A stretch of DNA of 64,000 nucleotides from a bacterium (GTDB lineage: Bacteria; Bacteroidota; Ignavibacteria; Kapaibacteriales; UBA7675): assembly GCA_030430495.1 (NCBI GenBank), contig JAUIKM010000001.1, positions 202,447 to 266,446 on the forward strand, written 5' to 3'. The position numbers were made by a program, and so were the translations under genes. Positions 1-64,000 of the stretch are shown here, piece by piece. The notes beneath the pieces were generated by a model, which did not search any database, was not told the origin of the DNA, and saw only the letters and a program-made list of their open reading frames with translations. Numbering within the stretch: position 1 is the first letter of the stretch; each line of letters starts with the position of its first letter.

Positions 1-840
1 CGCAGGCATGGTCGCGGGCCAGGGAGCGATCAGAGTCGTACACTCTGCCACAATCTCAGTCGCAAATATTGCCGTGCGCCAGGGAGCGATCAGAGTCGTG
101 CACTCAGCCGCACACTCAATCGCAAATATTGCCGTGCGCCAGGGAGCGATCAGAGTCGCACACACTGCGGCAATCTCAGCCGCACACTCAGCCGCAAATA
201 TTGTCGTGCGCCAGGGAGCGATCAGAGTCGCACATACTGCCACAAACTCTGCCGCAGGTATTGTCGTGCGCGAGGGAGCGATCAGAGTCGTGCACTCAGC
301 CGCACACTCAATCGCAAATATTGCCGTGCGCCAGGGAGCGATCAGAGTCGCACACACTGCGGCAATCTCAGTCGCACACTCAGCCGCAGGTATTGTCGTG
401 CGCGAGGGAGCTATCAGAGCCGCACACACTGCCACAAACTCAGCCGCAAATATTAACGTGCGCCAGGGAGCTATCAGAGTCGCACACTCTGCCGCACACT
501 CAGCCGCAAATATTGCCGTGCGCGAGGGAGCGATCAGAGTCGTGCACTCAGCCGCACACTCAGCCGCACACTCAGCCGCACACACTGCCGCACACTCAGC
601 CGCACACTCAGCCGCACACTCAGCCGCAAATATTAATATGCGCCAGGGAGCGATCAGAGTCGCACACACTGCGGCAATCTCAGCCGCAAATATTGCCGTG
701 CGCCAGGGAGCGATCAGAGTCGCACACTCAGCCGCAGGTATGGTCGTGCGCCAGGGAGCGATCAGAGTCACACACTCTGCGGCAATCTCAGGCGCAAGCA
801 TTGTCGGGTGCAAAGGAGCGATCGAAAACTCTCAACGTAT
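1..840. repeat. Higher-order tandem repeat running to the window edge: a conserved ~34-nt core (aatattgccgtgcgccagggagcgatcagagtcg) alternating with variable numbers of a 12-nt sub-repeat (cgcacactcagc and variants)
   Basis: Direct reading. The core recurs about 14 times at spacings of 60 nt or more. The intervening segments are built from 12-mer units. Some are identical to each other (tgcactcagccgcacactcaatcgca at 99-124 and 291-316), so they are not unique spacers. Confidence 0.8.
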
Positions 841-1261
841 CTGCATTCAGAGTCGCAAGCATCGTCGCACGCAAACCTGCAATCATTCTCTCTCAATTAC
901 AGCTGCAAAAAATGGCCGCATGCTGTGCCGAAAACGATCAGGCATCCTGATCAACGACGTGAAGTACACCGCTGCATCCAGGCTCCAAAGCTTGCCACTG
1001 ACTTCCGGCGAATCCAATCAAAACATTCAAAGCGCGCGCTGCAACTCACAATCTGCTGCTGCGGGGCGATCAATTTTGCGCGCGGAGCCCCGCCATTGCA
1101 GCGTCCGGCTGCTGCGCTTGTGTGATAATACCGTATTTATCACTATACTTGTAGGCCGTGATGCGAATTAAAGTCGAAGCTGCGATGATGCAAGACCTGT
1201 TGATTGACAACCTCTTGGCGCGCGACCTTCACGGTCCTCTGTATACTCTGAATCTGGAAGT

Positions 1262-4054
1262 ATGAGCAAAACACGGAAAAAAAGCGACGTCGCCGATACC
1301 GGTAAAGACGCCGCGGTCGAAGATTCTCCCGCCGATCAAACCCCAACCAAACGAACCAGCAAACGCACCGCAGCCAAAAAGGCGCCGAGCGCGGCGTCCA
1401 AACGCGCCGCTGCAAAAGCGGACGACGGCGACGCAGTTGAAAAAGCTCCGCCCAAAAAGCGCAAAGCCGCTCCGCGCAAAAAAGCTGCCGCCAAAGCGCC
1501 AGCCAAGGCCAAGGCTGCTGCAACCGACTCCAAATCCCGCTCTGCAAGCGAGGTTAAGGACGCGCAGGATGAACTGTTCGGCGCTGGTGAATCGAGCGGT
1601 ACAAACAAAAAAGCCACGCCTGCACGGAAAAGCAGCACACGCCGCAAAGCTCCGGCCAAAAGCACTGCCGCCAAAGAAAAGCCGGCCGTAGCTGAAACCG
1701 CTGCCGACTTGGACGACAGCGCTGCGGAGACGCCGAAACCCAAAGCCAAACGCGCACCGCGCAAAGCCGCCCCGAAAGCGAAAGCCGCGCCCAAAAAAGC
1801 CGCGAGCCGAGCGAAAAAAGCTGAACCAGCCGACGTCGATACGGCCGATGCTGCCGAGAGCGCCGAGGAAACGCCCGCTAAAGCACCCGCCAAAAAACGT
1901 CCGGCCGCAAAGTCCAAAGCCGCGAGTACGTCCCGCAGCCGCAAGAGCAGCGCCAAAACCGCGCCGCAAGAGACGCCGGACGAAGCGCCCGAAGCCGCTG
2001 TGACCGAAAGCGATGAAGCCGAAAGCGCACCGAAACGCAGTACGCGTCGCAAAGCCGCGCCGAAAAAGTCTCCGGCTAAAACGACAAAAGACAAAGCGGT
2101 CGAAGAAACCGCGGCGATCGAAGCGGAACAGGCTGAAAGTGCGGGCGACGGCGAATCCGACGAACAGGCCGATCAAAGCCAAACCAGATCGCGTCGCTCA
2201 GGCCGTGGACGCCGTGGCGGCCGAGGTCGTCGTGGTGGAGAACGTTCCGAAGAGCGGGAAGCCGCCGGAGACGATCAACGCGACGAAGAGCAGGACCAGG
2301 ACAAAGAACAGCGCAAACCGCTGCGTCGCAAAGGCGAAGTAGATCCGAAAAAAGACGAGGCCGAGGGAGGCGAAGATTCAGCTCCCGAGCAAGCTCCCGC
2401 GCGCAAAAAATACGACCACGGTTTTGGCGAAATCGATCTGCGTCCGCAGTTGAATGAATCCGGCCCGGATGAGTCGGTTAACACGCTGGACGAGATCGAA
2501 TTGGACGAGCTGCCGCCGCGTATGCGCCAGGCCGTCGAAAACTTCGGCTGGGACAGTCTGATGCCGGTCCAGAGCCGCTCGATTCCCTACATGTTGGCGG
2601 GTCGCGACCTGATGGTGCAATCCAAAACGGGCAGCGGTAAAACGGCGGCATTCCTGCTGCCGATTCTCGAGCGAATCGATACCTCGCTGCCGCAGTGCCA
2701 GGCACTGGTGCTTGTGCCGACGCGCGAGCTGGCGCACCAGGTTGAAACGGAAGCACAGACCCTGGCGCAGGGACTTGGCGTTCGCATTGTCGCCGTCTTC
2801 GGCGGCGTCGGCTACGGCTCGCAGTTGCAGGCTTTCCGCGAAGGAGCGCAGCTCGTCATCGGAACGCCGGGACGCATTCTGGATCACATGCTGAAGCGCT
2901 CGCTGACGCTCGAAGCGCTGCAGATGCTGGTGCTGGACGAAGCCGATCACATGCTGTCGATGGGTTTTTATCCCGACATGAAACGCGTGCAGACCTTCCT
3001 GCCGCGCAGCAACTACAACGCCTACATGTTTTCGGCCACCTTTCCGCCGCGCGTGGTGCGCCTTTCCGACGAATTTCTTTGGAAGCCCGATTTTGTTAGT
3101 CTCAGCAAAGATCAGGTTCACGCCATCCAGACTGAGCACGTCATTTACGCCGTGCCGGACATGGACAAGGACCGCAGTTTTGTCAGGATTCTCGAAATCG
3201 AAAACCCGGCCAACGCCATTATTTTCTGCAACACCAAGGTCCAGGTCAACTACGTGGCCGTTGTGTTGCAGCGTTTTGGTTTCGACGCGGATGCGCTCAG
3301 TTCCGACCTGTCGCAGGGCGAACGCGAGCGTGTGCTGTCGCGCGTCCGTGCCGGCAATCTGCGCTTTCTGGTAGCCACGGATGTGGCGGCGCGCGGGATT
3401 GATATTCCCGAGCTCTCGCACGTATTTCAGTTCGACGTACCGGAAGATCCCGAGTCTTATATCCACCGTTCGGGCCGCACGGGCCGCGCCGGATCGACGG
3501 GACGCGCCATTACGCTGGCCGACTTCCAGGACCGCATCAAACTCGAGCGCATCGGCGCGCGTTATCAGATTGAATTTGTGGAGCGCCCGCTGCCGACGGA
3601 TGACGACATCGCCACGGTGGTGTCGCAGCGCGTCACGGTGCTGCTGGAATCGCGTTTCCGTTCGCGCGACAATGTGCAGCTCGAAAGTCTGGAGCGCTTC
3701 ACTAAACTGGCGGCAGCACTCGGCTCCGACGAAGACGGCTCGCGCCTGCTGGCAATGATGCTCGACGACTTCTATAAGTTTTCGCTGCATACGCCGCCGC
3801 CGCCACGTCGCGGCCGCGACGACCGACGTCAGGAGCCTCGCTCCGGCGGCGGACAACAGGACGCCCCGCGCGACCAGTACGCCGAGCAGGCGGAACAAGC
3901 CGAACAGGAGCATGACACCGACCGTGAGCGGGACCAGGACCACGACAATCGCGACGGCGGTGGAGATCGTCGCGACGGCGGCGGAGATGGTCAGGGCGGT
4001 CGCGGTCGAGGCGGACGTCGACGCCGCGGAGGCAGGAGACGGCGGAGGAACTAG
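1262..4054 (+). CDS. DEAD-box ATP-dependent RNA helicase (DeaD/RhlE-like) with ~370-aa N-terminal K/A/P-rich histone-H1-like low-complexity extension and C-terminal RGG/RD-rich tail
   Basis: Motifs in the translation: SKTGSGKTAAF (Walker A), PTRELA, VLDEADHM (DEAD), FSATFP (SAT), HRSGRTGRAG (motif VI). The N-terminus is made of AAKKAP/KRKAAPRKK repeats. The C-terminus is GGRGRGGRRRRGG. Confidence 0.9.
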   Translation: MSKTRKKSDVADTGKDAAVEDSPADQTPTKRTSKRTAAKKAPSAASKRAAAKADDGDAVEKAPPKKRKAAPRKKAAAKAPAKAKAAATDSKSRSASEVKDAQDELFGAGESSGTNKKATPARKSSTRRKAPAKSTAAKEKPAVAETAADLDDSAAETPKPKAKRAPRKAAPKAKAAPKKAASRAKKAEPADVDTADAAESAEETPAKAPAKKRPAAKSKAASTSRSRKSSAKTAPQETPDEAPEAAVTESDEAESAPKRSTRRKAAPKKSPAKTTKDKAVEETAAIEAEQAESAGDGESDEQADQSQTRSRRSGRGRRGGRGRRGGERSEEREAAGDDQRDEEQDQDKEQRKPLRRKGEVDPKKDEAEGGEDSAPEQAPARKKYDHGFGEIDLRPQLNESGPDESVNTLDEIELDELPPRMRQAVENFGWDSLMPVQSRSIPYMLAGRDLMVQSKTGSGKTAAFLLPILERIDTSLPQCQALVLVPTRELAHQVETEAQTLAQGLGVRIVAVFGGVGYGSQLQAFREGAQLVIGTPGRILDHMLKRSLTLEALQMLVLDEADHMLSMGFYPDMKRVQTFLPRSNYNAYMFSATFPPRVVRLSDEFLWKPDFVSLSKDQVHAIQTEHVIYAVPDMDKDRSFVRILEIENPANAIIFCNTKVQVNYVAVVLQRFGFDADALSSDLSQGERERVLSRVRAGNLRFLVATDVAARGIDIPELSHVFQFDVPEDPESYIHRSGRTGRAGSTGRAITLADFQDRIKLERIGARYQIEFVERPLPTDDDIATVVSQRVTVLLESRFRSRDNVQLESLERFTKLAAALGSDEDGSRLLAMMLDDFYKFSLHTPPPPRRGRDDRRQEPRSGGGQQDAPRDQYAEQAEQAEQEHDTDRERDQDHDNRDGGGDRRDGGGDGQGGRGRGGRRRRGGRRRRRN

Positions 4055-4128
4055 GCCGCAAAACGCCCGGTTGTTTTTCCGCAATACGCGTGTTGCAAGA
4101 ACTCCGGAAATTGAATCTTTCAATTACA

Positions 4129-4157
4129 CAAGAGCCGCTGTTTAACAGCGGCTCTTG
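4129..4157. terminator. Perfect 12-bp hairpin (caagagccgctg-ttta-acagcggctcttg) followed by a T-rich tract; bidirectional terminator between convergent genes
   Basis: Inverted repeat read directly. It lies 75 nt after the helicase stop and downstream of the minus-strand small ORF. Confidence 0.6.
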
Positions 4158-4191
4158 TAGTTTTAAACTATGTGTTGAGTTCGTGGAGTTT

Positions 4192-4419
4192 TCACTCCTC
4201 ACACGGGCACACCCGCCCCGGGGCGCTGCGCCAGAACGTCCGCTCCGGCTCCGAGCCGCCGGCCGGAATCACAACCTTGATGCAGGCCGAATCGTTGTCG
4301 CAGGGGTTTTCGTCGTCGTCCGAGCAGGAGGGAGCCAGACCGATAATCATTAAACAAAGCAGCGACCACATCGCCGCTCGCAGACTGAGTGTGTTGGACT
4401 TGAACTTAAACACCGGCAT
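4192..4419 (-). CDS. Hypothetical small secreted/lipoprotein-like protein (75 aa)
   Basis: N-terminal hydrophobic segment followed by Cys (LLCLMIIGLAPSC), then an acidic Cys-containing tail. No family recognised. It could be spurious. Confidence 0.3.
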   Translation of the reverse strand: MPVFKFKSNTLSLRAAMWSLLCLMIIGLAPSCSDDDENPCDNDSACIKVVIPAGGSEPERTFWRSAPGRVCPCEE

Positions 4420-4464
4420 TCAGTTGTTTTGTTGTGCGATTCTGTTAACATGCTCCACGCAAAC

Positions 4465-5130
4465 CTAAAGCCCGGAGCCGCCGCGCTGTCGGCGCAGCAC
4501 TTCCCGCAGTCCCTCTTCGACTTCCTCGCGCGGCAGTCCGCCGGCGGTGAGTTCCGCGTCGTCGAGGCGCAGCATGCGATAGTAAAACTGTTCGGCGGCT
4601 TGCGGTGCACCTTCCACGTCGCGGTCGAGCAGCATAAAGAGAGCGTCTTCCGCCCGGGCGAATTTACGTCCTTTTTCGAACAAAAAAGCCGCCGCTTCGG
4701 CTACGGCCAGTGTCCAGCGCGCAAGGGGAAGTGATTCCAGGACCACGAGCGCGCGGTACAGTGATTTTGTATCGGCAAACTCGGGATCGCGACGCATGGC
4801 CGCGGCGTAGAGTTCGATGCTCAGACGCCTCAGGTGGTCGGAGCGGTCGACGCGGCCGCTGTTCAACAGGTTTTCCGCCATAAACGACCAGATTTCAGCG
4901 GCGACGAGCGCCTTGCCCGCACCCTCCGCGCTGTCGCTGAAAATTTCCAGCAGATCCATGCCGTCAAGCCTTTCCGCAAAGCCGGCTTCCAGGCCCGTGT
5001 AACGCAGGAACAGGCCCTCCAGATCCTGCATCACATCGAAGTCCCGCTCGCTCTGATTGCGGTTGATCAGGCGCGCCAACTCCTGCGCAAAACGCGTAAA
5101 CATACGGACGACATAGTCGCGCTCGAACAT
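4465..5130 (-). CDS. Hypothetical protein (221 aa, predicted all-helical), no family recognised
   Basis: ORF with genome-typical codon usage, divergent from fbpA. No recognisable motifs. Confidence 0.5.
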   Translation of the reverse strand: MFERDYVVRMFTRFAQELARLINRNQSERDFDVMQDLEGLFLRYTGLEAGFAERLDGMDLLEIFSDSAEGAGKALVAAEIWSFMAENLLNSGRVDRSDHLRRLSIELYAAAMRRDPEFADTKSLYRALVVLESLPLARWTLAVAEAAAFLFEKGRKFARAEDALFMLLDRDVEGAPQAAEQFYYRMLRLDDAELTAGGLPREEVEEGLREVLRRQRGGSGL

Positions 5131-5310
5131 GGTAAAAATCCCTTCCCGGCTTTGCAGGCAACGCTTTTGAACTCATGCAACGAATGTACCGGTTCCGGCG
5201 TGGATTCAGCCGCTTTTTTTCCTCGCTACAATTCGCTAATTTGGATTTGGTTCAAATAAGCTTTTGTGATTGCCGGCCCTCCGCTGCCGGCAGATTTGTA
5301 AGGATTAACT

Positions 5311-6351
5311 ATGTTTCGTCGTTATCTCATCCTGTCGCTCGCGATTGGTTCGGGCCTCATTTTCTTCGCGTGCGGTGCCGAACAAAAAGAAGCCGAGCCG
5401 ATGGAGGAAGCAGCAGAACAAACTGCCCTTGAGTCCGGCATTGTCAACGTCTACACACATCGCCATTATCCGGCCGACAAAGAGCTGTACGCCGAGTTCA
5501 CCAAACAAACCGGTATCGAAGTCAACGTCGTATCCGCGGGAGCCGATGAGCTGATCAAACGCCTGGAAACGGAGGGCGACAAAAGCCCGGCCGACCTGCT
5601 GATTACCGTTGACGCCGGTCGTCTGCATCGCGCGATGGCGCTCGGTCTGCTGCAACCGGTTTCGACGCCGACGCTGCAGGAAAACGTACCGGCACATCTG
5701 CGCGACAAGGACAATAACTGGTACGGCCTGACCGTGCGTGCGCGCATCGTAGCTTATGCGCCGGATCGCGTAGATCCGAAGAAGCTGGAAACCTATTCGG
5801 CCCTGGCCAACAAAGAGTGGAAAGGCAAGCTGCTTGTCCGTTCGTCCTCGAACGTCTACAACCAGTCGCTCATGGCTGCCATGATTGAACACAAGGGCGC
5901 GGACAAAGCCGCCGAATGGGCCAAAGGCATCGTCGATAATATGGCGCGCACTCCGGCGGGCAACGACCGCGATCAGATCAAAGGTATTGCGGCCGGCCTG
6001 GGCGATATCGCCGTCGTCAACTCGTACTACTACAACATGATGCAGCATTCCGACGACGAAGCGGAGCGCGAAGCGGCCTCGAAAGTTGAAATCACCTTCC
6101 CGCATTTTGATGGCGGCGGCATTCACATCAACGTCAGCGGCGCGGGCGTGACCAAAAGCGCGGCGAACGCCGAAAACGCAATCAAACTGCTGGAATTCCT
6201 GACGTCCGAAGCCGCACAGCGCAAATTCGCGGAAGCCAACTTTGAGTATGCCCTGAAAGACGACATTAAATACGACGGCATCTCGCTTGGTAAACTCGGC
6301 GAAAACAATGAAAAAGCCGTGATGATCTTCGATCAGGTCGGGTGGAAGTAA
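5311..6351 (+). CDS. fbpA: Fe3+ ABC transporter periplasmic substrate-binding protein (FbpA/AfuA/FutA family)
   Basis: Signal peptide with Cys (LIFFAC). Blocks align to Haemophilus FbpA: VNVYTHRHY ~ VYNGQHK, EGDKSPADLLIT ~ EGDKTPADVFYT, EWKGKLLVRSSSN ~ KWKGKIGYVSTSG, VVNSYYYNMM ~ LINNYYWYNL. Confidence 0.85.
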   Translation: MFRRYLILSLAIGSGLIFFACGAEQKEAEPMEEAAEQTALESGIVNVYTHRHYPADKELYAEFTKQTGIEVNVVSAGADELIKRLETEGDKSPADLLITVDAGRLHRAMALGLLQPVSTPTLQENVPAHLRDKDNNWYGLTVRARIVAYAPDRVDPKKLETYSALANKEWKGKLLVRSSSNVYNQSLMAAMIEHKGADKAAEWAKGIVDNMARTPAGNDRDQIKGIAAGLGDIAVVNSYYYNMMQHSDDEAEREAASKVEITFPHFDGGGIHINVSGAGVTKSAANAENAIKLLEFLTSEAAQRKFAEANFEYALKDDIKYDGISLGKLGENNEKAVMIFDQVGWK

Positions 6352-6384
6352 GCGGCGCACGGCGCGGCATCACGGGCTCCGGGT

Positions 6385-8082
6385 ATGCAGCAACACTCCG
6401 TTCGCGGAACCAATTCGTCTGAAAAGCCGACAAACAGGGAAGGCTCCCGCTCCTGGCGACACATGATCCGTCCCGGGAGACATGCGCGTTCCTGGTTTGT
6501 AAGCACGGCCCTGCTCGTGATTGCCGTCTCAATGCCGGCAATCTACGTGGCGCTGCACGTATTCGGCGGCTCCAACCCCGTCTGGGACCACCTGGCCGCC
6601 ACGGTGCTGACCGACTATATCGTCAACACGTTCATTCTGATGCTGGGCGTCGCCGTTCTGGTGACGCCCGTCGGCGTGCTCTGTGCCTGGCTGATTTCGG
6701 CTTACGATTTTCCGGGGCGCGCCTGGCTGGAATGGGCGCTGGTACTGCCGCTGGCCATGCCCGCCTACATCACCGGCTACGCCTGGTCGGGAATTTTTGA
6801 ATACGGCGGACCGGTTGACTCGCTGGCCGCATTCCTGGGTTCTGGTTCCTCGCTCGGGATCGACATTTTCTCCGTTTATTTCCTCGCTGCGCTGTTTGCA
6901 TTTGTCCTGTATCCCTACGTCTACCTTGTGGCGCGCAGCTCCTTTGCGCGTCAGTCGGCCGGATTGATCGAGGCGGCGCGTTTGACGGGCGCCGGCAATT
7001 GGGAAGTGTTTCGTCGCGTGGCGATGCCGCTGGCGCGTCCCGCGGTGGCCGGCGGTCTGGCGCTCTGCCTGATGGAGGTGCTGAACGACTACGGCGCGGT
7101 TAAATACTTCGGCGTTTCGACCTTCACGACCGGGATATTTCGCGCGTGGTTTGCCCTGGGCGACACGGGCGCCGCCGTTCGCCTTGCCGCCGTCCTGATG
7201 CTCTTTGTCTTTGTTTTGATCGTGCTGGAACGCCGCGGTCGCGCGCGAACAGCCGTCTCATCATCCGCCACAATGCGCCGTCAGACTCTGCGGGGAAAAA
7301 AGGCCCTTCTGGCCCTGATTTTCTGTTTAGTCCCGCTTTCGCTCGGATTTGTCTTTCCCGTAGTGCGACTGTTGACCTGGGCCTGGCGCACGGCGTCCGA
7401 TGTGTTGGACCTGCAGTTTGTCTATCTGGTGCTCAACAGTTTTGCACTTGCGCTCGGCAGCGCGGTTCTGTGCTGTGCCGCGGCGATCTTGGTGCTGTAT
7501 ACGGCGCGCCTGCAGCGCACGCGCCTGGCCGGTTTCCTGGCGCAGAGCGCCACACTCGGTTATTCGATTCCTGGAGCGGTCATTGCCGTCGGCGTCATGA
7601 CGCCCTTTGCGGCCATCGACCACGGAATCGACGGTCTTGTGCAGTCGCTCACCGGCAGCGGAACCGGACTTCTGTTGAGCGGCACGCTGATTGCGTTGTT
7701 GTATGCCTATTTATCGCGTTATCTTGCGGTGGCTTTTCAGCCTGTCGACGCCGGATTTGAGCGCACGGCCGCGTCGATGGACGAAGCCGCGCGTTCGCTT
7801 GGCGCTTCGCCCTTGCGTGCTTTGCTGCAGATCAACATTCCGATGGTGCGCACGGCCATCCTCAGCGCAATTATCCTGGTCTTTGTCGACGTGCTCAAGG
7901 AATTGCCTCTGACGCTGATTTTACGTCCGTTTAACTTTGAAACGCTGGCGACGCGCGCCTTTGAATTCGCCGGCAACGAACAACTGGCGGAGGCGGCCAA
8001 TCCGGCTCTGCTGATCGTAGCCGTCGGCGTCATTCCCATCGTTTATCTCAATCGTCTCATGAATGCAAAACAGGCGCGATGA
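6385..8082 (+). CDS. fbpB: Fe3+ ABC transporter permease, fused double-membrane-domain type (FbpB/FutB-like)
   Basis: 565-aa polytopic membrane protein with two repeated permease halves. Located between the fbpA-like and fbpC-like genes. The true start may be the internal ATG near 6463 (MIRPGRH...). Confidence 0.8.
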   Translation: MQQHSVRGTNSSEKPTNREGSRSWRHMIRPGRHARSWFVSTALLVIAVSMPAIYVALHVFGGSNPVWDHLAATVLTDYIVNTFILMLGVAVLVTPVGVLCAWLISAYDFPGRAWLEWALVLPLAMPAYITGYAWSGIFEYGGPVDSLAAFLGSGSSLGIDIFSVYFLAALFAFVLYPYVYLVARSSFARQSAGLIEAARLTGAGNWEVFRRVAMPLARPAVAGGLALCLMEVLNDYGAVKYFGVSTFTTGIFRAWFALGDTGAAVRLAAVLMLFVFVLIVLERRGRARTAVSSSATMRRQTLRGKKALLALIFCLVPLSLGFVFPVVRLLTWAWRTASDVLDLQFVYLVLNSFALALGSAVLCCAAAILVLYTARLQRTRLAGFLAQSATLGYSIPGAVIAVGVMTPFAAIDHGIDGLVQSLTGSGTGLLLSGTLIALLYAYLSRYLAVAFQPVDAGFERTAASMDEAARSLGASPLRALLQINIPMVRTAILSAIILVFVDVLKELPLTLILRPFNFETLATRAFEFAGNEQLAEAANPALLIVAVGVIPIVYLNRLMNAKQAR

Positions 8083-9152
8083 TCAATCCGCAGTTGAGTA
8101 TTGTCGAGTTTAATGGCGTTACCAAGCGCTACGTCACATCCGAAGCTCCGGCGGTGAACGAGGCCACGTTTTCCATTCAGCGCGCCTGCATCACGGCTCT
8201 GCTGGGCGGCAGCGGCAGCGGCAAAAGCACCGTCCTGCGCCTGCTGGCCGGTCTGGAAACGCCCGAAGCGGGATCGATAGTGCTGGCCGGAAATACCGTC
8301 AGCGACGGCCGGACTTTTGTCCCGCCCGAGAAGCGCAACATCGGCCTGGTATTTCAGGATTACGCGCTTTTTCCGCATCTGACGGTTAAACAAAACATTG
8401 AATTTGGTCTGGGTAAAAAGAGTAAACAGGATGGGCAACGCGCCCGCTCCATGCTTGAGCTTGTTGAACTCGATCAACTGGGACATCGTTATCCGCACGA
8501 GCTGTCCGGCGGGCAGAGACAGCGGGTGGCGATTGCACGTGCGCTGGCGCCGCAGCCGGATATCCTGTTGCTCGACGAGCCGTTTTCCAACCTGGACGAT
8601 GCGCTAAAAGCGCATGTGCGCCGCGATTTGACGCGTATTATTCGCACGGCCGAGATGACCGCCGTCTTTGTCACGCACGACGTCCGCGATGTCTTTGCCG
8701 CCGCAGATCGACTGATTGTTCTGGACGATGGACATGTGCGCCAGGCGGGCCGTCCCGACGAGGTGTACCAACAACCGGCCAATCCCGGCGTTGCCCGCAT
8801 TTTTGGCGAAACGACAATCATCAAAGCGCAGTCCCACGGCAACATGGCGCATACCGCCTTTGGCGAAATTGATCTCGGCGTGCCGGAAATCCCCTCCAAC
8901 ATGTTAATCTGTTTAAGACCGGGCGATCTGCAAATTGCCGCGCAAACCGAATCGGGTTTACAGGCCGTTGTTGAATGCACGACCTTTTTTGGCATGTACA
9001 ACGAGCTATTGCTGCGTTTAACACCCGCCGATTCAACGACGGAGCCCGTCCATCTCACTCTTCCACTGTCCTGCGACGAATCATATTCTCCCGGCGCCCG
9101 ACTGACGCTGACGCGGGCAGTGCGACGCATCCACTTCTGGCCGGCCGACTGA
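8079..9152 (+). CDS. fbpC: Fe3+ ABC transporter ATP-binding protein with C-terminal TOBE-like domain (FbpC-like)
   Basis: GGSGSGKST Walker A, LSGGQRQRVAIARAL signature, LLLDEPFSNLD Walker B. The start overlaps the permease stop (ATGA). Confidence 0.9.
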   Translation: MINPQLSIVEFNGVTKRYVTSEAPAVNEATFSIQRACITALLGGSGSGKSTVLRLLAGLETPEAGSIVLAGNTVSDGRTFVPPEKRNIGLVFQDYALFPHLTVKQNIEFGLGKKSKQDGQRARSMLELVELDQLGHRYPHELSGGQRQRVAIARALAPQPDILLLDEPFSNLDDALKAHVRRDLTRIIRTAEMTAVFVTHDVRDVFAAADRLIVLDDGHVRQAGRPDEVYQQPANPGVARIFGETTIIKAQSHGNMAHTAFGEIDLGVPEIPSNMLICLRPGDLQIAAQTESGLQAVVECTTFFGMYNELLLRLTPADSTTEPVHLTLPLSCDESYSPGARLTLTRAVRRIHFWPAD

Positions 9153-9722
9153 GACTGAATCGTTGTCGGGACAGGGACTGTAACATTCTCACAAAGGCAT
9201 CGCCGCTATTTCATGCGCGGCTCTTTTCTTTTTGTTCGTCACGCAGATAGAAGTGACAAGCATGACAAACAGGAGTACTTCTTGCAGATGATCTGTCAAC
9301 GCCAGGTCTGCATCAAACAAAACTGTCACCGGGTGCGGAGTCGGTTTTTGAGTATTATCATCAATTCGGATTCGATTATTTCCGAAACCACCTGAATGGT
9401 TTCAAGTCCCTGTTAACTTCGAACGCCACGCGGTCGGCGGATCAAAGTTTGAGACACCGTACTTTCAAAGACAAACCCACTGTCTGATCACATTGGACAC
9501 CGGCCTGCATTGCACATTCATTCGGTGATCTCGTTCAACTGCTCTCGGATTGCGATGCAAACATGGTTTGCCGATTGTCCGCGCCGGCGCCGGCTTCCGA
9601 GCGACAACTGAGCAGGCGCTGTATCCAAATCCGCAATAGAAATCATCGATTGAGAATCCTCTGGCGCCAATAGGTACTTCACCGCTCCGAACGCAAATCA
9701 ACGAAAATCCGACCGTTCAGAG

Positions 9723-9932
9723 GCGAAAACTGCCCGTTCGCGTTTTTCCGCTTTTGTGTTCGAAGTTTCATTGTCACTTTGCACGCGTGACGGCCGCACA
9801 GGTACAGGGACAAACGGAGTCAATTTTCACTTACCAGACTCGCAACAGGTAAAAGTTGCGAGGCGGCGGAGCGTGGCGGGCGGAAAAAAATGGCAGGTTG
9901 GCAGGAGGGGGTGGGGGCCCGGTTTCGGGCCT
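9723..9932. other. Conserved intergenic structured element, family A copy 1 (candidate sRNA): 5' gcgaaaactgcccgttcgcgtttttccgc ... 3' ggcaggagggggtgggggcccggtttcgggcc
   Basis: It shares ~35-nt 5' and ~40-nt 3' blocks with 45608-45842. There is an internal perfect hairpin ctcgcaac-aggtaaaa-gttgcgag. It is not adjacent to any gene start. Confidence 0.4.
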
Positions 9933-10369
9933 GAAGTCCATTTAAACCAAACTGTTTAAATCTTAATCGAAAGACAAGAGCGATGTTTCACCGATGACAG
10001 AAACAGAAGTATACTACCGACACAACTACAACTGCCATGCAAATTCAGACTCTTCGTTGTGTCTTCATCTTTCAGTGTTTCACAGATTCAAACAATATTC
10101 AACAACTGAATCATTGGAAGTTTGCTCGTTCTTCACAACGACAGTTCGTCGACTCCACAATTTTCAACGCGGATCAACCAACTGTTTTATGCTGACTTTT
10201 TGCTCAAACCGGCTGCGCACATTTTTACATTGTGACCGTTTGGAACACATTCCAGACCGTTGGACAACAAAATCAACTACGTTCAATTTTTTGCCGTGGG
10301 AAAGGCGCTGAAGTTTAACTATGCTTGTTATTGCGACGCGCAGGCATGCAACGCGTCGCTCCGCGGACA

Positions 10370-10495
10370 AGACTCTAAAAAATCTGCACTGAAGCAGGGT
10401 GGGAGGAGTGCGTCTGATAGCGGAGGAATTACACCGTGGCGGCGGCGGGGTGGCCCCCTGGATCAAGCCGGAAGTACGCCCAAACCTCAACACCG
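10370..10495. repeat. Dispersed conserved intergenic element, family B copy 1 (core atctgcactgaagcagggtgggaggagtgcgt...gtggcggcggcgggg...ccggaagtacgcccaaa)
   Basis: About 105 nt nearly identical to the copies at 31468-31640 and 52902-53070. Confidence 0.6.
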
Positions 10496-10610
10496 GCTCC
10501 CAGGCATCCCTCTAAACCATTGCCCCACAAGCACTTACAGCCTTCGACCAATCACATCTTTCCACCACATTCGCAGCTTCAACCTCAAAATAATCGCACC
10601 ACGCAACGGT

Positions 10611-11732
10611 TTACTGCTTCAACTTCTCAACCTGATACACCAGCAGCTCGTCCGACTTGCCGTGAACATTCACCGGCTCCCAGGCATGTGCTTCGACCTT
10701 GTCCCTGATCTTGTCGAACACGCGTTCGTGAACCAATATCGCGTTGTGATGTTTCTTCGTCAATGTCTCTATTCGTTTACCGGTGTTTACCGTATCGCCC
10801 GTAATCGAAAACTCGATCCGGTCCTCGGAGCCGAGATTTCCCGCGACCACTTCGCCCGAGTTAATACCGATGCCGATGGCAAAGGGACGCCCGAACGCTG
10901 CGCCATACGTCTGGTCCAGCTCCCCAATGCGCTCCAGCATTTCCAGCGCGCACAGTACAGCTTTTAATTCGTTGTTGTACGTCGGCATTAAAGCGCCGAA
11001 GGAGGCAAATACTTCGTCGCCGACGAACTGGTTGACCGTGCCGTCGTGGCGTTTAACACACTCGCTCATTAAACGGTAGTAGTGATTCAGGCAGGCGACG
11101 ACTTCCTTGGGCGAGGAGCGTTCACTGAAACGCGTGAAGCCGCGAATATCGCAGAACAGCACGGCGACGTCGCGCAGCTCGCCTTCAAAAATCGAATCTT
11201 CACTCGTTGACAGCGCTTTTTGTACAACTTCCTGCGGCACGTAGCGCTCAAACAGACGCAGCGTTTTTTCCTGCTCTTCGACTTTTTGCCGCAGATCGCG
11301 CACCAGCTGTTTATTGCGCTGCTGCAGGCCGTACAGGTGAAACGCATTTTCAATTGTCATGCGCAGTTCCGTTTCGTCCCAGGGTTTGGTGACGTAGCGA
11401 AATACGCGCCCGGTGTTGATGGCGCTGATGATGGCTTCAACATCGCTGAAACCCGTCAGAACCATGCGCACCGTGTCCGGATACGAGGGAATAATGTGTT
11501 CGAGAAATTGAACGCCGGTCATTTCCGGCATGCGCTGATCCGTGATGATCAACGCCACGTCCCGCGTCTTCAGGAGTTCAATCGCCTCGCGCGCGCTGTT
11601 GGCGGTAAGAATATTGTAGTCGCGCCGGAAAGCCGCCTTGAATGAAACGAGGTTCTGGTGTTCGTCATCGACGTAGAGAATGGCCGGGAGATCTCTGCGG
11701 GATTTGTTCATGTGCCTCTGTCCAGTGTACAT
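10611..11732 (-). CDS. Response-regulator receiver domain fused to class III nucleotidyl (adenylate/guanylate) cyclase domain
   Basis: REC: ILYVDDEHQNLVSF...ALIITDQRMPEMTG. Cyclase CHD: FCDIRGFTRFSE...FVGDEVFASFGA...GINSGEVVAGNLGSEDRIEFSITGDTVNTGKRIE. Possible start at MNKSRR (11711). Confidence 0.85.
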   Translation of the reverse strand: MYTGQRHMNKSRRDLPAILYVDDEHQNLVSFKAAFRRDYNILTANSAREAIELLKTRDVALIITDQRMPEMTGVQFLEHIIPSYPDTVRMVLTGFSDVEAIISAINTGRVFRYVTKPWDETELRMTIENAFHLYGLQQRNKQLVRDLRQKVEEQEKTLRLFERYVPQEVVQKALSTSEDSIFEGELRDVAVLFCDIRGFTRFSERSSPKEVVACLNHYYRLMSECVKRHDGTVNQFVGDEVFASFGALMPTYNNELKAVLCALEMLERIGELDQTYGAAFGRPFAIGIGINSGEVVAGNLGSEDRIEFSITGDTVNTGKRIETLTKKHHNAILVHERVFDKIRDKVEAHAWEPVNVHGKSDELLVYQVEKLKQ

Positions 11733-11737
11733 CGGTG

Positions 11738-13753
11738 CTACAGCGGCTGTCCGTCGCCGCCTTCGGCAAACAGGTCCGCCGTCAGCGCTATGGCGTCCGC
11801 CGAGCCCATCACCACCGCCACATCGTTGCCGCGCAGTTTTGCGTGCGGGTCAGGAGTTGTTGAAACGTTTTCGCCGCGTTTTATTGCCAGAATCGTGGCA
11901 TTGAATTTTCCACGCACGTCAAGTTGAACCAGTGATTTCCCGGCCGCCTCCGAGTTGTCAAAAATGCGTAGCACGCGAATCTCCATATCCGGCAGCACCG
12001 TCTGAAGGTCCGCTGTGCGAGTCATGCCGTTGGTCGGCCTGCGGAACCTGCGATATCTGTCCGCGCGGATGTGATCCGCAAAACGGTGAATCTCGTCGAC
12101 GGGCAGCAGATAGTGCGCCAAAACGCGCGAGAATATTTCCACCGCAGTCTCAAACTCAGCAGGTATGACTTCGCTTGCACCGATGGCCGCCAATTTGTCG
12201 ACGTCGGCTACAAATCGCGTGCGGACAATCAGATGCACGCCCGGGTTCATCGTTTTAACCTGGCGGATGGCGCGCTGTGTTGCATCAGCGTCGGATATTG
12301 CCACGACTACCACGCGCGCCTGGAGGATGTGTGCGTGATGCAGTACTTCACTCTTGGAAGCGTCGCCGTAGAGAATCGGCTCGCCGCGTTCCTTCTCGCG
12401 TTTAACAGTCTCCGGGTTCATCTCCAGGATGATGTAGGGAATGTGCGCCGACTTTGCTGCGCGCGCAACGAGTTCGCCGTTAATTCCATAGCCTATGACG
12501 ATGACGTGGCCCTTTAACTCCTGTTTCGCTTCGCTGCTTTGCTGCGCCTCACCTACTTTGTCGAATCGCTTTTGCAGTCGGCTCATCAAAGGAATACGGC
12601 TGTGTTTCTCGGCGGCCTGCGGCGCGGCGGCAATCAAAAAGGGTGTCGCCGCCATAGTCAGAATAGAAACCGCCAGGAAAATCTGGTAGTGTTCAGCGCT
12701 CAGTATCTCAACGCTCAGTCCCGCCTTCGAGAGGATAAACGAAAATTCACCGATCTGGCTCAGTGAAAAACCAACCATGATCGCCGTGCGCAGCTGCCAG
12801 CCCAATATGCGCGCCACGGCTATGATCACGCCCAGTTTGATCAGTACCACGCCAAGTACCAGGCCAACAATCAACAACGGCTCGTGCAAGAGCAACGACC
12901 AGTCGAACAACATTCCGATCGAGACAAAAAAGAACGAGCCGAAAACATCGCGGAATGGCAACAGCCCGCCCAGAGCGTCCACGCTGTATTCCGACTCGGA
13001 TATGATAAGTCCCGCCAGGAATGCGCCCAGTCCCAGTGAGAGGCCGACGGCCGACGTGCCCCAGGCCACGCCGATTCCGATTGCGACGACGAGCAAAAGA
13101 AACAACTCCTGCCGGCGCGTGCGAACCACCCGGTCCAGAATAAACGGAACCACCGTCCGCGCGCCGACAATCACGACCGCGACGATTACAACGCCTTTAA
13201 CCAGCAGCATCAGCAGCGCTTCGCCGGGATCGGCCGCCACTCCCGCCAGGATCGGCGTCAATAACATCATCGGAACAATGGCGATGTCCTGGAAAATCAG
13301 AATGCCCAACGTGCCCTGACCGTGCGGCGCTTCAATTTCACCGCGGCTCTGCAAAAGCGATAAAACAATGGCGGTGGAGGAGAGAGCGGCAAGGAATCCA
13401 AAAAACGCGGAAGAATTCAGATCAAATCCGGCCAGTGCGCCGCAGCCCATGACGACGGCGATCGTCAGAACAACCTGCAGACTGCCGCCCAGCAGAACGG
13501 TTTTTTTGATGCGCGCCAGTTCTTTAAATGAAAACTCAATGCCGATGGTAAACAGCAGCAATACCACGCCGACTTCGGCCAGGATCTCAACGCTGTGTTC
13601 ATCGTGTACCAGTCCCAGACTGTACGGCCCGATTAACACGCCGGTCATCAGGTAACCGATGATCGTCGGCACCCGGACTTTCGTCGTCAGGTACAGAACG
13701 ACAATCGACAGTCCAAAAATGATCGCAATGTCGCGAAGAAGGGGAATTTCCAT
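11738..13753 (-). CDS. CPA2-family monovalent cation:proton antiporter / K+ efflux protein with C-terminal RCK (TrkA-N + TrkA-C) domains (KefB/KefC/YbaL-like)
   Basis: About 12 TM helices, then Rossmann HVIVIGYGINGELVARAA and a TrkA-C-like tail. 5 nt upstream of the cyclase gene. Confidence 0.85.
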   Translation of the reverse strand: MEIPLLRDIAIIFGLSIVVLYLTTKVRVPTIIGYLMTGVLIGPYSLGLVHDEHSVEILAEVGVVLLLFTIGIEFSFKELARIKKTVLLGGSLQVVLTIAVVMGCGALAGFDLNSSAFFGFLAALSSTAIVLSLLQSRGEIEAPHGQGTLGILIFQDIAIVPMMLLTPILAGVAADPGEALLMLLVKGVVIVAVVIVGARTVVPFILDRVVRTRRQELFLLLVVAIGIGVAWGTSAVGLSLGLGAFLAGLIISESEYSVDALGGLLPFRDVFGSFFFVSIGMLFDWSLLLHEPLLIVGLVLGVVLIKLGVIIAVARILGWQLRTAIMVGFSLSQIGEFSFILSKAGLSVEILSAEHYQIFLAVSILTMAATPFLIAAAPQAAEKHSRIPLMSRLQKRFDKVGEAQQSSEAKQELKGHVIVIGYGINGELVARAAKSAHIPYIILEMNPETVKREKERGEPILYGDASKSEVLHHAHILQARVVVVAISDADATQRAIRQVKTMNPGVHLIVRTRFVADVDKLAAIGASEVIPAEFETAVEIFSRVLAHYLLPVDEIHRFADHIRADRYRRFRRPTNGMTRTADLQTVLPDMEIRVLRIFDNSEAAGKSLVQLDVRGKFNATILAIKRGENVSTTPDPHAKLRGNDVAVVMGSADAIALTADLFAEGGDGQPL

Positions 13754-13788
13754 CCGGAGCCAGTGTTGGTTGCGCGTGTTGTACCGCG

Positions 13789-15099
13789 TTAATTGCGTGG
13801 AATTTTCAGGACCTGCCCGATGTAGATCCGATCAGGTCGCCGAATATTGTTAAATCCCATAATACGGCTTATTGAGGAACCGTGGCGCGCGGCAATGCGC
13901 GAAAGTGTGTCGCCGCTCCGCACGCGATACGTTATGACCGGCGGGGCGGAACTTTTGTCGGCGGCTGGAATGCGGTCTATGGCGTAGGCCACCTCGGCCT
14001 CAGTTAACTCGCTCGGCACGCGGATGCGCGTTCCCTTGGGAATCATCAGATCCTGGCTGAATACACGACTGCGTACCGCCGGGTTGATCAGACGCATCGT
14101 CTCAAGGTCCATGCCGAGATACTTGACCAGGACCGACGGTTTGATCCAGTGCTCCAGTACCAGTTCGCGAAATTCGCGTTTGGGCCTGAAATCAATCTCG
14201 TCAAAGTATTCTTCCGGGTTTTCAGCGATGTCCGACGCCGCGATAAAACAGGCGTAGAAATTGCGCGAGGAAAACTTGAAGGTGCGGCTGGAGTGTTTGG
14301 TGAGCACCGTTTCAAAATCGTTGCTGCCCAGGGTTGTCACGGCGCGGCGGATGCCGTTGATCCCGTAGTTGTAGCCCGTAATCGCCAGCGGCCAGTTGTC
14401 CACCTGAGCAAAATTGCCGGCCAGCATTTCGGCCGCGGCATACGTCGAATAAATCGGGTCGAGACGTTCGTCGACGTAATCGTTAATCTCCAGGTATTCG
14501 CGTCCGGTTCCACGCATAAACTGCCACATGCCCGCCGCGCCGGCGTGCGACATCGCATTCGGCAGGAACGACGATTCAACATGCGGCAGATACGCCAGCT
14601 TTTCGGGCACGTCAAACTTGCGCAGAATAAATTTAATCGTGTCCAGGTACATTCCGCTCAGGCGCAGCCCCTCCATAAACCGCTCTTTCTGTCCATTCTG
14701 AAAACGAATGCGATCAATGGCATCGTCCAGCGCGCCCTCTTCGCCGTGCTCCTCAAACAGCTTGGCAATCTTTTTGTCCAGATCGCTCCACTTTTCACTG
14801 GGTGAAGACTTTATGCGTTTTATCGACTCTTCGATCGGTTTGCGAATGGCGCGAATATACTGGCGGCGTTCGTCGCCTTCGCGCTCGCCTATTTCGTATT
14901 CGCCGTAAATCACCATCGGGTATTCGTGGTCGTGCAGCAGCCCCTTGTTCAGCGGAACCTCGGAATAGATCTTTTTCCAGAAGGCGACGTTGTCTTCAAT
15001 GATACCCGGCTTGGTAAAAACTTCGGCCTGTGCGCTCAGGCACAAACAAAAAAACAGGCACAGTGCCAGTGCCTGTCCGCGGTAATGTATATGCTGCAT
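13789..15099 (-). CDS. Membrane-bound lytic murein transglycosylase D-like (SLT domain + C-terminal LysM)
   Basis: SLT signature ESSFLPNAMSHAGAAGMWQFM. LysM: YRVRSGDTLSRIAARHGSSISRIMGFNNI...IYIGQVLKIP. Signal peptide after MQHIHYRG, so the start was moved in from the ORF-track 15144. Confidence 0.8.
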   Translation of the reverse strand: MQHIHYRGQALALCLFFCLCLSAQAEVFTKPGIIEDNVAFWKKIYSEVPLNKGLLHDHEYPMVIYGEYEIGEREGDERRQYIRAIRKPIEESIKRIKSSPSEKWSDLDKKIAKLFEEHGEEGALDDAIDRIRFQNGQKERFMEGLRLSGMYLDTIKFILRKFDVPEKLAYLPHVESSFLPNAMSHAGAAGMWQFMRGTGREYLEINDYVDERLDPIYSTYAAAEMLAGNFAQVDNWPLAITGYNYGINGIRRAVTTLGSNDFETVLTKHSSRTFKFSSRNFYACFIAASDIAENPEEYFDEIDFRPKREFRELVLEHWIKPSVLVKYLGMDLETMRLINPAVRSRVFSQDLMIPKGTRIRVPSELTEAEVAYAIDRIPAADKSSAPPVITYRVRSGDTLSRIAARHGSSISRIMGFNNIRRPDRIYIGQVLKIPRN

Positions 15100-15850
15100 G
15101 TTGCTTCCTGTGTCGTAACGTCTTGCGTCCGCCGGCCGGGTCATTCCTTCCTCTTAACCCGCCCGCGTGAATTTATAAAATTCCGGGAAACTTCAATGGC
15201 TGACGAGCGCAACAAGTTTGTGTTGTGCTTTGTTCCACCCGTTTTGACTCGATTATGGTCTTTTTACCTTCTTTTTTGGGTCCGACTGCCAAGTCGTTTA
15301 CAACATTGTACCGCAGGTAATTTTCCGGCGACTGCCTGATTATTTTGTTTGTCATGCGGATAGAAGCGGCAGGTCCCCGCACAGCCGCGTGTCCCGGGGT
15401 GAACAGGGACAATGCCCTTGCAGGCCGCGGAGATTGCCCGCGCCTGCGGCGCGTCGCTTAACGCCGGGTTGCCGGAGGGAACACCATCCGGAAATACGTC
15501 GCAACTTTGAACCTTCACCGTTGAACTCCGCCGCTTAACCGCACAACGGCTTCCGTGATGATTGCGCGATACAACCGCAGCCGAAAATTCACTTCGCTGC
15601 CGTCGGCGGCGCAGAAGCGGAATCATTGATCGCTGGAACGCGCGAACGTCTGAATGCGACAATTCCGCAGCGCACGTCTGTCGTTTACCGGGTAAACAGA
15701 GTTCACCGGGTAAACAGAGTGCACCGGCGAATAAACTGCGCCGCATCAGATAAAGCGCGGGGAATGCGGTCGGGCAATCCGGCTTCAGCCTGTTGAACAG
15801 CCCGGCGCTGTAACATTTGAACATCAAATTGCATGCTGCGGCGCTCAGCA

Positions 15851-16212
15851 TTCACCGGTGAACTGTGAATTCAACACGGATCCGAAAGGGAAGAACACCC
15901 CTTGCGGCCGCGCCGCGTCAGGCCGGGCGACGCCTGCCAATACGCGCAGCGTGAATTGCGTCGCGGCCGAATGTGAAAACGGCCGCTTCACAATTTCACA
16001 GCTTCACATCGGCGCAATGTGTTCACAAGTGGAAGTGAAAATGAGGAGTGTTTAGCCGGGAATGAAGCGGCGGAATTATCACCTAAAGTGAATATATGAA
16101 CGTGTGAAACAGCAAAAGCCCGCTGTTGAAGAAGTGAATCAAATCGCGTTTCACATTCCGCCGCTGCTGTTTACAGTCTGATTCACTGCGTTAAAAGCGT
16201 GAAAAAGTTCAC
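15851..16212. promoter_or_regulatory. Array of about 17 GTGAA/TTCAC (TGTGAA/TTCACA) half-sites, followed (16213-16396) by a strongly AT-rich tract; oriC-like DnaA-box cluster or operator array
   Basis: Counted directly. Palindrome TTCACCGGTGAA (15851-62). Three phased TTCACA copies (15987-16008). TTCAC-N8-GTGAA (16022-39). GTGAA-N11-TTCAC (16134-54). The pentamer is expected about once by chance in this length. Confidence 0.5.
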
Positions 16213-16396
16213 TTTTTACACATTTCGGGTCAAAAAACGGTACTTTTTCCAATTAATTAACTCATTAGCTATTGCATCGGCCTGTTTAATGTTGTAGATT
16301 TGAAACAGTTTTTTAGGTTAAGTCCAATTTCGCAGCAGCAATTTTCTTTAATACAACAGTATCTCTTTTCTTTAACGATTGAATTGGTAGTCAACT

Positions 16397-17074
16397 ATGG
16401 ATTCGAACACAGTAGCTGATCGTTTGCGTGAATTCGGTCAGGAGAAGTACGGCAACATGACGCAATTTGCCGGCGCTCTCGGAATGTCCCCCCAGGCGCT
16501 TTCGCCGTACCTTAACGGACGTCGCAACCCCGGCAAACGCATGCTTGCCAAACTTGAACAACTCGGTGCGAATCCGGGCTATATCTCCGGTGAAGGCGAA
16601 GGCGGCAGTGCACCTGCGGCTTCCGCAGCCCCGGCGGCAGCAGCTCCGGCTAAAAAGCGCCGCGGCCGTAAACCCAAAGCCAAACCCGCCGCTGAAGCAG
16701 CGCCGAAAAAGGCAAAAGCTCCGGCCGCCAAAAAAGCTAAAGCCAAAACCAAGGCAAAAGCTAAACCCGCAGCAGCAGCCAAACCCGCTGCTGAAGCCGC
16801 TCCCAAGAAAGCCAAAGGTCGTCCCGGCCGCAAAAAAGGTTCCACAGCAGTTAAAGCCGCGCCGAAGAAACGCCGCGGTCGTCAGCCCAAAGCTGCTGTT
16901 GCCGCAACCAGCGCCGTTTCGGCTGCCGAAATGCAATTGCTCGAATACCTGCGCAAAATTGGCCTGGCCAGCGTAGATTCGGTCGTTAACCTGCTTGAGT
17001 CGATCAAAACCGTTTCCGACGAAGACTACATGAAGAAATTCCGCCGCGCCAAGCCGCGTAAGATCGTCAAGTAA
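16397..17074 (+). CDS. HTH_XRE (Cro/C1-type) DNA-binding domain fused to K/A-rich histone-H1-like region with AT-hook-like motifs (KRRGRKPKA, KGRPGRKKG, KRRGRQPKA)
   Basis: The N-terminus MTQFAGALGMSPQALSPYLNGRRNPGKRMLAKL is a typical XRE HTH. The middle 120 aa are AAAPAKK repeats. There is a short structured C-terminal tail. Confidence 0.7.
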   Translation: MDSNTVADRLREFGQEKYGNMTQFAGALGMSPQALSPYLNGRRNPGKRMLAKLEQLGANPGYISGEGEGGSAPAASAAPAAAAPAKKRRGRKPKAKPAAEAAPKKAKAPAAKKAKAKTKAKAKPAAAAKPAAEAAPKKAKGRPGRKKGSTAVKAAPKKRRGRQPKAAVAATSAVSAAEMQLLEYLRKIGLASVDSVVNLLESIKTVSDEDYMKKFRRAKPRKIVK

Positions 17075-17110
17075 GTCCGTCCGACACGACATTGCGAAAG
17101 CAATCCTTAA

Positions 17111-17137
17111 CGCACCGTGTGAACTTCACACGGTGCG
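17111..17137 (+). terminator. Perfect hairpin cgcaccgtgtgaa-ct-ttcacacggtgcg followed by ttgtatgttttaaa
   Basis: It lies 37 nt after the stop of the 16397-17074 gene. The stem itself contains the TGTGAA/TTCACA motif. Confidence 0.6.
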
Positions 17138-17628
17138 TTGTATGTTTTAAAGCGCGGCCCTGAACACCGGTCCACGTGCGTTGACAGCGCGGAACGCGAT
17201 ACTACCACCGAACTCCAGGCCTTGCGTTCAATTCGTCTAAGGCATTTCAACACAATAAGTTGTGAGTGGTGTATTCACAAGTTGCTGCAAGCGCTGTGGA
17301 GTGAATCAGACGCCGTTTTGCTCTAGTTTCTACTGTGTTAATTCGGGCCTTTAACAGCTTCGTGACGAGGCGACGGGCATTTCCGGACCTGATCCATGTA
17401 AACTTCGAGCAGTGCGCCTGAATGCGATGCACGGACCTTGATACGGCACGTCCGGTGCGTTGCAGATCTACGCAGACATTGAACAGGGGATTGAGCGGCA
17501 TACAACTGATTCTACGGCTCCAGACATGCCGAACCCAGCCCGCGGGGGGATTTCACCATCATATGCTTTTGTGCGGCACACTGAAGGGCGGGGCTAAACA
17601 GAAAATCATGCCTGGAGAAGCAGCAGGA

Positions 17629-19032
17629 TCAGACCGGGAATTTCAAGGTGAAGGTCGAACCTTTGTCGAGTTCACTTTCGACGCTGACTGAGCCCTTGTA
17701 CATTTCCATGACGTGTTTCACGATGGCCAGGCCAAGACCGCTGCCGCCGAGTTCACGTGAACGCGCTTTGTCGACGCGGTAGAAACGTTCAAAAATACGG
17801 CCCAGATCTTCCTTCTTGATGCCGCGGCCGGTGTCGGCAACCTTGATGATGCACTTGCCGCCTTCGAGGAAAGAATGCACCGTAACGGAGCCTTTTTCCG
17901 TGTATTTAACAGCGTTGTCCATCAGGTTAATAATGGCTTTGTCGAGGTGGTAGGTGTCGACGAGCAGCCTGAAGTCCACGGGCAGTTTATTGTCGTAGTT
18001 AAGCGCCAGGCCTTTGTCGCGCGCCTTGCGGTTGAAGTCTTCCAGCAGGTTGCGAATGTAGTCTTCCAGGCGAATATAACGCTCGTCGCGGCTCTGCTGA
18101 TAGGATTCCAGACGCGAAAGGTCGAGCATGTCGTTGACGATTATTTCCAGGCGTTCAACGTTGGAAAGGGCGCGTTCCAGGAAACGGCGATTAACCTGTT
18201 TGTTTTCGAGCGCGCCGTCCAGCAGTGTTTCAACGTATCCCTTGATGGCGCTTACCGGCGTTTTTAACTCGTGTGAAGCGTTGGCGATAAAGTCGCGGCG
18301 CACTTCCTGCACGCGTTCGTATTGCTCGATGTTTGAGCGAAGTTTCTCGCCCATCGATTTAATCGAGCGGCCCAGTTCGCCGATTTCGTTGCGCTGATTG
18401 ATGTCCGGCGTCGTCGAGTAGTTTCCGTCGGCAATCCGTTTGGTCATGCCGATGAGATGTGAAATCGGCCGCGTTAAATAACGCGAGAGATTAAGAATGG
18501 AAAGCAGGGCAATGAGTGAGGAGACGGTGGCGGCGATTACGAGAATGAAGCGGATCTTGAGCACGTTGTCATCGATAAAATCGAGGTCGTGAGCGATCCG
18601 GATAATATAACCGCTGGGAGCGTCGTAGGCGGTGTAAAGCAGGTTCTGCTGTAGCGTCTGACTGTATCGACGCGAGTTGCCGAAGTGATCCGGGCTGTTG
18701 AGCGCCTGAACGACCTCGTCGCGTTCGATGTGATTTTCCAGCGGTGTTTCATTAACATCGACGCGCGTATCCAGGATCACATTCCCGACGCTGTCGATAA
18801 GCGTAACACGGGCCCCGACGTAACCGGCCAGTCGATCGACAACGGCGTAGGAGTTGCCGTTGTACTGCAGCAGCGACTCATCAATGAGCTGGCACTGCGT
18901 TTTCATGTTTTCGACCAACTGGTCCTGCATATTTTGCTGCAGCAGATTTTCCGCCGTCAGCAGCAGAACCAGTGAACAGACCAGATAGAGACCGATGAAG
19001 ATTATCGAAAGCTGGGAATGGACTTTGCGCAT
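17629..19032 (-). CDS. Sensor histidine kinase (PhoR/EnvZ-like; 2 TM, HAMP, HisKA, HATPase_c)
   Basis: H-box ASHELKTPVSAIKGY. ATPase GGSGLGLAIVKHVMEMYKGSVSVESELDKGSTFTLKFP. It is immediately downstream of the response regulator. Confidence 0.9.
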   Translation of the reverse strand: MRKVHSQLSIIFIGLYLVCSLVLLLTAENLLQQNMQDQLVENMKTQCQLIDESLLQYNGNSYAVVDRLAGYVGARVTLIDSVGNVILDTRVDVNETPLENHIERDEVVQALNSPDHFGNSRRYSQTLQQNLLYTAYDAPSGYIIRIAHDLDFIDDNVLKIRFILVIAATVSSLIALLSILNLSRYLTRPISHLIGMTKRIADGNYSTTPDINQRNEIGELGRSIKSMGEKLRSNIEQYERVQEVRRDFIANASHELKTPVSAIKGYVETLLDGALENKQVNRRFLERALSNVERLEIIVNDMLDLSRLESYQQSRDERYIRLEDYIRNLLEDFNRKARDKGLALNYDNKLPVDFRLLVDTYHLDKAIINLMDNAVKYTEKGSVTVHSFLEGGKCIIKVADTGRGIKKEDLGRIFERFYRVDKARSRELGGSGLGLAIVKHVMEMYKGSVSVESELDKGSTFTLKFPV

Positions 19033-19770
19033 TTAGTCAATCAACTGAACAAATTTGTAGCCGACGCCCTGAACGGTTTGAATGTGCCGGGCATAGTTGT
19101 TGAGTTTCTTGCGAATCTTCGTGACATGCACGTCGACCGTCCGTTCAATCTGATAGGCGTCTTCACCCCAGACATTATACAGGAGGTCCTTGCGGGAGAA
19201 GACAATACCCGGACGTTTCATCAGAAAATACAACAAATCGAACTCTTTGGGCAGAAGTTTGATCTCGACTTCGGCGACTTTGACGGTATAACTGAGGCGA
19301 TCTATCTCAACTTCGCCGATTTTGATGATTTCCTTGTCTGCGCCGCGGAACTTGTTAAGGCGCTCTTTCTGGCGGAAAATAGCGCGCACTTTGGCGGTGA
19401 TAACGCGCGGGCTGAATGGTTTGGTCAGGTAGTCATCCGCACCCAACTCAAGGCCGAGCACTTCGTCCACTTCTTCGGATTTGGCCGTCAGGAACACAAC
19501 GGATGCGTTCTTCAGCTTGGAATTCTGGCGCAGGGCCTTGCACACTTCGTAGCCGTCGAAGCCTGGCATCATGATGTCGAGCAGGATTACTTCGGGCATC
19601 ACGCGGTCCGCTATCGTCAATGCGTCCTTGCCGTTGTCCGCGGTGTAGACCTTGTATCCTTCGTTGCCGAGATTATACGAAAGGATCTCAAGAATATCGC
19701 GTTCGTCGTCGACGCAAAGAATGATTTTGTCTTTTTTCACGACTGCTGCACTCCTGCTGTATAAAAGCAT
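19033..19770 (-). CDS. OmpR/PhoB-family response regulator (REC + winged-helix)
   Basis: KIILCVDDERDILEILSYNL...ILLDIMMPGFDGYEVC. Winged helix LLPKEFDLLYFLMKRPGIVFSRKDLLYNVWG...VDVHVTKIRKKL. The ORF-track N-terminal 68 aa are probably not translated; the start is the ATG at 19770 or the GTG near 19738. Confidence 0.85.
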   Translation of the reverse strand: MLLYSRSAAVVKKDKIILCVDDERDILEILSYNLGNEGYKVYTADNGKDALTIADRVMPEVILLDIMMPGFDGYEVCKALRQNSKLKNASVVFLTAKSEEVDEVLGLELGADDYLTKPFSPRVITAKVRAIFRQKERLNKFRGADKEIIKIGEVEIDRLSYTVKVAEVEIKLLPKEFDLLYFLMKRPGIVFSRKDLLYNVWGEDAYQIERTVDVHVTKIRKKLNNYARHIQTVQGVGYKFVQLID

Positions 19771-20420
19771 GATTTGAGACGTTCGTGCCCGATTTGCCGT
19801 GCACAAACTGAATTTGTTGATCGCCTGTGCGCGAATTTCCGGCTTAAACAGATCCGTCTGACGGGCTGCTCGCTCGCTGAAATCCGTCGTTTTTGCTGTG
19901 ACCTGGAAGAATCTGTGGTGGCGGGGAATGTGCGGAAGTAACCAGGAGGGGTGTTTAAAGACGATGCGCTGCATTGCAGACGCAGTTCTGCCGGCGGACG
20001 CGTTGCCGCCGTCGGATTCGACGCATTGCGCCCATTCTCACCTGAATCGGCCTGCCGCGTCCGCACCTGCCGAAAGGAAGGCGCGAGTCGCTCTGACTTT
20101 TGTCGATCGGACAGGTCCAATCCAATGCGGGCTGACGTCATAGATTCCTTACCGCCGGACAATCATTGTCTTTCTGCTGCAAAAATATGTCCTTTATGTA
20201 AACCTCATGTTTGTCACATATTAATAAGGTGTAAAATGGCCGGAACGCAAAACGGCGGCGCAGATTGTTGCGTCGCCGTTTCAGCTTCGTTTCGCTGTGG
20301 AGCAAGGCCCGCCGTCGGGTGGAGATCGGCGCAAGCTGCGTCTGCACGGCTCATCCGGCACCGAAATTGCCGCGTCCGAATCACCGATCAGGCGCCCTTG
20401 GCCGGCCGGGCCGATTGACC

Positions 20421-21347
20421 TCAATTGTGGTTGAGTCCACTGTTTGCGCGCACCGCCGTCTGCAGCTGCTGAATTCCGAGTTTTTTGCCGGCAGAGGCAT
20501 TAAACTCCAGTGTTTTGATCGGATAGGGAATCGTGATGTCATGTTGACTGAATGCACTGCTTATGCGCATGATTGCTTCCGACTTGGCTTCCATCCACAA
20601 GCCGATGTTGTCATCTTTTAACCAGAAACGCGCGACGAGTTCGATTGCACTGTCGCCGTAGTCGAGGAAGAGCACTTCGATTTCGCGATCGCGGTCTCGC
20701 ATACCAATATTTTGCAGCGCCTCGTTGAGTACGCTTTGCACTTTTTCCAGGTCTTCACCGAAAGCGACGGCCAGTCCGATGTCGATGCGGCGTTGTTTGC
20801 TGGAGTCGAAATTTACGACCACATCGTTGTACAGCAGTTTATTTGGAATGATGACGTCGTGACCGTGGTAGGAGCGAATCGTTGTTGTGCGCATGTGCGT
20901 GCCGCGCACCCAGCCCTCAAATTCACCGATGCGCACGAGGTCGCCCGGTAAAATCGGCTCGCGCACGGCAATTCCGATTCCGGCTATGACGTTGACAATC
21001 GTTTCCTGAAACGCGAGACTGACGGCCAGACCGAGTATCCCCGCACCGGCAAGCAGTGAAGTCACCGTTTTGTCCAGCTCCAGAATGCCGAGCGCGGCGA
21101 ACAATCCCAGGACCATTACCGCAAAGAACGTCAGCGTTTCCAGCAGTTTTCGCAGGCTGGAATTCAGCTTGTTTAATCGGTCCAGCAATCCGTGCAGGCC
21201 CGTGCGCGAAAGGCGCGCCAGGAAATAAAAACACAGCAGCGTAACGATCGCAAATACGATGCGCGGAAAAAAGTCGGATATGTCCCCGATTAACTCAAGG
21301 CCCGAGTTGAAAGACTGTTGTACAACGTTGGACAAGTCGTTCAGCAT
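20421..21347 (-). CDS. Small-conductance mechanosensitive channel (MscS family)
   Basis: TM helices plus the conserved MscS beta-domain: GDLVRIGEFEGWVRGTHMRTTTIRSYHGHDVIIPNKLLYNDVVVNF. Confidence 0.85.
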   Translation of the reverse strand: MLNDLSNVVQQSFNSGLELIGDISDFFPRIVFAIVTLLCFYFLARLSRTGLHGLLDRLNKLNSSLRKLLETLTFFAVMVLGLFAALGILELDKTVTSLLAGAGILGLAVSLAFQETIVNVIAGIGIAVREPILPGDLVRIGEFEGWVRGTHMRTTTIRSYHGHDVIIPNKLLYNDVVVNFDSSKQRRIDIGLAVAFGEDLEKVQSVLNEALQNIGMRDRDREIEVLFLDYGDSAIELVARFWLKDDNIGLWMEAKSEAIMRISSAFSQHDITIPYPIKTLEFNASAGKKLGIQQLQTAVRANSGLNHN

Positions 21348-21711
21348 GAAACTCCCCGACGGTAAAGCAAGGTGAACAAAAACGAATGTTGCGCCGGAAC
21401 GGCGACTGTGGGTGGATCTGCGGTCGGTGGGACAAAACAGATCGAAGTGGGGGAGTCGGACTGCGCCGCGCGGCGTGCGCCGGCGGCAGCCCTGGCGGCA
21501 TTAAGTGAAAAGTCAAACGGAATATGTTCGAGATTCGAACGCCTGATAACTCTCCTCCGACTCTGGAAAAATACAAACAGAAAGATAAACGTATCCGGCC
21601 TCGTTAATATTGTAATTCAGACATATTTGGCGTAACTTCGGTCGCCTTAACCTGACAAAATACTTGTTTAAGTCTTGCGTGGCTGCACGCCGCATCAATA
21701 GCGGAAAACGG

Positions 21712-22914
21712 GATATGACGGAGCTGACGCCTGCGCAGGCGCGTATGATATTTCTGGACTCGCAGACCCTGCGACTTAAACATCGCCGCTGGAAAGGACA
21801 TGCGGGCCTGGTGGAATGTGTTAAACATCTGGGCTACGTGCAGATCGACACGATCAGCGCCGTGCAACGCGCACACCACCACGTTTTCTGGACGCGCGTC
21901 GGCGCATATAAACCGGAGATGATCGACCGGGCGCAAGCCGATAAAAGACAGATCTTTGAATACTGGAGCCATGCGGCGTCATATCTGCCGATGGATGATT
22001 TCAGGTATTCCTTGCCGCGCAAGCGCCGCCTGCACGACAAGTGGCGCGCAGGCTGGTCGCGGGAGCACATGAAGGTGCAAAGTTATGTGCTCGACAGAAT
22101 CAGAGCCGAAGGCGAACTCTCGGCGCGCGAATTTGAAGCGCCGCCGGACTGGAAGTCGGGCAACTGGTTTGACTGGAAACCGGCCAAATCGGCACTGGAA
22201 AATCTGTTTCACACCGGCGATCTGATGATCAGCAAACGCGTCGGTTTCCAGAAGTATTTTGATCTGCCGGAACGCGTCGTGCCGTCGCGGATCCAAAGTG
22301 AGTTCCCGACAGAAAATGAGCAGATCCGACACCTTATACTGTCAATGCTGCGGGCCCACGGCCTGGGCTCGGCCGCGGAAATGTCGTATCTGCGCAAGGT
22401 GGCGCGAGCGACTATGAATGAAGTTCTGTGCGGCATGCGGGAAAGCGGCGACATTGCCGCGGTGTGCATCCACGGCATCGACGAGGAGTACTACACGCTG
22501 CCGGCCTTGTTGTCCAATCTGCCGGCGCGTCCGGCGCACGCGCGTCTGCGCATTCTCTCGCCATTCGACAACCTGGTGATTCAGCGCAAAAAGTTGCAGC
22601 GCCTGTTCAACTTTGACTACACGATTGAATGTTACGTTCCCGCGCCGAAGCGACAGTTCGGCTACTTTTGTTTGCCCTTGTTGTACAGGTCGAACATCAT
22701 CGGGCGGCTTGACGCCAAAGCGGCGCGGGCTGAACGCGTTCTTATTGTGAAGTCGCTGTGGCTGGAGCATCCGGAGCGCGCGGACGGACTTCTGGCTGCG
22801 AGCCTGGCCGAGGAGTTGAGAGACTTTGCGACGTTTAACGGGTGCGACGACATCAAACTTGAAGACTGCAATGATGCAAACTTGAAACAGGCGCTCCGTC
22901 GCAGTCTGAAGTGA
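21712..22914 (+). CDS. Winged-helix DNA glycosylase YcaQ/AlkZ family (DUF1006), interstrand-crosslink repair type
   Basis: Blocks align to E. coli YcaQ: YVQIDTISAVQRA ~ LLQIDTINIVARS, EYWSHAA, WFDWKPAKSALENLFHTGDLMISKR ~ WWEWKPHKRHLEGLFTAGKVMVIER, LSPFDNLVIQRKKLQRLFNFDYTIECYVPAPKRQFGYFCLPLL ~ [43 protein letters not shown]. Confidence 0.85.
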   Translation, partial: DMTELTPAQARMIFLDSQTLRLKHRRWKGHAGLVECVKHLGYVQIDTISAVQRAHHHVFWTRVGAYKPEMIDRAQADKRQIFEYWSHAASYLPMDDFRYSLPRKRRLHDKWRAGWSREHMKVQSYVLDRIRAEGELSAREFEAPPDWKSGNWFDWKPAKSALENLFHTGDLMISKRVGFQKYFDLPERVVPSRIQSEFPTENEQIRHLILSMLRAHGLGSAAEMSYLRKVARATMNEVLCGMRESGDIAAVCIHGIDEEYYTLPALLSNLPARPAHARLRILSPFDNLVIQRKKLQRLFNFDYTIECYVPAPKRQFGYFCLPLLYRSNIIGRLDAKAARAERVLIVKSLWLEHPERADGLLAASLAEELRDFATFNGCDDIKLEDCNDANLKQALRRSLK

Positions 22915-23173
22915 TTCCGATACTATCAATCAGCGGCTCAGCTATTGTTTAAAACAGCAAATCCGACCGTCTTGCGACGGCCGGACCTGATGTCACTGTG
23001 TGTCGTGGTTGCCCTGACTGTTTCCCGTTCTACCGTATCTGCGTCTTCATCCTATCCACTGCTGTCAATCCATTCAACTTGTATTCTGTCTGGTGCGGGC
23101 AACCGCGGTTCACGGAGTCGTGAACAAATTCGTTCGTTGCATTCGATTGAACCACGCCGAACTATTTGTGTCG

Positions 23174-23584
23174 TTATTCACCGGCAATTTCAATCGTGCG
23201 CGCTTTGGCCTGGTCCGTCTTCGGCGCGGTAATATGCAGGCTGCCGTGTTTGAACCTGGCTTTGATGCCGGTCGCGTCAACCGTGCGCGGCAGGCGGAAC
23301 GTGCGTTCAAAGTCGCCGAAGATGCGTTCGTGCCGCACAAAGCGCGGTTTGTTCTCGCCGTCTTTGCTGCGCTCGCGGCGCGCTTTTACCGTCAGGACGC
23401 CTTCAACCATCTTGATCGAGATGTCGGCCGGTGCAATGCCCGGCAGGTCGAGGATCAAGGTGACGTTGTTGTCGTTTTCAACAATGTCGGTCGCGGGGCC
23501 GTAGGTGCGCGTTGCGGGTGCAGGCTGGTTGTGCGGGCGCGTTGCATAACGGCGGACCTGGGTCGGAGTGCAATTTGCATTCAT
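23174..23584 (-). CDS. Small heat-shock protein, Hsp20/alpha-crystallin family
   Basis: ACD: TDIVENDNNVTLILDLPGIAPADISIKMVEGVLTVKA...FERTFRLPRTVDATGIKARFKHGSLHITAPK. The start was moved to the ATG at MNANCT. Confidence 0.85.
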   Translation of the reverse strand: MNANCTPTQVRRYATRPHNQPAPATRTYGPATDIVENDNNVTLILDLPGIAPADISIKMVEGVLTVKARRERSKDGENKPRFVRHERIFGDFERTFRLPRTVDATGIKARFKHGSLHITAPKTDQAKARTIEIAGE

Positions 23585-23723
23585 GATATGTATTCCTGTT
23601 AAGATGTTGTTCAATATTTCAGTTGAGCGGCGTGGGAGCGCCCTGTAGGTGTGTCGCGGTAGCACCCCTCGCCGCAGCGAGGGGCATATCCGCATCTATG
23701 TTAAACCGGACAGATGCCGGCGA

Positions 23724-24185
23724 TTATCCTTCGGAAACGTTGATTGCGATTTCACGTGCGGCCGCGGCAGTCGGCTTCGGAATGTTAACCGTCAGAACGC
23801 CGTGTTTAAAGTCGGCTTTGATGTCTTCCGGATTGGCGCCCTCCGGCAGGGAAAAGGTGCGCAGGAACTTGCCGTAGCTGCGTTCACTGCGATGCACGCG
23901 ATCGCTGTTGTTCTCCGAATGGGAATTGCGCTCACCGCTGATCGTCAGCTTGCCGCCGTCGACCGCGAGTTTTACGTTGGACGGCTCGACGCCGGGGATG
24001 TCCGCGTGAATCTCGTAGGCGTTTTCCTGTTCGACGACGTCGATGCGCGGCCACCATGCCGCCGCAGAAGTCGAAGCAGTACCGCGATCCGAAAAGATCG
24101 GTTTGCCGAACACGCTGCTGACGAGATCGTTCACACTGGTTTCAAAGTTGCGCCAGTCGTTTGCGGGTAAAAGAGGAGTCAACAT
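23724..24185 (-). CDS. Small heat-shock protein, Hsp20/alpha-crystallin family (second tandem copy)
   Basis: WWPRIDVVEQENAYEIHADIPGVEPSNVKLAVDGGKLTISGER...FLRTFSLPEGANPEDIKADFKHGVLTVNIPK. Confidence 0.85.
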   Translation of the reverse strand: MLTPLLPANDWRNFETSVNDLVSSVFGKPIFSDRGTASTSAAAWWPRIDVVEQENAYEIHADIPGVEPSNVKLAVDGGKLTISGERNSHSENNSDRVHRSERSYGKFLRTFSLPEGANPEDIKADFKHGVLTVNIPKPTAAAAREIAINVSEG

Positions 24186-24557
24186 TTCAGTACCTCATTG
24201 CTGTTTGATGATTGGAGTATCACTATTGAGTCTTGATTTCGATGTTGTGTGCCGCTCATCGCGGTACGCCGACCATTGTACAAACGACGTGCCAAAAGTG
24301 AATTCGGCCTGATCTGTTGATTATCTCTGCCATCATGACAGCGCGACAGACAAAACTGCCAAGGCATTCTGCCACAATTGTCGGTCGCTGCGATTTTGAC
24401 AGACTGAATTTGGCGCTTGCTGTCGATGTGACAGGTAAATCCTGCGCTTCGACGAGAAAACGGTCATGTTGACAACTGATCCATTTCGAAGCCGCGAAAA
24501 TTTGTATTTTGACGGTTTTGATGTGGGCAAGAGAACAACAAACGGAAGAGGGAAGGG

Positions 24558-26438
24558 ATGGCTGTGCAGCATGGCTATACCGAAGAGAGCATCAGGTCGC
24601 TTGACCCGATGGAGCATATCCGCCTGCGCCCGGGTATGTATATCGGCAAGCTCGGGGATGGTTCTTCTGCGGATGACGGCATTTATGTGCTCATCAAGGA
24701 GGTGGTCGACAATTCGATCGATGAGCACGTTATGGGCTTCGGCAAGACGATTGAAATTGCGGTGGACGAGCGCCGCGTAACGGTGCGCGACTACGGGCGC
24801 GGCATTCCGCTGGGGAAGGTGGTGGAATGTGTGTCGCAGATTAACACCGGCGGCAAGTTCGACAGCAAGGCCTTTAAGAAATCGGTCGGACTTAACGGCG
24901 TCGGCACCAAGGCGGTTAACGCCCTGTCGGAATATTTCATGGTGCAGAGCGTACGCGACGGCAAAATGAAGGTCGCCGAGTTTGCCGGCGGCAAATTGAC
25001 TGCCAATAAACGCCTGCAGTCGACCTCCTACCGCAACGGCACCAAATTTGTCTTCGAGCCGGACCAGGAAGTGTTTAAGAACTTCCGCTTTGTGCCGGAA
25101 TTCCTCGAAAATCAGATCAAGTACTACACCTACCTGAACGCCGGTCTGACGATTGTGTTTAATGGTCAGAAGTACCATTCCAGGGAAGGATTAAAAGACC
25201 TGCTGACGCATTCGGCCGACGTCGAGGAGTTGCGTTATCCGATCATTCACATGCGCGACGAAGACATCGAATTTGCGCTGAGCCACGGCAGTCACTACGG
25301 CGAGCAATATTACTCCTTTGTTAACGGCCAGCATACCACACAGGGCGGCACTCACCTCAACGCATTCCGGGAAGCTCTTGTTAAGACCGCACGGGAGTTT
25401 TTCAAAAAAGATTTTGATGCCTCCGATGTGCGCGCTTCCGTGCTGGGAGCTGTAAGCGTGCGCATCCAGGAACCCATCTTTGAGTCGCAGACCAAGACAA
25501 AACTGGGTTCGCAGACAATGTCGCCCAACGGCGTGTCCGTGCGCGGTTTTATTGTTGATTATGTGCAGAGTAAACTCGACGATTTCCTGCACAAAAATCC
25601 GCAGACGGCGGACGCTATGTTAAAACGCATCGTGCAGTCCGAGCGCGAGCGCAAGGAAATGGCCGGAATCAAAAAACTCGCCAATCAGCGCGCTAAAAAG
25701 GCCAACCTGCACAACAAAAAACTGCGCGACTGCAAGTATCACCTGAGCGATCCCAAAGCGCCTGAAGACAAGGCGCGCGAGTCCACCTTGTTTATCACCG
25801 AGGGCGATTCCGCCAGCGGCTCGCTCACCAAGTCGCGCGACGTCGGCACACAGGCCGTCTTTTCACTGCGCGGCAAACCCCTGAATTCCTTCGGTATGAA
25901 AAAACGCGTGGTGTACGAAAACGAAGAGTTTAATCTGCTGCAACACGCGCTGGACATCGAAGACGGCCTCGACAGCCTGCGTTACAACCGCGTTGTAATC
26001 GCAACCGACGCCGACGTCGACGGCATGCACATCCGCCTGTTGATGTTGACCTTCTTCCTGCAGTTCTTTCCCGAACTGGTCCGCAAGGGACACGTTTACA
26101 TTCTGGAAACGCCGCTTTTCCGCGTGCGCAACAAAAAGGTGACGGAGTACTGTTACAATGAACAGGAAAAACAGGCGGCGCTCGGACGGCTCGGCAAAAA
26201 CGCCGAGATAACGCGATTTAAAGGTCTCGGAGAAATTTCGCCGGACGAATTCGGCGCGTTTATCGGCGAAGAAATACGTTTAAGTCCGGTAACGCTCAGA
26301 AGCGAAACTCACCTGACGCGGCTGCTTAGTTATTACATGGGCAAAAACACGCCCGTGCGCCAGGAGTTTATCGTAAAAAACCTGCGCGTGGAACAGGACC
26401 TGATCGAGACGGAGGAGGCCGAACATGTCGAAGCGTAA
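24558..26438 (+). CDS. parE: Type IIA topoisomerase B subunit, most likely topoisomerase IV ParE (626 aa, lacks the long GyrB insertion)
   Basis: [17 protein letters not shown] (Bacteroidota ParE-type N-terminus). GHKL ATPase. [14 protein letters not shown] and [12 protein letters not shown]. Adjacent to and overlapping the A subunit gene. Confidence 0.75.
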
Positions 26439-29124
26439 CAAAAAAGGTGAAGACACGCCGGACCTTTTTGCCGAAAATGCGGATGACCAGGCGACCGACC
26501 CGCAACCTCAATCTGAACAACAAACAAGAGGATCAGGCAAAGTGCAAGGGGAAGCAGCCGATTCACAGGATCAGGAACATAACGACGACACGGTTCAGGC
26601 GGAAGGCGACAGCGCAGAAACGACCGATGGACAGGACGAAGACGGGCAGCACAACGGCTTGAGCGGGCACGGTCTGGTTTCGGTCAGCGGTATGTACGAG
26701 AATTATTACCTCGACTACGCTTCTTATGTGATTCTGGAGCGCGCCGTTCCCGCGCTGGAAGACGGACTTAAACCGGTGCAGCGCCGCATTCTGCATTCGA
26801 TGCGCCGCATGGAAGACGGACGTTTTCACAAAGTGGCCAACGTGATTGGGCATACAATGCAGTTTCACCCACACGGCGACGCGGCCATAGGCGATGCGAT
26901 TGTTAACCTCGGTCAAAAAGAATTGTTGATCGACACGCAGGGAAACTGGGGCGATACGCGTACGGGCGACCGCGCCGCAGCGCCTCGTTATATTGAAACG
27001 CGTCTTTCCCGCTTTGCCCTGGAAGTGGTGTTTAACCCGCAGACGACGGAATGGCAGATGTCCTACGACGGGCGCAACAAAGAGCCTGTCGATCTTCCCG
27101 TTAAGTTCCCGCTCCTGCTGGCGCAGGGCGTCGAGGGAATTGCCGTTGGTCTGGCAACCAAAATCATGCCGCACAACTTTGTTGAACTGTGCGAGGCGTC
27201 GATTGCCTGGCTGAAAGGGCGCAAACCCAAGCTGCTGCCGGACTTTCCCAACGGCGGCATGATGGATGCGAGCAATTACAACGGCGGGCAAAAGGGCGGA
27301 CGCATCCGCCTGCGCGCACACATTGAAACGGTCGACAAACGCACGCTTAACATTACGAGCATCCCCTACGGCGTCACGACGCAGAACCTGATCGACTCGA
27401 TCATCAAAGCCAACGACTCCGGGAAAATCAAGATCAAAAAGGTGGAGGATCAGACGGCGCGCGATGTTAACATTCTGGTGCACCTGGCGCCGAATACATC
27501 GCCAGACGTCACGCTCGACGCGCTCTACGCCTTTACGCATTGTGAGGTGTCGATCTCGCCCAACTGCTGCGTCATCGTCGATAGTCACCCGCAGTTTATC
27601 AGTGTCAACGAGTGCCTGATGCGTTCGACCGACCAGACTGTGGACCTGCTTAAACGCGAACTGGAGATTCGTCTGGCCGAACTGGCGGAGCGTTGGCATT
27701 TCAGTTCGCTCGAAAAGATCTTCATCGAGAATCGCATCTATCGCGACATCGAAGAGTGCGAAACCTGGGAGTCGGTGATCTCCACGATCGACGCGGGTCT
27801 GGAGCCGTTTAAGGCCCGGTTGCATCGCGAGGTTACGCGCGACGACATCATCAAACTGACCGAAATCAAAATTAAACGCATCTCGCGCTACGATTCGTTC
27901 AAAGCGGATGAAGTCATTGCCGACATCGAAGATGAAATGGCCGACGTGGAGCACAATCTGGAGGAGCTGACCGAATACGCGATAGAGTACTTCCGCGCTT
28001 TGCTCAGCAAATACGGCAAGGGCCGCGAGCGCCGCACGGAAATCCGCACGTTCGACACAATTGAAGTCGCCACCGTGGCGGCCGCCAACCAGAAACTCTA
28101 CGTCAATCGCCAGGATGGATTTATCGGCTACGGCCTCAAAAAGGACGAATTTGTCGAAGAGTGCTCCGACATCGACGATATTATTGTTTTCCGGCGCGAC
28201 GGCGGATATCAGATTACCAAGGTGTCCGAAAAGGCATTTGTCGGCAAGGACATTCTGCACGTGGCCGTCTGGAAACGCAGCGACGAACGCATGGTGTACA
28301 ATGTCTTGTACCGCGACGGCGCTACCGGCAAGTCATTTGCCAAGCGTTTTAACGTTACGGCCGGCACGCGCGATCGCGAATACAATTTAACGACGGGTTC
28401 CAAGGGCTCGAAAATCCTGTACTTCACGGCCAACCCCAACAGCGAGTCGGAGATTGTGACGATTTCACTCGACGCGCGTTCGCGGGCACGTATCAAGGAA
28501 TTCGACTTCGACTTCGGCGAACTCGACATCAAGAATCGCAATGCCAAGGGCAATACCGTGACGCGCTATACGGTGCGCAAAGTGGTGCAGAAGTCGCAGG
28601 GCGCTTCAACCCTGGGCGGGCTGGACCTTTACTATGACGATGCCGTCGGCAAGTTGAACAGCGACGAACGCGGCATGTACCTGGGCAGTTTCGAGGGCGA
28701 CGATCGCATTCTGGCCGTGTACCGGGACGGCAGCTACGAGCTGACGCAGTACGAAGTCAGTAAACGCTTTGAAGCCGATAAACTCTCGCTGATCAGGAAG
28801 TTTGATCCGGCCGACGTGCTCAGCGTGATTTATCTGGACGGCGAGAGCAAAAACTACTATGTTAAACGTTTCCAGATCGATACCGTAACCGTCGACAAGC
28901 GCTTCAGCTTTGTGACGGACCACAAACAAACCAGGCTCGAATTTGTCGACGCAGCCGAAGAACCGGTTGTGACGTTCAAGTTCAGCGGCATGAAACGCGG
29001 TGAACGCGGCGAACAAACCGTCAACCTGGCGGACTTTATCGATGTGCGCGGACGCCAGACGCAGGGCAACAAACTCGGCAACTACAAAAAAATCAGCGGC
29101 CTGAAAAAGGTCCAGTCCGAGTGA
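26425..29124 (+). CDS. parC: Type IIA topoisomerase A subunit, most likely topoisomerase IV ParC (899 aa) with an acidic N-terminal extension
   Basis: [14 protein letters not shown] and the catalytic Tyr region [10 protein letters not shown]. There is a long C-terminal beta-pinwheel-type region. It overlaps the parE stop by 14 nt. Confidence 0.75.
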
Positions 29125-29164
29125 GCTGTTAACACATCGAATCGCAGATACTGAGCTGAAAAAG

Positions 29165-29199
29165 AAAACCCGACGGCGAATGATTCACCGTCGGGTTTT
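29165..29199. terminator. 12-bp perfect hairpin aaaacccgacgg-cgaatgattca-ccgtcgggtttt between convergent parC and the FKBP gene
   Basis: Inverted repeat flanked by A-run/T-run; a bidirectional terminator. Confidence 0.6.
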
Positions 29200-29239
29200 G
29201 TGTTTTTACAGGCCTGTTAAACAACAGACTCAGAGGCGA

Positions 29240-29974
29240 TTATTGGCCGGCGGGCGCATCGCCGATGCCGAGCAGCTCGACGTCAAACACCAGCACGGAG
29301 TTGGCCGGGATGGCGCCGTTGCCGACTTCACGCGCACCGTAACCGAGTTCCGACGGGATCGTGAAGCGATATTTGGAACCGACGCTCATGAGTTGCAGAC
29401 CTTCCGTCCAGCCTTTGATGACCTGATTCAGGCCAAAGGAGGCGGGCTGGCCGCGATCGACGGAGGAGTCGAATTTCTCGCCGTTGGTCAGCGTGCCGGT
29501 GTAGTGCACGGTGACTTTGTCGGTTGCGGTCGGTTTCGGGCCGTCGCCTTCAACAAGCACTTCGTATTGCAGGCCGGAGGGCGTCGTCGTCACGCCGGCT
29601 TTGGCGCCGTTTTCGGCCAGGTATTTTTTGTTGTCTTCCAGCGCTTTTTGGGAGGCGCGCTCGCGGGCGGCCTGCATAAAGGCCTGGCGGATCGAATTGG
29701 CTTCCTCCGGCGTCAGGCGCGCCTGGCGGCCGTTGAGCGTGTCGGTCAGACCGGCCATGAAGGCGTCCATGTCAAAGTTTTCGGCTTCGCCCATGCGGAC
29801 GATGGAGGTTCCGACGTCAAGGCCGAGCGAGTACGCGAATTTCGACGAGTCAGTTTTGATTTCCACTTTGCTGTAGTCCGTTTTTTGAGCAGCGCCGCCG
29901 GCATCCGAGCAGGCTGAAATCAGCATGAAAATTCCAATTGTGGCGACGATCGCCCACTGTGAATAATTCCTCAT
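29240..29974 (-). CDS. FKBP-type peptidyl-prolyl cis-trans isomerase (FkpA/Mip-like, probable lipoprotein)
   Basis: FKBP domain GLQYEVLVEGDGPKPTATDKVTVHYTGTLTNGEKFDSSVDRGQPASFGLNQVIKGWTEGLQLMSVGSKYRFTIPSELGYG. Signal peptide MRNYSQWAIVATIGIFMLISAC, so the start was moved in from 30052. Confidence 0.85.
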   Translation of the reverse strand: MRNYSQWAIVATIGIFMLISACSDAGGAAQKTDYSKVEIKTDSSKFAYSLGLDVGTSIVRMGEAENFDMDAFMAGLTDTLNGRQARLTPEEANSIRQAFMQAARERASQKALEDNKKYLAENGAKAGVTTTPSGLQYEVLVEGDGPKPTATDKVTVHYTGTLTNGEKFDSSVDRGQPASFGLNQVIKGWTEGLQLMSVGSKYRFTIPSELGYGAREVGNGAIPANSVLVFDVELLGIGDAPAGQ

Positions 29975-30295
29975 AAAGTTCTGTCCTTGAGTCAGTGCAC
30001 GGGGCTGTGCGCCGCGCCTCTGGTTGGAAAATGAATCAGCGGCAATCGACATCTTTTATCAGCATCCGCCGAAATCCTGTGCGCCGGTGACTGTGTACGA
30101 TGTCGCAGTTCGGGAAGAGTCAACATGAACTTCCGGCGTCGGCGCCTCTGATGATGTATTGTCGTCGCATCCGATGAGGAAAGCAACGGAAACCACGAAA
30201 CTACGAAAAAAGCAGGTGACGCCCGCACGTGCTTTGCATCGGCCTTTGCGCTCGCCTGTGTATCTTTGTGTTTTTGCTCCGCAAATTTGAGGTTC

Positions 30296-31087
30296 ATGGT
30301 GCAGGAAAAGGATCGCGAGGGCGCACTGCCGCTCTCGGTGGCCATCATTACGTTGAACGAGGCGGCCAATCTGCCGCGCACGCTGGAGTCCATTCGGTCG
30401 CTGGCAAGCGAGATTATTGTGGTTGATTCGGGGTCACAGGACGAGACCTGCGCACTTGCCGCCTCGTACGGTGCACGGGTTGAGTTCCGCGCCTGGACGG
30501 GGCACATCGATCAAAAAAATCACGCACTTGGACTTTGTTCGCAGGAGTGGGTCCTTGCACTCGACGCCGATGAGGAGCTCACGCCGGAGTGCGCCGCCTC
30601 CATTCGTCGCGCCGTCACGGACAATCGGGGCGCTGCGTGGCGCATCAATCGCCGCACGTTTTATCTGGGGAAACTGTTGAGATATTCCTGGCAGCCGGAC
30701 CGCAAACTGCGGTTGGTACGGCGCGATACGGGCGCGCGCTGGAGCGGCTACGATCCACACGACAAATTGGTGGTGGAGAACACAACTGTCGGCGATCTTA
30801 GCGGCGATGTGATCCACTATTCCTATCGCGACCTGCAGGACCACATGGAACGCAGCGTGCGCTACGCCAAAATCAGCGCGACGAGTTACGCGCGCATGGG
30901 CCGCCGTTTTTCCTTTGCCCGCCTGCTGATCAATCCCTTGTTTGCTTTTGTGAAAAAATACTTCCTGCGTCGCGGATGTCTGGACGGCTGGCGCGGTCTG
31001 CTTGTGGCCGGCAGCGCGGCCTGGTCCGTGGCGCTCAAATACTGGTTTCTGCGGGAGCTGGAGCAGCGCGACACACTGAACGATTAA
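30296..31087 (+). CDS. Family 2 glycosyltransferase (LPS-core-type, KdtX/WaaE-like)
   Basis: LSVAIITLNEAANLPRTLESI...IIVVDSGSQDET...LALDADEEL (DxD). The ATG at 30296 is preferred over the TTG at 30266. Confidence 0.8.
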   Translation: MVQEKDREGALPLSVAIITLNEAANLPRTLESIRSLASEIIVVDSGSQDETCALAASYGARVEFRAWTGHIDQKNHALGLCSQEWVLALDADEELTPECAASIRRAVTDNRGAAWRINRRTFYLGKLLRYSWQPDRKLRLVRRDTGARWSGYDPHDKLVVENTTVGDLSGDVIHYSYRDLQDHMERSVRYAKISATSYARMGRRFSFARLLINPLFAFVKKYFLRRGCLDGWRGLLVAGSAAWSVALKYWFLRELEQRDTLND

Positions 31088-31467
31088 CCGCGCGCGACTC
31101 ACTTAAACATATCTCTGTTTAACCCTGATGACTTTTTTGTTAACCATCGGGTGCGAAACGCCGATTCATTGCGGGAGAAGTCTGCGGCGCTCCGCGCCGC
31201 CTTGTCGGCGGGCTGGAAGCAGCCGAGTCTGTTTTCCAGCCGGGAAACCTGAATGCCGGTAGTCCAGTTAATCCACATAAAAACATTGAGATCCGGATTG
31301 GATCTATTGCACACCGAACTGCCGCGACGTGATTGTCCTGTGCACGTAATTCCACGAAATGATGTCCGTTTAACAGCGAAAATCAACCGTTCACACAGAT
31401 TTCCGGCTACGTTCAGTTTTTCAGCACTTGAATTGAAAGATGTTGCTTGTATACTGCAGGCGATAGA

Positions 31468-31640
31468 TCGCGCGCCGGCAGCGAGAATCCGCGACCGAAT
31501 GACTCAAAAAAATCTGCACTGATGCAGGGTGGGAGGAGTGCGTTTGAGCGTGGAGGTATCACCCGTGGCGGCGGCGGGGAGGTCCCCTGATCTAGCCGGA
31601 AGTACGCCCAAAAATGTTCAAGCTCCCGCTCAACACAAAC
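31468..31640. repeat. Dispersed conserved intergenic element, family B copy 2 (long form with shared 40-nt 5' extension cgcgcgccggcagcgagRatccgcgaccgaatgactc)
   Basis: Near-identical to 52902-53070 over ~165 nt and to 10370-10495 over ~105 nt. Confidence 0.6.
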
Positions 31641-31956
31641 AAACGCCCGCACAGCCACCTATACCGCCCGCTGATCGACTCTCTCAGTTTCACCGGACAA
31701 CGCGGCGTTCAAAATCTGCACCTCACCCGAACGGCCGGTCGTTCGCGATTAACTCCGCGACAAAACCTGCGAGCGTCTCGTTGGTTCCGACGTCCGGACA
31801 TACCTGAGCGATGCCGAAGCTCCGGCGCAGATGAAAAAGGCGCTACAGCGGCCGAGACACAAACGCGAATACATCAAACGCGATGACCCATTCCCTTAAT
31901 CAATTGATTTGAACGCGTCGCCGACCCGGGGCGCGGGGGATTTATGTGTTGCGTTG

Positions 31957-32130
31957 GATTTGGGCTCGATGACTTTGGGCTCGACGGCTGGTTCCGGGAC
32001 TCGGCCGCTTCGCACCGGTCACGCACGCGGGACCTGGAGGTTTTGGGCTCGACGGCTGGTTCCGGGACTCGGCTGCTTCGCACCGGTCACGCACGCGGGA
32101 CCTGGAGGTTTTGGGCTCGACGGCTGCCCG
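31957..32130. repeat. Tandem direct repeat, 68-nt unit (ttgggctcgacggctggttccgggactcggcYgcttcgcaccggtcacgcacgcgggacctggaggtt) x ~2.4
   Basis: Two full units differ by a single C/T, plus a truncated third. It lies in the 1.2-kb non-coding region upstream of the 32276 kinase gene. Confidence 0.75.
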
Positions 32131-32275
32131 ATGACTCTGAACTTCTGACTCTGTGGCAAACAAGAAGCGGCTGTTGCATAATCAGAAAGAATGATCGGGC
32201 GTGTTTGACAATGTCAGGTGAGTTGCGTTTATTGCCGCGCAGTCCGGTTTCGGCACCAGGTGGAATCCAATTTCC

Positions 32276-34573
32276 GTGAATAAACCACAAAAGAGACTTA
32301 TCGATCGGGCGGCATCCCTGTTTGAAGCCGATGAGCCTGCGCATCTGTGTATCGCCGCCGACGGAAGAGTATTGGAGGCGGACGACGCTGCGGTGGAAAT
32401 GCTGGGGCGGCCGCGGTCCGATCTGACCGGCCGCGTCTATCGCGATATTCTTGTCTTACTCGATCCGCAGAGCCGCAGCTACATCCAGCATATCGTCGAA
32501 GAGTGTCTGTGCGGTGCGCCCGACAACAGCTTGCGACGCGCGTGCATGCTGGCCCTCCAGAGCGGTCGCGAACTGGCTGTCCGCGTAGAGTTGCGCCTGC
32601 TGTGCGAATCCGGTGCGCGCGTGGCCTTTGTGCGACTGCGACGCATTGAGCGAATTGAAGCGGCAGCAGAGCCGCGGATTGCACGACAAATCAGTCATTA
32701 CAGCGCCTCGCTGGACCTCATGCCGGACAGCATCTGTGAACTGGATCGCAACGGAACGATCCTGTTTCACAATCATCCGCCGCTGGGGCTGCCGGCCATC
32801 GATTATCGCGGCCGCAATCTGTTTGACCTGCTCGAAGAAAATATGCGCCACATTCTGCGGCGCGCACTCGATCAGGCGCATGCCGGCGGCAAAGCCGCGC
32901 CGTTTGAAATCCGCAGCAAGGTGGACGGCCGCACGCGCTGGTGGAACGGCATTGTGATTCCGCACGAAGTCGACAGCGGCATCCGCCGGTTTGTCTGTCT
33001 GGGACGCGACGTCAGCGCCGCCCGCCAACTTCAGGAAGAACGCGAGCGGCACCTGCGCGCGCTGCAGGAACTGGACCGGCTGAGTCGCCGGATGGCGGCG
33101 ATGCAGGACGTGGACGATATCGACGACACCATTGCGGATGCGCTGCGCTCGATGCTTGACTGCGATCGCGTTTACCTGCTGGCGCTCGACCGCGACACAA
33201 TGCGCGAGGCGGACGTGGTGGCCGAATCGCGCGGCGAACAAATGGAAACGCTGACGCCGGACCGCCGACTACACCTGACTGACGCGGTGGCCGCGCGCTT
33301 CCGCCAGGTGTTTTCATCGGGTGTGACGCTGCGCTTTGATCCGGAAACCGGTCGGCAGATTCAGCACCCCGCACAGGAAGACGCGGCCGGCAGCGAGATG
33401 CCTACCTGCGTCACGGAACAGCCAAACGGCATCTGGTTTCTGGGCGCGCACAGTTCCGATGCGGCGCGTGTCTGGCGCACCTGGGAGTTCAGGCTGATTC
33501 GCAATGTGGCCGAGCGCCTTGATAATCATATTCAGCGCATGCTGCTGCTGCGCGCCCTGCGGCGCAACGAACACCGCTTTCGCGTGCTGGCGGAGATTGC
33601 GACCGATTTCTGTTTTCACGTGGTCATTGACAAAACCGGTGCGGAGAACATCCTGTGGCACACGGATGCGGTGCGGGAATTTACGGGGTTTTCAGCCGCC
33701 GAACTGGCCGCCAACGGATTGCTGAAAACGCTGTTCGGCGCGGAGAGCGAGCGCGTGGTGGAACATCTGCGCGTCGGACGTTTTCCGGAGCGTCGCGAGC
33801 GCACATGGCGGCCGGAACGCGCGCGCAAACGCCAGGTTGTCGACATGCTGCGGGCGCGCAGGCAGGACGACGGCTTTCACATTTTTGGCGCGATCCGCGA
33901 TGTCTCGGCGCACTATGCCATCCAGGAGCGGCTTCAGGCGGGAATGATTGAGCAGGAAGCAATGGTGCGGGAGATTCATCACCGCGTTAAAAACAACCTG
34001 CAAATTGTTTCCAGTTTGTTGAATATCCAGATGCGAACAATCAAAGAAGAGCATTATCGTTCGATCTTTCGCGAAAGCCGCTCCAGGATTCGCAGCATGG
34101 CTCTGATTCACGACAAACTGTACCATTCAGACAACCTTGCCCGCATCGACTTCAGCACCTATGTGCACAGCCTTGTGCGCGAACTGCGCCGCAGCTTCGG
34201 ATTGCGCGAAGGCAGCGTGGCGACCGACGTTGACATCGACCATCTTTACCTGGGTGTACAACAGGCCGTACCCTGCGGACTCGTAATCAACGAATTGGTC
34301 AACAATTCCCTGAAGTACGCGTTTCCGGAGGAGTGGCGCGGCGGCGGCCGCCAGGCGCGAATCAACATCGCCATGCGAGTCGATCCCGACGAAGCCGGCC
34401 GCACGTATCGCCTGACAATTTCCGATAACGGGGTGGGGCTGCCCGCAACGGCCACGACGACGCCCAGGCATACCGCCATCGGACTGCAATTGGTGAACAT
34501 GTTACTCAAGCAGATCGACGGCACGCTGCGTGTTGACAGACAACATGGCACATCCTGCGAGATTCGATTTTGA
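32276..34573 (+). CDS. PAS/GAF sensor histidine kinase of the HisKA_2 (HWE/'IHHRVKNNLQ') family
   Basis: Phosphoacceptor box EIHHRVKNNLQIVSSLLNIQ. ATPase: GLVINELVNNSLKYAF...ISDNGVGLP...GLQLVNMLLKQIDGTL. N-terminal PAS-like segments. Confidence 0.85.
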   Translation: MNKPQKRLIDRAASLFEADEPAHLCIAADGRVLEADDAAVEMLGRPRSDLTGRVYRDILVLLDPQSRSYIQHIVEECLCGAPDNSLRRACMLALQSGRELAVRVELRLLCESGARVAFVRLRRIERIEAAAEPRIARQISHYSASLDLMPDSICELDRNGTILFHNHPPLGLPAIDYRGRNLFDLLEENMRHILRRALDQAHAGGKAAPFEIRSKVDGRTRWWNGIVIPHEVDSGIRRFVCLGRDVSAARQLQEERERHLRALQELDRLSRRMAAMQDVDDIDDTIADALRSMLDCDRVYLLALDRDTMREADVVAESRGEQMETLTPDRRLHLTDAVAARFRQVFSSGVTLRFDPETGRQIQHPAQEDAAGSEMPTCVTEQPNGIWFLGAHSSDAARVWRTWEFRLIRNVAERLDNHIQRMLLLRALRRNEHRFRVLAEIATDFCFHVVIDKTGAENILWHTDAVREFTGFSAAELAANGLLKTLFGAESERVVEHLRVGRFPERRERTWRPERARKRQVVDMLRARRQDDGFHIFGAIRDVSAHYAIQERLQAGMIEQEAMVREIHHRVKNNLQIVSSLLNIQMRTIKEEHYRSIFRESRSRIRSMALIHDKLYHSDNLARIDFSTYVHSLVRELRRSFGLREGSVATDVDIDHLYLGVQQAVPCGLVINELVNNSLKYAFPEEWRGGGRQARINIAMRVDPDEAGRTYRLTISDNGVGLPATATTTPRHTAIGLQLVNMLLKQIDGTLRVDRQHGTSCEIRF

Positions 34574-34610
34574 GTGACCATTCGCACACGGAATTCCGGA
34601 GAAGCCAGTT

Positions 34611-37600
34611 ATGCCGGACACCAGCATTCTGCTCGTAGAAGACGAAGCGATTATCGCGCACGATATCAGCGATTATCTGCGTTCGCGCGGCTTCCGCGTC
34701 AGCGGCCCGGCGGACAGCTACGGCGATGCCCTGAACCTGGCGCGGGCTGAACGGCCCGACGTAGCCTTAATCGACATCAGGCTGAAACACTCCGGCCGCG
34801 ACGGCATCGATCTTGCCGGCGCCCTGGCGCAGTACGACATACCAACCGTCTTTCTGACTTCGCATTCAGACGACAATACTCTTGAGCGCGCCCGGCAGAC
34901 GCGGCCCTACGCCTACGTCCTGAAACCCTATAACGAACGCGAACTCGAGCTGGCGCTCACAACGGCCGTGCAGCGCAGCAAAGCCGACCGGGAAGGGCGG
35001 CGTCTGCAGCAACTCATGTTTGCGGTCCTGGGCAGTGTGTCCGACGCGCTGATCGCCCTGGCGAGCGACGGCAGCATAGTGTTTTCCAACGATGCGGCCT
35101 GCGCCCGCTTCGGGCTCAATTCAGACGCCATCGCCGGTCGTCGCATCGTCGACATCATCGAGTTTGGCCCGATGGAGGGCGGCGCGCGTCGTGCGCCGGA
35201 TCCGGACTTCCTGGCGCGCAGCGCCGCCGGCTCGGAACCACAACGCGGCCTGCTGTTTTGCGGAACATCTCCGGGCGTGCCGGTCGAACTGAGCGTTAAA
35301 GCGGTTCAAAACTCGGAGCCGCTCTCCTTCATGTTGTCCATAGCGGACATCAGCGCCGAACACCAGGCCAACCTGGAACTCAAGCGTCGCAGCGCGTTTC
35401 TGCGCACGGTGGTCGACGGAATCCTTGACTCTTTGCTTGTCATCGAGGTTGATGCCGATCAGCGCCTGAAATGCTCCTACGTCAACCCGGCTTATACCGA
35501 ACTCACCGGACAGCGCGCGGACGAAATCGAAGGCGGAATGCTCGAAGATTTCATGCCCAAGCAAGACCTCGAACGACTGCGCCCCCAGGTCCTGAACCTG
35601 GTGGAAACCGGCGTCCCACGAAAATTCGAGACGGAGGTGCTGACTCCATCCGGCCCCAAACCGATGATTACCCAGCTGACGCGCGTGGAAGTACGCGACG
35701 GCATCACGACCATCGTCGCGGCGCGACGCGATATCAGCGCTCAGCGACAGGCTGAAACCACGTTGCAGTATCGCTTCAGGCTGGAACAGCTAATCTCCGC
35801 CATATCAAAGGGTTTCGTCAGCTCAGAGCTGCACATGCTCGACCGCGAAATCGTCAACGCGCTGGAAAATGTGTCGCGTTTCATGGGTTTTTCGGTCGCC
35901 GCCGTCTTCCAGCTGGACCCCGAGTCCGAGACGCTGCGCAACCAACACCGCTGGGCGGCCGAAACCGCCGGTGCCGGCGCGCTCGAGTTCGATGACGGGA
36001 TTTGTCGCGAACTCACGGCAAACATGGACAGCAACAGTCCCGTTCTCCTGCATGCCGGCGATTTGGCGGACTCCGCATTGCTCCACGCCTGGATGCGGAC
36101 ACATGACATCCAGCGTGTCCGGCTGCTGCCGCTCAAAGCCGAGCAAGGCATCTTCGGCATGCTGCTCTTTGGTGAAAACAGCCCCGACGTCAGCCTCGAC
36201 ACACATGCCAACGCCGGAATCGAAATTATTGCCGAGCTCATCGCCAATGCCGAAACGCGCCGACGCATCCACATGAACCTCCGCAAAAGCGAGGACTACC
36301 TGACTCTGGCTCAGAACGTCGCCGGCATTGGAAGCTGGGAGTACAGCCCCGGCAGCAACATCACGACCACCGGTGAAGAACTGGACAAACTTTTTGGACT
36401 GACGCGCAAAAACAAACCGCAGACATTCCGCGCCTGGCGCAAGGTCATCCACGAAGAAGACCGCAACCGCGTGGTGACCGGGATTATCAATGCCCTGCGC
36501 GACGGCAAACACTACTCCACCATGTACAGGATTGTCCGTTCCGACGGCGAGTCGCGCTGGCATCAACTGAAGGCGCGCGTTGTGCGCGACATTTTCGGCG
36601 AAAACAAACTCATCGCCGTCAACTATGACATTACCGACAGAAAAGTCAGCCGAGACAAACTCCAGGCCAGCGAGCGGCGCTACCGTCAGCTGGTTGAAGC
36701 GACGCCCGACGGCATCATCGTGCACCGCCGCAATCGCATTCTCTATTCCAATCCGTCCGCGGCCCGCATGCTGGGGGCGGACAAACCGGCCGATCTCGTG
36801 GGCATGGCCGTCATGGATTTTGTGCACCCCGACTATCGCGAGTTCGTCGCCAGACGCGTCGCCGAAGTGCAAAACAGCAGTGTTGCCGCGCCGCTGGCGG
36901 AAGAAAAACTGCTGCGGATGGACGGCACGCCCATCGACGTGGAAATTGTCGGTATTGCCGTTCGATACGATGAAGAATCGGCCACTCAGGCGATCATCCG
37001 CGATATTACCGAACGCAAACTGACGCAGCTGCGCCTGCGCGAAAGCGAGGAAAAACTGCGCCTGATGGTCGAGCACGCCAACGATACGATCTTCACGCTG
37101 CGCCCCGACTACGAAATCAGCTACATCTCGCCGGCTATCCAGAATCAGCTCGGTTTCGAGCCCGAATTTCTGATCGGTCGGCCGCTGCAACGCTGGGTGC
37201 ACGGCGAGGACATGACCGCCCTGGAAGCCGCCCTGGAGACGCTGGAAGCGCGGCCCGAAGAACGCATCGAAGTCGAATATCGCATCCGCAATGTCATGCG
37301 CGAATGGCGCTGGCACTCGACGACGCTCTCGGTTATCACCGACGGTGTCGAGTACATTCAGGGATTTGTCGGCGTGTCCAAGGACATCACGCTGCGCAAG
37401 GAAATGGAGGTGGCCCTGCGCTCCTCCGAGCAGGAAATGCGCAATGTGTTTGAGCATGCCCATGACGCCATCCTGATTCTCGATGAACAGGGCGAGTCGA
37501 TCCTGGATGTCAACGAACGCGCCTGCGAGCTCTACGGCTATACGCGCCGCACATTCAAACTCATGACCCCGGCAGGCCTCGTCGCCGCCTCCGGCGGCGG

Positions 37601-38996
37601 CGACGAGTATTTCAGCGCCACCGTGGCCGGCAAGTCTTTCAACTCCTGCGTCACGACGCACCTGCGAGCCGACGGCGCGGAAGTTGTGCTCGAAGTGCAC
37701 TCGTCCATGATCAGCTTCAGAGGGCGGCCCGCCGTGCTCTGCTCGCTGCGCGACATCACCGAGCGAATGGCGGCCCAGGAGGAAATCCGCAAACTCTCGC
37801 TCGTGGCCAGCAACACCAGCAACGGGGTTGTGATCGCCGGCAGGGAAGGTCGCGTCGAATGGGTCAACGAGGGTTTTACGCGCATCAGCGGCTACCGCCT
37901 GGACGACGTCATCGGTCGTCACCTCGGCGACCTGAAGGCGGGCGCCGCCACCGATCCCGCGGTGCTCACCGACATCGCCGCGGCCGTCAGGCAGGGACGT
38001 CCGTTCGATGCTGAAATCCTGAACTACAATGCCGACGGCGGCACGTATTGGGCGCAGCTCCAGATTGCGCCGATGGAAGGCGTCGAAGATACCGGCGGCG
38101 GCAACTTTGTGGTCGTTCTCACCGACATCACGGACCTCAAACACCACGAAGCCGAGTTGAAAGCCGCCAAACGCGAGCTGGAAGCGTCCAACCAGATACT
38201 CGAAATTCGCGTGGCCGAGCGCACGAACGATCTGCACATGGCCATGCGCAAACTCAGCGAAGCACTCGAAAAGGAAAAACTGCTCAACGACCTCAAATCG
38301 CGCTTCGTCAGCATGGTGTCTCACGAATTTCGCACGCCGCTCTCCAGCATTCTGGGCAGCGCCGAACTGCTCGATCGTTATCTGCTGCGCCTCGACGACA
38401 AAAGCCGCAAGGATCGTTTTCAGCAGATTTATATCGCCGTGGATCGCATGACCGAGATTCTCGACCAGGTCGTTTCGCTGAGCCAGTCGGAAGCTCTGTC
38501 GCAGTCGTTTGAGCCGCGGTCGGTTCCCATGCAGCGCTTTGTGCAGTCCACCGTCCAGCAGTTCAGGTCCGAGCACGCGCCGGAGCGCCGGATCGATTTT
38601 GTACTTTCGGGCGGCGCTACCGATACCGACGAGGCCCAGGTGGACGTCAAACTGCTCGAACCTGCGCTCATCGGCGTGCTGAAAAATGCCGTGCAGTATT
38701 CTCCGCCCGAAACTCGCGTTCTCGTCAGCCTCTACCTGGAGCGCGACGACGTCATTATCCGCGTTTCCGACAGCGGCGTCGGCATTCCGCAGGACGAGGT
38801 CAATCTGATTTTTGAGCCTTTTCACCGCGCGGCCAATGTGGAAATTGTTCCCGGCACCGGACTTGGGCTGGTTTTTGTCAAGCAGTGCGTTGAGCGCCAC
38901 GGCGGCGAAATCACCGTCGAAAGTTCGCTCGGGCAGGGTACCACGATCATTCTGAAACTGCCGCGCCACCTGGCCGAATTGCGCCACTCACCCTGA
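34611..38996 (+). CDS. Giant hybrid sensor kinase: N-terminal REC domain, then multiple PAS/GAF domains, then HisKA + HATPase_c (1461 aa)
   Basis: REC ILLVEDEAIIAHDISDYL...ALIDIRLKHSGRDGIDL. H-box MVSHEFRTPLSSILGSAELL. ATPase GTGLGLVFVKQCVERHGGEITVESSLGQGTTIILKLP. Several PAS-like repeats (e.g. RDITERK motifs recur). Confidence 0.9.
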   Translation: MPDTSILLVEDEAIIAHDISDYLRSRGFRVSGPADSYGDALNLARAERPDVALIDIRLKHSGRDGIDLAGALAQYDIPTVFLTSHSDDNTLERARQTRPYAYVLKPYNERELELALTTAVQRSKADREGRRLQQLMFAVLGSVSDALIALASDGSIVFSNDAACARFGLNSDAIAGRRIVDIIEFGPMEGGARRAPDPDFLARSAAGSEPQRGLLFCGTSPGVPVELSVKAVQNSEPLSFMLSIADISAEHQANLELKRRSAFLRTVVDGILDSLLVIEVDADQRLKCSYVNPAYTELTGQRADEIEGGMLEDFMPKQDLERLRPQVLNLVETGVPRKFETEVLTPSGPKPMITQLTRVEVRDGITTIVAARRDISAQRQAETTLQYRFRLEQLISAISKGFVSSELHMLDREIVNALENVSRFMGFSVAAVFQLDPESETLRNQHRWAAETAGAGALEFDDGICRELTANMDSNSPVLLHAGDLADSALLHAWMRTHDIQRVRLLPLKAEQGIFGMLLFGENSPDVSLDTHANAGIEIIAELIANAETRRRIHMNLRKSEDYLTLAQNVAGIGSWEYSPGSNITTTGEELDKLFGLTRKNKPQTFRAWRKVIHEEDRNRVVTGIINALRDGKHYSTMYRIVRSDGESRWHQLKARVVRDIFGENKLIAVNYDITDRKVSRDKLQASERRYRQLVEATPDGIIVHRRNRILYSNPSAARMLGADKPADLVGMAVMDFVHPDYREFVARRVAEVQNSSVAAPLAEEKLLRMDGTPIDVEIVGIAVRYDEESATQAIIRDITERKLTQLRLRESEEKLRLMVEHANDTIFTLRPDYEISYISPAIQNQLGFEPEFLIGRPLQRWVHGEDMTALEAALETLEARPEERIEVEYRIRNVMREWRWHSTTLSVITDGVEYIQGFVGVSKDITLRKEMEVALRSSEQEMRNVFEHAHDAILILDEQGESILDVNERACELYGYTRRTFKLMTPAGLVAASGGGDEYFSATVAGKSFNSCVTTHLRADGAEVVLEVHSSMISFRGRPAVLCSLRDITERMAAQEEIRKLSLVASNTSNGVVIAGREGRVEWVNEGFTRISGYRLDDVIGRHLGDLKAGAATDPAVLTDIAAAVRQGRPFDAEILNYNADGGTYWAQLQIAPMEGVEDTGGGNFVVVLTDITDLKHHEAELKAAKRELEASNQILEIRVAERTNDLHMAMRKLSEALEKEKLLNDLKSRFVSMVSHEFRTPLSSILGSAELLDRYLLRLDDKSRKDRFQQIYIAVDRMTEILDQVVSLSQSEALSQSFEPRSVPMQRFVQSTVQQFRSEHAPERRIDFVLSGGATDTDEAQVDVKLLEPALIGVLKNAVQYSPPETRVLVSLYLERDDVIIRVSDSGVGIPQDEVNLIFEPFHRAANVEIVPGTGLGLVFVKQCVERHGGEITVESSLGQGTTIILKLPRHLAELRHSP

Positions 38997-39740
38997 TTTT
39001 TTATGAATTCTCTTGTTAGTCGCGCGGTGATCGGGACTGTGTCGCCGCGCTGTTTCGGGTAGTACCGCCGCAAACGCTTAACACACTGTTGGACCTCGTT
39101 CATCCGCCGCTGGTGACCGTTCACACCGATTGTACTTGACAACGAGCGCACAATTTTGTAAATCAGAAGCCGCAAAACACAGGTCTCCACCGCACGTGGC
39201 CCGCTTGAAATCCTGATGGCGAACGACGCAGCGCAACACCCGGCGTGACCTGCGCATCGGTGGACCTCTAACATACATCTCAGCCTGGAACCCACGTTAT
39301 GTTGCATACATCAAACCAACAAAGCCTTGACGGCGAATCGAACGTCCGCAGGATCATCAGTCCAAATTCCGACCAGAATCACATCATAACCTCTATACGC
39401 GGCCGCCGCAGTACCGGCTTTCTGTTGACAAGGCGCAATGCCGACGGTTTGCTGACTACGAACTATCACCTGCGTGACGAACAAGGAAATGTCAGGAAAG
39501 GGCGCGTGGATCAGCAGGCGTCGGACGTAACGTCACCGCCACGCCAATCCGGATCAGATCCCGCGGGGGGAATGAACAGGCAAGAATTTTCGTAACTTGA
39601 TCTCGGTACAGATTCTTTGCGATTGAGTCGTGGCGACAGTGCGGAGTAACAGTCGTATCCGCGTTGCCGTTGTGTGTTTTGATTCCCTGGCTCGATTTTT
39701 GAGCAGTTGCAGCTTTTCGACCGAAGCGGTACATACCTGA

Positions 39741-41639
39741 ATGCGGGACAACGGGCACTACCTGACTGTGGATTCGGCTCTTGCGCGGGCCGAAGTGTTG
39801 CTTGCATCGGAGGACCTTGCGTCCGCCGAGAACATGGCGGCGCACGCCCTGCGTTCACACACCGCGGCATCACCCGCCACCGAAGACCGCATATCCCACG
39901 TGCGCACTCAGGCTCGCATCCTGCTGGTTATCAGCCGTTGTCGACGTCGCAACGACTACAAGGCCGGCTTTGATCTGATGCGCGACATTTGCAATCTCTA
40001 CACATCAATCGGTCGCCGCGATGAAGCGGTCGAAGTCCTCAGGTCCGAGGCGCAACTCATTGAAAAATTTGGTGATACGGAGATTGTCTCCAGTTATTAC
40101 GCTCTGCTTCTGCAGATTCTGACCGAGCTGGACGACCGCGAGACGCTCACTCGAATTCATCTGAAAGCCGGTAATTTTGTCTTTAACCGCGGGCGGTATC
40201 CCGAGTCACGCGCGCACTACGTAGCGGCCCTGAAACTGGCGCGCGACAACCAGTTCGTCCGTCTGGAAGCCGACGCCCACCTCAACATGGGCAACGTTCA
40301 TTGGGCCGGCGGCGATTACGACGAGGCCCTCCAATGTTATCTGCAGGCGGAAGAACACTACAGTCGAATCGGCGAAATACGCGCCCGCGGCGATGTGTAT
40401 AACAATGTCGGTGCGATCTACCTTTACCAGGGCGAATACGCGCTTGTCCTCGAATATTTCCTCAAGGCCCTCAACATCCGCCAGGAAGCGGGCGACTGGA
40501 AACGCGTCGCCGGCTCGCTGCTGAACATCGGCAACGTGTATTTTCACCTGGGGCACGAGGCTTCCGCTTTTGAATACTACCTGCAGAGTAAAAATCTCTA
40601 CGAACGGCACGACGACCGTCCCGGTCTGGCCGAGTTGCTGGTCAATATCGGGGCGGTGTACGAACGCACCAATAACCGCGATCTGGCGCTGCAAGCTTAT
40701 CGCAAAAGCGTTGAACTGCGCAGGGAATGCGGACTGGAAGCGCTGCTGGCCACAACACTGATCAATATTGCCATTGTTCACATGAACAGCGGCGACTACC
40801 AAAGCGCCGTGGAGCACGCGCAGCAGGCGCTGGCGAAAGCGCGGGAGAACAATGATCTGCGCGTGCAGAGCTACGCCATCCATTGCATCGGCGAAGCCAA
40901 AATGAAAAGCGGCGAGCGCCGCGCCGCGCGCGAGCATCTGGAACAGGCGCTCGAAATCCGGCGGCGGCTGGGATACCGCTCCGGCGAGGCCGAAACGCTG
41001 AATGCCATCGCCGAACTGGAAATGATCGAAGACGATCCGGAATCCGCGCTGTCAACAATAGATGAGGCGCTTCTGACCGCGCGCGAGCTGCACGAAAAAC
41101 CGCGCGAACTGGAGCTCCTGCTCAAATCCGCGCGCTGCCGCGAGCAATGCGGCCGGCTGCGCGAAGCTCTGGACGATCACCACAAAGCCAATGAATTGCG
41201 AACGCAGATCGAACGCGACAAAAACAGTCAGCTGCTCACAAACCTGCAGGTGGCGCATCAGATGGAAGACATGCGGCGCAACAAAGACGGCGCTCACCGG
41301 CGCGTGCAGGAGCTGGAACAGGAGATCGGCGCGCTGGAGACACAACGGCGTGCATTGGAAGCGCGCGAGCGGGACCGCAGCGAGTCCTTGCGCGTCATCT
41401 CACACGACCTGCGCAAGTCGCTCAAGAACATCAGCGACGCGCTGCGCCGCCAACCGGAGTCCGTGGAAACCGGCCGAACGACGGCGGCGGGAAAGGACAA
41501 TCGCCATCTGGCCGAGTCGATTCGGCAGACGGGCAAGGTGGTGGCCGGACTGGAAGAACTGTTGATTCCGCCTGTCGCAACCGGCGACAATGGCCTGGAT
41601 GAAAGCGACCGAATTGACACAAAACAAAAAAAGTCTTAA
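39741..41639 (+). CDS. TPR-repeat protein with C-terminal coiled coil and HisKA-like DHp box (RVISHDLRKSLKNIS) but no ATPase domain
   Basis: Multiple TPR units (YNNVGAIYLYQGEYALVLEYFLKALNI..., LLNIGNVYFHLGHEASAFEYYLQS...). An H-box-like motif sits ~70 aa before the stop. There is no HATPase_c, and there are only 130 nt before the next gene. Confidence 0.75.
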   Translation: MRDNGHYLTVDSALARAEVLLASEDLASAENMAAHALRSHTAASPATEDRISHVRTQARILLVISRCRRRNDYKAGFDLMRDICNLYTSIGRRDEAVEVLRSEAQLIEKFGDTEIVSSYYALLLQILTELDDRETLTRIHLKAGNFVFNRGRYPESRAHYVAALKLARDNQFVRLEADAHLNMGNVHWAGGDYDEALQCYLQAEEHYSRIGEIRARGDVYNNVGAIYLYQGEYALVLEYFLKALNIRQEAGDWKRVAGSLLNIGNVYFHLGHEASAFEYYLQSKNLYERHDDRPGLAELLVNIGAVYERTNNRDLALQAYRKSVELRRECGLEALLATTLINIAIVHMNSGDYQSAVEHAQQALAKARENNDLRVQSYAIHCIGEAKMKSGERRAAREHLEQALEIRRRLGYRSGEAETLNAIAELEMIEDDPESALSTIDEALLTARELHEKPRELELLLKSARCREQCGRLREALDDHHKANELRTQIERDKNSQLLTNLQVAHQMEDMRRNKDGAHRRVQELEQEIGALETQRRALEARERDRSESLRVISHDLRKSLKNISDALRRQPESVETGRTTAAGKDNRHLAESIRQTGKVVAGLEELLIPPVATGDNGLDESDRIDTKQKKS

Positions 41640-41772
41640 TATCGCCGCGTTTTGACCGTCCTCGCGGTATAGCTTTTTGCTGTCGCCGTGTAACTGACGC
41701 GGTCGAATTCCTATCCCGGCATCAACGATTTTGATTTGATAACTGTAACACAAAACCTCAGTTGGAGGAAGA

Positions 41773-42396
41773 ATGCGTAAACTCATCATTTTGGCATTGG
41801 CGATGACGCTGGCTCTGCCCGCTGCGTTCAATGCACAAACCTCGGGTAAATCGAAGAATATGCTCACAGCTCTGATCAAGACAACTGCCGGCGATATCAA
41901 GCTGGAATTGTACGGCAAGGAAACGCCGCTTACCGTAGCGAATTTTGTCAACCTGGCGCGCCGCGGATACTACGACGGCATCGTTTTCCATCGCGTTATC
42001 GCCAACTTCATGATCCAGGGCGGCGACCCGACGGGCACCGGCAGCGGCGGCCCCGGTTATCGTTTTGAAGATGAATTTGTGCCGCAGCTGCGTCACAACA
42101 GCGCCGGCATCCTGTCCATGGCCAATGCGGGCCCGGGCACAAACGGCAGCCAGTTTTTCATTACACACCTGCCCACGCCGCACCTTGACGATCATCATAC
42201 GGTCTTCGGCAAAGTTGTGGATGAAGCGAGCCAGGACGCGGTCAACGCCGTTCGCCAGGGCGCTAAAATCGTTTCGGTGACGATTGAAGGCGATGTTCCG
42301 GCCGAAGTCAAAGCAGTTCAAAAACGCGTTGACGAGTGGAACAAAGTCCTCGATCAGAAATTCCCGGACAAACTGAAGCCGGCGACGCCGCTCTGA
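41773..42396 (+). CDS. Cyclophilin-type peptidyl-prolyl cis-trans isomerase, periplasmic (PpiA-like) with signal peptide
   Basis: [31 protein letters not shown]...[36 protein letters not shown]-terminal [22 protein letters not shown]. Confidence 0.9.
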
Positions 42397-42435
42397 TAGT
42401 TTGAGTCGCGGGTGCTGTAGATACCCGCACCAGTC

Positions 42436-42483
42436 AAAACAACAAAGTCCCGCAGCATTGAAGCTGCGGGACTTTGTTGTTTT
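42436..42483. terminator. 18-bp perfect hairpin acaacaaagtcccgcagc-attgaa-gctgcgggactttgttgt with flanking A/T runs, between convergent cyclophilin and LTXXQ genes
   Basis: Inverted repeat read directly. It is preceded by a second short hairpin gcgggt-gctgtagat-acccgc. Confidence 0.65.
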
Positions 42484-42595
42484 AACCCATTTCGATTTTC
42501 CATCGTGCTTGATCACACCCTTGTTCTCTTGCATCATCCTGTTTTACTCTTTCAGGCCACGAATACCGCAGGGGAGTTCAGCGGGCTGCCGCGCA

Positions 42596-43705
42596 TCAGC
42601 CGCGGTCGCGTCCGTGACCGTGGCGGCGGACCGGACGATCGTCGCAGGGCCATTCACCGGTTTCCTGCCAGGAGTTCCAGATTTCAAGCTGCTCGTCGGT
42701 CAGGATGCTTTCGATGTCCGCCAGCAGAGCGTCGCGGGCGGCGGCGATTGCGTCGGCCAGTTCCTGGCGAGCGGCGGCCAGCGCTTCTTCATCAATTTCA
42801 GCGCCGCGCAGCTTGGCGAGCAGGTCGTGCAGTTCCGCTTTCAGCTCGCGCGCTTCGGCATTGTTGTCCGCCTGGGCGTCGCTGATAGCCTGGCGAATTT
42901 CGCGCAGCTGGGCGTTGAGTTCTTCGATGTCGGCGCCGGTACTTTGGCGCAGGGCGGCCAGCAGGTCGTGGTACTCTTCGCGTGTAATGTCGCCGTTGCG
43001 CAGTTGCATTTGCAGATCGCGCGCCTGTGACTGCATTTCGCGTTTCAGTTCGTTGATCTCAGTGATCAGTTCGGACATTTGTTCGCGGTACTCCGCGGCA
43101 ATCTCGTCGTTGGCCGCTTTGATTTCCTCCAGGCGCTCGCGGATTTCTTCCATGCGCGCCTGCTCTTCTTCGGTCAGTTCGGAGGCATCGGTTTTTAAGC
43201 CACGGACGGTTTCCTGATAAGAAGCGTATGCTTCGTGCACAGCTTCGCGGTACGTTGCCAGGAATCCGGCAATCGTTTCTTTCTGCGTGTCATCGATGTC
43301 GAGGCAGGGGAAGGGAATAGCCGCGAAGCGCATGGCCACATCGCCGCCTTTTCCGCGGTCATTGTCTTTTCCGCGGTCATTGCCTTTTCCGCGGTCATTG
43401 TCTTTTCCGCGTCCACGATCGTCGCCGTTGCCGTCGCGATCGCGCTCATCGCCGTCGTAGCCGATTCCGCCGCCGCCGAAGCCAAGCGGCAGGTCGTCGG
43501 CGACTTCACCGATCAGTTCATCGAGCGAGATGTCCTGGAGGTCGTTTTGTTGAACTACAATTCCAGAAGCTTCGTCGCCGCTCATCAGATTGGAGCTGTC
43601 GTCGCAGGCGGTCGTAAACATGACGCCGCCGCCCAGGAAAGCAATCAGCATCAGCCGAATGCCGGTCCGTGTTCCACGTTTCGTTCTCATAATATGCTGG
43701 TCCAT
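42596..43705 (-). CDS. Periplasmic LTXXQ-motif (Spy/CpxP-like) coiled-coil lipoprotein with internal (DNDRGK)n repeat
   Basis: Lipoprotein signal LIAFLGGGVMFTTAC. LTEEEQ and LTDEQ motifs in a long helical region. The repeat is encoded by an 18-nt tandem ttttccgcggtcattgYc x3.5 at ~43348-43420. Confidence 0.6.
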   Translation of the reverse strand: MDQHIMRTKRGTRTGIRLMLIAFLGGGVMFTTACDDSSNLMSGDEASGIVVQQNDLQDISLDELIGEVADDLPLGFGGGGIGYDGDERDRDGNGDDRGRGKDNDRGKGNDRGKDNDRGKGGDVAMRFAAIPFPCLDIDDTQKETIAGFLATYREAVHEAYASYQETVRGLKTDASELTEEEQARMEEIRERLEEIKAANDEIAAEYREQMSELITEINELKREMQSQARDLQMQLRNGDITREEYHDLLAALRQSTGADIEELNAQLREIRQAISDAQADNNAEARELKAELHDLLAKLRGAEIDEEALAAARQELADAIAAARDALLADIESILTDEQLEIWNSWQETGEWPCDDRPVRRHGHGRDRG

Positions 43706-43929
43706 TCTCGTTAAACAATCCGCGCCGTATTCTGGAAGCGCTCGGGGAAAGAAATGCGCGATAGATTTTGCTTGTTACAGCAAATTTGAACAAAAATTGA
43801 TTCGGCTCGATTTTCAGTCCGGTTTTGCCGTTGAACAGCATTCAGTATTTTTGTCTGGCCTGAACGCCCGAAGCATCACACAGGATGCACAAACTCAACC
43901 TATAGACAATTGCATGCCGTTCATCCCGA

Positions 43930-44553
43930 TTGACCCCGGTTTTTTTTCGTGTAACATCGATATGCCGTCGTGCATTTCTGCTGGAGTCGATGATGAAGTC
44001 AATTGATTATCCGGCTCTGAGTGACGAAGACCTGTTTGAACTGGTCAAGCGTCACAACGACAAAGTCGCCTTCGATGTGCTCTATAAACGCTACGATCGC
44101 CGTCTGTTTTCCTACTGCCTGCGGGCGATGGAAGACCGGGACGAAGCCAAAGATGTGTACCAGCAGGCAATCATGAATATCTATGCCAAGCGGGACACCT
44201 TCAAAGGCGGTAGCTACGTAGCCTGGTTAATGACCATCGTTCGCAATCAGTGCCTGATGGCCAAGCGCGGCAAAAAGTACACGCGCGACGTCGATGAAAT
44301 GCAGAACGTCCTCGTGGCGAGCGACTCCGTCGGCGCGACCGACCACGGACTCAACGAAGCGGTACACAAAGCCGTTGACTCATTACCGGCGGATTTCAAA
44401 GAAGTTGTCGCGATGCGCTACTTCGATGAATTTTCTTACGAACAGATCGCCCAGACACTGGGAATTTCGATGTCTCTTGTCAAAGTGCGTCTGTTTCGAG
44501 CTAAAAAACTGTTGCTTGAAGCACTGTCTCCATATCGGGAGGAGCTTCTATGA
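43930..44553 (+). CDS. ECF-type sigma-70 factor (RpoE-like)
   Basis: Region 2 (YQQAIMNIYAKRDTFKGGSYVAWLMTIVRNQC). Region 4 HTH (VVAMRYFDEFSYEQIAQTLGISMSLVKVRLFRAKKLL). The probable true start is MMKSIDY near 43990. Confidence 0.85.
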   Translation: MTPVFFRVTSICRRAFLLESMMKSIDYPALSDEDLFELVKRHNDKVAFDVLYKRYDRRLFSYCLRAMEDRDEAKDVYQQAIMNIYAKRDTFKGGSYVAWLMTIVRNQCLMAKRGKKYTRDVDEMQNVLVASDSVGATDHGLNEAVHKAVDSLPADFKEVVAMRYFDEFSYEQIAQTLGISMSLVKVRLFRAKKLLLEALSPYREELL

Positions 44554-45479
44554 ATCGCGATGAACTCATGGCAAAATATCTGGACGGCAGCCTCAATGCC
44601 GACGAACAGGCGCATCTGCAGTCACTGCTGGATTCGTCGCCTGAGATGGCCGAAGAGTTGCGCGCGCTGGAAGGGCTGGAACAGGCTCTGGCCGCGGGCG
44701 CGCCGTCGCTGGCCGCCGTCGATCTCGGCTTTCTTGACGAGGTCGGTCGTCGCGCAACGGATATGATTCCGGCTGCGCCGCCCGCGGGAGGCGGTCTGGA
44801 ATCGATCGGCGCCAAACTGGGCGGAAGCATTGCCGCCAAAATCGCCGGTATCGGCGGCGCGATCATCGTCGCCGGCGGCGCAGGTGTCGCCGTCTGGCAG
44901 ATGCAGTCGACCGACGATCTTTCCGCTCCGGCGCAGGCGACGGAGCAAATCGTCACCGACATCGACGAGGCTCCCTCGACGCTGCGGGACCTGGAACAGC
45001 CGCCGGACGAATTGCCGCCGGATGCAACGACACAAGCCGACGACGAGTCGTTTGAACCGCAAGCCGACGTCGAACACAATGCGGCGTCGAATTCACACTC
45101 CGATGCTGACGGCGTCGAAAACATGGATAAAAGCCAGGCGGAAACGCAGTCCGGTTTGACAGATCTGCCGCAAGCGGACGCTCCGACCAACGCAACCACG
45201 GAAGATGCCGAGTCCGGTACGGTGCACGGCGATGTGGAGAGCGAGGCGGCCCTGTTTAATCGGGATCTGCAGCGGCTGAACCAGAAGTTCCGCGCGGCGC
45301 AGACGGCGGGGGACAAAGCGACGCTGGCGCAGACGGCGCTGCAACTGGGCAAGCTGCTGGAAGGGCGCAATGCGGCGGACAGCCGAAAATACTACGAGTT
45401 GGCCGTCAGTTTTGCCGGCAAGGCCGGGCTGCGGGAAGTGGAACAGGCTGCGCGGCTGGCGCTCGACGGCATGAAGTAA
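44550..45479 (+). CDS. Putative anti-sigma factor (N-terminal anti-sigma helix, low-complexity acidic linker, C-terminal TPR-like segment)
   Basis: Its start overlaps the sigma gene stop (ATGA). N-terminus MNRDELMAKYLDGSLNADEQAHLQSLLDSSPEMAEELRALEGLEQAL is typical of RskA/ChrR-type anti-sigma N-domains. Confidence 0.6.
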   Translation: MNRDELMAKYLDGSLNADEQAHLQSLLDSSPEMAEELRALEGLEQALAAGAPSLAAVDLGFLDEVGRRATDMIPAAPPAGGGLESIGAKLGGSIAAKIAGIGGAIIVAGGAGVAVWQMQSTDDLSAPAQATEQIVTDIDEAPSTLRDLEQPPDELPPDATTQADDESFEPQADVEHNAASNSHSDADGVENMDKSQAETQSGLTDLPQADAPTNATTEDAESGTVHGDVESEAALFNRDLQRLNQKFRAAQTAGDKATLAQTALQLGKLLEGRNAADSRKYYELAVSFAGKAGLREVEQAARLALDGMK

Positions 45480-45607
45480 ATTCGGGCACACTTCTGCACA
45501 CCGTCGTATGCAAAATACGGATGCAAACGGGACTCAATTTTGGGTCCCGTTTTTTGTTTAAGCGCCGTGCGGGCGACCGCTTGTACACGTGAACGGCTAC
45601 GTTCATG

Positions 45608-45842
45608 CGCGAAAACTGCCCGTTGGCGTTTTTCCGCTTGTGTGGCCGGCGACGTGAGTGCATGTTACCGGGGTCGAACCTGCCGGAGGGTTCGGCCGCG
45701 CCACGCCGGGGAAGCCGCAAGGAGGCAGGCTCTGCTCAAAAAAAATACCGCGTCGCACGGGGCGGATGGACCGTGGTTTGATGTCGAAAAAAGTGGGAAA
45801 AGTGGCAAGGCGGAGGAGGGGGTGGGGCCCATTTATTGGGCC
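45608..45842. other. Conserved intergenic structured element, family A copy 2 (5' gcgaaaactgcccgttggcgtttttccgc ... 3' ggcggaggagggggtggggcccatttattgggcc)
   Basis: Shares 5' and 3' blocks with 9723-9932. Its internal imperfect hairpin ggtcgaacc...ggttcggcc and A-run are placed as in copy 1. Convergent intergenic location. Confidence 0.4.
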
Positions 45843-46299
45843 AAACTTTCACCCAAATTGTTGCCTAGGCAACATTCTCCGCTTAAAAACTGCTCAATAT
45901 TGCCGAATTTCGCCTGTTTATTAACCCCGCAGTTTTGGTCTCTTTCATCCAGACCGGACGTTCCAGCGCATCAAAATGGCATTTCGGTCCAATGTTCCTG
46001 TGTAGCACGCTGTTTTGAGCACTTTTTGTTCGTTCGGCGCCGGCCGACCACGATTACTCTGCCCTTTTGCTTTCGCTTTTTACTCGCCTTGACCGCTATT
46101 TTACCGGACGCTGAATGCCACATCGCCCTGACCGCTTTGAGCTCTCACTGCCGTTCGGCTCAGGCTCTTTTGACTCTTTTGTTTGTCATTGAGCTTTAAA
46201 CTTCGGGTTCACAGTTGTCTTGAGTTAAACAGACGCAAAACCGAAAACCCGTCCCACAGTGACAAACAAAAGAAACAAACAAGCCGCCGAACAAGTGAG

Positions 46300-46425
46300 G
46301 AGGCGAAGTGTCAGGAGACAAGAAGTGAAATGTCAGGCGTCGGAAATCGAAGTGTCAGGAGACAAGAAGTGAAATGTCAGGCGTCAGAAGGCAAACGTCA
46401 GAAGGCAAACGTCAGGAGTTAAACA
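46300..46425. repeat. Tandem repeats: ~42-nt unit (gaagtgtcaggagacaagaagtgaaatgtcaggcgtc) x2 then agaaggcaaacgtc x2; GTCAGG recurs 6 times
   Basis: Read directly. It lies immediately downstream (3' side) of the 46430-48358 gene. It is preceded by a 16-nt inverted repeat cttttgtttgtcaYtg (46176-91 / 46260-75). Confidence 0.6.
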
Positions 46426-46429
46426 CGCG

Positions 46430-48358
46430 TCATTCCTCAACGCTGAAAACCAGAAGGCCCTGACGCGGCGCCGGAGCCTGAATCCTGCGTTTTGTGTCCA
46501 GCAAAGTCGTTTCCAGTTCGGCGGCGTTTAAAGTATGCCGGCCCAGTTCGCCACGGCGCGGAAATTCCTGCATGTTAAACGCGCCGGACAGCTCGCTCAG
46601 GAAGGTGTGAGCCTGGTTGAACGCCTCGATCGACGGTAAATTTTCAGCGCCGAACAGAATCAGCTCGCGCCGCCGCTGTTGCACCACCTCGTTGCCGCTT
46701 TCGCCCTGACGAAATCGCAACACGCCGCTGCCGATAATCTCCTGGCGGCCGCTGGAATCGACTACGCTGAACTCGTAAAGCGTCTGCTGGTCTACCAGTG
46801 CGCTCATGTCGTAGGCAAAGTCGATCGGCACGTCGAGACGCGAAGGTGGAATGCCCTCGCCGCCGATGGAATCGACCGCAAAACCGTTAAAACGCAGCAC
46901 GATCGACCAGGATGTTAAACCCGCCTCCGAAATAATGTCGGACGCAAAACGAACCACCGGCGTCGGGCCGAGTGAAATTGTGTCGCTCGTGCGCAGGAAG
47001 CGCGAGCCGTCCGCAAAAACGGCGTTGATGCGCAGGGCGTCGTCCAGTTTAACTACGTTGCTGTTTAAGGGCCGCAGTTCGATCGCATTGCCGCCGGCGC
47101 GCTCCACCATGTCCCTTAACATCTGCGCCTGGACCAGCGCCGATGCGCCTTTTTGGCCCAGCGAGTGATAACTGATGGAAATGTGCCCGCCCTCTTTCAA
47201 GGCCTGTCCGATATTCCGCGGCAGCTCCCTGTACTGCGCGTAGAGCGGGTCGAGCCGCGCCATCATTGTGTTGAAGTCGCTCGTGCGCATCGGTGTAAAT
47301 GAGGTTGGAACCTGGACAAGGCGCTCCACAAGCGTCGGTTTGAGTTCGAGCGTCAACGCGTCGCTTTCACTGCCGTCGCTGCCGACAAACTTTGCCGCGA
47401 CGCTGCCCGTCAGCAGTGGTTCCGGCGCGGGAATTTCCTGCAGCCACTCCTCGAAGACCTGGATTAAAACATAGCGTTCCGTCTCGCCTTCGACCGAGGT
47501 TTGTTCCTCGCGCCGCAAGCGCAGTGTCATGCGTTCGCCCGCGATCCCGTAGGTCAGCGACATCGATGTGTCGCGCTGAAAAATCGTGTCGCGGCGGATG
47601 TGTTTATCGGGCCGGGCGCCGAATGCCAGCGCCACGCCGCCGCGGATCGACCAGGTTTTCCATTCCGTTTCTTCGACGATGTTGTTAAGTCCGATCAGCA
47701 GATCGACGGAAGGGCGCAGCACCGCGTCGGCGCCGCCAATCGGAATGTCGTAGCCGAGTGCGGCGTGCAGCGAAGCCTGTACGTTCATCGATTCAACCGC
47801 GCCGGTTTTTTCCGGGAATTCGTAGACGAGTCCGGTGCCCGTCGGCAGGCGCTGCTGCTGGTCGTAAAATGTCGAAGTAAAAAAGGACAAGTGTGCGCCG
47901 AGCGTCAGCCAGGGCCAGTAGGGCTCGCGCCAGGCCAGATAGGGCTCAAGAGCAAAGGCGTCGAGTTCCGTCAACAGATCGTGCGTGAAAAAGGTGTTGA
48001 ACGGCGCGTCGCTGACCAGAATGGTCGTGGCTTCCAAGGCGCGGAACTGCGGCTGATAGCGCTGGTACTCCGCGCGCAGTCCGGCGTGAAACGGCACGCC
48101 AAGCGGAAATTCAACAAAACCGTGCAGCGCAAAATTGACTTCGCTCGTGTCGCCGAAAGGCGCTTCCGGCTTGGGTACGCCCGGCAGATTGTTGAAGTCG
48201 GCGGAGTGTGAGACTTCGCCGACGGAGATGCCGCCGCCGTACTGCGCGTCCCCCGAACGCGCCGACGCGCGCGAAGTTGACAGGACCGCACACAAACAGC
48301 CGATTAAACAGCCGAACAGAATATTGCGAATGGGGAAACTTGGCGTCGGTGCCGGCAT
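46430..48358 (-). CDS. Hypothetical secreted/outer-membrane protein (642 aa) with signal peptide; N-terminal half beta-rich
   Basis: MPAPTPSFPIRNILFGCLIGCLCAVLSTSRASA signal. No family recognised. 24 nt downstream of the T9SS cargo gene. Confidence 0.6.
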   Translation of the reverse strand: MPAPTPSFPIRNILFGCLIGCLCAVLSTSRASARSGDAQYGGGISVGEVSHSADFNNLPGVPKPEAPFGDTSEVNFALHGFVEFPLGVPFHAGLRAEYQRYQPQFRALEATTILVSDAPFNTFFTHDLLTELDAFALEPYLAWREPYWPWLTLGAHLSFFTSTFYDQQQRLPTGTGLVYEFPEKTGAVESMNVQASLHAALGYDIPIGGADAVLRPSVDLLIGLNNIVEETEWKTWSIRGGVALAFGARPDKHIRRDTIFQRDTSMSLTYGIAGERMTLRLRREEQTSVEGETERYVLIQVFEEWLQEIPAPEPLLTGSVAAKFVGSDGSESDALTLELKPTLVERLVQVPTSFTPMRTSDFNTMMARLDPLYAQYRELPRNIGQALKEGGHISISYHSLGQKGASALVQAQMLRDMVERAGGNAIELRPLNSNVVKLDDALRINAVFADGSRFLRTSDTISLGPTPVVRFASDIISEAGLTSWSIVLRFNGFAVDSIGGEGIPPSRLDVPIDFAYDMSALVDQQTLYEFSVVDSSGRQEIIGSGVLRFRQGESGNEVVQQRRRELILFGAENLPSIEAFNQAHTFLSELSGAFNMQEFPRRGELGRHTLNAAELETTLLDTKRRIQAPAPRQGLLVFSVEE

Positions 48359-48381
48359 AGTGTGCTGGTATTGTGGTCGAA

Positions 48382-49599
48382 TTACTCGATGATCAGCAGG
48401 CGCGTGATCGAGTTGGCGTTAATGGACAGGCGCAGATAGTACAGGCCGCTCGCAAGCTGGTCGAGGTTGTTAAGCTCAAATTCAACAACCGCGTCTTCGC
48501 GCGGCAGCAGGTCCGTCAGATTGCGCAGAACTTCACCGCGCGAGTTGTACAGCACCAGCAGGACGTCGTTTAATCTGTTCGAGTCGTCGTCCTGCGGCAC
48601 GCTTGTGGCGCGTATCATCGCAGTGGCCGAAGCCGGATTGGGCGACACATCCAGTTCCAGATCGGCCTGGTTGACGTTGAGCAGCCGCGGAATGCCGTTC
48701 TCGTAGTAGATGTCTTCTATGGCAAATGAGCCGTGACCGAGCGCCACCGGACTTAACAGCGTATCGCGCGGCACCAGCGGCAGCGGGACATTCCAGGTCA
48801 ATTCAACCATCTGAATCTGCGACTGCTGCAGATCGCCGAGCATGACCACCATGGGAATATTAAACAGGGTGTCGCCGACATCGATTCGGCTGTCGCGCGT
48901 TACCTGCAGCGATTTCTGCACCGCCTGGATTCCGTGCACGATCGGCGCGCGGTCGCTGATATTGGCCGGCGCAAGCACCGTGGCGTTAATGGTAAAGGTG
49001 ACGCGCGCAAAATTGACGCGCGTCAGCGCATAGGGCCGCGAGTCAAAGCGCTTGAGAATGACGGGCACGTTGATGGTATCGCCGACTTTTCCCGACAAGG
49101 CCGGAATATACACGCTGTCGATCGGCACGCGATCCTGAATCATGTTTGCGCGCAGCTCGACGCGAATCGTGTCGCTGCGGCTGACGAAGGTCGCAAACGC
49201 GGTTTTTATGCCGTTCGGCTCCATTTCCTGCGGCGGAGGCGGGCGGAAAAGGATGTTGATCGCCTCGCGATTATCACGCTGCACCACGAAGCGATTGCGC
49301 AGCACGCGGAACAGTTTTGCATCGGGACCCGTGAGCGGCTGGGCGTTAAAATTGACGTTGATGCTGCGGCAATTGGTGAACACCAGAACCTGGGTGCGTC
49401 CCTCGGAATCGCGGTTGACGTCGCCGAAATCCAGCACCTCGGGAGCGGTGACGGCATTCTCGGTTAACACCCTGTCGCCCGTGGACTTGCCGTCCGGCGG
49501 CGCGGCCAACGACGTTGTCGACGCCGCAACTGCCCACAGCACGACGAACAAAATGGTCATCGGGCAGGGGCCGCCGGGAAAGATAGGACGTTTGATCAT
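48382..49599 (-). CDS. Hypothetical secreted protein with T9SS C-terminal sorting domain (Por_Secre_tail type)
   Basis: Signal peptide after MIKRPIFPGG. The C-terminus LLVLYNSRGEVLRNLTDLLPREDAVVEFELNNLDQLASGLYYLRLSINANSITRLLIIE matches the T9SS CTD pattern. Confidence 0.7.
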   Translation of the reverse strand: MIKRPIFPGGPCPMTILFVVLWAVAASTTSLAAPPDGKSTGDRVLTENAVTAPEVLDFGDVNRDSEGRTQVLVFTNCRSINVNFNAQPLTGPDAKLFRVLRNRFVVQRDNREAINILFRPPPPQEMEPNGIKTAFATFVSRSDTIRVELRANMIQDRVPIDSVYIPALSGKVGDTINVPVILKRFDSRPYALTRVNFARVTFTINATVLAPANISDRAPIVHGIQAVQKSLQVTRDSRIDVGDTLFNIPMVVMLGDLQQSQIQMVELTWNVPLPLVPRDTLLSPVALGHGSFAIEDIYYENGIPRLLNVNQADLELDVSPNPASATAMIRATSVPQDDDSNRLNDVLLVLYNSRGEVLRNLTDLLPREDAVVEFELNNLDQLASGLYYLRLSINANSITRLLIIE

Positions 49600-49779
49600 A
49601 AGGACTTCCGCGGAATGCGACGCAAACTGAAGCGCCGATAATACAAAAAGCGGGCGGCTTGCACAAATGCGACGCGCCGGGACGGGCGGCCGCAATTTGA
49701 TTGCCAGGAAACCGCGAAGTATTTTTGCGGTTGCGTTCCTCGCAAATCTCTTCCTGCTCTACCAACCTGCGGATACTTC

Positions 49780-52518
49780 ATGCACTCTTCCGTTCAGTTG
49801 AATGCCCGGTCGTACGTTTCCACGACCAACACCTCCGTGCCGCGCGCGTGGCACGCATTTCTCCTGATTGTTTTACTGAGTTTCTTTTGTTTGTCATCGG
49901 GAGTTCAGGCTCAGGACTCCAATTCAGGAGTTTTTTCGGGTCGTGTTCTCGATGCCGAAGACAGCGAGCCGGTTCCCGGCGCGGTCGTCGCCGTGCTTGG
50001 AATCCGCCGCGGAGCCATCAGTCGGTCGGACGGTTCGTTCCGCATTATTTTGCCTCCCGGCGCCTATACGGTGCGCATTTCCGCGCTGGGATACGGCATG
50101 GTGCAGGAAGACATATCCGTGTTTCCGGGTGAAAGCACCGAACAGGATTTTATGCTGGAGAGCAGCGTTGTGCAACTGGGTGAGGTGACGGTGACCGTCG
50201 GCTCGCGTGCGGACCGCACCGCCATCGAGACGGCCGCGCCGATCGACATCATCGACGCCCGCGACATTGCGCGCAGTGGATACACGGAACTGGGTGAGGC
50301 GCTGCAACAACTGGCGCCGTCCTTCTTTTCGGCCAATCAGACCGTTGCCGACGGCACGGATCACGTCGATCCCGCCAGCCTGCGCGGCCTCGGCCCGGAC
50401 CAGGTTCTCGTGCTGGTGAACGGCAAACGCCGCCACAATTCGGCCCTGGTCAACGTCAACGGCACGGTGGGCCGCGGATCCGTCGGCACGGATTTTAACG
50501 CCATCCCGATCGCGGCAATCGAACGCATTGAGATTTTACGCGACGGCGCGGGCGCGCAGTACGGCTCGGACGCCATCGCCGGCGTCATCAATATTCAACT
50601 GAAAACGGATCCGCACAAGCTGGAAACCGGCGCGCTGGCCGCCACGACGGCGGAGGGCGACGGCGAAGAGATCATGGCCTACGCCAATCTGGGCGCGGAA
50701 CTGGGCGACATGGGCTATGCCACCGTCACCGCTGAAATTCGCGATCGCCAACCGACCAACCGCGCGGGAACCTACACCGGCGCGGTGTTCAGCGATGATC
50801 CGGCCACGGACGAAGCGCTGATAGCCGAACGCAATTTTGACCGCAATTCGATGCACATCGGTCGCTCGGAGCAGAGCAGCGCCGCACTCTTTTTCAATGC
50901 GCTCACGCCCATATCGCGCGAAGTCGACTTCTACGCCTTCGGTGGTCTCAGCTATCGCGAAGGCCGTGGTTTTGGCTTTTACCGCTACCCGATTCAGGAA
51001 GAACGCGGCAACCTGATCCTCTATCCGGACGGATTTCTGCCGGAGATTTCAACGACTATTCTGGATCAGTCGCTGGCGCTGGGAATGAGCGCGTATTACG
51101 GCGACTGGATCAGCAACTTCAGCCTGAACCACGGCGGCAACACATTCATTTTCGGCGTGGACAATTCCATCAACGCTTCGATGGGACTGGACAGCCCGAC
51201 CGAATTTGACGCCGGAACACTCATCTACGACCAGACCAGCCTGAATGTGGACCTGCTGCGCTACTACAGCGATGAAGAGGCCGGCATTCCGCTGACCCTG
51301 GCAGTCGGCGGCGAATTCCGCGTGGAGCACTACGCCATCGAAGCCGGCGATCCCGAGTCCTGGCAGTTCGGCGGCGACACAACCTCAACGGGCGCGCCCA
51401 AATCGCCCGGAGCGCAGGTGTTTCCCGGCTTCCAGCCCGGCAACGAAGTAAACAAACGCCGCACGAACCTGGCGCTCTATGCCGAACTGGAGAGCGACCT
51501 GAATGAGATGCTTTTTCTTGGTGTCTCGTCGCGCTACGAAAATTACAGCGACTTCGGCGATCAGCTGAGCGCCAAGTTTTCCGGGCGTTTTGCACCGGTC
51601 GAACACCTGGCGTTCCGCGCCACGATCGGGACCGGTTTCCGCGCGCCTTCGCTGCAACAGCGCTATTTCAATAACATCAGCACGCAGTTTGTGGAAGACC
51701 CGACGACGGGAGAACTCGTGGCGCGTCAGGTGCTGACGAGTGAAAACAACAGCCCGGTGACGCGCGCCTTCGGCATTCCTTCGCTCAAGGAAGAAACCAG
51801 TTTGAACATCAGCGCCGGGGTTGTGGTGCAACCGACCGAGAATTTCTCGATCACACTGGACGCCTACCAGATCGACATCGACGACCGCATTGTTCTGTCC
51901 GGCCGTTTTGCCGACAGCGATCCGGCCGCGGCGGCACTTCTTGCGCCGTTCACGTCGGTCTCCGCCGCGCAGTTTTTCACCAACGCCGTCGACACGCGCA
52001 CGCGCGGCATCGACCTGGTACTGGCATACAACATTCGCTTCGGCGGCGGCGAGTTGCTTTCGAGTCTGGCGCTCAACGTCACGCAGACGGAGGTGCAGGC
52101 CATCCACGTTCCCGACGAACTCGTCGGCCTGGAAGAAACGCTGTTTAACCGCGAGGAACAATCGCGTCTGGAGACGGTGACGCCCGGTCAGCAGGCCGTG
52201 CTGGGAATATCGTACCGTTTGAAAGACTGGACGGCCACGGGACGAGTAAACTACTACGGCGAGGTCGAGTACGTACATCCGAGTATTGCCGCGAACGACC
52301 AGACTTTTGCAGCCAAAACCACCGTCGACGCGGAAGTACAGTATCGACTTTTCCAGGGCGTGAGTTTTGGACTGGGCGGCAAGAACGTTTTTGACGTGTA
52401 TCCGGACGAGAACATCGTAGCAAACCAAAGCGATGGCCGCTTTCTGTACAGTCGCCGCGTAACGCAATTCGGTTTTGAGGGCGCCAACTACTATTTGAAG
52501 CTGCACCTGGACCTTTAG
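49780..52518 (+). CDS. TonB-dependent outer-membrane receptor with N-terminal carboxypeptidase-regulatory-like domain
   Basis: CarbopepD_reg-like FSGRVLDAEDSEPVPGAVVAVLGIRRGAISRSDGSFRIILPPGAYTVRISALGYG. Plug DIIDARDIARSGYTELGEALQQLAP. A long beta-barrel follows. Confidence 0.85.
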   Translation: MHSSVQLNARSYVSTTNTSVPRAWHAFLLIVLLSFFCLSSGVQAQDSNSGVFSGRVLDAEDSEPVPGAVVAVLGIRRGAISRSDGSFRIILPPGAYTVRISALGYGMVQEDISVFPGESTEQDFMLESSVVQLGEVTVTVGSRADRTAIETAAPIDIIDARDIARSGYTELGEALQQLAPSFFSANQTVADGTDHVDPASLRGLGPDQVLVLVNGKRRHNSALVNVNGTVGRGSVGTDFNAIPIAAIERIEILRDGAGAQYGSDAIAGVINIQLKTDPHKLETGALAATTAEGDGEEIMAYANLGAELGDMGYATVTAEIRDRQPTNRAGTYTGAVFSDDPATDEALIAERNFDRNSMHIGRSEQSSAALFFNALTPISREVDFYAFGGLSYREGRGFGFYRYPIQEERGNLILYPDGFLPEISTTILDQSLALGMSAYYGDWISNFSLNHGGNTFIFGVDNSINASMGLDSPTEFDAGTLIYDQTSLNVDLLRYYSDEEAGIPLTLAVGGEFRVEHYAIEAGDPESWQFGGDTTSTGAPKSPGAQVFPGFQPGNEVNKRRTNLALYAELESDLNEMLFLGVSSRYENYSDFGDQLSAKFSGRFAPVEHLAFRATIGTGFRAPSLQQRYFNNISTQFVEDPTTGELVARQVLTSENNSPVTRAFGIPSLKEETSLNISAGVVVQPTENFSITLDAYQIDIDDRIVLSGRFADSDPAAAALLAPFTSVSAAQFFTNAVDTRTRGIDLVLAYNIRFGGGELLSSLALNVTQTEVQAIHVPDELVGLEETLFNREEQSRLETVTPGQQAVLGISYRLKDWTATGRVNYYGEVEYVHPSIAANDQTFAAKTTVDAEVQYRLFQGVSFGLGGKNVFDVYPDENIVANQSDGRFLYSRRVTQFGFEGANYYLKLHLDL

Positions 52519-52901
52519 GAGTTCGCTGGGGCGGAGGCGTCGGCAGGTGATTCGGACTATTCCCTCGGCAGCGACAATGTCAGTTCAACAAGCCGCGGTC
52601 AAAATGACTGCGGCTTTTTTGTGCCCGCACCTCACGGGCATCGAATAATGGCAGCACCAGTGGACAAGCCACGCTACCTGAAAATCCCGGGCGGTGAATA
52701 GTCCGCACAATCGTTATTCCGATGTTTTCGCGCAGAGATAAAAGCTGGCACCGGGCGCGTTTGCGATGACCTGTAAACGCATTGCGATAGACTTGACTAC
52801 CGTTGGCAACGGAATTTGCTACGTTTAACCACGTTCTGGCGCCGCTCAGTTTTTTACAGCTTGCGGAGTGGCCTGCGCTGATTAAACTGTCGCTGATGAC
52901 T

Positions 52902-53070
52902 CGCGCGCCGGCAGCGAGGATCCGCGACCGAATGACTCAAAAGAATCTGCACTGAAGCAGGGTGGGAGGAGTGCGTTTGAGCGTGGAGGTACGTCACGTG
53001 GCGGCGGCGGGGAGGTCCCCTGATCTAGCGGGAAGTACGTCAAAAATTTCGATCACTCCCGCTCAACACC
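52902..53070. repeat. Dispersed conserved intergenic element, family B copy 3 (long form)
   Basis: Near-identical to 31468-31640, including the 40-nt 5' extension and the 3' ctcccgctcaacac. Confidence 0.6.
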
Positions 53071-53415
53071 TCAAACCGGCCGTTCAAGCCATGTTAACCA
53101 GCGATCATTCACATCAGCCCCAAAGCCTGAAAACTCCGCACCAAATTTCTTCAATAACTCAAAGCGATTTGAAATTGCCCCCCCAACGGAGCCAATTTCT
53201 GAATGAATGCCCGAGTTTTTCAGTTTAACGTGCCGGTGTTCAAAACAGACTCACACACATGGGAACCCGGAGCCTTCCGACCGACCTGACGTTTAACGAC
53301 CGGACGACGCACTTGTGACTCAATGACTGAAAGCCTGACGTTGCCTGTGCGATGACCACTGTTGTACGGACTTTCCGCCGGCGGACTTCAAACAGACTCG
53401 CATCTTTCAACTCGA

Positions 53416-55659
53416 TTACTTGAGGTTGTAACTGCAACGCACCGTCCACGACCTCCCCGGATACGCCAGCGCTCCCACCGACATCCGATCCGTGTAATAC
53501 ACATCAAACGCGTTCTTGATTCCCAGATTTACGCGCAGCCCATCAGTCACAAGTCGGCCGGCCGAAAGATCCACGACCGTCGCCGCGTCCGCAGGCATCG
53601 AGTCGGGCCACGAGTTCGCCGTCTCGTGGCGGGCAAACAGGTGACGCAACTCCAACCGGCCCGTCCAGACCTCGTCGCGAAAAGTCAGCGCGGTCCGCGC
53701 CTCGCTTTGCGGCAAAAATCCCAGAACTTCATCCAGGCTGGTGTTGCGGCCGTAAAAAGCCTGAAACCGCCCGCTCAACGCCAGCGTCCTGTTTAACTTA
53801 AACCTGGATTCCAGATCAAATCCGGCGCGCAGCGCGTTGCCGATATTCGCATAACGCCGCAGCTCCGGCGTCAGTTTTTCGCTGCCGACAAGATTTGATA
53901 TGACGTAGCTGAAAACATTGGCCGAAATCGAAAAACCTTCCGTTTCCAGGTCCGTCCGCACATTAAACTGCAAGGCCCGCTCCGGATCGATGGACGGATT
54001 GCCCAGATAGAAATAGCCGTCCGAGACCTCAAACAAAAGGTTGCCGTAGAGTTCCAGCTCCGTCGGCGCCCGTTCAACGTAAGCCGCGCCTGCATGCAGC
54101 GCGATGCGATCCTGCACCTCCCACGTAACGCCCGCACTTGCTCCGCCCGTAATAATGTTTCGCGCGGCGGCCGAAACGCCCGTCGAGGCCTCCAGCGAAC
54201 GCCGACCGGCGTCGTCGTTTAATCTGCTGACACTTGTCTCCAGACGCGAGGCAAGCTGCAACAGAATCCGATCTGAGATCGCCCAGGGAATTGTCATGGA
54301 AAGGCCGAAATTATCCGATTGATAATCGCCGATTGTTTTAACATATGCCTGGTCGTTGGCGTCGTCCAGGTTGATCATGCGCATGTCCGCGTCGAGAAAA
54401 TGCCGGATATAGTCCAGTTTAATCCGCGGCAGCAGCGTCGGTCCAATCTGCAGGCGGCCCAGCATGTTAAACCCCAGCGTCGTCGAAATCCCGCGCATCG
54501 GCATGTTCATATTCGGCATGGCGCCGCGCTCGCGTATCTCGGCTTCACTGCGGTCGTAGTCGTCCATACTGTGATCGATGCGATTGGCGTAAACCTGCGA
54601 CTCCACTCCGTAAAACACGTCGCCGGGCGACGTCCATTCGTGTTTAAGTGAAAAGATCCAGGCGTCGGCGCGGCGGGCGTCCATAATCAGAGCCGGATAT
54701 CCAACATCGCGCGCCATGTCCAGTACCAGAGAGGAACGCAGCACATTGCGCGTGTTTAACTTCAGTGTCGTTGCCAGGTAACTGTTGAATTTGTGGTAAG
54801 CCGATCCTTCCACCACGCTATTGTCGCCGGCGCGGAAGTCGCCGCTGCTGCGCATTGAAGCCGAGAGGTGCAGGGCGGCCGTGCTGTCGCCGCCCGCCAG
54901 ACTCAGCAGGGCATCGCCGCCGCTTCCATTGCTGTTGTAAGCGACATCCGCTTTGGCGCGCCACGGTCTGTCCAAAGCTGCTTTTAACATTTTCAGGTCG
55001 ATGCTGCCGCCGACCGTCGTGCCGTTTTCAAGCTGCGGCGCATCGCGCGAAATCTCGGCCTCGTCCAGGTTGTGCGCTTCAACGTAAGCTGCGGCGGGAT
55101 CCATGTGATCCACACAGGCGCCGTACATGCGCATGCCGTCAATCGTCAGTCCCTGCCGTCCCGTGCGCATGCCGTTTACCGTTGGTTCGGCGGCAAAATT
55201 AGAGCGGCGCAGCAGGTGCACGCCGCTGTTTTCCTCCAACACTGCTTCGATATTCTTGTTTGTCCCGCGGGCTGCGCCGCCGCTGTGGGAGTCAAACACA
55301 AGTACTTCCGCGGTGCGGAATTCCGACCGCAACTGCAGGGCGATGTTGTGGCGCTGAATGTTGCCGGTCGTTTCCGACAGCTGCCCGACATTCAGATCGA
55401 TCAGCCGTGTTTTATACGTATCGCAGGCGCATTCCAGACGAACGCGGCCGGGCGGCAGATTGAGTCGACAGAGGCCGCTCGCATCGCTCGTGTAAATGCT
55501 GTCGCTGTTAAACACGCGGATCGTCGCGCCCGGCAGTGCCAGTCCGCTTGTGCTGTCCCGCACCGCAAGGTGAACCTCAACGCCGTAGATTTGACAGGGC
55601 GCAAGCAGGCAGAGCAGCAGAAAAACTGCCGCTCTGTTTCTTGATATTTTCAGTTGCAT
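53416..55659 (-). CDS. TonB-dependent outer-membrane receptor with N-terminal carboxypeptidase-regulatory-like domain
   Basis: VEVHLAVRDSTSGLALPGATIRVFNSDSIYTSDASGLCRLNLPPGRVRLE. Plug EAVLEENSGVHLLRRSNFAAEPTVNGMRTGRQGLTIDGMRMYGAC. Its start codon overlaps the upstream lipoprotein stop. Confidence 0.85.
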   Translation of the reverse strand: MQLKISRNRAAVFLLLCLLAPCQIYGVEVHLAVRDSTSGLALPGATIRVFNSDSIYTSDASGLCRLNLPPGRVRLECACDTYKTRLIDLNVGQLSETTGNIQRHNIALQLRSEFRTAEVLVFDSHSGGAARGTNKNIEAVLEENSGVHLLRRSNFAAEPTVNGMRTGRQGLTIDGMRMYGACVDHMDPAAAYVEAHNLDEAEISRDAPQLENGTTVGGSIDLKMLKAALDRPWRAKADVAYNSNGSGGDALLSLAGGDSTAALHLSASMRSSGDFRAGDNSVVEGSAYHKFNSYLATTLKLNTRNVLRSSLVLDMARDVGYPALIMDARRADAWIFSLKHEWTSPGDVFYGVESQVYANRIDHSMDDYDRSEAEIRERGAMPNMNMPMRGISTTLGFNMLGRLQIGPTLLPRIKLDYIRHFLDADMRMINLDDANDQAYVKTIGDYQSDNFGLSMTIPWAISDRILLQLASRLETSVSRLNDDAGRRSLEASTGVSAAARNIITGGASAGVTWEVQDRIALHAGAAYVERAPTELELYGNLLFEVSDGYFYLGNPSIDPERALQFNVRTDLETEGFSISANVFSYVISNLVGSEKLTPELRRYANIGNALRAGFDLESRFKLNRTLALSGRFQAFYGRNTSLDEVLGFLPQSEARTALTFRDEVWTGRLELRHLFARHETANSWPDSMPADAATVVDLSAGRLVTDGLRVNLGIKNAFDVYYTDRMSVGALAYPGRSWTVRCSYNLK

Positions 55660-56477
55660 CAGGGCACCTGAACGAACATTTCAATGCCTTCGAGCCGGAC
55701 GGTCGATTCCTGGCCGATCGGAATCTCGACGTCGAATGTTAAACGCCAGCGGCCGCTCATGGTGAAGTTGGCCTGCCCCTTAAACAAACCCGGCGTTTCG
55801 CTCGCAACCGGGGATACATTGTTGTTGGAGCCGTGCCCCATACTCGGCATGTCCGGCTCCATTGCAACCGTGGCAACGCTGACGGGGTGGAATTGCATCA
55901 GCGACTTCTGATCGTAGAGCACAAATTCAATGTCGTTTAAACCCACTTTCCAGTCCGCTTTTTTCAACGCCACGGCGTAGTTGTCTTCCGCTCCGCCCGT
56001 ATTCGGCCCGACGATTTTACAGTAGTCGGCCGGCAGCACGTCCAGCCTGAAATCCTGCTTCAGTTCCACGCCGTTTACCTGTACGGTGAGCGCGAGATTC
56101 CATTTGCGATTGCCCATCGACGGCATAATGAACACCAGATCAAACTTGTCGCCGTCCGGCCCCGTGCGCGGCGCGGAATGCATCAGGTCGTTGTCCATCT
56201 GCATCGTCGGCAGGTATTGCCAGAAGTCGGGCGTCACAACTTTATTCGTCGACAAATCAATCACTTCCAGGCGCAATTGATTGTAGCCGACATACAGTTG
56301 CTCCAGTCCCCAGATGTTAATCAGGTAACCGTCCAGTTCAATCCAGGTAATGCGCGTCGTGTAGTTCTGGTCGTCCGTGGGTGTATTGTCGGGGCCGCTT
56401 GTACTGTCGTCATCACACCCCGTGACAAACAAAAAGCTCATGCAGAGCGCAGCGATCAGAGTAGTTCGTAACAGCAT
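55659..56477 (-). CDS. Lipoprotein with Met/His-rich motif (MEPDMPSMGHGSNN); possible metal/ligand-binding partner of the downstream TonB receptor
   Basis: Lipobox FLFVTGCDDDS. Translationally coupled (1-nt overlap) with the TonB-dependent receptor gene. Confidence 0.65.
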   Translation of the reverse strand: MLLRTTLIAALCMSFLFVTGCDDDSTSGPDNTPTDDQNYTTRITWIELDGYLINIWGLEQLYVGYNQLRLEVIDLSTNKVVTPDFWQYLPTMQMDNDLMHSAPRTGPDGDKFDLVFIMPSMGNRKWNLALTVQVNGVELKQDFRLDVLPADYCKIVGPNTGGAEDNYAVALKKADWKVGLNDIEFVLYDQKSLMQFHPVSVATVAMEPDMPSMGHGSNNNVSPVASETPGLFKGQANFTMSGRWRLTFDVEIPIGQESTVRLEGIEMFVQVP

Positions 56478-56831
56478 ATATTCACCATCTGCGTTGTTTT
56501 GACAGGCTTAAAAGGTCAGAGATTATTCTGATCGGACCCCGGCCGTGACCTGCATCAATGGCTATGCGACGCAAAACGTTCCCATCCGCGTCCAATGAAC
56601 ACTCGGAATGGTACGAAGCTTCGGCACAATAGCAAAACACAGGTGCAGGCACAGCGGATCCGTTTGCACGCGGCGGAAAGTACTCCGGCGGCAAATCAGA
56701 TGTGGTTCGGACAACAAGGCGGGCGTTCGGAAGGGGGCAAGGCGCTGCGCCGACATTGCGAAGCGCACGCATTTACTCTCTTTTAAACAGCCGCTTTTGT
56801 TTGTTAACGGGTTTGAATCAGCTGTGTAAAC

Positions 56832-57191
56832 TTAAACGCGCGGAGGTTGTTCGGGCAGGCGTAAAAAACCCTTGAGTGCGGCGGCGCTTGAATCCACCCG
56901 GTAGGAATGATGTGACAGACCGGGAGTGTGTTCAATCTGGGCGATGCGCGCAGGCGGTGCGAGTTGAATCGTGTGATTTTCCTGTTGAAAGCCGCCTTTG
57001 TCCTCGCCGCGCTGCTCCTTGTCGACTTTTACGATATGACATTTACCTTTGCAGCAGTCCGATTGCGGGTTGACGCAGTAGGTCGCGGCAACCCAGTCGC
57101 TGCAACCATAGTAAACGGTCCAGAGCACGGCGGCGCCGTGGAAGTGAACTCCCAGCAGGATGAGGACAAGAATGGAAACGAGTTTTTTCAC
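56832..57191 (-). CDS. Small Cys-rich secreted/membrane-anchored protein (119 aa; CVNPQSDCCKGKCH)
   Basis: N-terminal hydrophobic helix MKKLVSILVLILLGVHF, then a CX7CCX3CH cluster. No family recognised. Confidence 0.4.
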   Translation of the reverse strand: MKKLVSILVLILLGVHFHGAAVLWTVYYGCSDWVAATYCVNPQSDCCKGKCHIVKVDKEQRGEDKGGFQQENHTIQLAPPARIAQIEHTPGLSHHSYRVDSSAAALKGFLRLPEQPPRV

Positions 57192-57256
57192 GGGCGCAAA
57201 TTACTGCCGTATTCACAACTATGCAAGAAAATGTTAAACAAATTTGGTCCGCGGAC

Positions 57257-57709
57257 TTATCCGGCGCGGCGCTTCTCCAGCCATTCTTCCACGGAGTATT
57301 TGCCGGCTTTGTGATGCAGGAAGTGGAAACAGGCGCCGAGCAGACAGAGGTTCTTAAACAAATTGCTGCGCTGGTAGACGTCCCACAGCCAGGCGCAGTC
57401 CGCATCGATCTCCGGCGACATGGCAAAAACCGCCGGCAGGTGAACAACAACATTGACGACTACGAGAAACAGTCCCAGAATCACCGCACCCCAGCGAATC
57501 CGAAAACCGACCATGATCGAGACGCCGCCCAGCAGCAGAACGATGCCCGTCAGAATCGAGATGGTGCGCTCAAAGCCGATCCAGTGCGGCATCAGGTGTT
57601 GCAGTAGTTCGTCGGCAAACAGATGCTCAAGTCCCAGGCCGACAAATATCAGGCTGAACAGAAAGCGGAAAACAAGACAGGACAAATCGTAGGAAATCCA
57701 GTTAAGCAT
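57257..57709 (-). CDS. DoxX-like small integral membrane protein (4 TM)
   Basis: Four hydrophobic helices of DoxX-type spacing. Overlaps the SDR gene by 8 nt. The family call is tentative. Confidence 0.45.
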   Translation of the reverse strand: MLNWISYDLSCLVFRFLFSLIFVGLGLEHLFADELLQHLMPHWIGFERTISILTGIVLLLGGVSIMVGFRIRWGAVILGLFLVVVNVVVHLPAVFAMSPEIDADCAWLWDVYQRSNLFKNLCLLGACFHFLHHKAGKYSVEEWLEKRRAG

Positions 57710-58667
57710 CTTGGTCCACCCATGACTTGATGTTCGGCAATCCGCGGTACAGCACCGCGTGGTACAGCCGGCGCGGCAGGAATTTGCGCAGATAAAAAAA
57801 GAACCAGGCGTCCAGCGTCGCCGGAACGCGCAGCGGCGGCTTCCCGCTGTTCATCGTGCGCACGATGCGCCGCGCGATATTCTCCGGGCGGGTAGGCGAA
57901 AACTTCATCATGCGCTCGATAAAGGGCAGCATGTTGCTGTAATAGTGATAGTAGGTGCTGCAGTCGTCCGCCAGGGAGTCGCGGCAGCGCCGCGTGATGC
58001 GCGCATGCCGGAAGGAGTCCGAATGCACAAATCCCGGCTCAAACAGCGTGACGTTGACGCCCCAGGGCTTCAGTTCGTAGTACAGCGCCTCGCTGCCGCC
58101 CTCCAGCGCAAACTTGGACGCAGAATACGGACCCATCGTCGGCATCGCCATCATGCCGCCCACGGATGAAACGTTGATGATGTGGCCGCTGCGTTTGGCC
58201 CGCATCCGAGGAAGCACCAGACGCGCCAGTTCCATCGGACCAAAGTAGTTGACGTCAAACTGTTTTTGTTCCTCGTCCGGGCTGATGTCTTCCATCACGG
58301 CGCGCACCGTCAGGCCGGCGTTGTTGACGAGCACATCCACGCCGTTCCACATCATGCTGATTTCATTGATGAGACTTTTGCGCTCAACCGGGTTGGTGAC
58401 GTCCAGCGGGCGAATGAGAAGCCGTTCGTTGTCGACCAGGCCCTCGCTCCCGAAGCGCGGCAGGGAGGAGTCCCGTGCGGTTGCAACGATGCGCATGTCC
58501 GTTTTCAGGAGTTCGCGCACCAGCGCCAGGCCGATGCCCGTGCTTGCCCCAGTTACCAAGACCACCCGTCGCCGGCTTGCTACAGCTTGCTGCATTGTCC
58601 CCTTCCTCATGAACTTCGTGATGCGGCCTTGCGCCGCTCGCCAAAAATACAACCGCGGCGTTAGCAT
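57702..58667 (-). CDS. Short-chain dehydrogenase/reductase (SDR family oxidoreductase)
   Basis: VVLVTGASTGIGLALVREL (TGxxxGxG) and YSASKFALEG (YxxxK). The probable start is MQQAVASRRR near 58592. Confidence 0.85.
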   Translation of the reverse strand: MLTPRLYFWRAAQGRITKFMRKGTMQQAVASRRRVVLVTGASTGIGLALVRELLKTDMRIVATARDSSLPRFGSEGLVDNERLLIRPLDVTNPVERKSLINEISMMWNGVDVLVNNAGLTVRAVMEDISPDEEQKQFDVNYFGPMELARLVLPRMRAKRSGHIINVSSVGGMMAMPTMGPYSASKFALEGGSEALYYELKPWGVNVTLFEPGFVHSDSFRHARITRRCRDSLADDCSTYYHYYSNMLPFIERMMKFSPTRPENIARRIVRTMNSGKPPLRVPATLDAWFFFYLRKFLPRRLYHAVLYRGLPNIKSWVDQDA

Positions 58668-58799
58668 ACAAGCTCCGCCGCGCGTTCAATCTTCGCGTCC
58701 GTCTTCGAGGCGCTTCACAAACAAAAGGCCCTGCCTCCGCGGGGAGACAGGGCCTGTCATTATCACGAGGTCGGTCGTTGGCCGCCTTTGGCGTCGGTA

Positions 58800-61700
58800 T
58801 CAACGCACTTTGATGACCTGTACGTCGAAGGAGCCGCGCTGCGTGAATACGCGCACGGTGTACGCGCCGGAAGCGAGCGAACTCAGCTCAAGCGGCAGTT
58901 GCTGCACGCCGGCCGTCTGGAAGCCGCTGAAAACACGTGCGACCGGGCGACCGCTCTGGTCGAACAGTTCCACGCGCACGTCGCCGGATTCCATCAGCTC
59001 GTAGCGCAGTGCCGCGCTGCCGGCAGCCGGTTGCGGGTAGACAGTTACGCTCTCGGCTTTGACGTCCGTCGGCGTTTCAATCACCGAGGAGACGACGTCA
59101 AAGTCGCGCACGCTGCCGTCGTCCAACACCAGACAGAGGCGCAGGTTGTAGTCGCCGGGAACGGTGCCGGGTTCGTCGCCGGGCGTCAGGAAGCCGCAGG
59201 CCATCATGACGCCGGCCTGTCCGGTCAGTCCGGTCAGATCGACGAAGTACTGGCCGGCCACGGTTTCCGGGTCGCCGGCGGCTGTGACTTCAACGTCGTA
59301 CACTGCGGGCGCCAGCGAGGTGTAGCTGCTGAAGTCGCCGTAGGCCAGGTTGGCGATAAAGGGTGAACCTTCATCGGTCAGTTTGATGTCTACGTCGGGC
59401 GCATCCGTCGAGCCGTGGAAAGCAATGAACTCGAAGTTGTTGGGATTGTCCTCGGCTTCGGGGCGCACAGCCGTCACGTTGACGTCAAGCGTGATGTCGC
59501 GGCTGCCTTCGTTGCCGTTGTTGAAGCCTTCGCCCGCCACGCCGGAAACGATCGCAACGTAGCGCTCCTCGCTGTTGAGCGCAGGCAGCGTCGTGCTCAT
59601 GATTACTTCGGAATCGACGCCGGTGCTGGTGGCGCCGGCAATCACCACGTTAATCGCCTGACCCGCAGGCACGCTCAGGAAGGGCGTTGCACCGCGGAAA
59701 GAAATGTTGTCCAGATCGGCCGTTTTGGCGCCGTTGATGTAGACGTCCACTTCCGCTGCTGCCGGATCGGGTGAATTGTGGATCAATTGCAGCCTGCTTA
59801 CTTCGGGTTGGTCTTCCTGCAACTGCACAATCGTGCCGTCCGGCATCGCCATGTACACGCCGAAAATCGACGAAGCGGGCACGGTGCCCGGTTCGTTGTT
59901 GAGCGTGACAAAACCGGATGCGAATATCAGTCCCGCTCCGCCTGCGGGCAGCAGTCCGGCGCGGTACAACCCAATGATATTGTTGACGTTACCGGCTTCC
60001 GTTATCGTGAGAATGTACTGGCCTGCGGGCAGCGAAAGGAAACCCGGCGTTGTACCGTAGTCGATGTTTTCAAAGATGGCCGGTTCGGAGACGTCCGCAC
60101 CGAACACGTCGACCGCGGGCGCGTCCGTCGCACCGTGGAAGGTCAGGAAGTCGAAGCTGTTGGCGTCGGTTGCAACCTGACGTGCATCCAGCAGATAAAA
60201 CTGCAGGTCGATGTCGCGATTGCCCGGATCCGGGTTTTCGTAGTCGCCGTCTTCCGCACCGTTGACGATCAGATAGTAAGACGCGTCGGTCGTGAGCGGG
60301 CCGATCGTGCGGCGATTCAGAACGCGGTCGTCGCTGCGCGTGCTGGCGCCTTCCGCAATCACAATGTCCAGCATTTCGTTGGCCGGCACATTGATGAAGG
60401 ACGTGGCTTCGCGGAAGCCAAGATTATCCGTGCCGGACAGGCGTTTGCCGTTGACGTAGATGTCGATCTCGCCGGCTTCCACCAGCCCCGCATTGTTGAG
60501 GAACTGCACCTGCGCGGCGTCTTCCACCGCAATCGAGAGCGGCGTCACCGTGCCGTCCGCGGCGGCCATCGACAGGCCGAAGTTGTACACTTCGCCCAGA
60601 ACGGCGGGTTCGTTTTCAGGCGTCACAAATCCGTGCGCAAAAATCGTCACGGATTCGCCGGTCAGGCCGCTCAGGTCCGCGTCGTAGCTCTGAATGATCG
60701 CATCTTCGTTGCCGGCCGCCGTGACGCGCAGAACGTATCCGTTCGGCTCCAGCGAGACGTAGTTGCTGAACTCCGAGTAATCGAGGTTGGCAACAGGCGG
60801 TATTCCGACGCCATCCTGGCGGATGTCGATCGGACCGGCGTCCGTTACACCGTGGAAAGCCACAAACTCAGCGTTGATATCCACTTCCGCCGAGGAGCGC
60901 GCTTCGGAGATGCTGACGCCCAGGTTCAGGTCGCGGTTGGCCGCGTCCGGATTTTCGTAGTCGGTCGGATCGTTGATGCCGATTGCCACGCCGGCGTACT
61001 CTTTGTAACGCGTCAGCTGGCCGGCATTCACTTCTTTGATTACGCGATTGGTCGGTCCCGAGCTGCTCGGCTGCGCAAAGGTCACCGTCAGGTCCACTTC
61101 GGCGGGCAGGTCCATGTAGGGCGTCGCGCCCAGGAAACCGAAGTCGTCGGTGGCCTGCGGTTTGTAGCCGTTGAAGTAGATGTCCACCTCGCCGGCGGCG
61201 GGGTCGCCTGCGGCGTGAATGAGCTGCATGCGCGCCACGAAAGGCAGCGAGATAACTTCGCCGCTGCCGAGCGCCGCGTACAATTTCATTTCAAAGGACG
61301 GGGGAATGATCGTCGGTTCGTTCTGCGTCGTCATGAAGCCCGAGGCAAAGACAACCACGCTCTGGCCGCCCAGATCGCTGAAGTCGGCAAACCAGCGACC
61401 GAGCAGGTCGATTTTGGAGTTGAATTCCGTCACGGAAAGACTGTAGACGCCGGCCGACACGGAGACCGGGTCGCCGCCGACGCCGTAGTCGACATCTTCA
61501 AAGAGGGGAGTGCCTTCCAGATTTGTGTAGATGTCGACGGCGGGAATGTCGGTGACGCCGTGAAAACCGTACAGATCCACCACATCGTTGGAAGCCGACG
61601 TTTTGTTGACTTCCACGGCGACCATGCCCAGCGCCAGGTCGCGGTTGACCGGATCGCCGTTCTCAAATCCGCCCGGCGACTGAAGGCCGTTGATCACCAC

Positions 61701-62756
61701 GGCGTAGTCCTGCCCCGGAATCAGTTCGCCCAGGTTGAACGTGGCTATGACTCCGTCGTCCGAATCGGCGCTCTCCGCACCGGCCAGTTTGGCCACAAAA
61801 GGATCGCCGGAACGGATCGATACATAGGGCGATGCATTGCGGAATTCCAGGTCGTTGAGTTCGTCGGGTTTCACGTCGTTGACGTACACGTCGACGATGC
61901 GGTTGTCCGGAAAGCCGCTGTTGTGAATGATCTGAACATCGGAGCCGATTTCCGGGAAAGGTACCACGCTGCCGCTCTTGCGCACAGCGTACATGCCGAA
62001 CTCGTGGTCCGCTGCGATGTCTTCCGGTTCGTTGTCCGTCGTGTAGAATCCCGATGCAATCACTACAAAGGGATCGTTGAAGTTGTTGAGGTCGGCGTCA
62101 AAACCGCGAATGATGTCGGCGTCGTCCTGAGAGTCGGTCAGCGTCAGGATGTAGTTGCCCGGATCGACCGAGACATAAGCGGAGAACTCGTCGTATCCAA
62201 GGTCGTCCACAGCTTTGCTGCCGTCGCGGTAATTCGTGAACAGGTCGAATTCCTGCACGTCCGTACCGGTGTGGAACACCACAAATTCGGCTTTGGCATT
62301 GTTCTGGCGCGTCGGGCGCACCTGCTGTTTCAGGATCGTAAAATTGATGTCGCGACCGTCGTTGGGCTCTTCAAAATTGTGACCCGCATCGTCGTGGACG
62401 CCGCTGATCACAAAGACGTAGTATGCGTCGGCCTGCAGAAATCCCGTGTTGACGAACGCCGTACCGATTTTGCCTTCGCCGACATTTGTACTGGTCGGGT
62501 CGGCAACCGTGATTTCGTAGATGCCTGCCTCCACCTCGATAAACGGCGTGGCGCGGCGATAGCGCAAATCATTCATCGCAGCCGGTTTGCTGGCGTTCAG
62601 ATACACATCCACCACCGCGTGATCGGCAGAATGAAAATTGTGCACAAACTGCACATATGCATCCTGGGCGTGCGCGGGCATCGCACACAGCAAGGCCGCC
62701 AGAACGAGACCTGCAATAGAAAAACGTGACATCACATTCATAGTTAATTCCTTCAT
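58800..62756 (-). CDS. Large secreted protein made of ~10 DUF4397-like repeats with T9SS C-terminal sorting domain
   Basis: Signal peptide MKELTMNVMSRFSIAGLVLAALLCAMPAHAQ. Recurring ~110-aa modules (QFVHNFHSADHAVVDVYLNA..., IQIIHNSGFPDNRIVDVYVND..., LQLIHNSPDPAAAEVDVYINGAK...). CTD VTVYPQPAAGSAALRYEL...YTVRVFTQRGSFDVQVIKVR. Confidence 0.8.
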   Translation of the reverse strand: MKELTMNVMSRFSIAGLVLAALLCAMPAHAQDAYVQFVHNFHSADHAVVDVYLNASKPAAMNDLRYRRATPFIEVEAGIYEITVADPTSTNVGEGKIGTAFVNTGFLQADAYYVFVISGVHDDAGHNFEEPNDGRDINFTILKQQVRPTRQNNAKAEFVVFHTGTDVQEFDLFTNYRDGSKAVDDLGYDEFSAYVSVDPGNYILTLTDSQDDADIIRGFDADLNNFNDPFVVIASGFYTTDNEPEDIAADHEFGMYAVRKSGSVVPFPEIGSDVQIIHNSGFPDNRIVDVYVNDVKPDELNDLEFRNASPYVSIRSGDPFVAKLAGAESADSDDGVIATFNLGELIPGQDYAVVINGLQSPGGFENGDPVNRDLALGMVAVEVNKTSASNDVVDLYGFHGVTDIPAVDIYTNLEGTPLFEDVDYGVGGDPVSVSAGVYSLSVTEFNSKIDLLGRWFADFSDLGGQSVVVFASGFMTTQNEPTIIPPSFEMKLYAALGSGEVISLPFVARMQLIHAAGDPAAGEVDIYFNGYKPQATDDFGFLGATPYMDLPAEVDLTVTFAQPSSSGPTNRVIKEVNAGQLTRYKEYAGVAIGINDPTDYENPDAANRDLNLGVSISEARSSAEVDINAEFVAFHGVTDAGPIDIRQDGVGIPPVANLDYSEFSNYVSLEPNGYVLRVTAAGNEDAIIQSYDADLSGLTGESVTIFAHGFVTPENEPAVLGEVYNFGLSMAAADGTVTPLSIAVEDAAQVQFLNNAGLVEAGEIDIYVNGKRLSGTDNLGFREATSFINVPANEMLDIVIAEGASTRSDDRVLNRRTIGPLTTDASYYLIVNGAEDGDYENPDPGNRDIDLQFYLLDARQVATDANSFDFLTFHGATDAPAVDVFGADVSEPAIFENIDYGTTPGFLSLPAGQYILTITEAGNVNNIIGLYRAGLLPAGGAGLIFASGFVTLNNEPGTVPASSIFGVYMAMPDGTIVQLQEDQPEVSRLQLIHNSPDPAAAEVDVYINGAKTADLDNISFRGATPFLSVPAGQAINVVIAGATSTGVDSEVIMSTTLPALNSEERYVAIVSGVAGEGFNNGNEGSRDITLDVNVTAVRPEAEDNPNNFEFIAFHGSTDAPDVDIKLTDEGSPFIANLAYGDFSSYTSLAPAVYDVEVTAAGDPETVAGQYFVDLTGLTGQAGVMMACGFLTPGDEPGTVPGDYNLRLCLVLDDGSVRDFDVVSSVIETPTDVKAESVTVYPQPAAGSAALRYELMESGDVRVELFDQSGRPVARVFSGFQTAGVQQLPLELSSLASGAYTVRVFTQRGSFDVQVIKVR

Positions 62757-63261
62757 CTGTCTATGATCAATAGCTGGAATGTCGATGGGAGTAAGCCGGA
62801 ACGCTGTGCGCCCGGCGCAGCGCGCGGGGTCGGGATTGTTTGGATTGGATGTGTTCCGGCGTTCTGCCGGAAGATTCGAACAAGTATGCATGTCTTTTGG
62901 TCTGCATGCTGAACGTTTTCAGTCGATGTGTCCGGACGGACGCGAATATGGTGCGCCGTCTCGCATGCCCTATTGTGCAATGACCCCTGACAATTCAAAA
63001 GGACACAAAGCGCGCATTCTGCCGTTCGCCTGCGGAAAAGATCGATTCGGACGCGCAGCCTGTGCCCCGCTGTCATTGCGACGTGTTGCCGTCATGTTAT
63101 TGCAATGTAACACTTTGTACGATCAGAGCTGCGCATGATTTTATTCCAAACCCGCTTTTGTTTGTTTTCGGGAGAGAAACAATGCGGCGCCCGCCGGCGC
63201 CGCGTTCAGTTAACAGATTGGCTCCGGACGTCGCGTCATGCGCCGCACCGCCGTCCGGCGC

Positions 63262-63957
63262 TCAGTTAACAATTTGTATCAATGTGTTGCGTACGCCGCT
63301 TGGAGTTCGCAGCCGCAGGCCGTACACGCCGGGCGTCAAACCTTCCGTCGCAAACCCGATCGCCTGTTCGCCGGCCGGATAAAACCGGCTGCCGCTGAGC
63401 ACCGTGCGCAGGCCGCGCTGGTCGACAATTTCCACCTGCACAAATGCGCCGCTGTTTAACTCGAATTCTACCCGCCCGAACCGTTGCAGCGGCGTCGGGA
63501 ATACCCGTACGCCGTCCGCCGCAATTTCGCGCGCAGGGTTCGCCACCGAGAACGGCAGGCGCGTATCGATGGTGTTGCCGTTTTCCAGTACGAGAATCAG
63601 CTGCGAGTCAAATGTCGGCGGCGGGACGCAGGGCTGGTCGCCCCGGTTTTCAAAACCTGTGATAAACGCCAGAAAGACCTTTCCGGCCGGATCGCTGTTG
63701 AACCCGAATTGGAACAACAACATTGGGAACTTTTCTTCTCCGTTCCGTGGAAAAACGCCGCCTTGCAGTTCGCTTTCGGGGTTGGGGACGCGCCAGGCCG
63801 GTGAGAGAACCGCGTAGTCAAGATTTTCCGCGATGGCATGTTCTCTGATAAAATAATCCGGGTAAACGTTCAGAGCGCCGGCGTCCGTCAGGCCGTTAAA
63901 CAAACGAAGTTCGGTATACTCGGGATCGGAGGCCGCCGGACTGAATTCCGACGTCAC
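63262..63957 (-). CDS. C-terminal part of a secreted protein with T9SS C-terminal sorting domain (N-terminus probably beyond the window end)
   Basis: C-terminus VEIVDQRGLRTVLSGSRFYPAGEQAIGFATEGLTPGVYGLRLRTPSGVRNTLIQIVN. It is followed by two GC-rich hairpins (ggcgcc-cgcc-ggcgcc; gcgccg...cggcgc). Confidence 0.6.
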   Translation of the reverse strand: MTSEFSPAASDPEYTELRLFNGLTDAGALNVYPDYFIREHAIAENLDYAVLSPAWRVPNPESELQGGVFPRNGEEKFPMLLFQFGFNSDPAGKVFLAFITGFENRGDQPCVPPPTFDSQLILVLENGNTIDTRLPFSVANPAREIAADGVRVFPTPLQRFGRVEFELNSGAFVQVEIVDQRGLRTVLSGSRFYPAGEQAIGFATEGLTPGVYGLRLRTPSGVRNTLIQIVN

Positions 63958-64000
63958 AAATCGCAGACTGATGTCGCGCCCGGCCGCGCCCGACGGCCAG

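Follow-up and report, generated by a model that had tools for sequence, protein, structure and literature searches.

A lineage-restricted block of cytoplasmic signalling genes in an uncultured Bacteroidota, with a receiver-first multi-PAS kinase and a truncated TPR kinase derivative

Layout and conservation of the locus

The window analysed here is a stretch of 64,000 nucleotides from an uncultured member of the Bacteroidota related to Candidatus Kapaibacterium. Within it lie four lineage-restricted genes for cytoplasmic signalling proteins, all on the plus strand: genes 1, 2 and 3 and a short open reading frame, ORF98. The coordinates and lengths of the three longer reading frames were borne out as originally predicted; their description as consecutive holds for genes 1 and 2, which adjoin, but not for genes 2 and 3, which have the conserved ORF98 between them. 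The products of genes 1, 2 and 3 are soluble, and that of gene 1 has no TM-like segment. The features of the locus are as follows.

32276–34573, plus strand: gene 1, open reading frame for a 765-aa PAS/HisKA_2 kinase
34574–34610, plus strand: intergenic spacer of 37 bp ahead of gene 2, containing an SD-like GGAGAA
34611–38996, plus strand: gene 2, open reading frame for a 1461-aa REC–7×PAS–HisKA–HATPase_c kinase
39120–39196, plus strand: non-coding promoter-like block
39299–39595, plus strand: ORF98, 98 aa
39741–41639, plus strand: gene 3, open reading frame for a 632-aa TPR protein without an ATPase
41655–41678, plus strand: hairpin resembling a terminator (ACCGTCCTCGCGGT) with a T-rich tail, shortly after the gene 3 stop

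Conservation of the cluster in related genomes, whose absence the original prediction had named as fatal to it, was observed in two close relatives. Synteny extends over the whole block in GCA_964445695.1, at 86–91% amino-acid identity, and in an ENA contig, at 68–88% identity. In comparisons with close relatives, genes 1, 2 and 3 show dN/dS values of 0.11–0.16, which indicates purifying selection. The contig of a more distant relative, Ca. Kapaibacterium sp., begins inside the gene 2 orthologue, and the comparison with it covers gene 2 onward. Because of this contig start, and because orthologues of genes 1 and 2 were not found outside close relatives, the pairing of genes 1 and 2 is seen to be kept over about 0.4–0.8 synonymous substitutions per site only. 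So far, the evidence points to an ordinary signalling neighbourhood of a poorly sampled lineage, in which the parts are new, the kinds are known and gene 3 alone stands out as unusual.

A PAS/HisKA_2 kinase encoded by gene 1

The domains of the gene 1 product are arranged in the following order.

Residues ~20–125: PAS, weak match
Residues 141–250: PAS
Residues ~278–415: GAF-like, sub-threshold Pfam match
Residues ~450–545: PAS
Residues 566–640 (nt 33971–34195, plus strand): HisKA_2, Pfam
Residues 669–764 (nt 34280–34567, plus strand): HATPase_c, Pfam

Judged by these domains and their motifs, gene 1 encodes a catalytically complete PAS/HisKA_2 kinase. The HisKA_2 profile (PF07568) spans EIHHRVKNNLQ with an E-value of 1.3e-27 and 96.1 bits against a cut-off of 22.3, and the GHKL ATPase (PF02518) reaches 35.4 bits against a cut-off of 26.4, with the N, G1 and G2 boxes readable as NELVNNSLKYA, DNGVG and GLQL. 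The kinase had been assigned to a joint HisKA_2/HWE class, of which the HisKA_2 half is retained; membership of the HWE_HK subfamily was rejected, with PF07536 scoring 27.8 bits over the stretch that gives 96.1 bits for HisKA_2. Similarly, the PAS part of the proposed PAS/GAF sensory region is confirmed, and the GAF part amounts to sub-threshold Pfam matches at residues 278–415 (16.4–16.8 bits, E~0.01, against cut-offs of 22–29 bits). The structure model of the protein has a mean pLDDT of 48, and its dN/dS is 0.14 against both related sequences compared, L003 and L010.

Cytoplasmic PAS kinases of the HisKA_2/HWE type, such as LovK and PhyK of the Alphaproteobacteria, typically phosphorylate stand-alone or atypical receivers. 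Gene 1 resembles them in its HisKA_2 domain (HHRVKNN), its PAS sensors, and the lack of both a membrane anchor and an adjacent DNA-binding regulator. It differs in its Bacteroidota host and in that no PhyR/NepR partners were seen, and it is not a PhyK orthologue, since the NCBIfam PhyK model gives 122.6 bits against a cut-off of 750 and covers the kinase core only. A function as LOV or bilin-binding photosensors was rejected for the products of genes 1 and 2, as both lack the LOV motif NCR[FI]L and the CH dipeptide (the bilin chromophore Cys-His).

A receiver-first multi-PAS kinase encoded by gene 2

The gene 2 product combines a receiver, a long sensory region and a kinase core.

Residues 6–115 (nt 34626–34955, plus strand): Response_reg (REC), N-terminal, Pfam
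After the REC domain, in order: two PAS, one GAF-like segment (~416–547), five PAS
Residues 1229–1295 (nt 38295–38495, plus strand): HisKA, Pfam
Residues 1347–1452 (nt 38649–38966, plus strand): HATPase_c, Pfam

The Response_reg, HisKA and HATPase_c domains score 62.2, 54.8 and 87.5 bits against cut-offs of 30.2, 26.9 and 26.4, respectively, and the receiver carries the active-site residues E10/D11, D54 (in ALIDIRL), T83 (in FLTSH) and K105 (in VLKPY). A segment-wise Pfam scan resolved seven PAS and one GAF-like segment, so that the predicted N-terminal receiver, at least six PAS/GAF-like modules and HisKA plus HATPase are all present; the GAF label is the weaker element, its profile giving a sub-threshold match at residues 416–547 (~21 bits, E~5e-4, against cut-offs of 22–29 bits). 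The dN/dS of gene 2 is 0.11–0.12. By its domains and motifs, gene 2 encodes a HisKA kinase that is catalytically complete, has seven PAS domains and carries an intact receiver at its N-terminus. It is not a hybrid kinase in the strict sense, as its sole receiver lies N-terminal to all PAS domains and to the kinase core rather than C-terminal to HATPase_c, and it should be annotated as a receiver-first kinase, not as a classical hybrid.

A putative kinase cascade

Genes 1 and 2 are probably co-transcribed as an operon, because the gap between them is only 37 bp, is conserved (95% identical to L003), carries the SD-like motif ahead of the gene 2 ATG and contains no terminator-like site. Within such an operon, kinase 1 would phosphorylate Asp54 of the gene 2 receiver, a step argued from adjacency, and its input would gate the output of the large multi-PAS kinase. 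The two genes would then form a two-tier kinase cascade or a small multikinase network, with the terminal regulator encoded elsewhere. Kinase 1 is the most likely donor for the N-terminal receiver of kinase 2, although the kinase core of gene 2 itself or a distant kinase could also serve. Regulation of one kinase by another is established in multikinase networks such as RetS–GacS (PMC8498467).

The surroundings of the cluster bear on how such a signal could leave it. As predicted, no output regulator is adjacent: the 64-kb window contains only three REC domains, of which one is the N-terminus of gene 2, and the nearest REC-output proteins are a REC-cyclase (10611–11732) and an OmpR-type regulator (19033–19974). 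The latter has its own abutting HAMP-HisKA kinase at 17629–19032. No profile match to an HPt domain was found. A strict His-Asp-His-Asp phosphorelay is therefore unsupported, with neither an HPt or Spo0B-like protein nor a terminal regulator encoded alongside. The broader proposal that all three genes form one module or phosphorelay fares unevenly. For genes 1 and 2 the linkage is tight, and kinase 1 has a plausible target in the receiver of gene 2; gene 3 is set apart by 745 bp, its C-terminal stub is not a recognisable phosphotransfer domain, and an HPt domain and terminal regulator are missing.

A promoter-like block and an orphan gene before gene 3

Both the promoter-like block and ORF98 lie within the 745 bp that separate gene 3 from gene 2. 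The block is 100% identical to L003 and nearly identical in L010, it carries TTGACA-17 nt-TAAATC together with a CAATTTTG motif, and an Rfam search with it returned no match. By its consensus match only, it is a candidate promoter or leader for ORF98 and gene 3, and gene 3 may accordingly have its own transcript, possibly shared with ORF98. ORF98, which the original prediction missed, is by its coding signature a real lineage-specific orphan gene. The gene calls for L003 and L004 include it as well, its dN/dS is 0.12–0.26, and its differences from L010 fall 15/15/39 over the three codon positions. It has no Pfam match, and among 1.84 billion proteins a single representative of its family was found.

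This arrangement bears on a less probable explanation, in which the three or four genes are functionally independent, lie together through shared ancestry or local order, and act through a separate, unlinked regulator for each kinase. The promoter-like and terminator-like signals of gene 3 are consistent with it, as are the full catalytic set in each kinase, the abundance of soluble PAS-rich kinases, which are often orphans, and the further kinase genes that lie nearby in Kapaibacterium with no obvious logic. It is opposed by the conserved 37-bp spacer, which favours co-transcription of genes 1 and 2, and by the N-terminal receiver of kinase 2, which requires a donor and has gene 1 as its nearest kinase.

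Gene 3, a TPR protein with an H-box remnant

The gene 3 product consists of a TPR array followed by a helical C-terminus.

Residues 10–469 (nt 39768–41147, plus strand): TPR solenoid
Residues 473–569: long helix bearing the H-box remnant, AlphaFold model
nt 41382–41426, plus strand: H-box remnant ESLRVISHDLRKSLK, with His555 at nt 41403–41405
C-terminus: loop, weak helix 583–608, disordered tail

The TPR_12 profile matches in eight stretches (E=6e-57, 190 bits), and the AlphaFold model places about 23 helices over residues 10–469 at a pLDDT of ~90; the best Foldseek matches are generic LGN/Pins TPR domains (E~1e-13). Beyond the solenoid, helix 473–569 is followed by a loop and helix 583–608, with pLDDT below 50 from residue 567 on. 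The H-box reads SHDLRK, and motif SESLRVISHDLRKSL sets the phospho-acceptor position at His555. Pfam finds no HATPase_c in the protein, and no HATPase remnant occurs downstream of the gene in any frame. The expected TPR array, H-box histidine and missing ATPase are thus all present; resemblance to a DHp domain stays at the level of the motif, since the C-terminal 132 aa do not match Pfam HisKA even at E<=10.

The origin of this architecture can be read from the distant relative. In Ca. Kapaibacterium sp., the position of gene 3 is occupied by a complete 828-aa TPR–HisKA–HATPase_c kinase (P0002), whose HisKA match is 52.1 bits. The order [..PAS-HisKA-HATPase_c][TPR-HisKA-HATPase_c][cyclophilin] there corresponds to gene 2, gene 3 and cyclophilin, at 46%, 35% and 62% identity, respectively. 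Gene 3 and P0002 are positional orthologues that share 35% identity over 87% of the length of gene 3. The alignment extends through E-x-L-x3-SHDL and then ends; within it, SESLRVISHDLRKSL aligns with NEFLGITSHDLKNPV of P0002, His555 being invariant and the conserved Pro replaced by Ser. Because a full-length kinase occupies the same position in Kapaibacterium, sequence comparison identifies gene 3 as a truncated kinase derivative that has lost the ATPase and all of the DHp domain except the H-box half of helix α1. It offers a clean, datable case of a kinase turned into a conserved non-catalytic TPR protein by truncation, with the full-length orthologue persisting in a sister lineage; the truncated form is known from only two independent full-length sequences.

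Loss of the catalytic domain and of most of the DHp, together with a constraint that relaxes C-terminally (dN/dS rising from 0.14 to 0.32), could be taken to mean that gene 3 is a functionless, decaying remnant of a TPR kinase. This reading is very improbable and largely refuted, since the reading frame is intact at an identical 632 aa, with no indels and a conserved stop-codon position, in genomes separated by dS~0.42, the overall dN/dS is 0.16, the TPR model is of high confidence, and even the stub (residues 546–632, dN/dS 0.32) lies significantly below neutrality (P=0.005).

A further alternative is a single multi-input phosphorelay, in which the gene 3 H-box, acting in the manner of an HPt domain, would bridge the receiver of gene 2 and an output regulator encoded elsewhere. 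The retained His555 with its adjoining acidic residue, Asp556, and the constrained tail are compatible with a residual phospho-acceptor role, the modelled topology is helix-loop-helix, gene 2 would supply the receiver, and the adjacency of genes 2 and 3 is kept as far as Kapaibacterium. The relay is nevertheless unlikely, as gene 3 gives no HisKA or HPt profile match at E<=10, only ~14 helix residues follow the histidine, the second helix has a pLDDT<50, and the conserved H-box proline is gone. Moreover, the distant relative has a normal autonomous kinase at this position, which makes the adjacency older than any relay role, the 745-bp gap with its promoter-like block separates genes 2 and 3, and neither a single-domain receiver nor a terminal regulator is encoded in the vicinity.

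The preferred explanation, with a probability of roughly 0.55, combines a cascade in which kinase 1 feeds the receiver of gene 2 and a role for gene 3 as a non-catalytic TPR adaptor. The gene 3 product would no longer autophosphorylate and would act as an adaptor or regulator (a pseudokinase), binding a partner through its TPR groove and dimerising through its long C-terminal helix. Gene 3 should be labelled neither a kinase nor a phosphotransfer protein.

Comparison of gene 3 and the cluster with known regulators

A TPR array and a coiled-coil linker are common to gene 3 and TPR histidine kinases such as P0002 and the Porphyromonas FimS family (NF053520), from which gene 3 differs in having neither HATPase_c nor a detectable HisKA; the FimS model gives 88.8 bits against a cut-off of 600 and covers the TPR repeats only. 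Rap/RRNPP-type regulators, which are likewise soluble TPR proteins, influence two-component signalling through partners bound in the TPR groove. The corresponding match in gene 3, to Rgg_C, is sub-threshold (E=0.0013, 18.9 bits against a cut-off of 27). DivL, Spo0B and ChpT are descendants of histidine kinases kept as regulators or phosphotransfer proteins after loss of autokinase activity; in these proteins the four-helix-bundle DHp is still complete and a (pseudo-)CA domain is present. Gene 3, in contrast, ends 77 residues past its histidine without any CA-like domain.

The proposed wiring of the cluster recalls multikinase networks such as the RetS–GacS system of Pseudomonas aeruginosa, where several sensor kinases or kinase-derived proteins influence each other without forming a linear chain (PMC8498467, also PMC5992135, PMC8175716). 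In such networks, one partner can regulate another through the DHp helices or a receiver domain. Homology to RetS–GacS is limited to generic kinase domains; the proteins of the present cluster are cytoplasmic and PAS- or TPR-based, and RetS retains a full histidine kinase region, whereas gene 3 has only an H-box stub. A more speculative and unlikely extension is that gene 3, perhaps with ORF98, is a "DHp-stub" regulator kept for this purpose. Its long His-bearing helix would pair with a complete kinase at the DHp, the partner being the neighbouring 1461-aa kinase or a TPR kinase paralogue encoded elsewhere, and the protein would either block trans-autophosphorylation or be phosphorylated in trans, a minimal, CA-less form of RetS-type control made by truncation. 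Proof that the stub regulates another kinase would add a minimal mechanism to the repertoire of multikinase networks.

Organization of the cluster

The three ORFs of the cluster lie on the plus strand exactly at the coordinates of the original prediction, which had read them as one multi-input phosphorelay or kinase-regulation module. The cluster is more aptly divided into an operon, genes 1 and 2, and a separate unit of ORF98 and gene 3, because a tight spacer joins the first two genes, while the gap before gene 3 holds a promoter-like block and ORF98, and a terminator-like hairpin follows gene 3.

Features of the cluster, with pairwise Nei-Gojobori dN/dS estimates for the window against the close relative GCA_964445695.1 (dS ~0.40-0.46 across genes 1-3)
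32276-34573, plus strand: gene 1, PAS/HisKA_2 kinase, 765 aa, GTG start; dN/dS 0.14
34611-38996, plus strand: gene 2, receiver-first multi-PAS kinase, 1461 aa; dN/dS 0.11
39120-39196: non-coding block of about 77 nt conserved between the window and GCA_964445695.1, with lower identity onward to ~39298
39299-39595: ORF98, 98 aa, within the gap between genes 2 and 3; dN/dS 0.12, dS 0.34
39741-41639, plus strand: gene 3, TPR protein, 632 aa; dN/dS 0.16
directly 3' of gene 3: terminator-like hairpin

Genes 1 and 2 probably form an operon, as their 37-bp spacer is 95% identical between genomes, carries GGAGAA 8 nt before the ATG and contains no terminator-like site. To this extent the predicted module stands, but gene 3 falls in a separate unit and has a vestigial DHp, and no HPt domain or output regulator is encoded near the cluster. 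Gene 3 begins 745 bp after gene 2. Within this gap, block 39120-39196 is 100% identical in GCA_964445695.1 despite a synonymous-site difference of ~40%, and it is nearly identical in L010, an ENA contig that represents a third close variant of the cluster. It contains TTGACA-17 nt-TAAATC and a Bacteroidota-like CAATTTTG motif, and may act as a promoter with a leader or encode a small RNA. An Rfam search of 31000-42500 gave nothing above chance, this block included, and RNA covariation in the conserved intergenic block is essentially none among three sequences only. Weak Thr_leader matches occur on both strands at 42375-42500, immediately 3' of the cyclophilin gene. They score 28 bits (gathering score 55; E~0.05-0.07) and are probably chance or a bidirectional terminator-like hairpin.

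The 162 bp directly upstream of gene 1 are 90% conserved, and the region 150-480 bp upstream is hypervariable. The window carries there a 68-bp unit in 2.2 copies with 98% matches (31974-32126). The same place in the GCA_964445695.1 locus L003 (1985-2370) holds an unrelated 15-bp unit in 25.7 copies, which has been mis-called as a 180-aa 'pentapeptide repeat' protein.

The two kinases

Pfam places HisKA_2 at residues 566-640 of gene 1 (96 bits), with EIHHRVKNNLQ inside, and also finds HATPase_c and PAS domains. The assignment to the HisKA_2 type rests on the far weaker match to HWE_HK (27.8 bits). A segment-wise Pfam scan gives the layout PAS (weak) - PAS - GAF-like - PAS - HisKA_2 - HATPase_c, in which the GAF-like segment is sub-threshold (E~0.01); it also lies outside the kinase core, the only usable part of the AlphaFold model (mean pLDDT 48). 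Of the predicted PAS/GAF kinase of 'HisKA_2/HWE' type, the HisKA_2 and PAS assignments are therefore retained; HWE is the weaker of the two phosphoacceptor matches, and GAF stays at the level of a sub-threshold match. NCBIfam scores far under the cut-offs show that gene 1 is not orthologous to PhyK or to the LOV kinases; it adds a new member to the HisKA_2 PAS kinases.

Gene 2 contains Response_reg (residues 6-115), HisKA (1229-1295) and HATPase_c (1347-1452), and the segment-wise scan resolves it as REC - PAS - PAS - GAF-like - five PAS - HisKA - HATPase_c. All domains of the predicted hybrid with an N-terminal receiver and at least six PAS/GAF-like modules are thus present, including seven PAS, but the GAF-like segment is sub-threshold (E~5e-4) and the N-terminal receiver sets the protein apart from a classical hybrid kinase. 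It is instead a new member among receiver-first multi-PAS kinases. The receiver retains a full active-site set (E10/D11, D54, T83, K105), and N, G1 and G2 boxes are readable in both kinases. No membrane-span-like segment was found in the proteins of genes 1-3, and neither the LOV NCRFL motif nor a Cys-His dipeptide occurs in gene 1 or gene 2. Judged from sequence, genes 1 and 2 encode two complete soluble kinases, with the single receiver of the cluster at the N-terminus of the second.

A 1054-aa ORF on the minus strand (35823-38987) is exactly codon-antisense to gene 2, and long antisense ORFs also lie opposite other large genes, e.g. 59778-62729 and 2378-4123. It was rejected as a gene because its length follows from how rare TTA, CTA and TCA are: they make up 0.5-0.7% of codons (GC3 about 0.7) and are absent from gene 2 codons 406-1459.

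Conservation and selection

Among 185,579 species genomes, only two MAGs carry relatives: GCA_964445695.1, with 86-91% amino acid identity to the window proteins, and GCA_028284775.1, a Candidatus Kapaibacterium sp. MAG (Bacteroidota). Proteins identical to those of the window occur only in metagenome assemblies and one NCBI contig. Protein searches found no orthologues of genes 1 and 2 beyond the close relatives, and a metagenome scan for further orthologues returned only generic TPR relatives (20-35% identity). The cluster is kept in a related genome: GCA_964445695.1 has the collinear order glycosyltransferase, gene 1, gene 2, 98-aa ORF, gene 3, cyclophilin, coiled-coil protein and ECF sigma factor, with gene lengths equal to those in the window. 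The dN/dS values of 0.11-0.16 indicate that genes 1-3 and ORF98 are real and constrained; with L010 as the comparison, gene 1 has 0.14 and gene 2 has 0.12.

The window derives from an uncultured bacterium, and its context is typical of the FCB group, as it includes TonB receptors that bear CarboxypepD_reg domains as well as a T9SS sorting tail on one protein. GCA_964445695.1 (CAYULF010000003.1) is titled 'uncultured Hyphomicrobiales bacterium', and its gene content, like that of the window, looks Bacteroidota/Kapaibacteriaceae-like. This label is probably wrong, given the T9SS sorting tail, the CarboxypepD_reg TonB receptors and Ca. Kapaibacterium as nearest relative.

ORF98 is a genuine coding sequence, as its differences from L010 by codon position are 15/15/39 and its dN/dS is 0.12-0.26. 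It is an orphan, for which 1.84 billion proteins yielded one family representative, and has no Pfam match. Its weak matches are a mixed set of proteins with Ig, fn3 or HYR repeats and are uninformative, and its reading as a YD-repeat protein was dropped.

Gene 3 as a truncated kinase

Pfam identifies gene 3 as a TPR protein, with TPR_12 matching over eight stretches (190 bits), and finds no ATPase domain. A protein search with gene 3 identified P0002, an 828-aa TPR-HisKA-HATPase_c kinase of Candidatus Kapaibacterium sp. that is 35% identical across 87% of the gene 3 sequence. Its locus has the order [...PAS-HisKA-HATPase_c] - [P0002] - [cyclophilin]. P0002 is the positional orthologue of gene 3, because both flanking genes match, the one upstream at 46% identity to the gene 2 C-terminus and the cyclophilin at 62% identity to its counterpart after gene 3. 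The alignment spans the TPR array, runs through the coiled-coil linker, where gene 3 has two deletions, and reaches the H-box (SESLRVISHDLRKSL in gene 3 vs NEFLGITSHDLKNPV in P0002), with no similarity beyond. In gene 3 the H-box lacks the conserved Pro; its His555, Asp556 and Leu557 are invariant. The predicted TPR protein ending in a DHp-like H-box without an ATPase is thus recovered in outline, but the Pfam HisKA profile is silent on the C-terminus even at E<=10, compared with 52 bits for P0002.

Every other HisKA-bearing TPR protein in the search also has HATPase_c, so that the full kinase is ancestral and gene 3 its truncated form. With the P0002 C-terminus, tblastn found no ATPase-coding remnant 3' of gene 3 in any frame. 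At a mean pLDDT of 81.5, the AlphaFold model has residues 10-469 as a confident TPR solenoid, followed by a long helix (473-569) that carries His555. A loop of 13 residues then leads to a second helix (583-608) at pLDDT <50 and a disordered tail. The Foldseek matches are all generic TPR domains of LGN/Pins type, which bind peptides, and a comparison of the C-terminal 163 aa with PDB sequences gave only coiled-coil noise (E>0.7).

The truncated protein does not appear to be decaying, as it has 632 aa in both genomes with zero indels, and its dN/dS (0.14 in the TPR region, 0.32 in residues 546-632) lies below neutrality even at the C-terminus (binomial P=0.005 for residues 546-632, P=0.016 for 576-632). 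By its domain content, gene 3 is a kinase-derived TPR protein that cannot bind ATP. It fits the known category of incomplete or kinase-derived proteins, and differs from DivL, Spo0B and ChpT in having no CA-like domain and lacking half of the DHp. The neighbourhood is an ordinary one for signalling genes, and gene 3, a pseudokinase, is its one mildly unusual member. Nothing in the cluster is categorically new; most interesting are the datable truncation of a TPR kinase to a conserved stub-bearing protein and the lineage-specific small gene.

Proposed signalling and candidate outputs

Asp54 of gene 2 would most economically receive its phosphate from kinase 1. Such a transfer would make for a two-tier cascade, in which the three PAS/GAF-like inputs of gene 1 would gate the eight-module sensor kinase of gene 2, with a terminal regulator presumably encoded elsewhere. 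A strict His-Asp-His-Asp relay, with gene 3 as phosphotransfer station, is unlikely because the DHp is vestigial, the adjacency of genes 2 and 3 is older than the truncation, the orthologue P0002 being an autonomous kinase, and gene 3 has its own transcription signals. For gene 3, the most likely role would be that of an adaptor or regulator without catalytic activity, working through the TPR groove and a dimerising helix. With low probability, its His-bearing helix might have a 'decoy' role, in view of RetS-GacS, a documented case of kinase-on-kinase regulation through DHp helices (PMC8498467).

Candidate output genes in the window and one neighbouring ORF
10611-11732, minus strand: REC-cyclase, orphan receiver fused to a class III adenylate/guanylate cyclase
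19033-19974: OmpR-type regulator, abutting its own HAMP-HisKA kinase (17629-19032)
43930-44553, plus strand: ECF-type sigma factor, 4-bp overlap with the next ORF
44550-45479, plus strand: 309-aa ORF, no Pfam match

The prediction that no output regulator is encoded adjacent holds, and candidates within the window are poor. The REC-cyclase lies 20 kb from the cluster, and the OmpR-type regulator was rejected on account of its own abutting kinase. The ECF sigma factor and the 309-aa ORF are likely a sigma/anti-sigma pair, which is kept beside the cluster in the close relative and is missing at the Kapaibacterium locus. The sigma factor was rejected as output because of this absence beside the orthologues.

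The receiver of the REC-cyclase, setting aside that of gene 2, is alone in the window in having no adjacent kinase; the REC-cyclase gene adjoins a Na+/H+ exchanger-TrkA gene. Elsewhere in the window, the minus strand at 58800-62891 encodes a protein of 1363 aa that combines six DUF4397 repeats with a C-terminal T9SS sorting domain and is probably secreted or located at the cell surface.
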